A DNA stretch of 43,540 nt from the NCBI GenBank assembly GCA_007123395.1, contig SKLD01000077.1, positions 1 through 43,540 of the forward strand, in the 5' to 3' direction. Below the pieces are notes generated by a model that saw nothing but the letters and a program-made list of their open reading frames with translations, was not told where the DNA came from and did no database searches. Below, in pieces: positions 1-43,540 of the stretch. A program made the translations under genes and the position numbers. Origin of the DNA: Opitutales bacterium. Lineage in GTDB: Bacteria > Verrucomicrobiota > Verrucomicrobiia > Opitutales > Oceanipulchritudinaceae. How positions within the stretch are numbered: the stretch's first letter is position 1; each line of letters begins with the position of its first letter.

Positions 1-3307
<3,307 letters not shown>

Positions 3308-3336
3308 TCCAAGCTCCCGACGGCTCACGGTACTCA

Positions 3337-3367
3337 GTCCGGGCTGGGCAGGCGACGGAGCCCGGAC
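3337..3367 (+). terminator. Possible katG transcription-terminating hairpin (9-bp GC-rich stem, 13-nt loop)
   Basis: GTCCGGGCT (3337-3345) is the exact reverse complement of AGCCCGGAC (3359-3367). The hairpin lies 30 nt after the katG stop. It has no clear U-tract, and its 3' arm is also the first bases of repeat unit 1, so the call is weak. Confidence 0.3.
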
Positions 3368-3898
3368 ATGGTCTTCGACATGTCGGTGCTGCGCGCCTCG
3401 GAACCAGTCCGTGTTTGCGGTGGCAGCTCCGGTTCCGGTGCCGGGGACAAGACGGATGCGAAGCGGAGATGGCCGCAGGCAATGTCCCCTCTCCGGCCCG
3501 AAGCCGTTCGGTGACCCCGTAGGAGCACGGACATGGTCTTCGACATGTCGGCGCTGCGCACCTCGGAACCTGTCCGTGTGCGGCTGGAAGGCGACGGAGC
3601 ACGGATACAGTCTTCGACATTTCAGCGCTGCGCGCCTCGGAGCCTGTCCGTGTTTGCGGTGGCAGCTCCGGTTCCGGTGCCGGGGACAGGAATGTCCCCT
3701 CTCCGGCTCGAAGCCGTTCGGTGGCCCCGTAGGAGCACGGACATGGTCTTCGACATGTCGGCGCTGCGCGCCTCGGAGCCTGTCCGTGTTTGCGGTGGCA
3801 GCTCCGGTTCCGGTGCCGGGGACAAAGAAATGTCCCCTCTTCTGCTCGAAGCCGTTCGGCAACGCGTAGGGTATGGCAGGCAAACAACGGAGCACGGA
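3356..3898. repeat. Tandem array of a structured ~136-bp intergenic repeat (about 3.5 copies plus a 10-bp stub)
   Basis: Each unit starts with GGAGCACGGACATGGTCTTCGACATGTCGGCGCTGCGCGCCTCGGAGCCTGTCCGTGTTTGCGGTGGCAGCTCCGGTTCCGGTGCCGGGGACA..AATGTCCCCTCTCCGGCTCGAAGCCGTTCGG. Unit 1 spans 3356-3521 and carries a ~29-bp insertion. Unit 2 spans 3522-3595 and is the 5' half only. Unit 3 spans 3596-3731 and unit 4 spans 3732-3868. A stub GGAGCACGGA sits at 3889-3898. Internal dyads are CACGGACA/TGTCCGTG, GGCGC/GCGCC and GGGGACA/TGTCCCC. Confidence 0.9.
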
Positions 3899-4218
3899 AG
3901 CTCGCCGTGGCGCGACCTGATCTTCGGGTGAGCGCGTTGGCGTTCGGTATGCCGGGGCAGTGAGGACCGGCGGGGCGCGGCGGAAATTGCGCCTGCCCCG
4001 GAGCCGAACAAAGGCCCGCGAAGACGCTTCCGCAACCACGGCGAATTCTATTGACACGCCGCGTGGAACCGTGAATTTCAGCGGCACCGTGTTGTTAAGC
4101 GAATTCGCGAACGGCCCAACTGTCCCGCGGCACACCCCGCCGAGCCGAACGTTCTAACGCGTCGCAACGGGTGTGCGGTCGGGTAGCGGACGGTCGAACC
4201 TAAGTGGTGGGAAGAAAC

Positions 4219-4605
4219 ATGAAATCGAAGTCGTTCCATTCAATCGCCATTTGTGTCCTCTTGATTGTCCTTGTTTGCAGTGCCTGCACAAGGAGGTTGA
4301 ACTACGTGATCGAATACGACTTCGATAGTGAAGTCGCGGATATAATTGCTGAGGAAGCATTTGTGGCCGCCTTGCGCGGGATCGGATTGATTCCGTATCC
4401 GTTTGACGAAGTCGAAGATTACGAATACTCAATCGCGTTCTTTGTGAAACAGTTTGAGGATCCCAACGAATTTTTCACTATGGAATATACAATCTACTAT
4501 CGGGACACATGCTGCAAAAGGTCGGTGTTGAAAGAATCAGGATGTTCGCATTGGCCGGCTGTGGTGACACCGCGCTCTTGTCGCTATGCCTTCGAGAGCC
4601 AATGA
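4219..4605 (+). CDS. Small secreted protein or lipoprotein of unknown function, in a low-GC islet
   Basis: The ORF track gives 4204..4605 with a GTG start. The ATG at 4219 gives MKSKSFHSIAICVLLIVLVCSAC, a signal peptide with a Cys-containing lipobox-like end. The mature part is acidic (EYDFDSEVADIIAEE, DEVEDYEY) and the tail is Cys-rich. GC content is visibly lower than the flanks. I recognise no homolog. Confidence 0.45.
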   Translation: MKSKSFHSIAICVLLIVLVCSACTRRLNYVIEYDFDSEVADIIAEEAFVAALRGIGLIPYPFDEVEDYEYSIAFFVKQFEDPNEFFTMEYTIYYRDTCCKRSVLKESGCSHWPAVVTPRSCRYAFESQ

Positions 4606-4926
4606 TTGGCGTCCAATGAATGGGTTAGCCGTCCCGACTTCGGCGGGGTGCGGAGCAAGCTCTCGCACCTACTTCCGTGCGGCGGGAGTATGGGGGCATC
4701 GTGAGGCAAGCCCAAAGGTCCGGGTCAAAATCGAATCTCCGTGGAAGGTTTGCCCGTAGCGACGGAGCCACGCATCCGTCGACACACTTGTCGTCGGTTG
4801 GGCCGAACAAGATGAAAAATACTGCATAGATGTTGAAGATGAGCAGGGAGACGAAGAGAGAGATGAAGAAGGAGACGGAGAGGGAGCGGAAAATCTTTTT
4901 TGATATTGCGGAGTGAATAGCACGAA

Positions 4927-7737
4927 TTACGGTCTGTGGTCCAGCACCGCTTGGGCGTGGCGGGCGAGCTGGCCGCGGATGTCGTTGGCGTAGATCTCCA
5001 GCGTTTTCCGACCGATGTTCTGGTGGTCGCCGCTGAGATAGAGTCCGCGTGCGAGGGTGATCTCGCGCAGGGCGAGGTTGCGCGTGCGTGTCTCGTTGGG
5101 GTCGGGATCGAGGTTGCGCAGGGCGTCGTCGACGGAGGTCCACGCGTGGCCGCGCACTTCCGGCAGCGAGAGGAGCCGGGCGAGGGCGGCGGCGACATCG
5201 GGCCCGGGGGCGGCGGTCGCTGCGGTGGCCACGGCGCGGCAATGCGAAAAGGCGGCGTCGCCCGCAAGGGCCTCGATTTTGTCCAGAAGCGGACGGCGGA
5301 TGGCCCCGGTTTCGCCCGTGCCGGCAAGGGCGAGGAGGGCGTCGTCGAGTGGGCTGCTACTGCGCCCGAACTGTCCCATACCGGTGTAGTTCCAGCCGTC
5401 GTCCCAGTCGTGCGCTTCAATGCGCTCGGCGAGGTATGCGGCGGGCTGCGGCAGTCCGAGGAAGCCGAGGAGGAGGGCAAGGCGCAGGCGGTCGTCTTCG
5501 TCGTGCGGGGACGTCCAGCGCGCGAGGAGTCCGGGCAGGGCGCGTTCCGCGTTGCCCACGAGAATGGCGCAGGAGAGGAGGTCCGCCGGGCCGTTCGCAA
5601 CAGCTTCGGCGAGGGCGGCGTCCGCGAGGGGAAAGGAATCGTCGTGGCCCGTGACTTCGGGGGCAAGGATACCGCTGTCGACAAGCGCGCGCTGGACGGC
5701 GCGGATATCGACCGCGCGGGGGCTGGTGCCGTCGCGCAGGGCCCGCGCGCAGGCGATCCCGGCGGCGTAACCTTGGTTCTGCACATCGGCCTGCATACGC
5801 ACGACGGGCAGGGCATCCCGGTGCGCCCCCATGCCGAGTCCGGTTGTAAGGACATTGTCGATACCCACGGGGAGCATGCACCGGTAGGGGACGTTGACGC
5901 GGAGCGGCTTTTTGTGGGGCGGGACAATCTGAAAGACGGGATGCACGGTGAATCCGTGCGTATCGAAATTGCTCTCCGCCGTGACGACCGTGTCCGGGAA
6001 GGTGCGGTCGGCGAGAAAGTCGAGCGGCGACAGCTCGACGTCGCTGCGGATTTGGCGGCGTTCGCGGCTGTCGACAAGAGTGGAAATGTCGAACTCGTCG
6101 GCAAACTTCGCGCGGGTGACGGTGAAGGCGTGCGTGACGCCTTCGATGTCGCAATCGTCGATGAAGGCGTGATCGGTGTTACGATAGTCGCGGGCGGGGT
6201 TGCGCGGTGAAAGCCCGGCGCCTTGCACGGCGACGTGGTCCGACCCGATCACGCGGCACGGCGAGCCCGCCGCCGCCGCGATGTCGGCGTTGCCGGTGGC
6301 GTCGATGACGGAGGCGCAGTCGATACGGCCGACGCCGAACGGCGTGGAGACGAGCAGGCTCTCCACATGTCCACCGGATACGCGCGTGCCGAAGGCGAAG
6401 CTACCGAACCACGCCTCGCCGCCCGCCGTGCGGAGTGTGCGCATGAGCCAGTGCGACTTGTCCTCGGGGTTCCACTCGGTGCCCTTTGAGCTGGGCGCGT
6501 CCGGCCCGGAAAAGGCCGTTACCTCGCGGTCGATCTCGGCGGTGAAGCCGACACGGTTGCCGAACCAGTAGCGGGCGATGAGGCCGGCGGTGCCCACGCC
6601 GCCGAGGGCGTGCTGCGTTTCGAGGATGACGGCGCGGACACCCGCGCGCGCCGCTGCGATCCCCGCCGATGCGCCGCCCGTGCCCCCGCCGGCGACGGCA
6701 ACATCCACGGCGGCGATGCAAGGCAGTTCCGGAAACTCAACCTCGATCCATCCCAGGCAGCGCGCCGGGCGGATAAAGGTGGGCGCGAAGGACGCGAGCG
6801 CGTCGGTGGAGCCGCCGGGGGAAAACGCATCGGAGGACTCCATGGGATCAGCGCCTGCCGCCAGCTCGACAGCCGACTCAGCGCAACGGCGTCCGGCAAG
6901 GACATGCGCGGCAGCATCGGGGATTTCGCCTGTCGGCGCATCCGTGCGGCAACGGATGATGCCGGTCGGAGCCGCCGGTTCTTCTTTCGAGGGGACCGAT
7001 GCGATGGCGTCGGCGGACAACCGTATGCCGGAAAACGCGTTTTCCGCGCGCAAGTGGAAGCCCGCCGCCGCGCGTGCGGCAAGCGGCGTGTCCGGGGCGG
7101 GGCCGTCAAACCGCGCCCGCCATGCCTTGTATTCGGCGGGATCGCCGTCCTTTTTACCCGCAAATCGGTAGTGCATGCCGGTGTCGCACCATGGGCCCGC
7201 CGGTTCCGGTGTCCGCGCGGAGAGAACGGTCCACTCGCAGGGACCGGAGGGCGGGGCAGGGGCCGCGCCGACAGCTTGGGCTGCAAGGGCATGTTCGGTC
7301 GCGTCGATGACAATGCGCGCACGCACGGCGAAGAGGGAAGTGCGCGAGGCAAAGACGAAGCCACGCAGGGTGCCGTCCCGGCCGCGGAGCGGGGCGACCG
7401 GACGGACGTAGTAGAGAAAGGGCACACCGGCGGCGAGAAGGTGTTGCTCAAGGATCCGCTTGACGGCACCGGGCCGGAAGGAACCGTTGTCCGCCGTCGC
7501 ACGGACGGCGGTGAGGAGCGGGTCGTCGCCGGTGAATCCGGAGGAGTCGAGGCGGAGCGCACCCGCCGACTCTACGCCGAAGTAGGAGCGGTCCGACGCG
7601 GCCAAGACGCTCATTCCGCGTGCCGCGCATTCCAGCGCGCAGGCGACGGCACCGGAACCGGCTCCGATGATAAGGACGTCTGTTTCGGCGAAGACGGGAA
7701 CCCGGTGTCGGCCGGGAGGGGAAGCAACGGCATTCAT
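4927..7737 (-). CDS. Large FAD-dependent oxidoreductase with two dinucleotide-binding modules and an alpha-helical (HEAT-like) C-terminal region
   Basis: The first Rossmann motif is DVLIIGAGSGAVACALECAARG (nt ~7648-7677). The second is VDVAVAGGGTGGASAGIAAARAGVRAVILETQ (nt ~6664-6708). The C-terminal ~250 aa are Leu/Ala-rich helical repeats. The ORF track extends to 7821, but that start would overlap the divergent AraC ORF. The ATG at 7737 (MNAVASPPGRH...) sits 19 aa before the first GxGxxG, so I prefer it. Confidence 0.8.
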   Translation of the reverse strand: MNAVASPPGRHRVPVFAETDVLIIGAGSGAVACALECAARGMSVLAASDRSYFGVESAGALRLDSSGFTGDDPLLTAVRATADNGSFRPGAVKRILEQHLLAAGVPFLYYVRPVAPLRGRDGTLRGFVFASRTSLFAVRARIVIDATEHALAAQAVGAAPAPPSGPCEWTVLSARTPEPAGPWCDTGMHYRFAGKKDGDPAEYKAWRARFDGPAPDTPLAARAAAGFHLRAENAFSGIRLSADAIASVPSKEEPAAPTGIIRCRTDAPTGEIPDAAAHVLAGRRCAESAVELAAGADPMESSDAFSPGGSTDALASFAPTFIRPARCLGWIEVEFPELPCIAAVDVAVAGGGTGGASAGIAAARAGVRAVILETQHALGGVGTAGLIARYWFGNRVGFTAEIDREVTAFSGPDAPSSKGTEWNPEDKSHWLMRTLRTAGGEAWFGSFAFGTRVSGGHVESLLVSTPFGVGRIDCASVIDATGNADIAAAAGSPCRVIGSDHVAVQGAGLSPRNPARDYRNTDHAFIDDCDIEGVTHAFTVTRAKFADEFDISTLVDSRERRQIRSDVELSPLDFLADRTFPDTVVTAESNFDTHGFTVHPVFQIVPPHKKPLRVNVPYRCMLPVGIDNVLTTGLGMGAHRDALPVVRMQADVQNQGYAAGIACARALRDGTSPRAVDIRAVQRALVDSGILAPEVTGHDDSFPLADAALAEAVANGPADLLSCAILVGNAERALPGLLARWTSPHDEDDRLRLALLLGFLGLPQPAAYLAERIEAHDWDDGWNYTGMGQFGRSSSPLDDALLALAGTGETGAIRRPLLDKIEALAGDAAFSHCRAVATAATAAPGPDVAAALARLLSLPEVRGHAWTSVDDALRNLDPDPNETRTRNLALREITLARGLYLSGDHQNIGRKTLEIYANDIRGQLARHAQAVLDHRP

Positions 7738-7813
7738 GGCGCGAATCTTCCGCCGCGTGGTGTTCCTTGTAAACCGAACATCCTTGTCGAATCCGGGAAA
7801 ATCCTTGTAGATT

Positions 7814-8710
7814 TTGCGCATGAAAGTTGCGAATCGTGACGCCGAAGGGGCGGCAAGGCTGCGGCGGATGGTCCCGCCGATTTCCGTTGAATGCCAAATT
7901 TTAATGGCCTACGAGGGGGAAGTTCCTGGTTTCGCGCGACGGCTCTCAGTGCGCCACCGTCACTGTGTATGGTGGCATATTTTGAGCGGAACCGTCTCTG
8001 TAATGACGGTTGGCGAGGCTGCGCCGGACCGTGTTGTTGCCGAGAAAGGAGCGACCGTTTTCATCGCGCCCGGCGGCCTGCGTGAACACCGTTTTTCCGC
8101 CGGCGCGCGGGTTGTTTCGGTGCATTTCGCGGTCGACGCGGCGGACGGACGCCCGCTCTTCCCGGCCTTGCCGCTGATCGTGTGGCCGCCGGGCGAGGGG
8201 GCGGACGGCGCGGCCCAAGCGGCTCGGCGGCTTGTGCAATGTCTCCGCGCGGCACATGGAGGCAGTCCGGCGGATGCCTTGCGGGCGCAGGCGCAACTGT
8301 ATGGGTTCGCCGCCGCAGTGCTCGATGCCTTGGAGACGACGGGCATCGACCCTGCTGACCGGGCCTCGGCGGATCCGCGCTTGGAGACGGTGTTCGCCGA
8401 CCTTGCCCGCGCACCGCGCGCGGGTCCGCTACCCATTGCCCGCTGGGCGCGCCTCACGGGCCTCGGCCGCTCGCAACTCGACCGCCTTTGCCGCCAATAC
8501 TGCGGGGAGTCTCTGCGGGCGCGCCGTGACGCCATACTCGTGGCACGGCTCGAGCGTGCCCTCGCGGCGGACACACGCGGTATCAAAGCGTTGGCCTACG
8601 AACACGGCTTCATCGACGCCTCGCACCTCACCCGCTGGTTCCGCGCCCAGTCCGGTACAACCCCCGGAGCGTTCCGCCGTTCCGTGACGGAAACCGGATT
8701 CCGGGCGTAG
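7814..8710 (+). CDS. AraC-family transcriptional regulator (cupin-like N-terminus, HTH C-terminus)
   Basis: The C-terminus reads IARWARLTGLGRSQLDRLCRQYCGESLRARRDAILVARLERALAADTRGIKALAYEHGFIDASHLTRWFRAQSGTTPGAFRR, a typical double AraC HTH. The start is uncertain; alternative Met codons lie at 7868 and 7904. It is divergent from the double-FAD gene. Confidence 0.8.
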   Translation: MRMKVANRDAEGAARLRRMVPPISVECQILMAYEGEVPGFARRLSVRHRHCVWWHILSGTVSVMTVGEAAPDRVVAEKGATVFIAPGGLREHRFSAGARVVSVHFAVDAADGRPLFPALPLIVWPPGEGADGAAQAARRLVQCLRAAHGGSPADALRAQAQLYGFAAAVLDALETTGIDPADRASADPRLETVFADLARAPRAGPLPIARWARLTGLGRSQLDRLCRQYCGESLRARRDAILVARLERALAADTRGIKALAYEHGFIDASHLTRWFRAQSGTTPGAFRRSVTETGFRA

Positions 8711-8983
8711 CCGGTGGGCCCCAGTTGTCGATGCCGCTTGAGATCGGGCGATGAATCAGGCCGACTTTGGGCGGTCGTTTCTGCGTAGTCGCGCCGCTCA
8801 ACCCCGCCGTCCGTGGCGGCGGGAGCGTGGCGGATTGCCGGGCGCGTCCGGCGTCAGTGCGGGGCGGCGGGCGGCCGGTGGGGGGCGGCCGCATCGGCGG
8901 CGCTCGCTGAAACTTCACGCTACGTGCGGGCGCGCGCTGCGCAGGCTGACGCTGAAGCGAGGCACAGCGGCTGGGCCCGCTCG

Positions 8984-10558
8984 TCAAATATCTTCCGGCT
9001 CGTCCGTTTCGTCCGTCTCGGGCGGGGCGGGGTCGGCGGGGATTTGGCGGGTGCCGTCGGGGCGGTGGGCGGCAAGGCGGCGGGGCTCGGGTTTGCCGGG
9101 TTCGGCGCCGGGGTGGATGGCCTCGCGGAAGTAGACGAGTTCGGCCCATTCGATGCGGTGCTCGCGCGGGGCGCGGGTGTTCCAGCGGTCGACCATGTAG
9201 GCGAGGAACGGTTCGCGCAGGGAGCGGTAGCGGGGGCGGCGGAGATTGCCGAGCCACTTGCCCCAGCGCCGGTCGGGGAGGCGGTCGGTGAAGAGTTCGG
9301 GGCGGGCGAGGCGGAAGGGTTCGGCGGGGTGGAAGAGGTCGATAGAGTCGCCGTTGACCTTTTGCGCTTCGATGACGAACCAGCCCCCGGCGCGCGGCGG
9401 GTTGGGCGCGAACATACCCCATTTTTGCCGGAGTTTGAGGGCGTAGAGGGTGGACTCAAAGGACTTCGGATAGGACTGGCGCAGGAAGGAGTCGGGGAGA
9501 CCGCGCACGTTCCAGCCCGCGACGAGGACCAGTAGGGCGAGAGAAACGCAGCCGGCCGCCGTGCCGACCGGGCGCACGCTCCCGCCGCGCAGCGGGAGGG
9601 TGGCGACGGCGGCGGCGAGGGCTTCGCCGCCCCGGCGCAGCGCGGCGGCGAAGCGGAAGCGCGCGAAAAAGTCCCAGAAGGCCGTCGGCAGGAGGGCGAT
9701 CCAAGCCGCGACGCAGACGTGCGGAAAAAGGGCGAGGTCGAGCGTCCAGCCAAGCGAGATGTGGAAGGTGACGAAGCCTGCGACGGCGGCGAGGCGTGTG
9801 ACGGTGTTCCACCACGGCATGAGGAGGAGCACGACGCCGACCCACTCCCAATGAAAGGTGGCCCGCGTGAGGAGGGGATGGAGCCAGTCGAACTGCTGCA
9901 TCCAAAGACCGCCCGAGCGGATGAGCCCGATATTGTGGAGGACGTAGCCGACGGCCTCGCCGTTGCGCCAGAGCTCGCCCGACTTGAGGGTGAGCGTGAA
10001 GGCGTAGACGAGGCAGATCTGCAGGATAAAGACGGCGCCGGGCAGCGCGTGGTAGCGGTGTGCGGTGGTCGCGGTGCTCGTCCCGCCTGTCGCTTCCCGG
10101 AGTTGGGCGCGGGCTCGCCGCGCGAGGGCGGCGTCGACGGACCACCGGGCGTTGAGGGGTAGAAAGACGGCCCAGAAGGCGAGGACGGCGAAGAGGGTGT
10201 CGCCGCCGTTGAGGACGAGCGGGTTGCGGTGTTGCAGGGAGACGAGCATCGCCCAGCAGACCACCGCCATGAGGCGGGTGCGGTAGCCGAGCACCAGCCC
10301 GAGCGCGGCGGCGGCGTGCAACCCGAAGAGCATCCGCACCTGCGCGGGGTCGCCGACCATCATGTAGACGGACAGTGACCACGGCCGGTTGAACAGGCGC
10401 AGGTGGTCGGCGCGGGTGAGTGCGCCGGCGTCGGAGAGAAACAGTTCCACAAACGGAAACCGCATCCCGAGGTCAAGGAGCATCAAGGCACCGAGGAGGA
10501 TCCGGAAGAAAGCGACAGAGCGCAAATCAAGAGCAAAAGGAGATTCGGCTTTGGGCAT
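8984..10558 (-). CDS. HTTM-domain membrane protein (vitamin K-dependent gamma-carboxylase-like)
   Basis: The N-terminus reads DLRSVAFFRILLGALMLLDLGMRF ... LFGLHAAAALGLVLGYRTRLMAVVCWAMLVSLQHRNPLVLNGGDTLF, a typical HTTM opening. There are multiple TM segments. The C-terminal soluble part contains the WGMFAPNPPRAGGW motif common in this family. Confidence 0.8.
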   Translation of the reverse strand: MPKAESPFALDLRSVAFFRILLGALMLLDLGMRFPFVELFLSDAGALTRADHLRLFNRPWSLSVYMMVGDPAQVRMLFGLHAAAALGLVLGYRTRLMAVVCWAMLVSLQHRNPLVLNGGDTLFAVLAFWAVFLPLNARWSVDAALARRARAQLREATGGTSTATTAHRYHALPGAVFILQICLVYAFTLTLKSGELWRNGEAVGYVLHNIGLIRSGGLWMQQFDWLHPLLTRATFHWEWVGVVLLLMPWWNTVTRLAAVAGFVTFHISLGWTLDLALFPHVCVAAWIALLPTAFWDFFARFRFAAALRRGGEALAAAVATLPLRGGSVRPVGTAAGCVSLALLVLVAGWNVRGLPDSFLRQSYPKSFESTLYALKLRQKWGMFAPNPPRAGGWFVIEAQKVNGDSIDLFHPAEPFRLARPELFTDRLPDRRWGKWLGNLRRPRYRSLREPFLAYMVDRWNTRAPREHRIEWAELVYFREAIHPGAEPGKPEPRRLAAHRPDGTRQIPADPAPPETDETDEPEDI

Positions 10559-10703
10559 GGAGCGTTGCCGTTTTGCAGGGGAAGGAAGCGGATTTCCGGA
10601 GCTGCGGCAAGCCTTGTGCGGGTGAATGCGGTTCTTGGCGAAACCATGCCGATTTGCGTTGCTTTCCCGACTGGAAACATCATGAATTCAGCTTATAGCT
10701 GCT
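10559..10703. promoter_or_regulatory. Shared divergent promoter region of the HTTM gene and the haloperoxidase-like gene
   Basis: This is a 145-bp non-coding gap between two divergent start codons (10558 minus, 10704 plus), and it is locally AT-richer near 10670-10703. No consensus promoter boxes could be assigned with confidence. Confidence 0.3.
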
Positions 10704-11960
10704 ATGAAATGGTTTTGTATCTGGTTGGTTCTCTTCGCGGGTTCACAGGTCTGCGGCGCGGCAGCGCGCGTGCTTGTGGAGTGGAACACCGCCATGTTGG
10801 AGGCTGTCCAGTTGCTCACGCCGTCACCCTGCCTCACATCACGCAACCTCGCGCTCATCCATCTCGCTGCCTTTGATGCCGCCAACGCCGTGGAGGGTGG
10901 CTACGAGCCGTATCTCGATATCGATCCGCCTGAGCCGGGGACCGATGCCGCGCTTGCCCTTCTCGGGGCCGTCTCGGCCGGGGCGAGGGCACACTTTCCG
11001 GCCAGCCGTGCTTCCTTCGACGTGTTGTTCCGTGCGCACCGCGAGCGGCTCTCCAGCGGCGTCAGCGCGACCGTGGCGGATGCTTCCGTGGCCTACGGTG
11101 AGGCTGTTGCGCGCGCTCATATTAATGCCCGCGCTGATGATGGAGCGACGACCACCGTCACCTACCGTCCTGTTGATGCAATCGGAAAGTGGCGGCGCAC
11201 AGCGCCGCGCTTCCGTCCTCCGGAAGTTCCGCATTGGCCCATGGTGCGTCCTTTTGCCGTGCCGGACGCGTCGGCCTTCCGTCCGCCGCCCCCGCCCGCG
11301 CCGGGTTCACCGGAATATGCCGTGGCATGGGAAGAAGTGCGGCGGCTCGGTGCCCGTGTCTCTGCGGAGCGCACAAGTGAACAGACGGAAACCGCCGAGT
11401 TTTGGTCGTGCTTTTCCTACACCTCCACGCCGGCGGGCCATTGGAACGAAATCGGTGCCCGCATCGCTCTTGCCGAAGACATGCCGCTCCTCGAGACCGC
11501 ACGCCTGCTTGCTCTCGTCAATGCCGCCATGGCCGATGCCGGGATCGCGTGTTGGGACGTGAAATACCATTATGGTTTCTGGCGACCGATCCAGGCAATA
11601 CGTCTCGCCGACCGCGACGGCAACCCTGCCACCACAGCCGATCCGGAATGGGATTCGCTCCTCGAAGCCCCTCCGCATCCCTGTTATGTATCGGGCCACG
11701 CTGCCTTCAGCGGCGCGGGATCGCGCATGCTCGGACACATTCTGGGGACAGACGAATACACGTTTACGACAACAAGCAGCTCGCTGCCGGGGGTGGAACG
11801 GACTTACCGCAGCTTCTCCGCATGCACGGACGAGATCTGTATGAGCCGCGTCTACGGGGGCATCCATTTCCGCTTCTCCAACGACGCCGGGCGCGTCATC
11901 GGTGAGAGTGTGGCGGACGTGGTCCACACGGCCATCCTGAGGCCGCCGGTAAGACGCTGA
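10704..11960 (+). CDS. Secreted PAP2-superfamily protein, vanadium-dependent haloperoxidase / acid phosphatase-like
   Basis: The signal peptide is MKWFCIWLVLFAGSQVCGAAA. The three PAP2 motifs are in order: K-x6-RP (KYHYGFWRP), SGH (YVSGHAAFSGAG) and SR-x5-H (SRVYGGIHFRFSND). Confidence 0.8.
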   Translation: MKWFCIWLVLFAGSQVCGAAARVLVEWNTAMLEAVQLLTPSPCLTSRNLALIHLAAFDAANAVEGGYEPYLDIDPPEPGTDAALALLGAVSAGARAHFPASRASFDVLFRAHRERLSSGVSATVADASVAYGEAVARAHINARADDGATTTVTYRPVDAIGKWRRTAPRFRPPEVPHWPMVRPFAVPDASAFRPPPPPAPGSPEYAVAWEEVRRLGARVSAERTSEQTETAEFWSCFSYTSTPAGHWNEIGARIALAEDMPLLETARLLALVNAAMADAGIACWDVKYHYGFWRPIQAIRLADRDGNPATTADPEWDSLLEAPPHPCYVSGHAAFSGAGSRMLGHILGTDEYTFTTTSSSLPGVERTYRSFSACTDEICMSRVYGGIHFRFSNDAGRVIGESVADVVHTAILRPPVRR

Positions 11961-12058
11961 CGCGGAACTCTCTCGCCCGCTCCAAGGGCCGCCTTACGGT
12001 GAAGAGCGTGCCCGGCGAGGGCACCACCGTACGTCTCGCAATGAATCAAAAACGGTAG
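11957..12058 (+). pseudogene. Possible 3' remnant of a histidine-kinase ATPase domain
   Basis: This short open frame has no usable start and reads LTRNSLARSKGRLTVKSVPGEGTTVRLAMNQKR-stop. It resembles the G2/G3-box end of HATPase_c domains (GG-x-I-x-V-x-S-x-PG-x-GT-x-F). It is only about 33 codons, so the evidence is weak. Confidence 0.2.
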
Positions 12059-12942
12059 GTCGCGGTTATGCCCAAGCTTGGCGCCGGACCCGTTCGGAAG
12101 CGGTCGATCTGCGTGCCGCCGCGCCGGACCTCGAAATCGCGCCGGTGCGCAAGCGACACGAAGGGCTGCACCATCCATCCAGCTTCCGAGCGAAAGCGGT
12201 AGGCGAGGGAGAGCGTCCAGCCCTTTTCTTCAACAGTGGCGCGGCCGGGTTGGCCCGATCCTCCCGGATGGGTGCGGAACTGGTGTGAATCCCAGAGCAC
12301 GGACGCCTCGATCCAGTGTCGCTCGTCGGCTTGCACATCGTAGCGCACAATGACACCGTTGGCGGTGGTCACGCGCCAGTGCTCGTCCGGCGTCCAATCA
12401 AGGTAAATAATGGGAAGGAGGCGGTTTGAGCGGTCGAGCCGGGACATGAAGAACGCACCCCCGCCAAGCGTGAGATCAGGACTGAAACGGTGTTGTACGA
12501 CGCCGCCTCCCATGTAGGTCGTGCCGCGCCGCACGGACACGCCACGCTCCGCCGCGGTGCGCACACCGCCGATGAGCTGGTATCCCCAGGATTCATCGAC
12601 ATACTGCACCCAGCGGCCCCCGAAATCCACCTCGCGCACGTTGCCCCAGCGGGCCGGTTGTGCGTCAAAGCGGTTGCGCGTCTCGGCGACATATAGACCG
12701 GCGGCGAGGAAGGCCCCCGGCACGATGCCCTGCGAATACTCGATCCCGGTTTGCACGCGCGTCGAGCGTATCGAATCTTCGCGGTCGCGGATCCCTTTCG
12801 AGGGCATATGCACGGTCTTGGCGGAGAGCCGCACGACAGGATCGCCGGGAACGGTGGCCTGCGCTAAAGTACTGGCTGGGATGGGAAAAAGCAGCGAGCA
12901 CCCGAGGGCGACTGCGGAGAAGGCGTTGTTGATCGGCAACAT
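12046..12942 (-). CDS. Putative outer-membrane beta-barrel protein
   Basis: The signal peptide is MLPINNAFSAVALGCSLLFPIPASTLAQA. Alternating hydrophobic/polar strands rich in Gly/Tyr/Arg run throughout. The C-terminus LGITATYRF ends in Phe, a typical OMP sorting signal. Confidence 0.6.
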   Translation of the reverse strand: MLPINNAFSAVALGCSLLFPIPASTLAQATVPGDPVVRLSAKTVHMPSKGIRDREDSIRSTRVQTGIEYSQGIVPGAFLAAGLYVAETRNRFDAQPARWGNVREVDFGGRWVQYVDESWGYQLIGGVRTAAERGVSVRRGTTYMGGGVVQHRFSPDLTLGGGAFFMSRLDRSNRLLPIIYLDWTPDEHWRVTTANGVIVRYDVQADERHWIEASVLWDSHQFRTHPGGSGQPGRATVEEKGWTLSLAYRFRSEAGWMVQPFVSLAHRRDFEVRRGGTQIDRFRTGPAPSLGITATYRF

Positions 12943-13156
12943 CGGGATGCGAACGTAGCGGAAAACGCGCGGATGCCAAGAGGTTTCCGCAGATTTGCAG
13001 CTTCCTTGTCAAGGCGGTCGAACGAAGACAGCTGGTCGGTGAGGAAGGGCGCGGGCTTCTCGATGCCGCCCGTCGATACCTGCGGTTGACGCACTTCCCT
13101 CCCCTCTAACGCCGCTTCCGCGTCGTGCTCGCCGCCGGGCCTGCCGGCCCCTGAGC

Positions 13157-14860
13157 CTACACGCGGAAAATGGCGCCGAGCTTCTTGCCGAGGAGGAGGC
13201 TCGCTCCGATGATGGTGACGGCGAGGAAGGCCATGGCCCAGACACCAAGAGCGCTGGCAATGAAGCGTCCGTCGCCGAGGAACTGCATCAACTCGAAAAT
13301 GGCTTTGGTGATCGGGTAGTACTGGGCTTTCTGTGCGAGGATGAGCGAGTCGGACACCTCGAGCATGGACTGCGAGAAGGCGAGGAGACCACCCGCTAGC
13401 AGGTTGGCAAGAATGAGGGGCAGGGTGATGCGGAAGGCCGTCTTGAGCGGGGGCGAACCGAGGTTCTGCGCGGCTTCCTCGTAGGTTTCGCTTGTCGTCT
13501 GTAATCCCGCCACGGCAGAGCGCACGACAAAAGGCAGCTTACGTACAGCGTAGGCGATGATAAGCAGAACGGTGGGGTTTTCGACGGCGTTGATGAAGGA
13601 GAAGAATTTGCCCTCTTGGCTCATCGCAAGGTAGCCGAAGGCCATGACAAGGCCCGGCACGGCAAGGGGAAGCATGGCCATGGTGTCCAGCGCGTGGCGG
13701 CCGGGCAGACGGGTGCGCACGACGACAAAGGCGATGCACACACCGAGGACGATGTTCAGGGCGGTCGCAACGCTGGCGTAAAAGAGGCTGTTGCGAATGG
13801 ATGACACTGTGAGCGGGTGACCGAGCGCCAGCTCGAAGTTGCGCAACGTCCAGTCGAGCGGAAGGATGCTCGCGTACCAGTCTCCCGCAAAGGCGACGAG
13901 GACGACGCCCGCGTGCGGCAGCAGGGCGGCGAGGATGACGCCGCCGAAAATCAGCACGCAGACCGCCTGCCCGAAGAGTCCGGGCCTCCGCGCACCGCCC
14001 GCGTGGCTCGCCTTGGCAAGCATGGAAAAGGTGTTCCGTCCGAAGAGGCCCTTGCCCACGGCGTAGAATAAGACGGAGAAAAAGAGCATCACCGCGACGA
14101 GTGCGTAGGGGAAGGGGCTGCCCCCGATGTCCTTGATGCCGAAGAAAATCTGCACCGAGGTAAGACGTGAGTAGTCGAAGATCAGGGGCACGCCCAGCTC
14201 CGTGAAAGCCCAGATGAAGACGATGGTGCATCCGGCGAAGAGACCCGGACGCATGAGCGGGAGTGTGATCTTGAAAAAGCGCTTGAAGCCGCGGCATCCG
14301 AGATTCTCCGCTGCTTCCTCCATCGCGGGGTCGATGTTGGCGAGAGAGGCCACCGCGTTAAGGTAGAGGATCGGATACAGGCTCAGTGCCGTAACGACCA
14401 CCACGCCCCAGAACTGCCCCTGGCCCAACCAGTCGATGGTCTGTCCCTCCGCGAGAATGCCGACCGTTTCGAGAAACGCGTTGACGGCGCCATACTGCCC
14501 GAAAATCTGCTTCACGCCGATGGCACCGACGAAAGGCGGCAGCATGATCGGTAGCAGGACGAGACCCATGAACAGTTTTTTGAACGGAAATTCGTAGCGG
14601 TCGGCGATAAATGCCAGCGGTACGGCGATAAGCAGCGAAAGAGTCGTCGCAAAGATAGCAAGTCCGAAGGAATTCAGAAGTCCCTCAAGGTAGATCGGGT
14701 TGCGGAAGACCTCGACGATATAGGCGAGGGTGAATTCGCCGGCGTCGTAGAAGCCGCCCTGCAGGATCTGCCAGATGGGCCATAAGAAAAAGGCCCCGAA
14801 AAACACCAGTGTGAAGATGTATACGGTTATCGCTAATGGCTTCGACATCGGTCCGGACAA
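13157..14860 (-). CDS. Fused two-domain ABC importer permease (Fe3+/thiamine FbpB/ThiP-type)
   Basis: There are about 12 TM segments and two EAA loops: EEAAENLGCRGFKRFFKITLPLMRPGLFAG and YEEAAQNLGSPPLKTAFRITLPLILANLLAG. No cognate ATPase or binding-protein gene is adjacent in this window. Confidence 0.85.
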   Translation of the reverse strand: MSGPMSKPLAITVYIFTLVFFGAFFLWPIWQILQGGFYDAGEFTLAYIVEVFRNPIYLEGLLNSFGLAIFATTLSLLIAVPLAFIADRYEFPFKKLFMGLVLLPIMLPPFVGAIGVKQIFGQYGAVNAFLETVGILAEGQTIDWLGQGQFWGVVVVTALSLYPILYLNAVASLANIDPAMEEAAENLGCRGFKRFFKITLPLMRPGLFAGCTIVFIWAFTELGVPLIFDYSRLTSVQIFFGIKDIGGSPFPYALVAVMLFFSVLFYAVGKGLFGRNTFSMLAKASHAGGARRPGLFGQAVCVLIFGGVILAALLPHAGVVLVAFAGDWYASILPLDWTLRNFELALGHPLTVSSIRNSLFYASVATALNIVLGVCIAFVVVRTRLPGRHALDTMAMLPLAVPGLVMAFGYLAMSQEGKFFSFINAVENPTVLLIIAYAVRKLPFVVRSAVAGLQTTSETYEEAAQNLGSPPLKTAFRITLPLILANLLAGGLLAFSQSMLEVSDSLILAQKAQYYPITKAIFELMQFLGDGRFIASALGVWAMAFLAVTIIGASLLLGKKLGAIFRV

Positions 14861-15030
14861 GAGTGTTTCAGTGCGCGCAGAGGTTCGGCACCGAAGGTGC
14901 CCGCGTCAAGGCTCGGGACCGAGAAAGCTCTATTTGCTTCCGGTTTCCGTCTGATTGTGACACGGTTGTCACCATGCAAATGCAGCGCACCGTGCATAGT
15001 GCCGGGCGCGGGGCACACCATACCAACCGA

Positions 15031-15744
15031 ATGAAATTTCAGAGCTACGGAGAAACCCACCCGGGCCGCGTGCGCGAGCGCAACGAAGACGCCGTCCTTG
15101 TCCGCGGGGATCTTGGGCTGTTTGCCGTCGCCGACGGCGTCGGCGGCCTGCCCGACGGGGATTACGCCAGCAGCCGTGCGCTCGAACTCCTGTCCGATAA
15201 AATCGGCGAAGCGGGGGCCGTCGCCGTCGTGGACCTCGAAGGGATCCTTGCCGGGATCAACCGGACGATCTTCCTCGAAGGGCGCCGCCGGCACCCCCGT
15301 CTCGGCATTGCTACGACACTGACCTGCCTGCTTTGGCGCGACGAGCGCATCCGGATCGGACACACGGGCGATTCCATGATTTGGCGGCTACGCGACAACC
15401 ACCTGCGCACAATCACCACCGAACACACCGTGGCGGCGGAAATCCAAGGCCGCCGCGAATCCGTGCCAAGCGAGAAAATGCCCGATCAGTTCTACCATAC
15501 GCTCACCCGATGTATCGGCGAGAGCGATCCCTTTGCCCCGGAGATCATCGCCATGGAGGCCATCCCCGACGACCGCTTTCTTCTCGCCACCGACGGCCTC
15601 ACCAAGGTCGTCCGCCGCCAGGAAATCCACGCCCTCCTCCACGCCGCCCGCACTCCGGAAGACGCCGTCAAAGCCCTCATGAAAAAAGCCCTCGCCATGG
15701 GTGCCCCCGATAACGTCAGTATCGTCGCCCTCTTTGTCGCCTGA
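15031..15744 (+). CDS. PP2C-family Ser/Thr protein phosphatase
   Basis: The protein reads MKFQSYGETHPGRVRERNEDA, FAVADGVGG, LLATDGL and APDNVSIVALFV, the canonical PP2C metal-binding motif series. I chose the ATG at 15031. The track ORF starts at 14836 and would overlap the divergent permease. Confidence 0.85.
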   Translation: MKFQSYGETHPGRVRERNEDAVLVRGDLGLFAVADGVGGLPDGDYASSRALELLSDKIGEAGAVAVVDLEGILAGINRTIFLEGRRRHPRLGIATTLTCLLWRDERIRIGHTGDSMIWRLRDNHLRTITTEHTVAAEIQGRRESVPSEKMPDQFYHTLTRCIGESDPFAPEIIAMEAIPDDRFLLATDGLTKVVRRQEIHALLHAARTPEDAVKALMKKALAMGAPDNVSIVALFVA

Positions 15745-15839
15745 GCCGGAAGGGTGCCTGAGCCGCAGTCTCAAAGCGTATAAATATCTTGAAGAAATAT
15801 CTTGTGTTTTGTCTCCGGAGGCTCTAGGGTTTTTCCAAG

Positions 15840-16847
15840 ATGGGAGAAATCAGAATAAAACGTGATGACGGGCCGGCGGTATATCATGTGACATCGCGGG
15901 TGATTCAGCGGCGTCGGTTGCTGTTGGAGGGGCAGCGGGAGGTATGGGTTGCGGCATTGCACCGTGCGGCGGAGTTCAGCGGGGTGGAGTTGATCACCTA
16001 CTGTGTGCTGGAGACGCACTTCCACATTCTGGTGCGCATTGATCCGGCGGCGCGGATGTGCGACGATGCGACCTTGGTGCAACGCTACCGCGCCCTCTAC
16101 GGTGCTTCGCGGGCGCAGTGGAGCGGGCTCAATGCGGACGAGCTGGCGCACGCGCTTGAGAAGGGAGATCCGGAGACAGCGGAGGCCCTGCGGGAGCGGC
16201 TTCGCCGTCGCATGGGGGATATCTCGGAGTTCATGCGCACCTTGCGGCAGCGCTACACGCGGTGGTTCAATCTCGCGCACGGGACGGCGGGGACGCTGTG
16301 GGCGGAGCGCTTCGGCAGCGTGCTCGTGCAGGACACGCCTTGGCTGGTGGGGCTGATCGCGGCCTACATCGACTTGAACGCGGTGCGGGCGGGTCTGGCG
16401 GATTTGCCGGAGAACTACCGCTGGTGCGGCTACGCGGAGGCGCTGGCGGGGAGGGAAGGGCTCTGCTGTGCGCTGTCCGCCTGCTTTCCTGGATCGAAAG
16501 ACAGGGCGGAGGCCCTTGCGCGCTACCGTCTGCTGATGCTCGGGAAGGGAGCGGGGGCCAAAGGCGACGGCATGGGCGCGAGGATCGACCCTGAGGCGTT
16601 GCTGGAAGCGGTGAAGAGCGGCGGGGAGTTGCAGCCGTACGAGTTGCTGCGGCTACGCGCGCGGTTTCTCACGGAGGGGCGTGCGCTGGGAACGCGCGAG
16701 TGGCTGGAAGAAGGTGAAGGGGCGCGGGTTCTTGCGAGGATGAAGCGCCCGCCGCCATGCCGGCCCGTGGAACTGCTCGACAATGTCGACCTTGCGGTGG
16801 CGCGTTCGCGGGCAAGGTCGCGCGCGGTCGAGAATCCAAGGGGATGA
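15840..16847 (+). CDS. REP-associated tyrosine transposase-like (RAYT / IS200-like Y1 HUH) protein
   Basis: YHVTSRV is followed by the HUH motif ETHFHILV and the catalytic-Tyr helix AAYIDLNAVRAGL. A long helical insert lies between the motifs. An AT-rich stretch precedes the start. No terminal inverted repeats or second IS gene were seen. Confidence 0.75.
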   Translation: MGEIRIKRDDGPAVYHVTSRVIQRRRLLLEGQREVWVAALHRAAEFSGVELITYCVLETHFHILVRIDPAARMCDDATLVQRYRALYGASRAQWSGLNADELAHALEKGDPETAEALRERLRRRMGDISEFMRTLRQRYTRWFNLAHGTAGTLWAERFGSVLVQDTPWLVGLIAAYIDLNAVRAGLADLPENYRWCGYAEALAGREGLCCALSACFPGSKDRAEALARYRLLMLGKGAGAKGDGMGARIDPEALLEAVKSGGELQPYELLRLRARFLTEGRALGTREWLEEGEGARVLARMKRPPPCRPVELLDNVDLAVARSRARSRAVENPRG

Positions 16848-16937
16848 CATCCGGACAGGTCTATGCAACCAAACGCTCTCACGCGGCGAATCGAAGGCAC
16901 CGCTGCGGCGAGCCGACCGGATTAGCTCGACAATAGC

Positions 16938-18188
16938 TCAGGCAACGCCGCCGGCGGCGATTTCTTCCTCAAGGCGGCCGCCGGAAAAGCGGGTGTAACC
17001 GGCGAGGCTGAACTCGCGGCCTTCGCTCTGTGCCCATGGGAGGTCGAGTTCGCGGAAAAGTTTTCCTGTGTTAAACGTGGTCTCTATCGCCTCGGGCAAT
17101 CCCTTTAGGCACAGGCTTTCCTCGCCGTTGACCGTTGAAGTGAATGTCCACTCCGCCGGGACATCGGAAATCCTGGCAGACTCATGGAGCGCGTTGACCA
17201 CCAGAGTGTGAGCGAAGGCCATGGAAGCCGTGCAGACTTTGGCGGAGGGGTCTTCGAGGCGCCGGAGGACGCAGTGCATCATGCTTGAGCGGACTTCATT
17301 GTAGTCGGTGAATGGATATACCTCCACCGCCTGTTCAGCGCCGTAGCGCACGATGCGAAACGGATCACAGTGAGACCACTCGACGCGGCCTTCCGAGCCC
17401 TCAATGTGCAAGACGGGTTGGACGCGTCTATCGCAGGCATGGGAGACGGCGAAAAACAACTCCGGTCCGTCGGCCGTGGTGATTCGGATGGCGGCGGTGT
17501 CGAAGTTTGTGATCGGCTTCACGCGGTAAAGGTCGGCCTCGACAACCGTTGGCCGCGCCACCTCCCGGAGGCCCTTGGCCCCTAAGAACAGCTCGAGATT
17601 AAGAAAGTGGGCCATGGCGTTGTTCACGGGTGAATCAAGGACCCAGCTCTCTCCCGCTTTGAGCTGACCCGCCCAGTTGTTGCGGTGGTAGTAGGACGGT
17701 GGTCGCGGCCAAAGACCCCAGCAGCGGATAGAGCGGATATCGCCGACGGCACCGCTCACGACCGCCTCCTTGACGGAACTCACCTCGGGCGAGTACAAGT
17801 CTTGGAAGCCGACGGCAATGAAGCGTCCGGTTTTCTTCTCGGCTTCCATCATGGCAAGGGCTTCCTGCACGGTGGCCGCGAGCGGCTTTTCCACGAGCAC
17901 GTTGGCCCCGGCATGAAGTGCTTTGATGGTCATGGAAGCATGCAGAGCGATCGGCACCGGGATTATACACAGATCGATCTTGCCCGACTCCGCCGCCCAC
18001 ATGGAGTCATCGTCCGGATAGATCCGGCAACCGGCGGAGCGCAGCTCTTCCACGCGGGCGGAGGCCTCCTCCGGATTGACAACGACCGCGGCGCGCAAGC
18101 GCAGTTGCCCGGACGCCTGCAATTGCAGGCAAACTTCCACATGCACCCGCGCGTAGCCGGTGACTCCGATGATTGCGACGTTTTTCAT
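16938..18188 (-). CDS. Gfo/Idh/MocA-family NAD(P)-dependent oxidoreductase
   Basis: The protein starts MKNVAIIGVTGYARVH (Rossmann) and contains the VLVEKPLA motif. The ATG at 18188 overlaps the upstream stop (ATGA). The track ORF extension to 18620 is Arg-rich and overlaps the upstream gene. Confidence 0.85.
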   Translation of the reverse strand: MKNVAIIGVTGYARVHVEVCLQLQASGQLRLRAAVVVNPEEASARVEELRSAGCRIYPDDDSMWAAESGKIDLCIIPVPIALHASMTIKALHAGANVLVEKPLAATVQEALAMMEAEKKTGRFIAVGFQDLYSPEVSSVKEAVVSGAVGDIRSIRCWGLWPRPPSYYHRNNWAGQLKAGESWVLDSPVNNAMAHFLNLELFLGAKGLREVARPTVVEADLYRVKPITNFDTAAIRITTADGPELFFAVSHACDRRVQPVLHIEGSEGRVEWSHCDPFRIVRYGAEQAVEVYPFTDYNEVRSSMMHCVLRRLEDPSAKVCTASMAFAHTLVVNALHESARISDVPAEWTFTSTVNGEESLCLKGLPEAIETTFNTGKLFRELDLPWAQSEGREFSLAGYTRFSGGRLEEEIAAGGVA

Positions 18189-20083
18189 ACGCGCCCTTTG
18201 TCTTCGATTTGTTGAATTCTGAGCGGCCCCTCGTGCCAGCGGCTCATTTCCAAAGCGATCTCCACGTCCCCGCACGCGGCGGCCACGACATCGTTGCGTT
18301 CCGTGCGCGTCCACGGCGGCACCTTGCCGCGACAGAGGGAGAAGACGACCAAAAATTCCGTTTGCTTCGCCCGCACCGAAGCCCGCACGTGGCGTACGCC
18401 GGGGTAGACGCGGTGAGCACCGTTGCTGAACGTGCGCTCGCTCGCGGGTCCCTCGACAAGCTCGACCGTCACGGGCTGCGGTTGAAGGAAGGCAGCGTCG
18501 AGAACGGCGTCTGATGCGGGGCGGCGCAGGATGAATCCGCCGCCGCCGGGCTTCGCTTCGAACTCTGTGCCGGGGCCGAGGCAAAGGGTCCATGTCCACT
18601 CGCGCTCCTCTTTGTCCCACAGGCGGTCATGCACGGCGACAATCGCTTCGCAACCGAGCTTGCCGCTGTAGTCGACGGCGAAATGCCGGTCGAGCCGCGC
18701 GACATTGTAGGTTTTGTCCAAGCGCAGGCTGACCGCTCCTCCGCCCGCCGGATAGGCCGCATGGTAGAGAATCTTGCCGGGAACCGTGGGCCAACCCTTC
18801 GGTTTCTGGCGTCCGTCGACGAGAATGGCGCACTGGTTTTCCGGACCGAATTTGGCCTGTCCGCCGTTCTGCGCCCATTCGCCGCCGAGGCCGACAAAGC
18901 GAAAACTTCCGGCATCGTCGTGCGCATGCCCGCCGCCGTGCCAGTTTTTCGCATAGGCACCGAACACACAATCATCGGAATCACGGTAGCGGTTGCGAAA
19001 GACGGCAAGGCCCGTGCGGAAGTCGGCGGGGGACAGCGGCAGGGTCGCTTCGGGCGGTTCAGCCGCTGTGTCGAGTGGATAATACAAAAACGTCCAGAGC
19101 AGATCGGTTTGGGCCTCCTTGTATGCCCCGTCCCCATGGTCCCCGTGCAGGGAGTCACAGAAACCCCGCAGGGAGGACCGGTAGCGCGCATCGGTGAGGG
19201 CGAAATGCATCATGCCAATGCCGGTGAAGCCGCCGTTGCCGCCATCGTCGTTCCAGAAAATCCTTCTTCCGAGCTTCTCCGGGGCATCCGCGCCAAGGGC
19301 ATCCGCGCGGTGGGGAAGCGCGACGGTCATCGCGGCGATGAGCGCTCCCATGCGTGCGATGCCGACATACTCCCCGACAAGGTCCGAGCCCGCCGCATGG
19401 CGCGCGGCGAGGACAAAAGGCGCCCAATGCGAAAAGGCGTATTGCCCGTAACCGGTCCCTTCGTAGCAATGCCCATGCTCGCCGTAGTGGGAAACGTAGA
19501 AGCGCACTTTCTCGGCAGCGGCCTCAAAAATTCCTCGGAGCGAGGCGTCGTAAGGGAGTGCGGCCAACGCCGCGAGTCCCTCCGCGGAGTGGGTCACCCC
19601 CCACCAGTTGTTGAAGGGGTTATCGGGGTTGCCTTGGGAAATATTGACGAAGTCGCGCGCGAGTTCGGCCGTCTTCGCGGCGAGTTCCATGGTGCTCGCG
19701 GGATCGGCGGCGGCCCCGCAAGTGTCGAGGGCGATGGCGCAGCGCTTCGCCTGCGCGGCGCGGCCAAGGCAGGAATCGATTCCCAACGTGGTGTTCCGCA
19801 ACGCTCCGTCGACGGCGGCCCGCGCGTAGGATGGCTCTCCCGTGGCGAGATAAAGCGTGGCGCAAAGGTCGACGGCCCGCTCCATGCGCAGTTTGCGCTC
19901 AAAGAGCGGTGCCCCCGCTTCGTCACAGTCGCCTTGAAGGAGGCGTTCGCCCTCCGCGCGCCATGACTGCACGGCGTCGGCGAGCGGGCCGGCGTTGAAT
20001 TGGCGCCGCCGCGCCGCGAGTGCCTCGGGTGTGATCCACAGGCGCGGTGGGGAGGGTGTTGGGTTGGCTTTGTTCGTGTTCAT
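18185..20083 (-). CDS. Heparinase II/III-like protein (putative polysaccharide lyase), no signal peptide
   Basis: The N-terminal half is alpha-helical and toroid-like. It is followed by NWHGGGHAHDDAGSFRF, the His-x-His-x-D-x-G-S-F signature typical of heparinase II/III C-terminal domains. Both neighbours are joined by 4-nt ATGA overlaps. Confidence 0.65.
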   Translation of the reverse strand: MNTNKANPTPSPPRLWITPEALAARRRQFNAGPLADAVQSWRAEGERLLQGDCDEAGAPLFERKLRMERAVDLCATLYLATGEPSYARAAVDGALRNTTLGIDSCLGRAAQAKRCAIALDTCGAAADPASTMELAAKTAELARDFVNISQGNPDNPFNNWWGVTHSAEGLAALAALPYDASLRGIFEAAAEKVRFYVSHYGEHGHCYEGTGYGQYAFSHWAPFVLAARHAAGSDLVGEYVGIARMGALIAAMTVALPHRADALGADAPEKLGRRIFWNDDGGNGGFTGIGMMHFALTDARYRSSLRGFCDSLHGDHGDGAYKEAQTDLLWTFLYYPLDTAAEPPEATLPLSPADFRTGLAVFRNRYRDSDDCVFGAYAKNWHGGGHAHDDAGSFRFVGLGGEWAQNGGQAKFGPENQCAILVDGRQKPKGWPTVPGKILYHAAYPAGGGAVSLRLDKTYNVARLDRHFAVDYSGKLGCEAIVAVHDRLWDKEEREWTWTLCLGPGTEFEAKPGGGGFILRRPASDAVLDAAFLQPQPVTVELVEGPASERTFSNGAHRVYPGVRHVRASVRAKQTEFLVVFSLCRGKVPPWTRTERNDVVAAACGDVEIALEMSRWHEGPLRIQQIEDKGRV

Positions 20084-21525
20084 CGTGCTGCGCCGCCAAT
20101 GGGCGTGAGACCAAGGACAACCGGACCGGAAGCACCGTGGGCAAGACGGAAGCGTTTTCCACGGCGGGCCATCGGCGCGGAAGGAGGACCGGCGGTCCTC
20201 ACGGCATACTCACCGTAATAGCCGCGGAAACGAACCACCCCTTCGTCATCGGAGACGGCCTCCGCGGTCGTTTTCCACTCACGGTGTATTAGATCGCGGA
20301 TACGATGGAACACGGGGCGGAGTTCGTGGCCGGACCGCTCGCGCCACTCCACCGCCATACCCATGAAGCCCCAGAAGGAAAAGGCCTCCACGGCGGGATG
20401 CCCGAAGGCGACGGTGAGGTAGTTGGCGACGTATTCGGCAAGCAGTTCGTGGAGATCCTTTTCGGGAACGTCCGGGTGCTTTTCGCGGAGGGTCTTAAGG
20501 TGCGCCCAGAACTCGGTGATATGGACCGGCCAGCCGGCCTCCGCGTACTCGTCGTAGACGTCGGTCTGCTCGCGGTGGTGCGTCAACCACCCCGTGTGGG
20601 ACTGGAGACCGAGGGCGTCGGGGGGAAAAGCCATGTCGCGCAGGCGGTCGGCCAACGCGATGTAGCGCGCCCGCTGGGAAGCCGCCGTCACTTCACTGCC
20701 ATCGGAGCCGGTGTGCCCGCGCGACTCGTTTTCGACGCCGTAGTCGTTGAGCAGGTAGAGCGCTTCGGGGTCTTCCTCACGGCACCAGCGCAGGACGGGG
20801 GCGATGTATTCCGCCATATTTTCCGTGCTCTCGATGTGAGGCCAGTGGCGCGCGGCGAGATTCTTCGGAGCGGGCTCCCAGAGGGCTTCGTTGACGGCGT
20901 CCCAAACCGTGACGCGCCCGCGGAAGCGGGCGACAAGGCTGCGCACACGGACCTCGGCGAACTTCATTTGGGTTTCAAGGTCGTAGCGCTTGACCCACTC
21001 CGGCGTGCATTTGTCGATCGACCAAAAGAGCGGGTGCCCTTTTGCCGTGAGGCCGTTGGCGAGGCACCAGTCCACGGTGGCGGCAAAATTTTCCACACGT
21101 TGCTCACCTTGGCGGTCCTCCGTCTTGGAGGCATCGTTGCGGGGCCGCTCCGTCCAGTAGCAGAGGTTTGTCGCACCATTGAAAACATCGAGGAAGCGCT
21201 GGCGCCACGCGCGGCAACGCTCCTTCTCCCACTCGCCGTCGCGCCACATGGCGTCGAGGCCCCAAAGCCCTTCTCCGAAAGTGAAGGCATGGCGCTGTTG
21301 TTCAATGGCGACGGAGACACCTTTGAGCGGATTTCCGCCGCCGTCGACGAGACGCAACGTGGCGTCGCCCATACGGTGGTTCCGGATGCCCTCCCGCGCG
21401 GCGCGCAAGGTGCCTTCGGAGAGCGAGGGATTGTAGAGGTCGCCGCTACGGTCCATGCCCCGCCATTCTTCGCCGTCAGGCGCAGGCGAGGGACCGTTCG
21501 GAAGTCCCTTGGTATTATCTGTCAT
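20080..21525 (-). CDS. GH10-like glycoside hydrolase (xylanase-fold), no signal peptide
   Basis: The sequence shows GHPLFW, VTVWDAVNEA (acid/base Glu context WDVVNE) and WPVHITEFW (nucleophile Glu context ITE). An N-terminal beta-sandwich-like segment reads ATLRLVDGGGNPLKGVSV. Confidence 0.7.
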   Translation of the reverse strand: MTDNTKGLPNGPSPAPDGEEWRGMDRSGDLYNPSLSEGTLRAAREGIRNHRMGDATLRLVDGGGNPLKGVSVAIEQQRHAFTFGEGLWGLDAMWRDGEWEKERCRAWRQRFLDVFNGATNLCYWTERPRNDASKTEDRQGEQRVENFAATVDWCLANGLTAKGHPLFWSIDKCTPEWVKRYDLETQMKFAEVRVRSLVARFRGRVTVWDAVNEALWEPAPKNLAARHWPHIESTENMAEYIAPVLRWCREEDPEALYLLNDYGVENESRGHTGSDGSEVTAASQRARYIALADRLRDMAFPPDALGLQSHTGWLTHHREQTDVYDEYAEAGWPVHITEFWAHLKTLREKHPDVPEKDLHELLAEYVANYLTVAFGHPAVEAFSFWGFMGMAVEWRERSGHELRPVFHRIRDLIHREWKTTAEAVSDDEGVVRFRGYYGEYAVRTAGPPSAPMARRGKRFRLAHGASGPVVLGLTPIGGAAR

Positions 21526-21554
21526 TCTTCTGCGGGGAATTTAGAGGGGAGAAA

Positions 21555-23666
21555 CTAGTAAGCTGTTCCGATAGAGGTCCAGAGGAAGTTGAGGGCGATG
21601 GCGAACATGCCGGTGAGCCCCATACCCGCCATGAATCCCACGGCGAGGATGGGCGTGTAGTTGGTCCACTGTTCGCGGCCGAATTTTTTGGCGAATACGT
21701 AACGCCCGAGGACGGCGCCAAGGAAGATGAGAACGGCGTTGTGCGGGTAGGCGACCATCGCGCCGAGCCCGCCGTAGATGTATTGGGCGCTGATACCGAG
21801 GGCGGCGAACCCGCTGAAAAACGCCAGCGCGGCGACGAGGGAGAATCCGATCAGGCCCGGTTTGAGCGATTCGAGGAGGAGACTCTGTCCCTCCTGCATG
21901 GAGGCGGCCCAGAGCGCCTTCAACTGCGCGAACTGCGGCCAGAACTTCTGTACATAGGGATAATTCTCCGACGGGATGGGACCGAGGCCCACGATGTAGC
22001 TCCAAAAGACAAACGAAGCGACGAGCATGAGGGGGAAAACGAGCAACTCGGCCTGCAGGATGGACGTGAACTTCGTGCGTGTGAGCTGGGTTTCCTTGAG
22101 AAGGTCGGCCATCTGCCCGTAGTTAAAGATGGGCAAGGGAGCGAACCAGATGTTCACCCCGCGGTGCCGGGAGGCGAAGATCGCCGCCTCGGAAACAAAG
22201 GGAATGCCCGCGTGCTGACCGGCGATCCCCGACATCCGCGCGTTGATGTAGGTGTTGATCGGCGAGAACAGAAAGGCGAAGGCGATCAACCACCAGATGC
22301 TGAAGCGCTCGTGTTCCTCAAGGCCGGCGTTGATGAGGTAGTTGGAGAGGACAATGAAACCGATGGAGGAGCCGATCCAAACGGCAAGGGCCACCCACGT
22401 GGGCGGATCGCCGCGCGGGATGTCCCGCTCCCACAGCTTCTTCAGCTCGAAGCCCGCGCCCGGATCACCGGGATCCTTTTCTTCATCGGCTCCCCCGCTC
22501 ATCCGTCGCCCCCGCAGCGCCTTCGAAATGGCTTTGAAGACCCCGTAGAAGCCGACCACCGCAATGGCAAAGGAAGTGCCGATGCCGACTGAAATGTAGA
22601 GGTCAATCTGCGTTGCGACGTGGGTTTCGATGGCGTCCTTCCCCGGTGCCCAACTCGGGATGTACCCCATGCGCTGGAGGATCGGGTTTAGGATGATTTG
22701 GAACGTGATCGCCGTGACAAACATGCCGATGACGATCCGCCATGGAAGAACGAAACCAAAGAAAAGAAGCGCGAGATTCAGACTCAGGCCGATCGTCCCG
22801 GCCGGCAACCAGCGTTCGAACGACGTTGTGAGATCAAGAAACGGGATGGGCAGGAGCTGGATGGGGCGACCGATAAAGGCCGCCGTGAGGGTCGGCACAG
22901 CGATGTAAACGATGCCGAAGACCACCCCCATGATGGCCCCCGCCGAAAAACAATACTGCCGGTAGCTATTCTTGTTTTTGTCCTGGCTGGTCTCGGCGAG
23001 GGCGATGGCCCCTTCCGCCGCAATCGGTGCAAGCGGGAACGGCAGCTTTTCCATGTCCGCCGTGGCTTTGAAGGCGATGAAGCCGAGGGAGAGTTGCGTG
23101 AGCTTGGACAGCAACATCGCCATGAGCATGACCGACAGAGCCGGGAACCATGCGCTGGAGAGAAAGCTTTGGTAGGCTTCCTCGCCGTAGGGCGCGACCC
23201 AGTCCGCCACCTCGTGCGAAATACCGAAGCTGTGGAAGGCCTCCGAATTGCGCATGTAGCGGTGCCAGACGAGCCATGCAAAGACGCCGCCACCAAGCGA
23301 TAATCCCCCCGCCACCGAAGTCAGCTGGCTGGCGGTGTATTTGAGGATGTAGAGTTCCTGCTTGCGCAGGGTGATGAACGCCCGCCGCGAGACCTCGACG
23401 AAGAGAATGATCGTCACCCATTCCGCCGCCGTGCCGAGGTCCTGCCCGATCATCAGCCCCATGAAAATGATGCCCGGGAGCATGACGAAGCAGATGAAGA
23501 ACGCGCCGAGGACTGTGCGCCATGTGAAGCCGCCTTCGTAGGGCTCGCTCTGGATCGCCTCGATGGAGAACTTCGCATCGTAAAAGCTCTCCTGCTTCGG
23601 TTGCTTTTTCTTCTCCGGCTTCCGCGCCTCCTTCGGCGCGGAAGACTTGTCGTTTTCAGCACTCAT
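21555..23666 (-). CDS. 703-aa polytopic membrane protein of unknown function (possibly OPT-superfamily-like)
   Basis: It has a Lys-rich cytoplasmic N-tail (KEARKPEKKKQPKQ) followed by more than 14 hydrophobic segments across the whole length. A charged loop (RGRRMSGGADEEKDPGDPG) lies mid-protein. The start overlaps the stop of the 1853-aa gene (ATGA). Confidence 0.8.
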   Translation of the reverse strand: MSAENDKSSAPKEARKPEKKKQPKQESFYDAKFSIEAIQSEPYEGGFTWRTVLGAFFICFVMLPGIIFMGLMIGQDLGTAAEWVTIILFVEVSRRAFITLRKQELYILKYTASQLTSVAGGLSLGGGVFAWLVWHRYMRNSEAFHSFGISHEVADWVAPYGEEAYQSFLSSAWFPALSVMLMAMLLSKLTQLSLGFIAFKATADMEKLPFPLAPIAAEGAIALAETSQDKNKNSYRQYCFSAGAIMGVVFGIVYIAVPTLTAAFIGRPIQLLPIPFLDLTTSFERWLPAGTIGLSLNLALLFFGFVLPWRIVIGMFVTAITFQIILNPILQRMGYIPSWAPGKDAIETHVATQIDLYISVGIGTSFAIAVVGFYGVFKAISKALRGRRMSGGADEEKDPGDPGAGFELKKLWERDIPRGDPPTWVALAVWIGSSIGFIVLSNYLINAGLEEHERFSIWWLIAFAFLFSPINTYINARMSGIAGQHAGIPFVSEAAIFASRHRGVNIWFAPLPIFNYGQMADLLKETQLTRTKFTSILQAELLVFPLMLVASFVFWSYIVGLGPIPSENYPYVQKFWPQFAQLKALWAASMQEGQSLLLESLKPGLIGFSLVAALAFFSGFAALGISAQYIYGGLGAMVAYPHNAVLIFLGAVLGRYVFAKKFGREQWTNYTPILAVGFMAGMGLTGMFAIALNFLWTSIGTAY

Positions 23667-26600
23667 GCGGTTTGCTTTTCTTCTGTGGTTTCACCGGAAA
23701 GCAGCGCGGCGCCCTGCTTGATGTATTCGGTCCGCGCGGCGGGGGAAAGATTACGCCAAAAAAGGAATTGCTGACGGACGAGGTTGAGGAAGTTGTAGCT
23801 TGTGCGCTGCCAATTGTCCTCGGATCCGGAAAAGCGTGTGAGGACGAGCCGCACGGCGTAGACCCCTTCCGCGTCACCCGGATACATCCGCATGCGGAAC
23901 CGTTGCGCCACATCGAGGTCATACGGGCTCAGCCACATGGACGTCTCCACGACGAGGGCGGGTTGGCCCTCCTCTTCCGTCTGGTCAAGGCTGACCTCGC
24001 GGCAATTGAAATCCTCGCTCGTCGGTTCGGTGTGGTTGAGGAGGAATTGCCGGAAAAACGCGGCCATGCCGACGGCGTTGCCGCGGGTGAGTGTAAAGGG
24101 CAGGTCGAAGCGGATGGCGCCGTCGTCACCCGGAGGCGGCAGTTCCCACGCGGCCATCCCGCTCGGCGCGGCGAGGGCGGCCGCCTGCTTCGCGGGGATG
24201 AGCGTCGCCATGAGCACGACGAGTCCCGTGCCGGCCGCGAGGAGCATGGAGAGCATGGACGTGAAGTTGAAGGACAATCCGCTCAAGAAGGCGATGTCGG
24301 CGGCATTCAGGCCTTGCACGATATTGGCGAAGAGCAGCCCGCCAAACGTTCCAAGAACAATGCCGAGGATCGAGAAAACCGTTGATTCCGAGAACATTAA
24401 AAAGGCGATCTGGCGCGGGGAGAGCCCGATGGCTCCGAGCATTCCGACCTCGCCCCTGCGCTCCTCCACCGTTCCGAGCATCGTGTTCATGACAATGAGA
24501 ATACAGAGAATGATGGGTAGAACGACCTTGGCGACACCGGCCATGTCGAAGGTCTGGCGGGGCACGACAAAACTCACCGCGCCATCCGAATGCGCGAAAA
24601 ACGGTCGGTTGAGCCGCAGCGCGATGTCGTGGAAAAATTGCTCTTGGTCCACACCCTCGGTGAAACGCAGGGCAACGGCGCGGATCTTCGCGCCCACGTC
24701 GTTGCGGGCCGCGTGGGGCACGATGGCGAGCCGCGTCCAGTTCATGTGGAAGGAATCCCCTTCCTGCTCCAGTTCGCCGCTGACGGCGGGGTGCATGCCG
24801 CTGCGGAGGTAATCCACCATGGCCAAACTGCGACCGTTGATATCGCGGATGCGGTTGGCCTTTTCCGTGTTGAGAATACCGATCACACTCCACTCATGCC
24901 CGCTCATGCGCACCTTCGGCAGTTCCGCTTCCGACCGCCGGTTGCCCGCGTCATCGAGGAGGTCGTCGGCTTGGATGCTAAGCGTGCGGGCCGCGACATC
25001 GGGCAATATGACGCTGAAGCGCTCGGGAGGCACAAGCGTGCCTTCCTCGTCAAAGCGTTCCGGCAAGAACCATTGCCCGCCCGTCACTGCTTCGTGCAAA
25101 CGGCTGAACTCCGGCTCGTTGGGCTGGAAGACCATTATGCCCGTGAGGATATGGGTCGTTTCCGCGTGATGGACGGGAATCTGGTTCACGCCCTCGCGCG
25201 CGGCGTTGTTGCCGCCCTCCACTTCGAGATAATGCGCCCGCACGGTGATGCCAAGGGTGTCACCGAACTCTGTTTCGAGGGCGTTCACGGCGCCGACCGG
25301 AAACTCGACCCACTGGAAACTACGGAAGAGCACGCCTTCGTAGGCCGGGGGCAACGGCTCCACATGCTCGCCGTCGACAAAGGTATCCAGCGCGACCGAC
25401 GCGCGCGAGACCGTGTCTTCGCCCGTCACGGCGACGAATGCGATAATGGAGAAGGTTAGCGCCGTCACCGTGAGAACGGTGAGAACGGTGCGGAACATGC
25501 GCTTGCGCAGGTTCGACACGCCGAGGGAAAAGGCCGTCGAAAGGGAGCTGAAGAAGGAAATCTCCTCGCTCTCCACCTCGCCCGAGGCGGAGCGGAACCG
25601 GCGCAGCAGGACTTCAAAACGCTGGTAACAAATCCCGATGACGATGAGCGACATGAGAATCATCGTGAAGGCGATCACGACAATGAAGGGCGAAAGCGCG
25701 ATGCGGAAGGCGGGGTGGAAGTAATTGAGGAAAAGCGTTCCCGCCGTGAAGATACCGGCCGTCCAGCCGAGTTTGGAAACAATGCCCTTGGATTTTGTGA
25801 AAAGAGACTGGAAAAACCACGCCGCGGGCACGAGGAAAGCCATGAGAAGAATTACGGAGAAAACGGCCTCGCGTCCGAGTTGCAGGACACGCGGGTAGTT
25901 TTTCACGAGGATTCCCCACGCCTCGCGGGAAGACCCGACGACGCCCATCCAATCGCGTTCCGCTTTGGCGGCATGCGCTTCAGCCAGCTTATCCCGGCTG
26001 CGTTCGACGGCGGCGTCGAGGACGCGCGAGGAAATCCCAAATGCGCGGTAAAGGTCGAGTCGCTGGCCCGCCAAGGCGGCCATCTGTTCCGCGATATGCA
26101 GAGGCGTCAGGGCAAGGTAAATGTTGCGGTCGCCGTCCGGACCGGGGCCGACCGAGATGCCCGCGCCGCGCGACTGGGTGACCCCGTCGGTTTCCACCTC
26201 GCCGACCAGAAGCATGCGGTGATGCGCGCCGCGCCGCACGACCGCGCGGAACCGGCTGTCCAAGGGCATGTGAATGGTGATGCCCTCGACATCCGGTTCA
26301 CGGAAGTCAGCGAGCGGGTTGTCCACCGCGAAGTCGCGCGGTTCGCCATCGATCACCGCGTCGATGAGTTCCACGCGGGAGGGACCACGCGCCGCGCCGC
26401 CGATGGAATCGTAGGAATGCGGATCGGTGCCGGGAAAAATGACTTTTGGATACGTGTCGATGAGGACAAGATTTCGTTCCAGCTCCGCGCTGCGGCGGTA
26501 TTGGAAATCGTTTGTCTGCGGTTGTGTTCCCACTTGCCCTTGCGTCATCACCTTGCGGAAAAGGCCCTCTTCGCGGTCCAACCAATAGGCGAAGACCACC

Positions 26601-29224
26601 GGGCGTGAGCGGAACCGCTGTGTCTCCAACGGCATCCGGAACGAGCCGTTGAGGAGGGTGATCGCGACCACTCCGCGTCGGTAGCCGAAAAATCCATACA
26701 CATTGTCATCGATAAACGCGCCATCGGCGGGATCGAGGGGCAGATAGACGTAGGTGCCCGCGACGGGGTCCCGCGCGTCGATGCCCGAGCGGATGTTGAA
26801 CTGGGTCGTGCGCCCGACCAAGCGGGACATTTCGCGCCGCAGGACGGTGGCATCGACGGAAGAATCGACCGGGCTCTCGGCGGCGAGTTTGGACAAGGTG
26901 AGGACCGTTCTCGCCTGCACGGAAACATTCTCGAAACGCACGCTTTCCAGCGTGTCCGCGGGAGTGTCGAGGAGAGGCGTGCGGTCGTTTTTGCCGCCCA
27001 TGGGCAAAAGAAGCACATCCCCGTAGAGCCAGAAGTCATCGTACAGAGGCATCGGCCTTGTGGGGATGAGGGCGAGGTTGGCCCGGTCGTCCGTGGAGAT
27101 AAACGTGAAATCCTCATCCCATCCGGCATGGGTGGCGGCATAGGCCGCCACCTCCCGAAGGCGCGGGTCGACACGACGCAGGAACGGATCTCCGCGACCG
27201 CCGCGGAGGCGGTCGGACGAGCCGAAAGTGGTGCCGATGGTGTGGCTGCCGTCGAGAACATCGAGCTGCCAACCCATCGCGAGACGGCCCGAGCCGTGGC
27301 CGCGGAGACGCGCCAGCAGCGCTTCGGCGATCTCCAGATTATTCTCATGGTTCTCGCGTGTGAGCCGCTCTTCCGCCAGCTCGCGCTCAAAGACCGCACG
27401 CAGGGACTCACGGTCAAGACCATACCCGCGCAGGCGCTCGCGCTTCTCCGGATCGTCGAGAATATCGGCGAAGGCACGGAGCCGTTCCCGCCCGGAGACC
27501 CGTAGATCGAGGCTGCGCATGCGCACGTCGACGATGAAATTGAGTTCCGCCTCGATCGCCCGCCGCCGTTCCAGAGCGGCCTTGCGCTCCTCCTCCGAAA
27601 CCGCGCGGTTGAAGGCGAGCACCTCCGGGATGCGGCGTTCCGCAAGGCTGATACGCACCTGCTCAAGCTGGTCCATGAGCCATTCGTCGGCCATCCAATA
27701 AGCCGCGTCCTCGCTCTGTGGCGGCCCCTCGCCCCGTATCCACGGGAGGGCCTCGTTATAGCGCCGCAGGACACCCTCGGCGTCGACCGCCGTCGTGCCG
27801 CCGCTGAGCGTCAGGCCGCCTTGGTGCTCGAGGAAATATTCCGCGAGAAGGCGGCTCCCCTGCCCGCCCAGCGTGTCGCCGTCGATGAAGCCGAAGACAA
27901 TGCCGCGGCGGCGGTTGACAAAGCGGCTCGTGGCAAAGTGCTCCATGAGGGTGAGCGCGGAAGCGAGATTGGCCATGGCCCGGGCTCCGTGGGGCGCGTC
28001 GGGAACGACGGAGGCGCTGTCGATCGGTGCGGTGAAGACCAATGGCACGGCGCGGTTGGGGATGAGGAGCGAGGTTCCGGGTCGCAGCGGCGCGTCGGGA
28101 GGGAGATCGTTCGCCGCGAGGATTTCCGCCGCATCGGTGCCGTAGAGGGAGGAGAAGCGACCGATCAGTTCGCCTTCCCGCACGGTGTGGGCGCCGCGCC
28201 CGCCCGGCAAGAGAAGACGCTGCCCCGCTTCGAGTTCAGGGGACTCCAAATCATTCGCGGCGAGAACATCCTCCGCCGTGAGTCCAAAATCCGAGGCGAT
28301 CAGCTCGAGGAGGGTCGATTCCGTGATCTCAACACGAACTGGATCGGTGGGCGGGAGATACGCGAAAAGACTCTCCACGGGGCGTTCCTCATAGACATTG
28401 CCGCCCTGAATACGGGCGGAGGCGGGGTTGCCGCCATCGAGCATGCGCGCGGCATTTTCACGGCCCGCTTCCACCATGCCCGCGCCCGTTTGCCGGTCGA
28501 TGTAGAACCGCGGATACGGGTTGGGGGTGCTGCTGAAAAGCATACGTGCGTTGCCGTATTGCACAAAATCGTCCTCCACCACGACCACGGCGACCGCGCC
28601 AAGCGAAAAGAGACGCTCCAAACGCCGCCCGCCGGCGAAGTCCATGACAGCCACCGCGCCGTCGAGGTCCAGCCCGCGCAGGTCATCCCAGCGCGCTTGG
28701 CGGACGTAGAGCAAGGGCCCTTCCAAACCCTCCCGCGGCGTGAGCGACGGCATGGGTCCGTTCGGCCAGAGCGGATGGACGTCCCAGCGTCTGCTTTCAA
28801 AGACAACGTGGGCGCGGTCGCGCCGCTCCTCGGCGGAGAGCAAATGATCGAAAGCGACCGGGGCGGCCACGCGGTCACGGAACGAACCGATGTATTCGAG
28901 ACCGTGTTCCTCCAGATCGGCGATGCGCCCGCGCAGGAATTCATGGATGGGCGAGCGCCCGTTTTCGAGGACGGTGCGCGCGCCGATGGCGGGTACGTCG
29001 AGGTCGAGAAGCTCGGCCGTGAGGGCGCGGATCGTTTCGGGCCGGGTGTCCTCCGCGATTTCGTTGAGCGAGGCGGTGGAGAGGGCTTCAAGCACCTCGA
29101 GCTGCTTGACCTGGGACGGGCTGATACGCGCGGCGATCTCCTCGTTGAAGGAGGCATGGGCCGACGAAAGAGCGGACGCCGCCGCGATGAGCAGAATGAA
29201 CGTGTTGCGGAAGCCGGTGTTCAT
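23663..29224 (-). CDS. 1853-aa fusion protein: signal peptide, PA-like domain, two LysM repeats, degenerate M28-like domain, helical region and large ectodomain, three TM helices, complete MacB-like module (TM1, periplasmic domain, FtsX domain), and a 165-aa cytoplasmic tail
   Basis: The ATG at 29224 (MNTGFRNTFILLIAAASALSSAHA) overlaps the upstream TGA by 1 nt. The PA-like segment is LDLDGAVAVMDFAGGRRLERLFSLGAVAVVVVEDD. The LysM repeats lie at nt 28058-28330. The M28-like segment is GIVFGFIDGDTLGGQGS. MacB TM1 is LRKRMFRTVLTVLTVTALTFSIIAFVAV (module nt 23666-25510). The FtsX domain is VVLPIILCILIVMNTMLGTVEERRGEVGMLGAIGLSPRQIAFLMFSES...LIPAKQAA (nt ~24176-24535). Confidence 0.9.
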   Translation of the reverse strand: MNTGFRNTFILLIAAASALSSAHASFNEEIAARISPSQVKQLEVLEALSTASLNEIAEDTRPETIRALTAELLDLDVPAIGARTVLENGRSPIHEFLRGRIADLEEHGLEYIGSFRDRVAAPVAFDHLLSAEERRDRAHVVFESRRWDVHPLWPNGPMPSLTPREGLEGPLLYVRQARWDDLRGLDLDGAVAVMDFAGGRRLERLFSLGAVAVVVVEDDFVQYGNARMLFSSTPNPYPRFYIDRQTGAGMVEAGRENAARMLDGGNPASARIQGGNVYEERPVESLFAYLPPTDPVRVEITESTLLELIASDFGLTAEDVLAANDLESPELEAGQRLLLPGGRGAHTVREGELIGRFSSLYGTDAAEILAANDLPPDAPLRPGTSLLIPNRAVPLVFTAPIDSASVVPDAPHGARAMANLASALTLMEHFATSRFVNRRRGIVFGFIDGDTLGGQGSRLLAEYFLEHQGGLTLSGGTTAVDAEGVLRRYNEALPWIRGEGPPQSEDAAYWMADEWLMDQLEQVRISLAERRIPEVLAFNRAVSEEERKAALERRRAIEAELNFIVDVRMRSLDLRVSGRERLRAFADILDDPEKRERLRGYGLDRESLRAVFERELAEERLTRENHENNLEIAEALLARLRGHGSGRLAMGWQLDVLDGSHTIGTTFGSSDRLRGGRGDPFLRRVDPRLREVAAYAATHAGWDEDFTFISTDDRANLALIPTRPMPLYDDFWLYGDVLLLPMGGKNDRTPLLDTPADTLESVRFENVSVQARTVLTLSKLAAESPVDSSVDATVLRREMSRLVGRTTQFNIRSGIDARDPVAGTYVYLPLDPADGAFIDDNVYGFFGYRRGVVAITLLNGSFRMPLETQRFRSRPVVFAYWLDREEGLFRKVMTQGQVGTQPQTNDFQYRRSAELERNLVLIDTYPKVIFPGTDPHSYDSIGGAARGPSRVELIDAVIDGEPRDFAVDNPLADFREPDVEGITIHMPLDSRFRAVVRRGAHHRMLLVGEVETDGVTQSRGAGISVGPGPDGDRNIYLALTPLHIAEQMAALAGQRLDLYRAFGISSRVLDAAVERSRDKLAEAHAAKAERDWMGVVGSSREAWGILVKNYPRVLQLGREAVFSVILLMAFLVPAAWFFQSLFTKSKGIVSKLGWTAGIFTAGTLFLNYFHPAFRIALSPFIVVIAFTMILMSLIVIGICYQRFEVLLRRFRSASGEVESEEISFFSSLSTAFSLGVSNLRKRMFRTVLTVLTVTALTFSIIAFVAVTGEDTVSRASVALDTFVDGEHVEPLPPAYEGVLFRSFQWVEFPVGAVNALETEFGDTLGITVRAHYLEVEGGNNAAREGVNQIPVHHAETTHILTGIMVFQPNEPEFSRLHEAVTGGQWFLPERFDEEGTLVPPERFSVILPDVAARTLSIQADDLLDDAGNRRSEAELPKVRMSGHEWSVIGILNTEKANRIRDINGRSLAMVDYLRSGMHPAVSGELEQEGDSFHMNWTRLAIVPHAARNDVGAKIRAVALRFTEGVDQEQFFHDIALRLNRPFFAHSDGAVSFVVPRQTFDMAGVAKVVLPIILCILIVMNTMLGTVEERRGEVGMLGAIGLSPRQIAFLMFSESTVFSILGIVLGTFGGLLFANIVQGLNAADIAFLSGLSFNFTSMLSMLLAAGTGLVVLMATLIPAKQAAALAAPSGMAAWELPPPGDDGAIRFDLPFTLTRGNAVGMAAFFRQFLLNHTEPTSEDFNCREVSLDQTEEEGQPALVVETSMWLSPYDLDVAQRFRMRMYPGDAEGVYAVRLVLTRFSGSEDNWQRTSYNFLNLVRQQFLFWRNLSPAARTEYIKQGAALLSGETTEEKQTA

Positions 29225-32122
29225 CAGTAGAGAGCGGGTATGTAGGGGACGTATTCGAGGAAGGTTCTGGCGAAGGCACCGGGATTGTCCACATGGCGGG
29301 CGTAAATGCCGCAGACCAAGTGGATCACGTTCCATGTGAAAATACAGACGACCGAGCCGACAACGAGACCGACGAAAAACGGCTTGGCACGCTTGTAGGA
29401 AGTCATGCCGCCGTATTTGACGATCAGTTTTTTAAGGAGCCACGCGACAAGCGCGCCGCCCCAGAGTGTCGAGCCTTGCACGATCCGTTCTTCACCGGTG
29501 CCTATGTAGGGAGACACCCATGCGTAGTGAATGCTCAAAAGGAGCAGCAAGTAGCCGACGGGATGCAGCGGAAAGCGGAGGAATTTTTGGCGAAGGTAAA
29601 GCAGCAGGCCGATGACGGCGGCCCCCACGCCGATGGCACCGATGCGCAACCAGTTGGGTGAATCAAATTGGTCGAGCCCGGGTTCGCCGAGAAAGTGGGA
29701 AACCCAGAGGGGATAGGTGGCGAGCTGCTGGCCTCCCGGTTGACCGGCGTGGGGCGGCAGCGCCTCTCCGCCGAAGAAGTCATGGCCGATGTAAAAAGTA
29801 AAGAGAAGGTAGCTCAGAAGGCCGACGCCGACCGCCGTTGCGAAGGAGAAGGCGCCGCTCACCGCGACCGTGCGGAAGGAGATGCGGTAACGCCGCGCCA
29901 GCTCCATGTTCTCCAGTTGCTGCGGCAGCGTGCGGAAGAGCAGCGTCATGGGCAGGAAAACAATGTTCACAAAGGCCGCGTAATTCTTTGCTCCGGACAT
30001 GCCGGTGAGACCGAGGACGATGGGCAGTTTGGTGTTTTCGTAAAAAACGTGCGTGGTGGGAAGCCCGGTCTCAGCGCGCACGCGCGCGGCCGCGACGGTC
30101 ACCGCGAGCAGAGCGATGCTGAAAGCGCTGAGGAGCGCGATACTGCGCACGCCGAGGCTCCAGAGCAGGGCGAGAATCACCGCCGGCGCGATGATGAGAC
30201 CCCAGCGGGTGAGGGCGGGCGGGAGGTAGGCCTCCGCTTTTTCGGCGGACGTTTTGGGAACGGTCGCGTTTTGGCGGCTCTTCCAAATCATGAAGACCGC
30301 GAAAACAAGGCAGGCCCCGAGCATCTGCTCCATCGGCCACGGATAAAAGCGCCCGTCGCCGAAACCCGTCCAGCCGCTGTCCTGCAGATTCGGGAACATC
30401 AGGCGGAAGACCCAACTAATCCCGATGTAGAGCAGAAACGTTGCCCAAATGGCGAAGCCGACCTCAAGACTGAGGAGAAAGACGAGCCCGACGACAATGG
30501 GCGAGAGCACGAAAACCATCGTCGGCACCTCGCGCAACGCCCCACCCGCCTGCGCGAAGATTTCGTCGTTGAAGTGAAAATAAAAGGAAGCGTCGGCGGC
30601 GAGAAACCCGTAATGTCCCAAAGCCTCGAAAAAGAGCATCAGAAAACCAACGGCGAAACCCATCATGGCGAGCGGATAGAAGGCGCGGCTGCGCCGTTCG
30701 GGATTGGTTCCATCGCCTCCGAGTTCGAGGCGGTAGTCGTGCCGGATAATGTTGTCGGCGATTTCGACGAGCGGAAAGGCGAGATTTTCCCGGCTCACCC
30801 ACTTGCGGCGGAAGAACTCCGCGAGGCACATGAGAAAGAAATAGAAGGCAAAGAAGAGCACCGTCCACGAGAGGAACGGACGCACATACAGAGCCCATGG
30901 AATGCCGTCCACAAGGGTGGCGAAATTCTCCCGCCAGCCCGCGCGTTCCCGCGCGTCGCGCGCTTGCGAATCGGCCCAGAGGCTGTGCTCAAGGGCCCAC
31001 AGGTTTTGGTTCGGTCCCACTTCCCCGTCCTGCCGCACGAGCGCGCGGCGCTCCTCGCGCGAGAGGCGGAAGGAAAAGCTGTTGCGTTCGGCGTCGAACT
31101 CACCCCGCGACAGCTCCTCCATCCGCGAGGTTTCCCTCAAGCGGACACGGTCGCGCAATTCGTCGCGGTCGGAGAAGGCCAGCGCCGCGACACGGGCGCG
31201 GACCTCCGCCTCGCGCTCCTCCAAGCGGGCGACAACCGCCTCCTTCGCTTCGCGTCGGGCGGGATCGAGGCGCCCCGTCTCCTCCATCAGGCGCTCGCGG
31301 GCGCTGAAGTCCATCGCCTCCACATTGGACGGCAACAGACTGGCGTGCCATTCGTTGATTCCTTCGAGATCGTCCCGCAGGGCCTCCATGGCGCGGCGGC
31401 TCGCCTCGGCGGTGGCTGTGGAATGCTCCCGCAACAACTCGAGAAGTCCCAATTCCGCGAGGATCTCGTCCATGCCGAGGCCGCGGATCTCCTGCGCGCC
31501 GTCGAAGCTCAGCTCACCCACCCGCTCGCGCAGAGCGACGAGTTCTTCGTCCGACGGATCCGTGCGCGCCCGTTGCAGGAGATCCCGCCGCATCAACTCG
31601 TCCGTGAGCACGAGGGCGAGGGTGCGCCGGGCGTCGCGCTGCCGACGGGCCTCGGCATCGTCCTCAAGGAAGCGGAGAAGGCGGTCCGCCCGGTTCCACG
31701 CGAGCCCCTCAAACGTCGGCACTTTGGGAAACCAACGATCATCGAGGACATCGTAGGCCGTGCGGTAGGTTGAGGTGCCCTCGATCATATACTCCCGCAT
31801 GACGGCGTGCGTCGCGTTGAAAAACGGGCGCATGAGCCCCAAATTCATCACCGGCACGGCGATCGCGAGCATCGTGTAGAGGAGCGCCAGTTCGGCGCGG
31901 CTCCACAAATCGCGCTTCGCGAGGGTGCGCACGGCGAGCCCCGCGAGAGCGAGACTGAAAACAATCCCCACGACCCAGCCCGCCGGGGTCGTCGTTTCCA
32001 TCGCGGAGTTGATGGTGAGAATCGTGAGGAATTGTGCCAGCGGCGTGATCACCGCAATCAACAGCAGTCCGGAGACCACCGTCAAAACGGGCCGAATTCC
32101 CTCGCGGGGGGCGGGCGCGCCC

Positions 32123-32847
<725 letters not shown>

Positions 32848-32851
<4 letters not shown>

Positions 32852-33642
32852 GCCTTGTTCTCCTCCTCGAACTCATCGATCTTGATGTCCACCTCGTCGC
32901 GGCGCGCCAGCTTCTTCACCCGCCCGTCCTCCATCCACATGATGCGGTCGGATATATCGAGCATCTTGTGGTCGTGCGTGGAGCAAATGACCGTCACGCC
33001 TTCCTCGCGGTTCATCTCTTTCATGAGTGCGATGATCTCCTCGCCGGTATGCAAATCGAGGTTGGCCGTGGGCTCGTCGGCGAGGATAATGGCCGGTTTG
33101 TTGGCGAAGGCGCGGGCGATGGCCACGCGCTGTTGCTGCCCGCCGGAAAGCTCCTTGGGCGTGTGCAGAAAGCGATCGCCAAGCCCGACACGCGTGAGGA
33201 TTTCGACAGCGCGGTTTTGCGCCTCGTCCTGCGGCACGCCCGCGAAAAGCATGGGCAGCATGACGTTTTCGAGCGCCGTCATGACCTTCACGATGTTGTA
33301 GCTTTGGAAAATATAGCCGATCTTACGGCAGCGCAGCCATGCGAGTTCGCCCGCGTCGAGCTGCGCGATATCGATTTCATCGATGTAGACGCTCCCCGCG
33401 GAAGGTTTCATGAGACCGCCCACGACATTGAAAAAGGTCGTCTTCCCAGAACCCGAAGGCCCCATGATGGAGATATATTCGCCCGTGAAAATCTGCGCGT
33501 CCACCCCTTGGAGGGCATGGATTTTTTCGCTTCCCATTTCATAGACGACTTCGACCCCCCGCGCCATGACGGTGCAATCGACCGCCTGCGAAAGATCGGC
33601 CATCCAGTAATCGGCCTTTGTTTTGGCTGCTGCTTCCGGCAT
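32848..33642 (-). CDS. ABC transporter ATP-binding protein, MacB/LolD/FtsE-type (NBD 1)
   Basis: The motifs are Walker A GPSGSGKTT, IGYIFQSYNI, LSGGQQQRVAIARA, ILADEPTANLD and STHD. It has an extra ~25-aa N-terminal extension and an acidic C-tail (DEFEEENKA). GGAG lies 5 nt upstream of the ATG. Confidence 0.95.
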
Positions 33643-33651
33643 CGCTTCTCC

Positions 33652-34239
33652 TTATTTTTCCCCCCGCATGGCTTCTACCGGCGGCATCCGTGCGGCCACC
33701 GCTGCCGGAAAAGCCGCTCCGAGCGTCGTCAACCCGAGGCCGACGAGGGCCGCCACGATCACTTTCCACCAAAGACCCGTCCAATAGGCCGCCGCAAAGA
33801 CCCCGGCGCCCGCTTCGAGCAGGCCGACAAGAGTGGAAAGGACGAGGCCGCCGATGATGCCAAAAACCGCACCCGTAAGTCCGAGAAGGGCCGATTCCAA
33901 CATCACACTGAGCATGACGAACGAATCCAACGCGCCGAGGCACTTGATCGTGCCGATCTCGCGGTAGCGCTGCGTCACGGACATCAGCATGGTGTTGAGC
34001 ACGCCCGCCACGCTCACCAGCAAACTCAAGGTGATCATGAGCCCCCACATCTGCCGCTCCGCCGGATCATCCGATATCGGCGCCGTGAGCAGGAAGAGAA
34101 GAAAGGCGCAACACGCCGCGACCGTCAAAAGCGTCAACAATGTCCGGCCCATGCGTAACTTCAGGCTGCTCAAAGCCATAGACCAAACAAGCTCCGGCTT
34201 AAGGCGTAGTCGCTTTATTTCCCATAGATTTCGGGACAT
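33652..34239 (-). CDS. Minimal FtsX-family permease (195 aa, 4 TM, essentially no periplasmic domain)
   Basis: TM1 is LRMGRTLLTLLTVAACCAFLLFLL. After only about 15 aa comes the FtsX domain: MWGLMITLSLLVSVAGVLNTMLMSVTQRYREIGTIKCLGALDSFVMLSVMLESALLGLTGAVFGIIGG...FPAAVAARMPPVEAM. Confidence 0.85.
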   Translation of the reverse strand: MSRNLWEIKRLRLKPELVWSMALSSLKLRMGRTLLTLLTVAACCAFLLFLLTAPISDDPAERQMWGLMITLSLLVSVAGVLNTMLMSVTQRYREIGTIKCLGALDSFVMLSVMLESALLGLTGAVFGIIGGLVLSTLVGLLEAGAGVFAAAYWTGLWWKVIVAALVGLGLTTLGAAFPAAVAARMPPVEAMRGEK

Positions 34240-34490
34240 GTGGGTTCTTAATCAGGTGTTCAGGGGGCGATTGTGCGCAGAAAACATCGATAGAAACAGA
34301 GTATGCACGAGGTTTGTCAACCAGATACGGCGGCCTCAGGACTGCGACGCAAAATGTCCTAACAATGGCGGTATTAGGCCTGTAAACAAAGGGCTGGGAA
34401 GGCTACACTCGCCTCGACAAGCCATAAATCCCCGCTTGACACGGCGCCCTCACGCTGCCGTCTCAACCCCGATCCCGTGACCACCTCCAA
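34240..34490. promoter_or_regulatory. Divergent intergenic control region between the ABC/FtsX cluster and the 712-aa secreted-protein operon
   Basis: This is a 251-bp gap, AT-richer than the flanks. TTGACA hexamers are present on both strands (about 34434 on plus, about 34311-34320 on minus), but I could not pair either with a convincing -10 box. Confidence 0.3.
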
Positions 34491-36629
34491 ATGAACTGCC
34501 ATTCCCGCAGCCTTCGCGGCGTCGGCACCGCCCTCCTTGTGGGTGCTGCCCTCGCTGCCTTCTTGCCCGTGAATACCGAAGCCATGCAACGCCGCGCCCC
34601 CGAACCCGACCCGGAACATGCCGTGCCCGCCGAACCGCCGGAGCCGCCCTCGTTTGTCGCCGCGCCCGGCCCGGAAATGGCGCACGAATGGGAGGCCGGG
34701 TTCGCCGAGCGCCGCCGCCTTCTCATTGAACAGATCGCGGAGAACTACCGCCCCACCGACTGGCACGACCGCGGGAAATACAGTTTTCCCAAAGCGCTCG
34801 CACGCTTTTACCTGCACGGCACGGAGGACGGGGAGGGCAACGCTTACATTGCGGAATACGCCGAGGAGAGCGGGCGCGGGTATCGTTTCTTCCACTTTCC
34901 CTTCGTCGGCATGTCGCGGCTCATGAAGGAGTTCCCCGAGGCGCCCGCCCTCGTGGAGCACCGCGACGAGTTCCTCGGGCGTATCCTCACCGACACCAGC
35001 CACTACAACGCGCTCACCGCCGAGGGCACCGAGAACCACGTCGGCATGTCGCGCACGAGCGGCTACCTCTTCGCTACAGAGGCCCGCGAAATCCCCGGCC
35101 TTGCCGCCACCGCTGAAGACTGGGAGGCCCGCATTAAGGCGTGGGCGCTCGACTGGGCGCGCAAGATCTACCATGTCGGCACGGGCGAGTGGGATTCCAG
35201 CGTCTACACGACCTACAACCTCATCGGCTGGATAAACCTCCACGACCATGCCCATGACGCTGAACTGCGGGCGACGGCGCGGGCTGTCCTCGACTTCTAC
35301 GCTGCCGCCATCGCGCTGAAATACACGCAGCGCGTCTACGGCGGCCCCGAATCGCGCGGCACGACCGACTACACACGGCGCTCCTCGGCCACGGAATACC
35401 TCGGCTGGCTCTGGTTCGGGCAGGCGGCGGAGGCGGACGAGCCGGAGTTCTGGCGGACTTCGGAGTACATTCAGTCGATCTACGCCGCCCTTTCCGACTA
35501 CCGCCCGCCCGCTGCCGCCGTCGCTCTCGCACGCAAGGAGTTCCCCCGCCCCGCGACCTACGTCAATACCAAGCCGAGCTACCTCCTCACCCGCCCGGCG
35601 GAATCAGTTGAGGTCTTCCACATCGGCGCGACCTACACCCTTGGCAGTGTCTTCACCCCCTACGGCGGTTGGGCGAACAGCTCCTACGGCACCGTCAATT
35701 GGAAAATGGTCCTCGAAAACCCCGGCGGTGCCCCCGGCATCGTCTGGGGCAACGGCGGCATGAAAAGCGACCGCCACGGACGCGGGCGCAACCCCTTCGA
35801 CCAGTTTGCCCAGCACGAGTCCGTCCTCGTGCAGATGACCCGCGTCCCCGAAAACGCCGCCGCCATCCGCGACGAGGTCAACGCCCTCATTGATGAATGG
35901 AAGGTGGCCTTCCGCCGCGACTTCGAGAAACGCTGGGATGACGACACTGACCACAATCCCGTCGGGCGCGGCGGGCAGGGCTCGCTCGACGACGCCCCCC
36001 GTTCCCACATCTTTCTTCCCGCTGATGCCGAAGTCATCGAACGCGACGGCGTGGTCTTCGCCGCCTATGCCGGCACATGGCTCGCCGTGCGGTCGCTTGG
36101 CAATGACCTGCCCCGCAAATCGGACGGACGCCTGAGCGACCACGGCACCCCCGGCAGCCTCGCCGGATTCGTCCTCGAGGCCGGCGACTTTCTCACACAC
36201 GGCCCGTTTTTGGACTTCCAGCGCGCCGTTCTCGACCGCACCGCTCTCGACCGTTCCCGTCTCGCCGACGGGCGCGTCGTCTACACTGACCTCGCGGGCC
36301 GCGAAATCGATGTTCGCTACCAGACTGCCGGGGAATGGGTCGAACCCGACTACGACTGGAATTTCGGCGTCACGGAGCAGCGTGTCATTCTCACCACCGA
36401 CGACTGGATTCAGCCCGACTGGCCCACCGGCGAAGGCCACGGTCGTCTCGCTGCATGGAGCGTCGACGGTGTTCCCGCCGACCACGCCGCGCGCCGCGCC
36501 GTCTACGACGGACCGAACCTTTCCCTCGACGGCGGCGTTCTCCGTCTCCGCGGCCAAGAGGCCACGCACGTCGTCGATTTCAGCGGCACCCTGCCCGCAT
36601 TCCGCAGCGAACCAGCGGACGCTCTGTAG
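34491..36629 (+). CDS. Secreted 712-aa protein of unknown function
   Basis: The signal peptide is MNCHSRSLRGVGTALLVGAALAAFLPVNTEA, followed by a Pro/Glu-rich linker. The composition is protein-like over the full length. I recognise no catalytic motif. Context suggests a glycan-active protein, but this is inference only. Confidence 0.75.
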   Translation: MNCHSRSLRGVGTALLVGAALAAFLPVNTEAMQRRAPEPDPEHAVPAEPPEPPSFVAAPGPEMAHEWEAGFAERRRLLIEQIAENYRPTDWHDRGKYSFPKALARFYLHGTEDGEGNAYIAEYAEESGRGYRFFHFPFVGMSRLMKEFPEAPALVEHRDEFLGRILTDTSHYNALTAEGTENHVGMSRTSGYLFATEAREIPGLAATAEDWEARIKAWALDWARKIYHVGTGEWDSSVYTTYNLIGWINLHDHAHDAELRATARAVLDFYAAAIALKYTQRVYGGPESRGTTDYTRRSSATEYLGWLWFGQAAEADEPEFWRTSEYIQSIYAALSDYRPPAAAVALARKEFPRPATYVNTKPSYLLTRPAESVEVFHIGATYTLGSVFTPYGGWANSSYGTVNWKMVLENPGGAPGIVWGNGGMKSDRHGRGRNPFDQFAQHESVLVQMTRVPENAAAIRDEVNALIDEWKVAFRRDFEKRWDDDTDHNPVGRGGQGSLDDAPRSHIFLPADAEVIERDGVVFAAYAGTWLAVRSLGNDLPRKSDGRLSDHGTPGSLAGFVLEAGDFLTHGPFLDFQRAVLDRTALDRSRLADGRVVYTDLAGREIDVRYQTAGEWVEPDYDWNFGVTEQRVILTTDDWIQPDWPTGEGHGRLAAWSVDGVPADHAARRAVYDGPNLSLDGGVLRLRGQEATHVVDFSGTLPAFRSEPADAL

Positions 36630-36663
36630 CCCACTCCCGATCCCGTTAAAATACATCCGGACA

Positions 36664-38223
36664 ATGAGTGCCCCCTCCCTCCATTATTTTCACCCCTCCT
36701 GGATCCAATCCTCCGACAAGACAGTTGATGTCGATGTCTGCGTCTACGGCGGGACTGCCGCCGGAATCGTCGCGGCCCTCACCGCGCTGCGCCGCGGGCG
36801 CTCCGCCGTCCTCCTCAACCCGGGCTGGTTTCCCGGCGGCATGACAACCGGAGGCCTCGGCTGGACCGACCACGGCAAACGCGATGCCATCGGCGGCATC
36901 GCCCGCGAGTTCTACCGCGCCGTCGGCAAGCACTACGGGCAGGACGAAGAATGGCACTTCGAGCCCCATGTCGCGCAAGCCGTCTTCCGGCAGTGGATCG
37001 AAGACAGCGGCCTCGACGTGCGGACCAATGCCTATGTCGACCGCGTCGAAACGGAGGACGGTCGTATCGCCGCCCTCACTTGCCTCGGCGGCCTGCGCGT
37101 GCGTGCGCGGATCTTCATCGACACCAGCTACGAGGGTGACCTCATGGCCCGCGCCGGCGTGCGCTACACGGTCGGGCGCGAAAGCAACGACGCCTACGGC
37201 GAAACCCTTAATGGTCGCCAGAGCCGTCCGACCCACCAGTTTGACTGCTTCGTCGATCCCTTTTTCCGCGAGGGAGACCCCATGAGCGGTCTTCTCCCCC
37301 ACGTCCACGACGAAGAGGATTTTTTACCCGGGACGGACGACCGGCGCGTTCAGGCATATTGCTTCCGTGTCTGCTTGACCGACGACGACGGGCTCCGCGT
37401 TCCCTTTCCCAAACCGCAAGCCCTCGACCCGCGCGAATACATCCTCCTCAAACGCTGGCTCAAGCACACACGGGACGACATCTTCACGAAGTTCGACCGC
37501 CTCGCCAATCCCCGTAAAACCGACACCAACAACCACGGGGCGGTCTCCACCGACTACATCGGTGCCAACTGGAACTGGCCCGAAGCCGACTACGGGACGC
37601 GAGAAACCCTCTTCCAGCGCCACGTCGCCTACCAGCAAGGCTATCACTGGACAATGGCGTTCGACCCGGAGGTCCCCGCCCGCTTCCGCGAACCCTATGC
37701 GCGGTGGGGCCTCGCACGCGATGAATTCACCGAAACCGACCATTGGCCCCCGCAACTCTACATCCGCGAGGCGCGGCGCATGATTTCCACTTGTATTGTC
37801 ACGGAGAACGACTGCCTCGGCCTGCGCGCCGCCGACGACCCCGTCGGTCTCGCCTCCTACCAGATGGACTCCCACAACTGCTGCCGCATCGTGCACGAAG
37901 GCGGCGTTTGCAACGAAGGTGATATCCAAGTTCCGTCGCACGGGCCCTACGGCGTGTCCTACCGGGCCATCGTCCCGGCTCGCGGACAGTGCGCCAACCT
38001 CATTGTGCCCGTCTGCCTTTCCGCCTCCCATATCGCCTACGGCTCCATCCGCATGGAACCCGTCTTCATGATACTCGCCGAGTCCGCCGGCCTCGCCGCC
38101 GACCTCGCCCTCGACGCCGGCTGTGCCGTGCAGGATGTCCCCTACGGCGATCTCCGCCCCGAACTCCTTGCCGCCGGCCACATCCTCGAAGCCCCCGCCT
38201 CCCTCCGCACCACCAAAGCATAG
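36664..38223 (+). CDS. FAD-dependent oxidoreductase (519 aa)
   Basis: The ATG at 36664 gives MSAPSLHYF...VDVCVYGGTAAGIVAALTALRRGRSAVLLNPGWFPGGMTTGGL, an N-terminal dinucleotide-binding fold. The track ORF start at 36310 overlaps the preceding gene and is Pro/Ser/Thr-rich. Confidence 0.85.
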   Translation: MSAPSLHYFHPSWIQSSDKTVDVDVCVYGGTAAGIVAALTALRRGRSAVLLNPGWFPGGMTTGGLGWTDHGKRDAIGGIAREFYRAVGKHYGQDEEWHFEPHVAQAVFRQWIEDSGLDVRTNAYVDRVETEDGRIAALTCLGGLRVRARIFIDTSYEGDLMARAGVRYTVGRESNDAYGETLNGRQSRPTHQFDCFVDPFFREGDPMSGLLPHVHDEEDFLPGTDDRRVQAYCFRVCLTDDDGLRVPFPKPQALDPREYILLKRWLKHTRDDIFTKFDRLANPRKTDTNNHGAVSTDYIGANWNWPEADYGTRETLFQRHVAYQQGYHWTMAFDPEVPARFREPYARWGLARDEFTETDHWPPQLYIREARRMISTCIVTENDCLGLRAADDPVGLASYQMDSHNCCRIVHEGGVCNEGDIQVPSHGPYGVSYRAIVPARGQCANLIVPVCLSASHIAYGSIRMEPVFMILAESAGLAADLALDAGCAVQDVPYGDLRPELLAAGHILEAPASLRTTKA

Positions 38224-38290
38224 GCTCGATAGGGGGGTCGTTTTCCGTGTTCCGTTGACACCGTCGGCGCGAAAATATTCCTGTTTATGC

Positions 38291-41200
38291 ATGAAGTTCG
38301 AACCCCCTTGCATTTCGACCCCTTTGGCGCTTCTCACGTTTATACTGGCGCTGTGCGGTCCTGTTGCGGACGGACGGTCCGTTGTCATCAACGAAGTGAT
38401 GGCCTCGAATGGCTCGACCCTTGCCGACGAGGACGGCGATTTCGAGGACTGGATCGAGCTGTACAACACCGGGGACAGCGCCGTCGACCTCTCGGGCTGG
38501 GGGCTGTCGGACAATTACGGCAGCCCTTTCAAGTGGACCTTCCCCGAGGGCACGGCCATCGAGGCCGGAGCCCATCTTCTCGTTTGGGCTTCCCGCAAGG
38601 ACCGCCCCCGGAGTTCGGACACTGTCACCGCGGGAATCTTGCGCGAAGTGTATTTCAATATTCCGGGCGCGTCCGTAAGTCATCTGGTGAATCATCCCCG
38701 ATACCCCTCGGATCCGGATCTTCGTGAGGTAGTGACCGATTTATTCGAGGCACCCCGGAACATCGCCGACAACTACGGACAAAGGATGCACGGATTGCTT
38801 GTTGCGCCGGCAACGGGAGAATACGCGTTTTGGATTTCCAGCGATGACAACAGCGTTTTGCTTCTGAGCACGGACGAACGGCCGGAGAATGCCGTGGAGG
38901 TCGCAAGTGTCCCCGGCTGGACGGAGCCGCGGGTTTGGGACAAATACAGCGCCCAGATGTCGGCCCCGGTGCATCTGGTTGAGGGGCGGAAGTACTACAT
39001 CGCGGCTCTGATGAAGGAGCAGGGTGGGGATGACAACCTCGCGGTCGGTTGGGAGCGACCGGACACGGGCGAGCCCGAACGACCGATGTCTCTGGACCAC
39101 GTATTGCCGATGCCCCCGGACCTGCACACGAATTACGCCATTTCTGCGGCCGGCGAGGAAATCATCCTGACGCACCCCGACGGCACGCGGATTGACGAAC
39201 TACCGCCGACCCCGATTCCGCGCGACGTTTCCTACGGACGGGTGGGAGACGGATCCGGGGAGTGGGCGTATTTCGCCGAACCGACTCCGGGCTCGGCCAA
39301 CGTGACAACGCCGCTCTCCATGCCCCCCGCCGTTGCGATGAGCGAGTCGGCCGGGTTCCGGGAAAGCCCGTTCGAATTGGTCCTCGAGACAACCGATCCT
39401 TCCGCTGAGATCCGTTACACGTTGGACGGAAGCACACCGGGTCCGGCATCCCCGCTCTACTCCGGCCCGCTGACGGTTTCGCAGACAACCACCCTGCGGG
39501 CCGCCGTGGTCGGCGAGGGGCTGCTTGAGGTACCGCCGAAAACACGCACGTGGATCTTTCTCGAAGACGTCATGGCGCAGAGCGCGGAGCCTCCGCCAGG
39601 CTGGCCGGCGAACCGGGAATTCAATAACAAACGGATATTATACGGCATGCAGAGTGCGATTGTCGACAACGACAGTGTGCGCCTCCGGGATGGCCTGCTC
39701 TCCATCCCTTCGATCTCCATCGTGACGGATTTGCCGAATCTCTTCGATGCGCAGACGGGTATCTATGTGAACGCACGCCGGGTCGGATGGGAACGGCCCG
39801 TTTCGGTGGAGTTGATCGATCCGGACGGTGGGCCGGACGGCGGCTTTCAAGTCGAGGCGGGTCTGCGCATCCGCGGCGCCTACAGCCGCGACGACGACAA
39901 TCCGAAACACTCCCTCCGTTTGCTCTTCCGCACGGCGTACGGCGATTCGCAGCTTCACTTCCCGCTCTTCGGCGACGAGGGCGCGGATACCTTCGACCGC
40001 GTGGACCTGCGCACGGCAAACAACTACTCATGGGCATGGGAGGACAGCGGGCGCAACACGTTCATGCGGGATGTCTTCTCCCGCGACACGCAACTGGACA
40101 TGGGTGCCCCGTCCACGCGCAGCCGGTTTTATCACATCTACCTCAACGGGCAATACTGGGGGCTATACCAGACGCAGGAGCGCGGCGACCGGTTTTTCGC
40201 CTCCTCGTACATCGGCGGCGAGGAGGACGACTGGGCGCGCGTCAAAACGGGCCAACCGGACTACCATATGGATGTCGACGCTTCCGCCGCAGGGCCGTGG
40301 ACAGCGCTCCACCACATCGCCATCAACGAGGGCTTCGAAGGTGCGTTCGCTGATAACTATCACCGTGTCAAGGGGTTGAATCCCGATGGTTCCGACAACC
40401 CGGATTACCCCGTTCTCCTTGATGAGGATAATCTCATCATTTTGACATTGATCGCCCACTACACGGTGGATCCGGACAGTCCGGCATCGTTTGCGTTCGT
40501 CCGTCGACCGAATAACCTGTATGCACTGATCAACTACAAAGATCCTGAAGGGTTCAAGTGGCTTCGGCACGACACCGAGCACTCGCTCGGGGCGCAAAAC
40601 CAATATGGTCCCGGTTACAACATGACCGATGTCGTCGCGGACTGGACGGAACTCCACCGCTTCAATCCGCTCACCCTGCACTCCCGGCTCATCCGCCATC
40701 CGGAATACCGGATGCGCTTCGCCGATCTCGCGCACAGTTACCTCTTCGGAGACGGCGCGCTCACACCGGAGCGTTCCCTTGCAAGGCTCCAGCGGCGTAT
40801 CGACGAAATCGATCTGGCGATCATCGCCGAATCCGCCCGATGGGGAGGCAGGGGAGACGGGCGCGTGCGCACGCGGGAGGGCGACTGGCTGCCCGCCGTC
40901 GGCCAAGTCATCGCTTTTCTTGAGCAACGCCGCGATTACTTCGTTTCGCATTTACGTGCCGCCAATTGGCTCCCGGAGATCGAACCACCGCATCTCGACG
41001 TCAACGACCGGAACCTGGGAATGACGGCGGCGGCGCCCGTTTATTTCACGAAAGACGGCACCGATCCACGCTTGCCCGGTGGCGGCATCCATCCATCCGC
41101 AACCTCTCTTGCCCCGGGGGCGGATGGATCGGTGGCGGCGGATATCATCCTGAACCGTTTCGACCGCATCTTCGCCCGCGCGTACGACGGTTCTGAGTGG

Positions 41201-43060
41201 AGCGTTGCGGCGACAGTCGTGGCAGAGGACGTGCTCGATCCGGATGTTGTCGTCCACGCATGGGATTTCGAGGTCGAGGAAGGCTTTACGGCACCCTCGT
41301 GGACGATGGGCGACGGCGCGATCACGGTGGAACCCGGACCGGAGACGGAAATCGTGCGAAACTCGCCCGCGCAGGACTTCCCCACAGCCCATCTTCGGGT
41401 GAACAATCCGCTCGGCGCGGTGGTCACCTTCGCGCTTCCCACAACCGGATTCGAAGCCGTTACGCTCGATTTTCTCACGCGGCGTTCCGGGCAGGGAGCG
41501 GGCATCCAGACAATCGAATTCACAACCGACGGCGAGGTGTGGCACGAGTTTGCGACGTACGACGTGTTCAATGAGTCTCCGGTGCCAAGGAGTTTCGACT
41601 TCGGCGGTGTCGACAATAGCGGCGATAATCCGGATTTCGCCGTCCGCATCAGTTTCGCGCGCGGAGACGGCGGCGAGGCGGGCAACAATCGCTTCGATGA
41701 TGTAATCCTGCGGGGCATGCCGTTGCCGGACACAAACCTTCCGCCGACGGTGGTCGAGGAGACCGTCCCCGCGACGCTGGCGGCCACGGTGGGAACGGGT
41801 GCGTTCGCCGTGGACGTATCGGATTGGTTCAGCGACCCGGAAGACGACGATCTCACCTTCACAGCCGACTCTTCGGATACGGATGTCCTCACTGCGTCGA
41901 TGGACGGAGCATCAGTGTGGCTGACCCCCTTCGCGACCGGCGGCGCCGTCGTGACCGTGGCGGCGGCGGACGGGCACAATCCGCCGGTGGAGACGAGCGT
42001 TTATGTGCTTGTCTACCCTGAGCCGCATCCCCTCGCGGCCGGCGTGTTCCGTTTCGACGAGTGGAGTGCCGCCGAGCCGTCGGGCACCTACCCGGCGCAC
42101 ATGGTCTTTGTTCAGAGCGGGGTCACCGATCCGGACGTGGATACAGAGCTGCCCTTCGCCTACCACATCCCGTCTGCTGACGCCGCGGCCCCCAGTGATG
42201 TCGACTTCCCCTATGCGGCACAGTCGCGCACCCGCATCACTGGTCTCGGCGAAAGCGGTATCAGCTTCATAAACACGGGTCGCGGCCGTGATGTCGGGGC
42301 CGCTCTCGTGGCTCTTGACACGCGGGGTGTGACTGCCGTCGACGTCTCCTTCACGGCACAGACGATCCTGCCCAACGCACGTGTCTACGGCCTGCGCCTG
42401 CAAGCGCGTGCGGGTGATGCGGGGCCGTGGGAGAATGTGCTCATGGACGGCAGCCCGGTGGAATACGTTCGTAGCGACACGGCGGGCGATCTTGCCGACT
42501 TCGGCCCGGTGCGGTTGCCGGAGACACTGGAAGACCGGCCGCTCGTGCAGTTGCAGTGGCGCTACCACCACATCGGCGTGGCCTCTGGACCGCGCGCCAT
42601 GCTGCGCCTTGACGACATCGCCGTGGCGGCCGTGCCCTCCGGGCCGGGATTCCGCGAATGGGCCGAGGAAAACTTTCCCGATCCGGCGGACCGAAACGAC
42701 CCCTTGGTCTCCGGACCATTCGCCGATCCATTCGCAACGGGAGCGCCTCATCTGCTGCGCTACGCACTGGGGCTCGGTGCCACCGATTCGATACCGGCGG
42801 ATGAGGTGGTTGTTTTCCAGCGGGAGGGTCCCCTCCTTTCTATCATCTTTCCTCGTGACCCCGCGAAGACCGACATTGCCTACATCGTCGAAGCCTCCAA
42901 GGATCTGGCAGATTGGTCTGAAGTCCTCTACGATTCTTCCTCCGACGCGTGGGAAAACAACCTTGGCGACCGGATGCGCGTCGATGACAACACGATTCTG
43001 ACCGGTGAGAACGTGCGTTTTCTGCGGCTGCGTGTTGACGGGGCCGGATTGCCCGACTGA
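38291..43060 (+). CDS. 1589-aa secreted multidomain CotH-family protein (LTD, inserted PA14-like domain, chitobiase/hexosaminidase-C-like domain, CotH kinase-like domain, Ig/cadherin-like repeats)
   Basis: The signal peptide is MKFEPPCISTPLALLTFILALCG. The LTD reads VVINEVMASNGSTLADEDGDFEDWIELYNTGDSAVDLSGWGLSD (nt ~38375-38606). The PA14-like domain reads EVYFNIPGASV...GEYAFWISSDDNSVLLLS...GRKYYIAALMKEQGGDDNLAVGW (nt ~38633-39068). The LTD then resumes with HTNYAISAAGEEIILTHPDGTRID...VSYGRV. EIRYTLDGSTPGPASPLYSGPL follows. The CotH core reads VSVELIDPDG...GLRIRGAYSR...HSLRLLF...RSRFYHIYLNGQYWGLYQTQER. Confidence 0.9.
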   Translation: MKFEPPCISTPLALLTFILALCGPVADGRSVVINEVMASNGSTLADEDGDFEDWIELYNTGDSAVDLSGWGLSDNYGSPFKWTFPEGTAIEAGAHLLVWASRKDRPRSSDTVTAGILREVYFNIPGASVSHLVNHPRYPSDPDLREVVTDLFEAPRNIADNYGQRMHGLLVAPATGEYAFWISSDDNSVLLLSTDERPENAVEVASVPGWTEPRVWDKYSAQMSAPVHLVEGRKYYIAALMKEQGGDDNLAVGWERPDTGEPERPMSLDHVLPMPPDLHTNYAISAAGEEIILTHPDGTRIDELPPTPIPRDVSYGRVGDGSGEWAYFAEPTPGSANVTTPLSMPPAVAMSESAGFRESPFELVLETTDPSAEIRYTLDGSTPGPASPLYSGPLTVSQTTTLRAAVVGEGLLEVPPKTRTWIFLEDVMAQSAEPPPGWPANREFNNKRILYGMQSAIVDNDSVRLRDGLLSIPSISIVTDLPNLFDAQTGIYVNARRVGWERPVSVELIDPDGGPDGGFQVEAGLRIRGAYSRDDDNPKHSLRLLFRTAYGDSQLHFPLFGDEGADTFDRVDLRTANNYSWAWEDSGRNTFMRDVFSRDTQLDMGAPSTRSRFYHIYLNGQYWGLYQTQERGDRFFASSYIGGEEDDWARVKTGQPDYHMDVDASAAGPWTALHHIAINEGFEGAFADNYHRVKGLNPDGSDNPDYPVLLDEDNLIILTLIAHYTVDPDSPASFAFVRRPNNLYALINYKDPEGFKWLRHDTEHSLGAQNQYGPGYNMTDVVADWTELHRFNPLTLHSRLIRHPEYRMRFADLAHSYLFGDGALTPERSLARLQRRIDEIDLAIIAESARWGGRGDGRVRTREGDWLPAVGQVIAFLEQRRDYFVSHLRAANWLPEIEPPHLDVNDRNLGMTAAAPVYFTKDGTDPRLPGGGIHPSATSLAPGADGSVAADIILNRFDRIFARAYDGSEWSVAATVVAEDVLDPDVVVHAWDFEVEEGFTAPSWTMGDGAITVEPGPETEIVRNSPAQDFPTAHLRVNNPLGAVVTFALPTTGFEAVTLDFLTRRSGQGAGIQTIEFTTDGEVWHEFATYDVFNESPVPRSFDFGGVDNSGDNPDFAVRISFARGDGGEAGNNRFDDVILRGMPLPDTNLPPTVVEETVPATLAATVGTGAFAVDVSDWFSDPEDDDLTFTADSSDTDVLTASMDGASVWLTPFATGGAVVTVAAADGHNPPVETSVYVLVYPEPHPLAAGVFRFDEWSAAEPSGTYPAHMVFVQSGVTDPDVDTELPFAYHIPSADAAAPSDVDFPYAAQSRTRITGLGESGISFINTGRGRDVGAALVALDTRGVTAVDVSFTAQTILPNARVYGLRLQARAGDAGPWENVLMDGSPVEYVRSDTAGDLADFGPVRLPETLEDRPLVQLQWRYHHIGVASGPRAMLRLDDIAVAAVPSGPGFREWAEENFPDPADRNDPLVSGPFADPFATGAPHLLRYALGLGATDSIPADEVVVFQREGPLLSIIFPRDPAKTDIAYIVEASKDLADWSEVLYDSSSDAWENNLGDRMRVDDNTILTGENVRFLRLRVDGAGLPD

Positions 43061-43367
43061 CGCGCCCCTTCCAACCCCGTATTCGCCGCCGCCATGGTGC
43101 AGGAGTCCGTTAGCAAAACGGGCACGATTTCAGTCCAGCGGAGTGCGGGTGATCGTGCGAAGGACACGGTGCGCATATCCGGATACTTATCGGAAGTGGC
43201 AGTGTTCGGAGCGAAGTGAGACGCATCTTACCCCTAGTGTTTATGCGGGAGTCGCCTGAAAGGCGCTTGTCATGCGGTCTGCACAGAGGTATATTTTTCA
43301 TATGTAGCCACAATTTTATCTGAGTTCTATTCACTGGATAGCCGGTTTTTGTTTTTCCCGTGGCCAC

Positions 43368-43540
43368 ATGAGTTTTCGGAAGCTTCATCTCGAGATCCAG
43401 CGCCGGGGAAAGAAGGTATACGGGGTCATCCGCTCTTCCTTCCGCCGGGGCGGCAAGGTCTGCCACACCAATCACGGACGTCTCACCGGTCTTCCACTCG
43501 AGCGGCTGAGACTGCTCCAGGCGGCCTTCCGCGGCGACGT
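43368..43540 (+). mobile_element. 5' end of an IS1634/IS4-like transposase gene, truncated by the window edge
   Basis: Manual translation from the ATG at 43368 gives MSFRKLHLEIQRRGKKVYGVIRSSFRRGGKVCHTNHGRLTGLPLERLRLLQAAFRGD. This matches the N-terminal pattern of IS1634-type transposases (x-Y-x-x-L-x-x-S-Y-R-x-x-G-K-V-x-x-x-x-L-x-x-L-G-x-L-x-x-E). It is preceded by an AT-rich stretch at 43200-43367. Confidence 0.45.

Follow-up and report, generated by a model that had tools for sequence, protein, structure and literature searches.

The window analysed here is a 43,540-nt stretch of DNA from an uncultured Opitutales bacterium, in which six minus-strand genes are tightly packed between positions 21555 and 34239. 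An ORF check on the sequence agreed with the coordinates and strand that a first-pass annotation, made from the sequence alone, had given for these genes, and the five junctions it described were found again when read from the sequence letters. The gene for a minimal 195-aa FtsX permease is separated from that of the ATPase NBD1 by a 9-nt gap carrying GGAG; NBD1 and a second ATPase gene, NBD2, share an ATGA overlap; NBD2 and the gene for a 978-aa polytopic protein overlap by 38 nt; the latter meets the gene of a giant 1853-aa FtsX fusion at TGATG (1-nt overlap); and another ATGA overlap joins the giant to the gene for a 703-aa polytopic protein. Overlaps of stop and start codons, present at four of the five junctions of this set, suggest translational coupling, although they do not demonstrate the stoichiometric co-translation that had also been claimed. 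GC3 was 0.74–0.81 in five of the six genes checked and in three downstream genes, as expected for real genes of this genome. The 5' boundary of the operon is a divergent plus-strand gene: the true neighbour upstream seems to be ORF 34491–36629 on the plus strand, with a GC3 of 0.82 against 0.66 for the minus-strand ORF overlapping it, and the nearest minus-strand ORF lies 134 nt from the operon 5' end. The divergent intergenic region (34240–34490, no strand assigned) is the probable promoter region, and a promoter scan found no sigma-70 consensus site in it.

The 195-aa permease (33652–34239, minus strand; Pfam FtsX PF02687, E 9e-18) has four TM helices in the hydropathy profile and lacks a periplasmic domain, since its TM1-TM2 loop comprises only about 15 residues. 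Two ABC ATPases of the LolD/MacB/DevA/FtsE class follow, namely NBD1 (264 aa, 32848–33642, minus strand; Pfam ABC_tran, E 3e-32) and the distinct NBD2 (242 aa, 32123–32851, minus strand; Pfam ABC_tran, E 2e-30). NBD1 contains GPSGSGKTT, LSGGQQQR, ILADEPT and THD, and Walker A, LSGGQ, Walker B-Glu and the H-loop are intact in both proteins, which share about 53% identity and are thus two different ATPases, as had been proposed. The top NCBIfam matches of NBD1 are LolD, DevA and MacB, all under the equivalog cut-offs, and its orthologues are 75–80% identical between phyla. The Pfam searches suggested in the first-pass annotation placed FtsX in the 195-aa and 1853-aa proteins and ABC_tran in both ATPases. 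The FtsX pair is as unequal as had been described, with a bare four-TM module on one side and, on the other, the giant with a TM1-TM2 loop of about 295 aa.

The giant is encoded at positions 23663–29224 of the minus strand, as defined by translation, hydropathy and Pfam matches to FtsX and LysM. Its length of 1853 aa follows from a start at the ATG overlapping the TGA upstream, against 1890 aa for the longest ORF; the shorter version has a signal-peptide-like N-terminus and agrees in length with the homologues, of which 45 are full-length. A signal peptide (aa 1–24) is followed by a periplasmic arm (aa 25–1110), three extra TM helices, the FtsX module and a C-terminal domain. Comparison of the family profile with PDB proteins returned LysM proteins (E 5e-16), YtrF, LolF, LolC, LolE and MacB, the PA-domain aminopeptidase 2ek8 (E 5e-6), nicastrin (E 1e-4), a NAALADase-like protein (E 0.01) and nicalin (E 0.03). 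The large LysM-bearing ectodomain seen at first pass is real, exceeding 1,000 aa and containing two LysM domains together with PA-like and M28-like segments. The PA-like segment (aa ~160–260) lies upstream of the M28-like, nicastrin-like segment, which the family profile against PDB places at aa ~392–520 (27665–28051, minus strand); relatives that pass Pfam Peptidase_M28 have matches mapping to giant aa 285–465. The LysM pair (aa ~305–426; 27947–28312, minus strand; Pfam LysM, E 1.5e-13 in two stretches) is inserted within this M28-like domain. In an alignment to the M28 consensus judged by eye, the columns that appear to correspond to the zinc-ligand positions are not conserved in the giant, and the segment is probably non-catalytic. 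Beyond it the arm continues as a long helical and beta region in which Pfam detected no family. LysM matches were absent from several members of the clade and from every distant (non-PVC) giant inspected; as judged from these homologues, LysM is lineage-specific and not a defining part of the system.

In the membrane half of the giant, the three extra TM helices (aa ~1113–1198; 25631–25888, minus strand; hydropathy) carry residues invariant in the family alignment, including an H1170-P-A motif. The FtsX module (aa ~1235–1690; 24155–25522, minus strand) consists of TM1, a periplasmic core domain of about 295 aa and TM2-TM4, with the Pfam FtsX match at aa 1606–1713 and the YtrF/LolC/MacB matches of the family profile at aa 1497–1666. 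The TM1-TM2 loop of the giant itself has no Pfam match, and MacB_PCD matches in relatives map to aa 1357–1476. The C-terminal domain (aa ~1690–1853; 23666–24157, minus strand), predicted to be cytoplasmic, has 15 positions that are invariant even in relatives at 23–32% identity. Searched alone, it matched nothing in Pfam, PADLOC or PDB sequences.

One question is whether this domain is a sensor. On this view the giant would fall into the "CARF_m8 LolE_TM" group, one of the listed sensor families with a CRISPR or defence association: PDLC01991 ("CARF_m8--CARF_LolE_TM") matches aa 1068–1825 with E 2e-45, PDLC01990 ("CARF_Beta-galactosidase_LolE_TM") matches with E 2e-17, and the conserved C-terminal domain is about the size of a CARF domain. 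The system might thus be a signal-controlled or defence effector, in which a cytoplasmic CARF-like domain senses a nucleotide signal and gates the membrane machine. However, the PDLC01991 match is carried by the TM core (extra and FtsX helices), the last ~130–230 positions of the PADLOC profile are unmatched, and neither the C-terminal domain nor the periplasmic core, each taken alone, gave a PADLOC match at E<=1. The profile of the C-terminal domain found neither CARF nor any other PDB protein, and no cas, cyclase or other defence genes were present in any inspected locus. A defence function is accordingly highly improbable; by this sequence comparison the model covers the membrane core of the giant only. 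Distant giants also match the PADLOC models (E 3e-64 and 1e-36), indicating that giant ectodomain-FtsX fusions have already been catalogued.

The 978-aa protein (29224–32160, minus strand) contains both Pfam families that had been named for checking, DUF6785 (E 9e-47) and DUF6784 (E 2e-19). It has an all-helical soluble insertion of about 300 aa at aa ~110–420, whereas DUF6785 orthologues outside PVC lack it and are ~640–670 aa long. Its AlphaFold model (pLDDT 83, pTM 0.85) had as only significant PDB fold matches the HvYS1 structures 7wst/7wsr (E 6e-4, probability 1.0; next match E 0.36). The 703-aa protein (21555–23666, minus strand) is likewise a divergent permease-like protein with a predicted OPT fold: it reached no Pfam family, OPT included, but its model (pLDDT 74, pTM 0.76) also found only 7wst/7wsr with significance (E 2e-9, TM 0.55–0.64; next match E 0.03). 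Some members of its family and distant orthologues do pass Pfam OPT, one distant orthologue with E 1e-17. Of the large subunits it is the best conserved, with 59–65% identity between Verrucomicrobiota and Planctomycetota. The two polytopic families have the motif E[KN]L[PA]FPL in common, and hhalign linked them weakly (probability 11%). These models support an OPT fold of the Yellow Stripe 1 type for both proteins, so that the OPT hint of the first-pass annotation holds at fold level. HvYS1 (barley Yellow Stripe 1, OPT family) is a homodimeric proton-driven elevator importer (PMC9691689).

Homology searches found the same gene set in dozens of genomes of different phyla and no characterised system orthologous to it. 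As to the co-occurrence that the first-pass annotation had wished to see examined, the 703-aa gene follows the giant in 36/36 and DUF6785 precedes it in 31/31 PVC-type loci, and NBD2 is present in 26/26. Two orders occur, FtsXs-NBD1-NBD2-DUF6785-giant-703 and NBD2-DUF6785-giant-703-FtsXs-NBD1 (FtsXs, small FtsX), and the set survives the rearrangement between them; in both, the NBD1 orthologue is always with the small FtsX and the NBD2 orthologue always directly upstream of the DUF6785 gene. In distant lineages (L089, L092) a trio was found again, made up of the DUF6785 protein, the M28-FtsX giant and the OPT protein; its linkage persists there at 25–40% identity, and this trio is, on the loci compared, the conserved core. 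By these comparisons the arrangement is far beyond chance. The system is nevertheless sporadic, at least 164 of 185,579 species being matched by the search patterns, which set a lower bound.

The genes could also be mere neighbours, an ordinary MacB-type exporter and two independent OPT-type secondary transporters that share an operon and form no machine. Operons can combine unrelated transporters, some lineages have the NBDs and small FtsX apart from the trio, and in Fimbriimonadales a 703-family gene stands alone, so that an adjacent giant is not required for the OPT-like protein to work. Against this, the giant keeps its two polytopic neighbours in every PVC-type locus counted, the linkage outlasts both rearrangement and great divergence, stop and start codons overlap at most junctions, and no known MacB-type protein has a role for the family-invariant extra TMs and C-terminal domain of the giant. 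We consider chance cohabitation very unlikely. The overlapping or nearly abutting genes, the PVC counts, the survived rearrangement and the distant trio argue instead for one functional unit, and, judged from synteny, the six proteins may form one complex.

Literature and database searches found no description of this system in papers, PDB entries or NCBIfam models; literature full-text searches returned nothing on DUF6785/6784 and nothing joining type VII ABC systems with OPT proteins. An ABC motor with an OPT-fold pair would thus be a combination for which we found no studied counterpart. What is new here is the OPT fold predicted by the models for both polytopic proteins, the co-conservation counts, the two gene orders, the distant trio and the 3' extension described below. 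As in MacAB-TolC, LolCDE, FtsEX, YbbAP-TesA and YtrEF, there are four-TM FtsX modules, a TM1-TM2 loop that forms a periplasmic core domain (in the giant) and NBDs of the LolD/MacB/FtsE class; the TM core of the giant aligns with structures of YtrF, LolF, LolC/E and MacB (E 1e-9 to 4e-12), and a hetero-FtsX pair is also found in LolC/LolE. In contrast to those systems, there are two different NBD genes instead of one, one FtsX partner wholly lacks a periplasmic domain, the giant is fused to a ~1,100-aa N-terminal arm, three extra TMs and a C-terminal domain that is conserved, linked genes for a MacA/HlyD adaptor, LolA or an EnvC-type partner are absent, and two OPT-fold proteins are obligately linked. 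In accordance with the claim that no Lol, MacAB or FtsEX counterpart is present, Lol, MacB and FtsX NCBIfam equivalog scores were all far under their cut-offs, and by Pfam the operon has neither a MacA/HlyD-type adaptor nor a BceB-type permease. BceB is a single 10-TM polypeptide whose partners are a histidine kinase and a homodimer of BceA, and only one of its two FtsX modules has a large extracytoplasmic domain. The asymmetric FtsX pairing is thus common to both, but here each module has its own gene, the two NBDs are unlike, a linked two-component system is absent, and there are also OPT-fold partners and an M28/PA/LysM arm. PA-like and M28-like segments also occur in nicastrin, nicalin, transferrin receptor and GCPII; nicastrin-type M28 members are known to be non-catalytic, and the zinc-ligand positions of the giant likewise appear non-conserved. 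The giant differs from this group in being bacterial and fused to an FtsX permease, with two LysM inside the M28-like domain and a long helical and beta continuation. Known OPT proteins act alone as proton symporters and not beside an ABC motor. Among OPT/Yellow Stripe-like proteins (Pfam PF03169), HvYS1 is the only significant fold match for both polytopic proteins and is ~13% identical to the 703-aa sequence; it is a homodimer, whereas each locus here has two different OPT-fold genes, one with the 300-aa helical insertion.

Very probably the transcription unit reaches 3' as far as position 16938, because a GH10 gene lies only 29 nt from the 703-aa gene and is followed through ATGA overlaps by two further genes. 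The first encodes a GH10-family glycoside hydrolase of 481 aa (20080–21525, minus strand; Pfam Glyco_hydro_10, E 3e-24), whose N-terminus has no hydrophobic segment and hence no signal peptide, and whose sequence contains WDAVNE and ITEF, presumably the GH10 catalytic motifs, which are apparently intact. The second encodes a 632-aa protein without a signal peptide (18185–20083, minus strand) and without a significant Pfam match, the sub-threshold hints being Heparinase II/III C-terminal (E 0.16) and PL35 chondroitinase (E 0.008). The third encodes a GFO/IDH/MocA-family oxidoreductase, also without a signal peptide (16938–18188, minus strand; Pfam GFO_IDH_MocA, E 6e-19), whose true start is likely the ATG at 18188, overlapping the upstream stop as ATGA. 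GH10 adjoins the system in L001, L009, L011, L016, L033 and L044 and lies upstream on the opposite strand in L045; the 632-aa protein is syntenic in L001, L009, L011 and L044. By this synteny the three-gene extension is clade-specific. GFO/IDH/MocA and GH genes adjoin the system in unrelated lineages as well, the former in L005, L089 and others.

The reading that we favour, tentatively and at a little under even confidence, is an ATP-driven arm that captures cargo and delivers it to an OPT-fold pair for import, as one conserved machine of the cytoplasmic membrane. The giant would pair with the minimal FtsX as a heterodimeric type VII ABC motor, and NBD1 and NBD2, both catalytically competent to judge from their motifs, would form the ATPase pair; this pairing is suggested by the constant linkage of NBD1 to the small FtsX and of NBD2 to DUF6785 and the giant. 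The DUF6785/6784 and 703-aa proteins would plausibly associate as a heterodimer, analogous to the homodimer of Yellow Stripe 1. ATP binding and hydrolysis would act by mechanotransmission through the periplasmic core domain and move the ~1,100-aa arm (PA, non-catalytic M28/nicastrin-like, in this lineage two LysM, helical and beta regions), which would capture an oligomer derived from the envelope or environment, possibly a glycan, glycopeptide or peptide, and pass it to the OPT-fold pair for transfer across the cytoplasmic membrane. A binding, non-catalytic arm is suggested by the LysM domains, by nicastrin and nicalin among the closest M28-type matches, by the non-conserved metal-ligand positions and by the ligand-binding insertions (Reg_prop or PDZ) of some 703-family members. 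The absence of LysM from many family members, the solitary 703-family gene of Fimbriimonadales and the weak hhalign link speak against this reading.

Peptidoglycan is another conceivable target of the arm. FtsEX systems use catalytically dead partners such as EnvC, and a LysM-anchored pseudo-peptidase arm could similarly activate or position peptidoglycan hydrolases while the OPT pair imports muropeptides or stem peptides. Such a wall-remodelling controller would agree with the two LysM domains, with the JGI annotation of homologues as "MepM/NlpD", with peptide transport by OPT proteins and with an M28/nicastrin-like domain that could recognise peptide termini; polytopic co-factors, SweC/SweD, are also reported in one paper (PMC6705773). 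It is distinctly unlikely, however. Many PVC members and all distant giants inspected lack LysM, so that binding to peptidoglycan does not define the system; amidase, LytM or NlpC/P60 genes accompany it in none of the loci; NCBIfam models for FtsX score far under their cut-offs; and a sporadic distribution speaks against a role in division.

The direction of transport bears on a further alternative, in which the motor would extract or push a lipid-linked glycan, lipoprotein, exopolymer or peptide outward, with the OPT-fold proteins as conduit or flippase and the LysM/PA/M28-like arm as a peptidoglycan-anchored scaffold or hand-over station. MacAB-TolC, LolCDE, FtsEX and YbbAP-TesA all work outward or in the periplasm, and we know of no type VII ABC system that assists an importer, the characterised ones expelling, extracting or activating periplasmically. 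The YbbAP-TesA study names the same four E. coli systems. The TM core of the giant, nearest to YtrF, LolF, LolC and MacB, the possible anchoring through LysM and the bidirectionality, in principle, of elevator transporters also fit such an export or envelope-assembly machine. Yet the sole matched OPT-family structure is that of HvYS1, a proton-driven importer; the remaining characterised OPT members also import, and no OPT-family exporter is known to us. Moreover, no glycosyltransferase, polymerase or other biosynthetic gene is linked in any inspected locus, no membrane-fusion or outer-membrane partner is linked except for a porin gene at L090, the enzymes co-transcribed here are of catabolic type without signal peptides, and sporadic spread makes a core envelope function unlikely. 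We therefore regard export as unlikely and return to import, to which HvYS1, the three signal-less enzymes (GH10 included) coupled to the operon 3' end and the recurrence of GFO/IDH/MocA and GH genes beside the system in unrelated lineages all point. The glycan-catabolic neighbours are a weak association, since they are clade-specific and PVC genomes are rich in such genes anyway. In this clade, imported cargo would then meet the GH10 enzyme, the 632-aa protein and the oxidoreductase.

Open reading frame calling recovered all six minus-strand genes proposed in the first-pass annotation, in an array spanning positions 21555–34239. From 5' to 3' these genes encode a small FtsX protein of 195 aa (33652–34239), two ABC ATPases, NBD1 (264 aa; 32848–33642) and NBD2 (242 aa; 32123–32851), a DUF6785-DUF6784 protein of 978 aa (29224–32160), an FtsX fusion of 1853 aa, hereafter named the giant (23663–29224), and an OPT-like protein of 703 aa (21555–23666). 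The five junctions, which had been described as a 9-nt gap carrying GGAG, an ATGA overlap, a 38-nt overlap, a TGATG overlap and an ATGA overlap, were read as such in the sequence. The longest possible ORF of the giant gene would encode 1890 aa. The ATG at 29224, which shares one base with the upstream TGA and opens a signal-peptide-like N-terminus (MNTGFRNTFILLIAAASALSSAHAS), gives 1853 aa, a length in agreement with that of a 98%-identical homologue (100% coverage).

Third-position GC was 0.74–0.81 in the five of the six genes that were checked and in three genes located downstream on the same strand. These are a GH10 gene (20080–21525), placed 29 nt after the 703-aa gene, a 632-aa ORF (18185–20083) and a GFO/IDH/MocA gene (from its true start at about 18188 to 16938), the last two each joined to the preceding gene by an ATGA overlap. 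Since the tight packing runs on through these genes, the operon likely consists of nine genes (16938–34239). No signal peptides were found in the three encoded enzymes, whose genes in the window's clade are linked translationally to the operon's 3' end, and by our own reading of the motifs both catalytic glutamates are present in the GH10 protein. The 5' boundary is set by a divergent plus-strand ORF (34491–36629; GC3 0.82) and the 3' boundary by a convergent IS200-like ORF. The divergent ORF (712 aa) has gene-like codon-position GC, gave no Pfam match and has its upstream intergenic region in common with the operon. Large FAD_oxidored (PF12831) genes flank the region at 4927–7821 (minus strand) and 36310–38223 (plus strand). 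Minus-strand ORFs upstream of the operon, at 34374–35255 and 35604–38514, were discarded as shadows of plus-strand genes on the basis of codon-position GC and Pfam; those at 35604–38514 are accounted for by the FAD_oxidored gene at 36310–38223. A scan for promoters and terminators was uninformative, the counts being at the level of shuffled sequence.

The presence of two different NBDs and two very different FtsX subunits, claimed earlier from the sequence alone, was confirmed by Pfam, motifs and TM layout. Pfam FtsX (PF02687) matched both the small FtsX (E 9e-18) and the giant (E 1e-13). According to hydropathy, the small FtsX has four TM segments with a TM1–TM2 loop of only about 15 residues, and it is an FtsX module without a periplasmic domain; the same loop spans 295 aa in the giant. 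NBD1 and NBD2 matched ABC_tran, and their top NCBIfam matches were LolD, DevA, MacB and FtsE, all under the equivalog cut-offs. The Walker A motif (GPSGSGKTT), a Q-rich LSGGQ motif (LSGGQQQR), Walker B with the catalytic Glu and the H-loop are kept in both; judged by these motifs, neither site is degenerate, and the two are predicted to be active, non-identical ATPases. A profile of 23 members of the giant family, searched against PDB sequences, aligned to YtrF, LolF, LolC/E and MacB structures (E 4e-12 to 1e-9). The TM1–TM2 loop of the window giant gave no Pfam match itself. MacB_PCD (PF12704) reached 44.5 bits in the giant of the related locus L089, and the matches of relatives map to aa 1357–1476 of the window giant, so that this loop is probably a MacB-type periplasmic core. 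At superfamily level the locus belongs to the type VII (MacB/FtsX-type) ABC systems, and it is predicted to work like them.

One important question is whether the locus is a variant of a characterised type VII system; the first-pass annotation had recognised no counterpart and had noted a mismatch with Lol, MacAB, FtsEX and BceAB. The window system failed the specific test for each of these. In MacAB-TolC the NBD is fused to the MacB N-terminus and a gene for MacA (HlyD family) is present, whereas each NBD here has a gene of its own, no member of the HlyD or biotin-lipoyl families was found in the operon or the related loci inspected, and the MacB equivalog model gave 40–212 bits against a cut-off of 966. 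LolCDE has a single LolD, in contrast to two distinct NBD genes here; the lolCE model scored 38.6 bits (cut-off 362) and the LolD model 220–230 (cut-off 308). The BceAB family has one 10-TM BceB permease, a BceA homodimer and a linked BceRS two-component system. Instead of that single permease gene, the window carries FtsX modules on two genes together with two different NBDs, and the operon encodes no histidine kinase or response regulator. Finally, FtsEX is near-universal and single-copy, whereas the window system, followed through its 703-aa protein family, was detected in at least 164 of 185,579 species (pattern scan, one genome per species). FtsX models gave 20–32 bits against cut-offs of 225–255 and FtsE 195–198 against 265; a controller of wall remodelling that acts like FtsEX, combined with recycling, is decidedly improbable as an explanation. 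No paper on DUF6785 or DUF6784 was found in the literature, nor any that joins type VII ABC or FtsX proteins with OPT or M28, and for the two polytopic proteins there is no solved structure and no NCBIfam equivalog. The view that the system has no described counterpart was thus upheld by the failed equivalog tests and the literature search. What is new is a type VII ABC system with an unprecedented set of partners and an unprecedented subunit asymmetry.

Hydropathy and homology divide the giant into a signal peptide, a periplasmic arm (aa 25–1110), three extra TM helices (aa 1113–1198), a cytoplasmic linker, FtsX TM1 (aa 1247–1265), the 295-aa periplasmic loop, TM2–4 (aa 1561–1686) and a C-terminal domain of 165 aa. 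The LysM-bearing ectodomain expected from the first reading was found: Pfam LysM matched two stretches of the giant (50.9 bits; cut-off 20.9), and LysM proteins of the PDB matched the giant family profile with E 5e-16. The same profile matched a PA-domain aminopeptidase (E 5e-6; aa 162–219), nicastrin (E 1e-4; aa 383–454), a NAALADase-like protein (E 0.01) and nicalin (E 0.03) in the PDB. In Pfam searches with sub-segments of the giant, matches to PA (E 0.23) and nicastrin (E 0.086) stayed below threshold, and aa 760–1110, the periplasmic core loop and the C-terminal domain gave none. Peptidase_M28 was not detected by Pfam in the window giant. It is passed by distant relatives, in which the match spans only the first 81–92 of the 193 profile positions, and through the family alignment it maps to aa 285–465 of the window giant; by this mapping, the LysM pair interrupts the M28-like domain as an insertion. 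When the M28 consensus is aligned by eye, the positions of its zinc ligands read P-I-D, G-A-R and D-T in the window giant, and they vary across the giant family. The co-catalytic zinc ligands and Glu that we take to characterise an active M28 aminopeptidase (H, D, E-E, D/E, H) were not found. We infer from these residues that the M28 segment is probably a non-catalytic, nicastrin-like binding module, and the arm as a whole appears to be a large periplasmic structure built of binding-type modules. Residues invariant in the family were present in the extra TM helices and the C-terminal domain even in relatives at 20–25% identity, and no relative of the C-terminal domain was detected in Pfam, PADLOC or PDB sequence searches. 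Three homologues (P0014, P0039 and P0041) carry an insertion with two hydrophobic, TM-like segments, aligned after about aa 480 of the window giant; if membrane-inserted, these would change the topology of the arm.

Two PADLOC models matched the giant, namely CARF_m8--CARF_LolE_TM (PDLC01991; aa 1068–1825, E 1.9e-45) and CARF_m8--CARF_Beta-galactosidase_LolE_TM (E 2e-17). Giant ectodomain-FtsX fusions of such type have therefore been catalogued before, and the second model implies that some members carry a beta-galactosidase-like rather than an M28-like arm. The two matches would also speak for a CARF-linked sensor or defence effector. However, the PDLC01991 match comes from the TM core and leaves the final stretch of the profile unaligned, the C-terminal domain alone matched nothing in PADLOC or the PDB (CARF included), and no locus inspected has a defence context. 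The reading as a defence system was dropped because it is the TM core that carries the match, and a CARF-linked role is extremely unlikely.

In the 978-aa protein, DUF6785 (PF20581; 160.2 bits against 25) is followed by DUF6784 (PF20580; 70.4 against 26.4). DUF6785 was found in all 94 homologues, and both domains in all of them except three shorter or partial ones. The 703-aa protein gave no Pfam match, OPT (PF03169) included, even at E<=1. Among its close family members only 2 of 26 reached Pfam OPT (best 1.3e-8), and the distant orthologues P0231, P0270 and P0300 passed this model. PDB sequence searches with both polytopic proteins and with the 703-family profile found nothing. AlphaFold2 models of good quality were built from 36-sequence alignments, with pLDDT 73.8 and pTM 0.76 for the 703-aa protein and pLDDT 83.0 and pTM 0.85 for the 978-aa protein. 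When these models were compared with the PDB by Foldseek, the barley transporter Yellow Stripe 1 (HvYS1; 7wst and 7wsr), a member of the OPT family, was the sole significant fold match for both. The 703-aa model matched 7wst with E 1.8e-9, probability 1.0 and TM 0.55/0.63, its HvYS1 matches ranging over TM 0.55–0.64 (next match E 0.03). The 978-aa model matched 7wst with E 6.4e-4, probability 1.0 and a target-normalised TM of 0.55, with a range of 0.50–0.55 for HvYS1 (next E 0.36). These matches, together with the relatives of the 703-aa protein that pass OPT, indicate that both partners are, by predicted fold, members of the OPT superfamily, the 978-aa protein being otherwise filed under DUFs. 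The OPT relation for which a profile check had been proposed thus found its support at the level of the fold, and the window 703-aa protein failed the Pfam model. BLASTP showed no similarity between the two partners and hhalign of their family profiles gave a weak collinear match (probability 11%), so that their kinship rests on the modelled fold, not on sequence. The DUF6785 protein contains an insertion of about 300 aa (aa about 110–420), modelled with confidence as entirely helical, which is missing from the DUF6785 orthologues of roughly 640–670 aa outside PVC. A large insertion also occurs in P0167, P0174, P0186 and similar 703-family members of 800–1080 aa (L092, 9925–12690; L093, 184–3435), after about profile position 575, with Reg_prop or PDZ matches; P0167 belongs to a DUF6785-giant-OPT trio and P0186 stands alone.

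In word-indexed searches the giant had 45 homologues, from Opitutales, Oceanipulchritudo and Phycisphaerae, and the 703-aa protein had 521. An exhaustive profile search gave 947 cluster representatives of the 703 family at 50% identity, 339 of them with E<=1e-30. Among the matches listed, all 80 genomes were metagenome-assembled, the taxa were Opitutales/Puniceicoccaceae, Phycisphaerae, Planctomycetaceae, Victivallales, Armatimonadota/Fimbriimonadales, Firestonebacteria and Latescibacterota, and the nearest to the window were Opitutales MAGs with a 94–96% identical 703-aa protein.

Synteny was analysed by searching every fetched locus with the window proteins (tblastn), and counts refer to PVC-type loci. 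The giant lay directly upstream of the 703-aa gene in 36/36 loci, DUF6785 upstream of the giant in 31/31 and the NBD2 orthologue upstream of DUF6785 in 26/26; the co-occurrence of the 978-aa and 703-aa genes with the giant, proposed earlier as a check, was therefore observed throughout. Two gene orders were found, FtsXs-NBD1-NBD2-DUF6785-giant-703 (order A, that of the window; FtsXs, small FtsX) and the commoner NBD2-DUF6785-giant-703-FtsXs-NBD1 (order B). In both, the small FtsX keeps the NBD1 orthologue (75–80% identical across phyla) at its side, and DUF6785 and the giant keep the NBD2 orthologue (about 70%). Conservation was highest for NBD1, followed by the 703-aa protein (about 62% between phyla), the small FtsX (about 55%), and the giant and DUF6785 (about 40–45%). 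Outside PVC the giants are shorter (1460–1640 aa; M28, MacB_PCD and FtsX, with LysM absent) and still lie directly upstream of an OPT-like gene. A short DUF6785 gene often precedes them (L089, L092, L060, L078, L081 and L086), and one small FtsX and one NBD are sometimes nearby (L068, L074, L080 and L082–84). In Fimbriimonadales the OPT-like gene was found alone: at L059, L061, L063–L067, L069–L071, L073, L075 and other loci of Armatimonadota/Fimbriimonadales, no giant, DUF6785, small FtsX or NBD lay within 10 kb, and several had GFO/IDH/MocA genes nearby. The trio of DUF6785, giant and OPT-like genes is the core conserved across phyla, which in PVC bacteria is extended by another specialised NBD, by the two LysM domains and by the helical insertion. 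A MacB/FtsX-type module with two NBDs and two FtsX proteins is genetically locked to two non-identical OPT-fold proteins. If the genes were independent neighbours with no common machine, this synteny would hardly persist through rearrangement and across phyla, as it does, and such an explanation is very unlikely.

The 3' end of the window operon is abutted by the IS200/Y1-transposase-like ORF (15840–16847, plus strand), and at 2169–4646 in L001, a relative with 65% identity, a phage-type integrase and a Y1_Tnp-like gene abut the 5' end. Together with the 60–65% identity of the 703-aa protein between phyla, these neighbours hint at lateral transfer of the cluster. L001 and L090, both from JGI sample 3300059090, lie on contigs of 3.69 Mb and 5.04 Mb, each of which carries all six genes, arranged as order A in one and as order B in the other. 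This sample may be a defined enrichment or co-culture, and is a possible experimental entry point.

Clustering of the neighbours at 88 loci showed, beyond the six genes, recurrent GFO/IDH/MocA, GH10, 632-aa protein and GH2-like genes, a signal-peptide protein of roughly 620–670 aa in Phycisphaerae, and PqqD-like and WD40-like genes in Armatimonadota. None was universal in this set, and GFO/IDH/MocA and glycoside-hydrolase genes recurred beside the system in unrelated lineages. In four Armatimonadota loci (L068, L080, L083 and L084) the gap between the OPT-like gene and the small FtsX holds a small PqqD-like protein (E 1e-8 with Pfam PqqD) and a conserved protein of 280–340 aa with no family assigned. 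A weak PqqD match was also obtained with two giants, P0044 and P0045. PqqD domains usually bind peptides in RiPP pathways.

We infer the function of the locus from these data, and favour, at somewhat less than even chances, a machine for capture and import. ATP-driven mechanotransmission would move the arm, which would seize or present an oligomeric substrate, and the OPT-fold pair would then carry it inward. The parts would form one complex, in which the partner of NBD1 would be the small FtsX and that of NBD2 the giant, and the two OPT-fold proteins may associate in the manner of YS1 protomers. HvYS1 works as a homodimer and is a proton-driven importer of the elevator type (PMC9691689). Import is favoured because this one matched OPT structure is an importer, because three signal-less enzymes, including a GH10 protein with, as we read its motifs, both catalytic glutamates, are linked to the 3' end in this clade, because GFO/IDH/MocA and glycoside-hydrolase genes recur in unrelated lineages, and because some family members carry ligand-binding insertions (Reg_prop, PDZ). 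We also know of no OPT-family exporter. On the other hand, to our knowledge no type VII ABC system assists import, the catabolic neighbours are not universal and LysM is lineage-specific. A machine acting outwards, in extraction or assembly, is a rather unlikely alternative. Regarding the cargo of the favoured importer, LysM and the context of GH10, GH43-related and GFO genes point to glycans, and the OPT, M28 and PA ancestry to peptides; both clues would fit a glycopeptide, for example a muropeptide.

A more far-reaching proposal, which we regard as unlikely, is a hybrid primary-secondary transporter class in which a type VII ABC motor would be structurally coupled to an OPT heterodimer for SusCD-independent import of large substrates, possibly with CARF-like gating. 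Here ATP hydrolysis in the cytoplasm would give the nicastrin-like arm the power to capture, unfold or thread a large polymer of the periplasm, and the polymer would enter through a heterodimer of elevator-type OPT-fold secondary carriers. This would constitute a SusCD-independent uptake route in PVC bacteria and Armatimonadota.

As far as is known, type VII ABC systems are not numerous, and every one so far characterised has opened new envelope biology (efflux, lipoprotein sorting, division, lipid extraction). The present system, conserved in Verrucomicrobiota, Planctomycetota, Lentisphaerota, Armatimonadota and candidate phyla, would be the first coupled to OPT-fold carriers and the first with two specialised ATPases and a domain-less FtsX partner. 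DUF6785 and DUF6784 gain a predicted fold (OPT) and a genomic context, and a sizeable unannotated family, that of the 703-aa protein with its 947 representatives, is assigned to the OPT superfamily. If the import reading is true, it bears on the uptake of large substrates in polymer-degrading PVC bacteria without SusCD systems.

Elsewhere in the window, a 1645-aa plus-strand ORF (38123–43060) combines a Lamin Tail Domain, PA14, CHB_HEX_C/Fn3-associated and CotH kinase-like domains. A peroxidase-family gene (944–3307, plus strand; 787 aa, two matched stretches), probably a catalase-peroxidase, an HTTM-domain protein (8984–10558, minus strand) and a PAP2/vanadium-haloperoxidase-like protein (10704–11960, plus strand) are apparently unrelated to the system.

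Follow-up and report, generated by a model that had tools for sequence, protein, structure and literature searches.

Type VII ABC systems and related proteins

Type VII ABC systems (MacB, LolCDE, FtsEX, BceAB, HrtBA and YbbAP) serve as the model for mechanical work, as opposed to solute transport, across the inner membrane. To our knowledge, the periplasmic partner of these characterised systems, if there is one, is always a separate protein. The window analysed here, a whole stretch of 43,540 nucleotides from an Opitutales bacterium, encodes a giant protein, the large membrane-spanning subunit of a type VII ABC system (MacB/LolCE/FtsX fold). Its family shows that a type VII partner can also be fused, the fused module being a dead peptidase of the nicastrin/transferrin receptor kind.

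Like the type VII ABC exporter MacB (5gko, 5nik and 5lil), the giant protein combines a four-helix FtsX domain and a coupling-helix motif with a large periplasmic domain that lies between TM1 and TM2. In MacB, however, the ATPase is fused N-terminally and the protein forms a homodimer that works with MacA and TolC, whereas the ATPases here are separate and no adaptor or duct gene is present; the giant protein also adds a 1093-aa ectodomain and three TM helices before the MacB unit and a 165-aa cytoplasmic domain after it. The lipoprotein extractor LolCDE likewise combines two unlike FtsX-type TMD subunits with separate LolD-type ATPases, and LolC and LolE are strong fold matches. These two subunits are alike in size (approx. 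400 aa), while the pair encoded here would consist of 1853 and 195 aa; furthermore, LolD forms a dimer, whereas two distinct ATPases are found here, and no LolA-like partner is encoded. FtsEX-EnvC (and FtsEX-PcsB/CwlO/RipC) passes ATP-driven motion to periplasmic helical hairpins and a dead peptidase domain, a concept that would also apply to the giant protein. There the partner is separate and of the LytM/M23 fold, and the periplasmic domain of FtsX is small; the giant protein, in contrast, has a fused M28/PA module, no hydrolase linked to it and permease-like conserved partners.

The ectodomain resembles two groups of proteins. Nicastrin, nicalin, the transferrin receptor and GCPII (M28B-type) also have a PA domain inserted in an M28 fold and present a membrane-tethered ectodomain that binds ligand or substrate, and in nicastrin, nicalin and the transferrin receptor the zinc ligands are lost, as in the giant protein. 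They differ in being eukaryotic and single-pass, with a helical domain that follows the M28 fold and is not inserted in it, and with no fusion to a transporter. Bacterial M28 aminopeptidases with a PA insertion (Aneurinibacillus 2ek8, BSAP 6hc6 and PaAP 8acg) gave the best fold matches of the ectodomain, with E values from 1e-12 to 1e-8. These enzymes are soluble, secreted, active di-zinc proteins of approx. 400-500 aa, whereas the giant protein is without equivalents of H97, D117, E152 and H256.

Integrity of the giant gene and layout of its product

The giant gene lies at positions 23663..29224 of the window, on the minus strand like all features described below, and encodes 1853 aa plus a stop codon, as delimited by the ORF, its translation and full-length homologues. 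Its start codon, the ATG at 29224, has one base in common with the TGA of the upstream gene, and its stop codon and the ATG of the next gene downstream are merged as ATGA; the giant gene is translationally coupled to both neighbours. A longer ORF of 1890 aa from position 29335 was rejected, as it begins within the upstream gene and the homologues begin at the Met equivalent to 29224. The 1853-aa protein was also found, at 98% identity, on seven other contigs, and 40 additional full-length homologues had lengths of 1711-2154 aa; a frameshift or assembly artefact is therefore ruled out, as is an artificial fusion. The fusion of an ectodomain to a MacB unit in one gene, as opposed to two or three genes joined by an assembly frameshift, had been proposed in a preliminary description of the locus and proved to be real, intact and universal in the family, complete ORFs in 80 genome loci all encoding 1500-2500 aa. 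One broken copy was observed (locus L073), on a contig with 4.3x coverage, where the adjacent gene was broken too.

The protein consists, in this order, of a signal peptide, a 1093-aa ectodomain (residues 27-1119), three extra TM helices, a unit of the MacB/LolC fold and a cytoplasmic domain of approx. 165 aa. By charge distribution and the parity of the TM helices, the N-terminal 1093 aa are extracytoplasmic and the C-terminal domain is cytoplasmic. The extracytoplasmic location described earlier is thereby supported, while the length of about 1130 aa given for the ectodomain has to be corrected.

Membrane part and C-terminal domain

At residues 1119-1213 (25586..25870), hydropathy, flanking charges and model helices showed three TM helices that are specific to the family and include an invariant HPAF motif. 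The middle one is weakly hydrophobic, yet helical in the model and conserved. With 72-75% identity, the three helices and the linker that continues to residue 1240 rank among the best conserved stretches. They are followed by a cytoplasmic linker, an amphipathic pre-helix and the FtsX-type TM1 (residues 1214-1265, 25430..25585; hydropathy, model and Foldseek), by a MacB-type periplasmic domain (residues 1266-1560, 24545..25429), which was assigned by Foldseek against full-length MacB, LolC/E and HrtB, and by TM2-TM4 of the FtsX domain with the coupling-helix motif (residues 1561-1686, 24167..24544). In the latter, T1581, M1582, E1588, R1589 and E1592 are invariant, and its PDB profile matches were YtrF, LolC/E/F and MacB.

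The MacB unit (residues 1244-1686) matched Pfam FtsX with an E value of 1.3e-13 and 51.5 bits, the cut-off being 25.5. Foldseek with the C-terminal module gave MacB 5gko as the best match (8.8e-11), followed by LolC/E, HrtB and YtrF; the alignments to whole MacB and LolC/E chains covered 480-540 columns, and the isolated MacB periplasmic domain 5c59 was matched with E 3.9e-3. The module claimed earlier is thus genuine. Pfam MacB_PCD gave no match in the window protein and a weak one only in the distant homologue P0042. The giant protein was not matched by the NCBIfam FtsX models either (the mini-FtsX of the operon only far below threshold), and no ABC nucleotide-binding domain was detected in it by Pfam.

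Residues 1687-1853 (23666..24166) form the C-terminal cytoplasmic domain of approx. 165 aa that had been described before. It is a family-specific alpha/beta domain (b-a-b-b-b-b-a-a in the model), occurs in all distant homologues and has no Pfam or NCBIfam match. Foldseek matches to an SRPBCC-like protein (2d4r, E 0.028) and to PsbP were too marginal for an assignment. The packing of the domains in the C-module is uncertain, as the predicted model, made from an alignment of 16 sequences, reached a pTM of 0.50.

A PA/M28 ectodomain without an active site

The signal peptide (residues 1-26, 29147..29224) has a hydrophobic core at residues 8-26 and a cleavage-type site between AHA and S. N-terminal helices and the first strand of the M28 fold follow (residues 27-138, 28811..29146), as seen in the AF2 model m120804838461 and spanned by the Foldseek alignments to M28 proteins. 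A PA-like (protease-associated) insertion at approx. 139-299 (28328..28810) was assigned by its fold and by a family profile that matched NAALADL1 (4twe) and, with E 3.7e-7, the PA part of the aminopeptidase 2ek8. The LysM domain is a beta-alpha-alpha-beta module of about 44 residues; two of them lie at approx. 300-391 (28052..28327), with E values of 1.4e-13 for Pfam LysM and of 4e-16 for the Thermus tandem LysM 4uz2 in the PDB. The first half of the M28 core (residues 392-481, 27782..28051) was recognised by degenerate HxDS, GAxDD and EE motifs in a HMMER alignment to 1amp/3b35 and the second half (residues 642-790, 26855..27301) by WQLD655 and LLD753-TPAD757-T in the alignment to 1amp. An Arg/Glu-rich helical stretch with five long model helices is present at residues 482-641 (27302..27781); it is not a separate domain after the M28 domain, as had been assumed, but is inserted inside the M28 fold. 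Within the family the two M28 halves are separated by 109-774 aa, the length of the insertion differing between clades. The remainder consists of a beta-rich region with strands in the model (residues 791-1036, 26117..26854) and a three-helix stalk toward the membrane (residues 1037-1118, 25871..26116; model helices 1014-1092). No PDB sequence match and, among the 50 Foldseek matches listed, no separate match were obtained for the beta-rich region; the matches listed for the ectodomain were filled by M28 folds.

The predicted model (pLDDT 88.7) confirms that the ectodomain adopts a PA plus M28 aminopeptidase fold which is broken by the two LysM domains and the helical insertion. Foldseek returned 2ek8 with E 1.2e-12, and also BSAP 6hc6, PaAP 8acg, 3iib, TfR1 and GCPII. 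In the profile search with the M28 core, leucyl aminopeptidase 1amp/3b35 (3e-6), nicastrin (2e-5) and nicalin (5e-3) were matched, and Pfam Peptidase_M28 matched distant homologues only and not the window protein. The cleavable-looking signal peptide, the PA-like region, the two LysM domains, the M28-like domain and the beta-rich region named in the preliminary description were thus all found.

With the possible exception of one ligand, the five residues that bind the metal ions in M28 enzymes (H, D, E, D, H) are lacking, and so is the catalytic Glu, in a pattern that extends over the family. According to the HMMER alignment with 1amp/3b35, AAP H97 is replaced by P400, E151 by D450, E152 by T451 and H256 by D753, while the position of D117 falls on R415/A416, with no acidic residue. 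Of these five AAP residues, the conservative exchange of E for D alone is left. D655, matched by eye to AAP D179, may be the sole ligand remaining. None of 45 relatives has a Glu at the E152 position and two of the 45 have a His at the H97 position; the residues D402, R458 and D757, which lie at the vestigial pocket, are invariant. The M28 part, having lost the residues for di-zinc binding and catalysis, is therefore non-catalytic, in agreement with its earlier designation as a pseudo-peptidase. For the fused module, receptor or scaffold, non-catalytic and of the nicastrin/transferrin receptor kind, is a more fitting term than the earlier effector. A PA domain inserted in an M28 fold that has lost its zinc ligands and its display outside the cytoplasm were both observed, and the resemblance to the eukaryotic proteins is put forward as one of kind.

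Nicastrin and nicalin are non-catalytic M28 ectodomains on polytopic complexes, and both rank near the top of the sequence matches to the M28 core. A complex like nicastrin/gamma-secretase or nicalin/BOS, in which the dead M28 domain would gate membrane clients to polytopic partners for cleavage, insertion or quality control, is nevertheless highly improbable. Active bacterial aminopeptidases match as well or better, so that the resemblance is at the level of the fold; moreover, protease motifs are not evident in the partners, and the OPT-like signal of one of them favours transport.

Operon partners in the window

Together with five other transport-type genes the giant gene forms a tightly coupled group of six, which in this lineage is joined by three enzyme genes. 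The first gene of the six encodes a mini-FtsX of 195 aa (33652..34239; Pfam FtsX, E 9e-18) with almost no periplasmic domain, which is the probable hetero-partner TMD of the giant protein. It is followed by two ABC ATPases, one of 264 aa (32848..33642; ABC_tran, E 3e-32; LolD/MacB/FtsE-like) and one of 242 aa (32123..32851; ABC_tran, E 2e-30; LolD-like). They are 51% identical to each other, and both have intact Walker A/B, LSGGQ and H-loop motifs. Their best NCBIfam matches were LolD, which scored highest, DevA, MacB and FtsE, all below the equivalog cut-offs. A polytopic membrane protein of 978 aa with DUF6785 and DUF6784 (29224..32160; Pfam E 8.6e-47 and 1.6e-19) is encoded directly upstream of the giant gene and an OPT/YSL-like polytopic membrane protein of 703 aa (21555..23666), with a remote OPT signal in its family, is encoded downstream and coupled to it. 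The lineage-specific operon tail (16938..21525) comprises a GH10 protein (20080-21525; Pfam), a 632-aa protein that is weakly PL35/DUF4962-like (18185-20083; PL35, E 0.008) and a GFO/IDH/MocA oxidoreductase (16938-18188; Pfam). These three genes are translationally coupled, lie downstream and encode no signal peptides, and their order is repeated in a second locus (L001).

The preliminary description had regarded the giant protein as a self-contained device. This was not upheld, because the protein belongs to a conserved set with mini-FtsX, ATPases and OPT-like and/or DUF6785/DUF6784 proteins: separate ATPases are needed, a mini-FtsX partner is probable and permease-like genes are linked.

Characterised type VII systems all act outward or within the envelope (PMC12646458, PMC5985334), and the closest folds of the membrane part are MacB, LolC/E and HrtB. 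The engine could accordingly expel or extract a lipid, glycolipid, peptide or polysaccharide precursor from the outer leaflet or periplasm, in the manner of MacB, LolCDE, HrtBA or YbbAP; we consider this unlikely. It is equally unlikely that the OPT-like and DUF6785 proteins would then flip or deliver the molecule to the ectodomain as a periplasmic acceptor or assembly platform, a part for which the large conserved ectodomain would be suited. Neither a MacA-type adaptor, a TolC-type duct (no HlyD or OEP family genes by Pfam) nor biosynthetic genes are present in the operon. The co-operonic enzymes have no signal peptides and belong to degradative (GH10, weakly lyase-like) and not to synthetic families, and a cue of the lipoprotein or heme type is absent.

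Distribution of the family and conserved neighbours

At a threshold of 50% identity the relatives of the giant protein form 1452 clusters. They are encoded in at least 585 species genomes, and the phyla concerned are known chiefly through metagenomes. The best 80 loci belong to Verrucomicrobiota, Planctomycetota, Victivallales, Anaerolineales, Armatimonadota, Latescibacterota and Poribacteria, and no genuine split version was found among them. Family representatives of 649-1239 aa are also listed and are possibly truncated. Annotation of the family is generic only, and literature searches on DUF6785/DUF6784 and on the domain combinations of the giant protein yielded no paper on it.

The conserved set consists of a mini-FtsX of approx. 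200 aa, one or two ATPases of the LolD/MacB type and a polytopic protein of the OPT/YSL-like and/or the DUF6785/DUF6784 kind. An OPT-like and/or DUF6785 partner was present in nearly all of the 80 loci, some clades having one kind only. The OPT-like gene abuts or overlaps the end of the giant gene in nearly all loci of the PVC group (Planctomycetes–Verrucomicrobia–Chlamydiae) and of Anaerolineales, and a gene for DUF6785 and DUF6784 lies upstream of the giant gene in most loci. The PVC and Anaerolineales loci contain a mini-FtsX gene close to the giant gene, as do some loci from other clades, and the set of ATPases and mini-FtsX also occurs in the distant loci L005, L006 and L007. Within 10 kb, neither an ATPase nor a mini-FtsX gene was detected in Armatimonadota, Zipacnadia and most Latescibacterota loci or in L003. 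A GFO/IDH/MocA gene recurs downstream in three distant clades; apart from it, the neighbours in Armatimonadota-type, Latescibacterota and Poribacteria loci were not informative. The length of the helical insertion broadly tracks that of the DUF6785 partner across the family, a co-variation which is not independent evidence, as the pattern goes by clade.

Two bona fide LysM domains, a dead peptidase and long helical hairpins recall the coiled coil and degenerate LytM domain of EnvC (PMC7668044), and motion of the MacB unit might switch a LysM-anchored pseudo-peptidase that activates or positions separate peptidoglycan hydrolases. Such wall remodelling of the FtsEX-EnvC kind is unlikely. LysM domains were found only in the PVC clade and are absent from the Anaerolineales, Armatimonadota, Latescibacterota and Poribacteria members; since every non-PVC member is without them, peptidoglycan binding cannot be the core function of the family. 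LysM-like segments were also noted by eye in the MacB periplasmic domain of some Phycisphaerae relatives, but a Pfam scan of P0035 and P0039 gave only the two LysM stretches. Pfam scans of neighbour genes and the loci looked up showed no amidase, other peptidoglycan hydrolase or division gene, the conserved partners are polytopic permease-like proteins and the giant protein is not recognised by NCBIfam FtsX models. The action on the cell wall suggested earlier rests on the PVC-specific LysM domains and was not substantiated.

Proposed function

As a dead-peptidase/MacB fusion sits beside large permease-like proteins, the family marks an unstudied envelope machine. Our best reading, to which we give an even chance, is a heteromeric type VII ABC engine that carries a fused receptor and works for the neighbouring permeases. 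According to gene content and knowledge of the protein families, the giant protein would pair in the membrane with the mini-FtsX of the operon and the two separately encoded LolD/MacB-type ATPases would supply the power. On binding and hydrolysing ATP, the engine would shift its TM1/TM2 stalk helices together with the periplasmic domain, as MacB does, and this motion would be passed to the ectodomain. Synteny suggests that the extra TM helices and the ectodomain may dock the engine onto the OPT/YSL-like and/or DUF6785/6784 proteins. As receptor or gate, the ectodomain could catch a ligand containing peptide or glycan in the periplasm or at the wall, and either hand it to the permeases or open them. 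That the giant protein touches the mini-FtsX and the permease-like proteins is inferred from gene order only. In the Opitutales operon the putative substrate would be an oligosaccharide or glycopeptide and the likely direction uptake, the ligand then being processed in the cytoplasm by GH10, the lyase-like protein and GFO/IDH/MocA. The missing signal peptides and downstream coupling of these enzymes hint at import, as does the recurrence of GFO/IDH/MocA downstream in three distant clades. Against the import reading, the glycan enzymes are neighbours specific to this lineage, and GFO/IDH/MocA proteins are very common in the phyla concerned. The loci with no ATPase or mini-FtsX gene within 10 kb, the sub-threshold OPT score and the uncertain packing of the C-module also weigh against the proposed engine. 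Furthermore, we know of no type VII ABC system that drives import and of no OPT protein that works with an ABC system; OPT transporters are proton-driven and need no ATPase.

A more far-reaching form of the receptor-bearing engine, a hybrid uptake machine in which ATP would be used to capture large glycan or peptide substrates from the wall or the environment and to force or gate them through the OPT-like and/or DUF6785/6784 proteins as permeases like secondary transporters, is doubtful. If true, the type VII fold would have its first importer, and the machine could be a general nutrient route in PVC, Armatimonadota, Latescibacterota and other mostly uncultured polymer degraders. A solution for the family would give a role to several thousand large 'hypothetical' membrane proteins and could reveal a new coupling of ATP hydrolysis to transport or envelope maintenance.

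Relationships of the permease-like proteins

The engine is genetically tied to two uncharacterised families of permease-like proteins, one of them with DUF names only at present. No homology between the two families was detected: hhalign gave a probability of 3.9%, with only a '..E.L.FPL' motif in common, and no OPT match was found in DUF6785 relatives. Searches of the PDB with single sequences of both proteins and with a profile of the OPT-like family gave no matches. The 703-aa partner resembles OPT/YSL oligopeptide/metal-chelate transporters in size (the Pfam profile has approx. 620 positions), in being polytopic and in the remote Pfam OPT matches of several family members, all of which, however, are at or below the Pfam threshold. 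One of 15 family members reached 25.5 bits with Pfam OPT (cut-off 25.8, E 6e-6), the window protein giving no match. Between two loci whose giant proteins share 26% identity the OPT-like partners are 42% identical, so that the partner is the better conserved of the two. Precomputed PF03169 assignments were present in five of 120 listed OPT-like relatives, and a sixth is named OPT/YSL by NCBI.

The giant gene and its relatives

The giant, an 1853-aa protein in which an ectodomain is fused to a MacB/FtsX-type permease unit, is encoded by a minus-strand ORF running from 29335 to 23663, the product of 1853 aa being obtained when translation is started at 29224. At 29224 the A of the start codon is also the last base of the upstream gene's TGA (ctcTACTGATGaac), and at the other end the giant's TGA and the ATG of the gene downstream overlap (gcATGAgt). 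These overlaps with both neighbours show that the three genes are translationally coupled and that 29224 is the true start. Homology searching yielded 45 relatives. An 1853-aa protein 98% identical to the giant was present on seven other contigs, 40 further full-length relatives measured 1711-2154 aa (37-81% identity, 70-100% query coverage), and four were distant (1510-1933 aa). A frameshift or an assembly fusion as the source of the giant was ruled out by these 45 relatives, including the 98%-identical copies, and the giant is one intact gene, as had been supposed, not a set of frameshifted pieces. No curated family covering it was found in Pfam or NCBIfam, and literature searches returned nothing on this family or on DUF6785/6784. 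The source annotation of the relatives was generic ('LysM peptidoglycan-binding domain-containing protein', 'ABC transporter permease', 'FtsX-like permease family protein').

Topology and sequence profiles

Topology was derived from hydropathy and flanking charges. A signal peptide (hydrophobic segment 8-26, site between AHA and S) is followed by the next hydrophobic segment only at 1120. Three TM segments are found at about 1120-1138, 1150-1170 (weak) and 1180-1198, then an Arg/Lys-rich loop and a TM segment at 1247-1265, a 295-aa hydrophilic domain, three TM segments within 1561-1686 and a terminal 167-aa tail. Once the signal peptide is removed, TM parity predicts that residues 27-1119 and 1266-1560 are extracytoplasmic and that the tail is cytoplasmic, which agrees with the N-in topology of TM1 in FtsX/MacB. 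Hydropathy, flanking charges and TM parity thus bear out the claim that the N-terminal 1100 aa or so are not cytoplasmic. In a distant branch (proteins P0044 and P0045; locus L006, 5541-11342), an N-terminal cytoplasmic PqqD-like domain of the peptide-binding RRE type (Pfam PqqD, E 2.5e-7) and a signal anchor replace the signal peptide.

In Pfam, the giant matched LysM twice and the FtsX domain once, at 1569-1676 (E 1.3e-13); with 51.5 bits against a cut-off of 25.5, the proposed MacB-like module scored significantly. NCBIfam gave only ADOP and LolC matches, far below threshold. A family profile of 45 members, searched against PDB sequences, matched the tandem LysM protein 4uz2 (5e-16), the FtsX-domain proteins YtrF (4e-12), LolC, LolF, MacB and LolE, the PA region of aminopeptidase 2ek8 (1e-5) and nicastrin (2e-4).

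An inactive M28 fold in the ectodomain

The giant was modelled in two pieces with family alignments of 16-17 sequences each. For the ectodomain (27-1119; mean pLDDT 88.7, pTM 0.87), the top Foldseek matches in the PDB were bacterial M28 aminopeptidases with a PA domain (2ek8, 1.2e-12; BSAP 6hc6; PaAP 8acg; 3iib), followed by transferrin receptor 1 and glutamate carboxypeptidases II/III (1e-9 to 1e-7). Many of these alignments spanned about 760-830 columns, indicating an M28 fold that is interrupted by a PA domain, a pair of LysM modules and, at 482-641, five long helices rich in Arg and Glu. All elements of the domain order given in the preliminary description were present, with borders that are approximate, but two of its details had to be corrected: the ectodomain comprises 1093 aa instead of about 1130, and the helical stretch is inserted inside the M28 fold instead of standing separately after it. 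The second M28 half is followed by a beta-rich region (791-1036), to which no known fold could be assigned from the model, and then by three long helices (1037-1118) that lead into the first TM helix. Two extra hydrophobic helices could be observed just after the first M28 half in some Phycisphaerae-type relatives (P0014, P0039, P0041; e.g. 'FPYFGIVFGILLGGGIGAFVGAMLAMG...GGGCAIVGCVIALMPYV'); such a TM hairpin would leave the topology unchanged and hold the M28 domain at the membrane.

After the insertions had been spliced out, a profile of the M28 core was searched against the PDB, where it best matched Vibrio leucyl aminopeptidase (3b35/1amp, 3e-6) and nicastrin (2e-5), together with Dictyostelium nicastrin, nicalin and 2ek8. 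In the HMMER alignment to 1amp, His97 corresponded to P400, Asp117 to R415/A416 with nothing acidic, the catalytic Glu151 to D450, Glu152 to T451 and His256 to D753; by eye, 'WQLD655V' was equated with 'LQLD179M' of 1amp. The His97 column held Pro in 27 of the 45 relatives and His in two, and the His256 column held Asp in 42. In both columns next to Asp117, the six most frequent residues (39/45 and 42/45 rows) were without exception non-acidic, and Glu was absent from the six most frequent residues at the Glu152 position (42/45 rows). A Glu at the Asp117 motif was seen in the distant homologues P0042 and P0043 (GAES and GAEE, spliced alignment). D402, R458 and D757 are invariant and line a vestigial pocket. 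The term 'pseudo-peptidase-like' proved apt. By these residues the M28 part is non-catalytic with a conserved pocket, as would be expected of a binding module. The ectodomain has the M28 fold without its defining catalytic features, and its likeness to nicastrin, nicalin and the transferrin receptor is one of kind. Nicastrin-like client gating is a formal possibility, and we consider it very improbable.

The C-terminal MacB-type module

The model of residues 1085-1853 reached a pLDDT of 77.9 and a pTM of 0.50, which leaves its domain arrangement uncertain. It matched full MacB chains (5gko, 8.8e-11; 5nik; 5lil), whole chains of LolC/LolE, HrtB, the pneumococcal permease 5xu1, YtrF, YbbP and BceB, and the isolated MacB periplasmic domain 5c59 (3.9e-3). 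The coupling-helix motif of the MacB/LolC-fold TMD is intact (T1581, M1582, E1588, R1589 and E1592 invariant), and conservation is among the highest in the three extra TM helices and the linker next to them (72-75% identity in close relatives). At the C-terminus, 165 residues fold into a beta-alpha-beta4-alpha2 domain, for which all matches were marginal (2d4r, E 0.028). Unlike MacB proper, the giant has neither a fused ATPase nor MacA/TolC partners, and it is not a member of the cell-division FtsX proteins. LysM-like segments were noticed by eye within the MacB periplasmic domain of P0035, P0039 and P0041 (e.g. 'HVVKEGETLADVAKKWFVDPKALLGPNGL...PGATLRIP'), and a whole-protein Pfam scan of P0035 and P0039 returned only two LysM stretches. 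These segments would be independent gains of glycan-binding modules, so that both extracytoplasmic parts would carry them.

Operon and partner genes

The giant had been called self-contained; it lies instead among nine tightly packed minus-strand genes with separate ATPases, a mini-FtsX and polytopic partners. The mini-FtsX (33652-34239, 195 aa) has four or five TM segments and a periplasmic loop of only about 14 residues. It is followed by two LolD/MacB/FtsE-like ABC ATPases of 264 and 242 aa, both with intact catalytic motifs, a 978-aa polytopic protein with DUF6785 and DUF6784 (29224-32160), the giant (23663-29224), a 703-aa polytopic protein, a GH10 protein (481 aa), a 632-aa protein (18185-20083) and finally a GFO/IDH/MocA oxidoreductase. 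All nine genes, in unchanged order, accompany a homologue of 65% identity (L001). With distant homologues (20-38% identity) the core genes recurred in other orders: DUF6785, giant, 680-aa protein, FtsX, ABC in L005; ABC, FtsX, ABC, giant, partner in L006; ABC, DUF6785, giant, 715-aa protein, FtsX, ABC in L007; and giant, 656-aa protein, GFO/IDH/MocA in L003. A gene for an IS200-like Y1 transposase domain (15840-16847, plus strand) flanks the operon end in the window, and a Y1_Tnp gene (3744-4646) lies at the opposite end in L001.

The 703-aa protein is 42% identical to its L003 counterpart and the two giants only 26%, indicating that the partner is under stronger constraint. It has no Pfam match of its own; one Anaerolineales relative matched Pfam OPT just below threshold (E 6.4e-6, 25.5 bits, cut-off 25.8), PF03169 was precomputed for five of the 120 relatives listed, and NCBI named a sixth 'OPT/YSL family transporter'. 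On these grounds the partner is called OPT/YSL-like, with reserve. No OPT link was found for the DUF6785/6784 family. PVC versions of the latter carry an Arg/Glu-rich helical insertion of about 300 aa (residues ~110-428, between TM3 and TM4), predicted by TM parity to be periplasmic. The length of this partner broadly tracks that of the giant's helical insertion across clades, in a pattern that follows phylogeny, and may mark contact between the two proteins.

For the 632-aa protein, which lacks a Pfam match, weak similarity to a PL35 chondroitinase (E 0.008) and to a DUF4962 protein was found; the protein may be a cytoplasmic polysaccharide-lyase-like enzyme. No signal peptides were found in this protein, GH10 or GFO/IDH/MocA, which suggests that this operon serves to take up an oligosaccharide or glycopeptide; import specifically is considered rather unlikely, and none of the type VII ABC systems is known to act as an importer. 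Outward extraction or export would agree with the precedents of the type VII family, but degradative-type enzymes without signal peptides and the absence of adaptor and duct genes make it an improbable role.

Distribution of the fusion

In a scan of one genome per species, relatives of the C-terminal module were encoded by at least 585 genomes. The 80 best loci belong to Opitutales/Puniceicoccaceae and other Verrucomicrobiota, Phycisphaerae, Planctomycetaceae, Victivallales, Anaerolineales, Armatimonadota, Latescibacterota, Poribacteria, WS1 and Zipacnadia, the closest being an Opitutales MAG (88%); all genome loci were MAGs. When 1.84 billion representatives were searched exhaustively with a profile, 1452 clusters were obtained at E <= 1e-30. 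In the top 150 of these the module formed the C-terminus of proteins that mostly measured 1450-3053 aa; about 25 representatives were shorter (649-1355 aa) and may include truncated sequences. The loci were surveyed by simple ORF calling and HMMER thresholds. Every ORF uncut by a contig end measured 1500-2500 aa, and in nearly all of these ORFs the ectodomain was detected together with the C-terminal module; phmmer with the window ectodomain gave no match in five divergent long ORFs (L005, L062, L069, L076, L078). The sole broken copy (L073, 6750-14359) lay on a contig of 4.3x coverage on which the OPT-like neighbour was also in pieces, and a sequencing error is more likely here than a real split or a pseudogene. 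The Rosetta-stone survey suggested in the preliminary description thus shows that fusion is the universal state of the family and not a lineage oddity.

Profile searches detected both OPT-like and DUF6785 genes in PVC and Anaerolineales loci, one or two upstream DUF6785 genes and no OPT-like gene in Armatimonadota, Zipacnadia, WS1 and most Latescibacterota, and an OPT-like gene only in Poribacteria and some others. This complementary occurrence suggests equivalent roles for the two polytopic families. The ATPase and mini-FtsX genes were linked to the giant in the PVC and Anaerolineales clades and were not found within 10 kb of it in several others. In two other distant clades the giant is likewise followed by a GFO/IDH/MocA gene, and the arrangement DUF6785, giant, ~340-aa protein without Pfam match, GFO/IDH/MocA recurred in Armatimonadota, Zipacnadia and WS1 (L055, L058, L074, L083, L085, L087).

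All complete PVC copies have LysM, and no copy from other clades does. A wall-remodelling device resembling FtsEX-EnvC, as first proposed, is attractive for the PVC clade with its LysM, dead peptidase and helical hairpins. It does not explain why most members lack LysM, why no hydrolases are linked or why the partners are permease-like, and is considered quite unlikely.

Proposed mechanism

In the loci surveyed, genetic coupling of the giant to permease-like proteins was strict. The giant may be an engine with a fused receptor that serves the adjacent permeases, a general model to which we give about an even chance. By analogy with type VII ABC systems, the giant and mini-FtsX would form an asymmetric TMD pair on an ATPase dimer, like LolC/LolE, and ATP binding would zip the TM1/TM2 stalk helices and shift the periplasmic domain. 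Mechanotransmission by such zipping has been described for MacB and FtsEX. All contacts between the giant and its partners are ones that we infer: synteny and conservation suggest that the extra TM helices, linker and ectodomain attach the engine to the OPT-like and DUF6785 proteins, and that the ectodomain would be the receptor or gate for a ligand in the periplasm or on the wall. Transport by OPT proteins does not require an ATPase. While an engine of this type is already familiar, what is unfamiliar is the fused receptor, together with the extra TM helices, the C-terminal domain and the obligate permease partners.

Other genes in the window

The window also encodes a 787-aa protein with two stretches matching the Pfam peroxidase family (944-3307, plus strand), a 964-aa protein matching FAD_oxidored in three stretches (4927-7821, minus strand), an HTTM-domain membrane protein (8984-10558, minus strand) and a 1645-aa protein with Lamin-tail, PA14, CHB_HEX_C/Fn3-associated and CotH kinase domains (38123-43060, plus strand).
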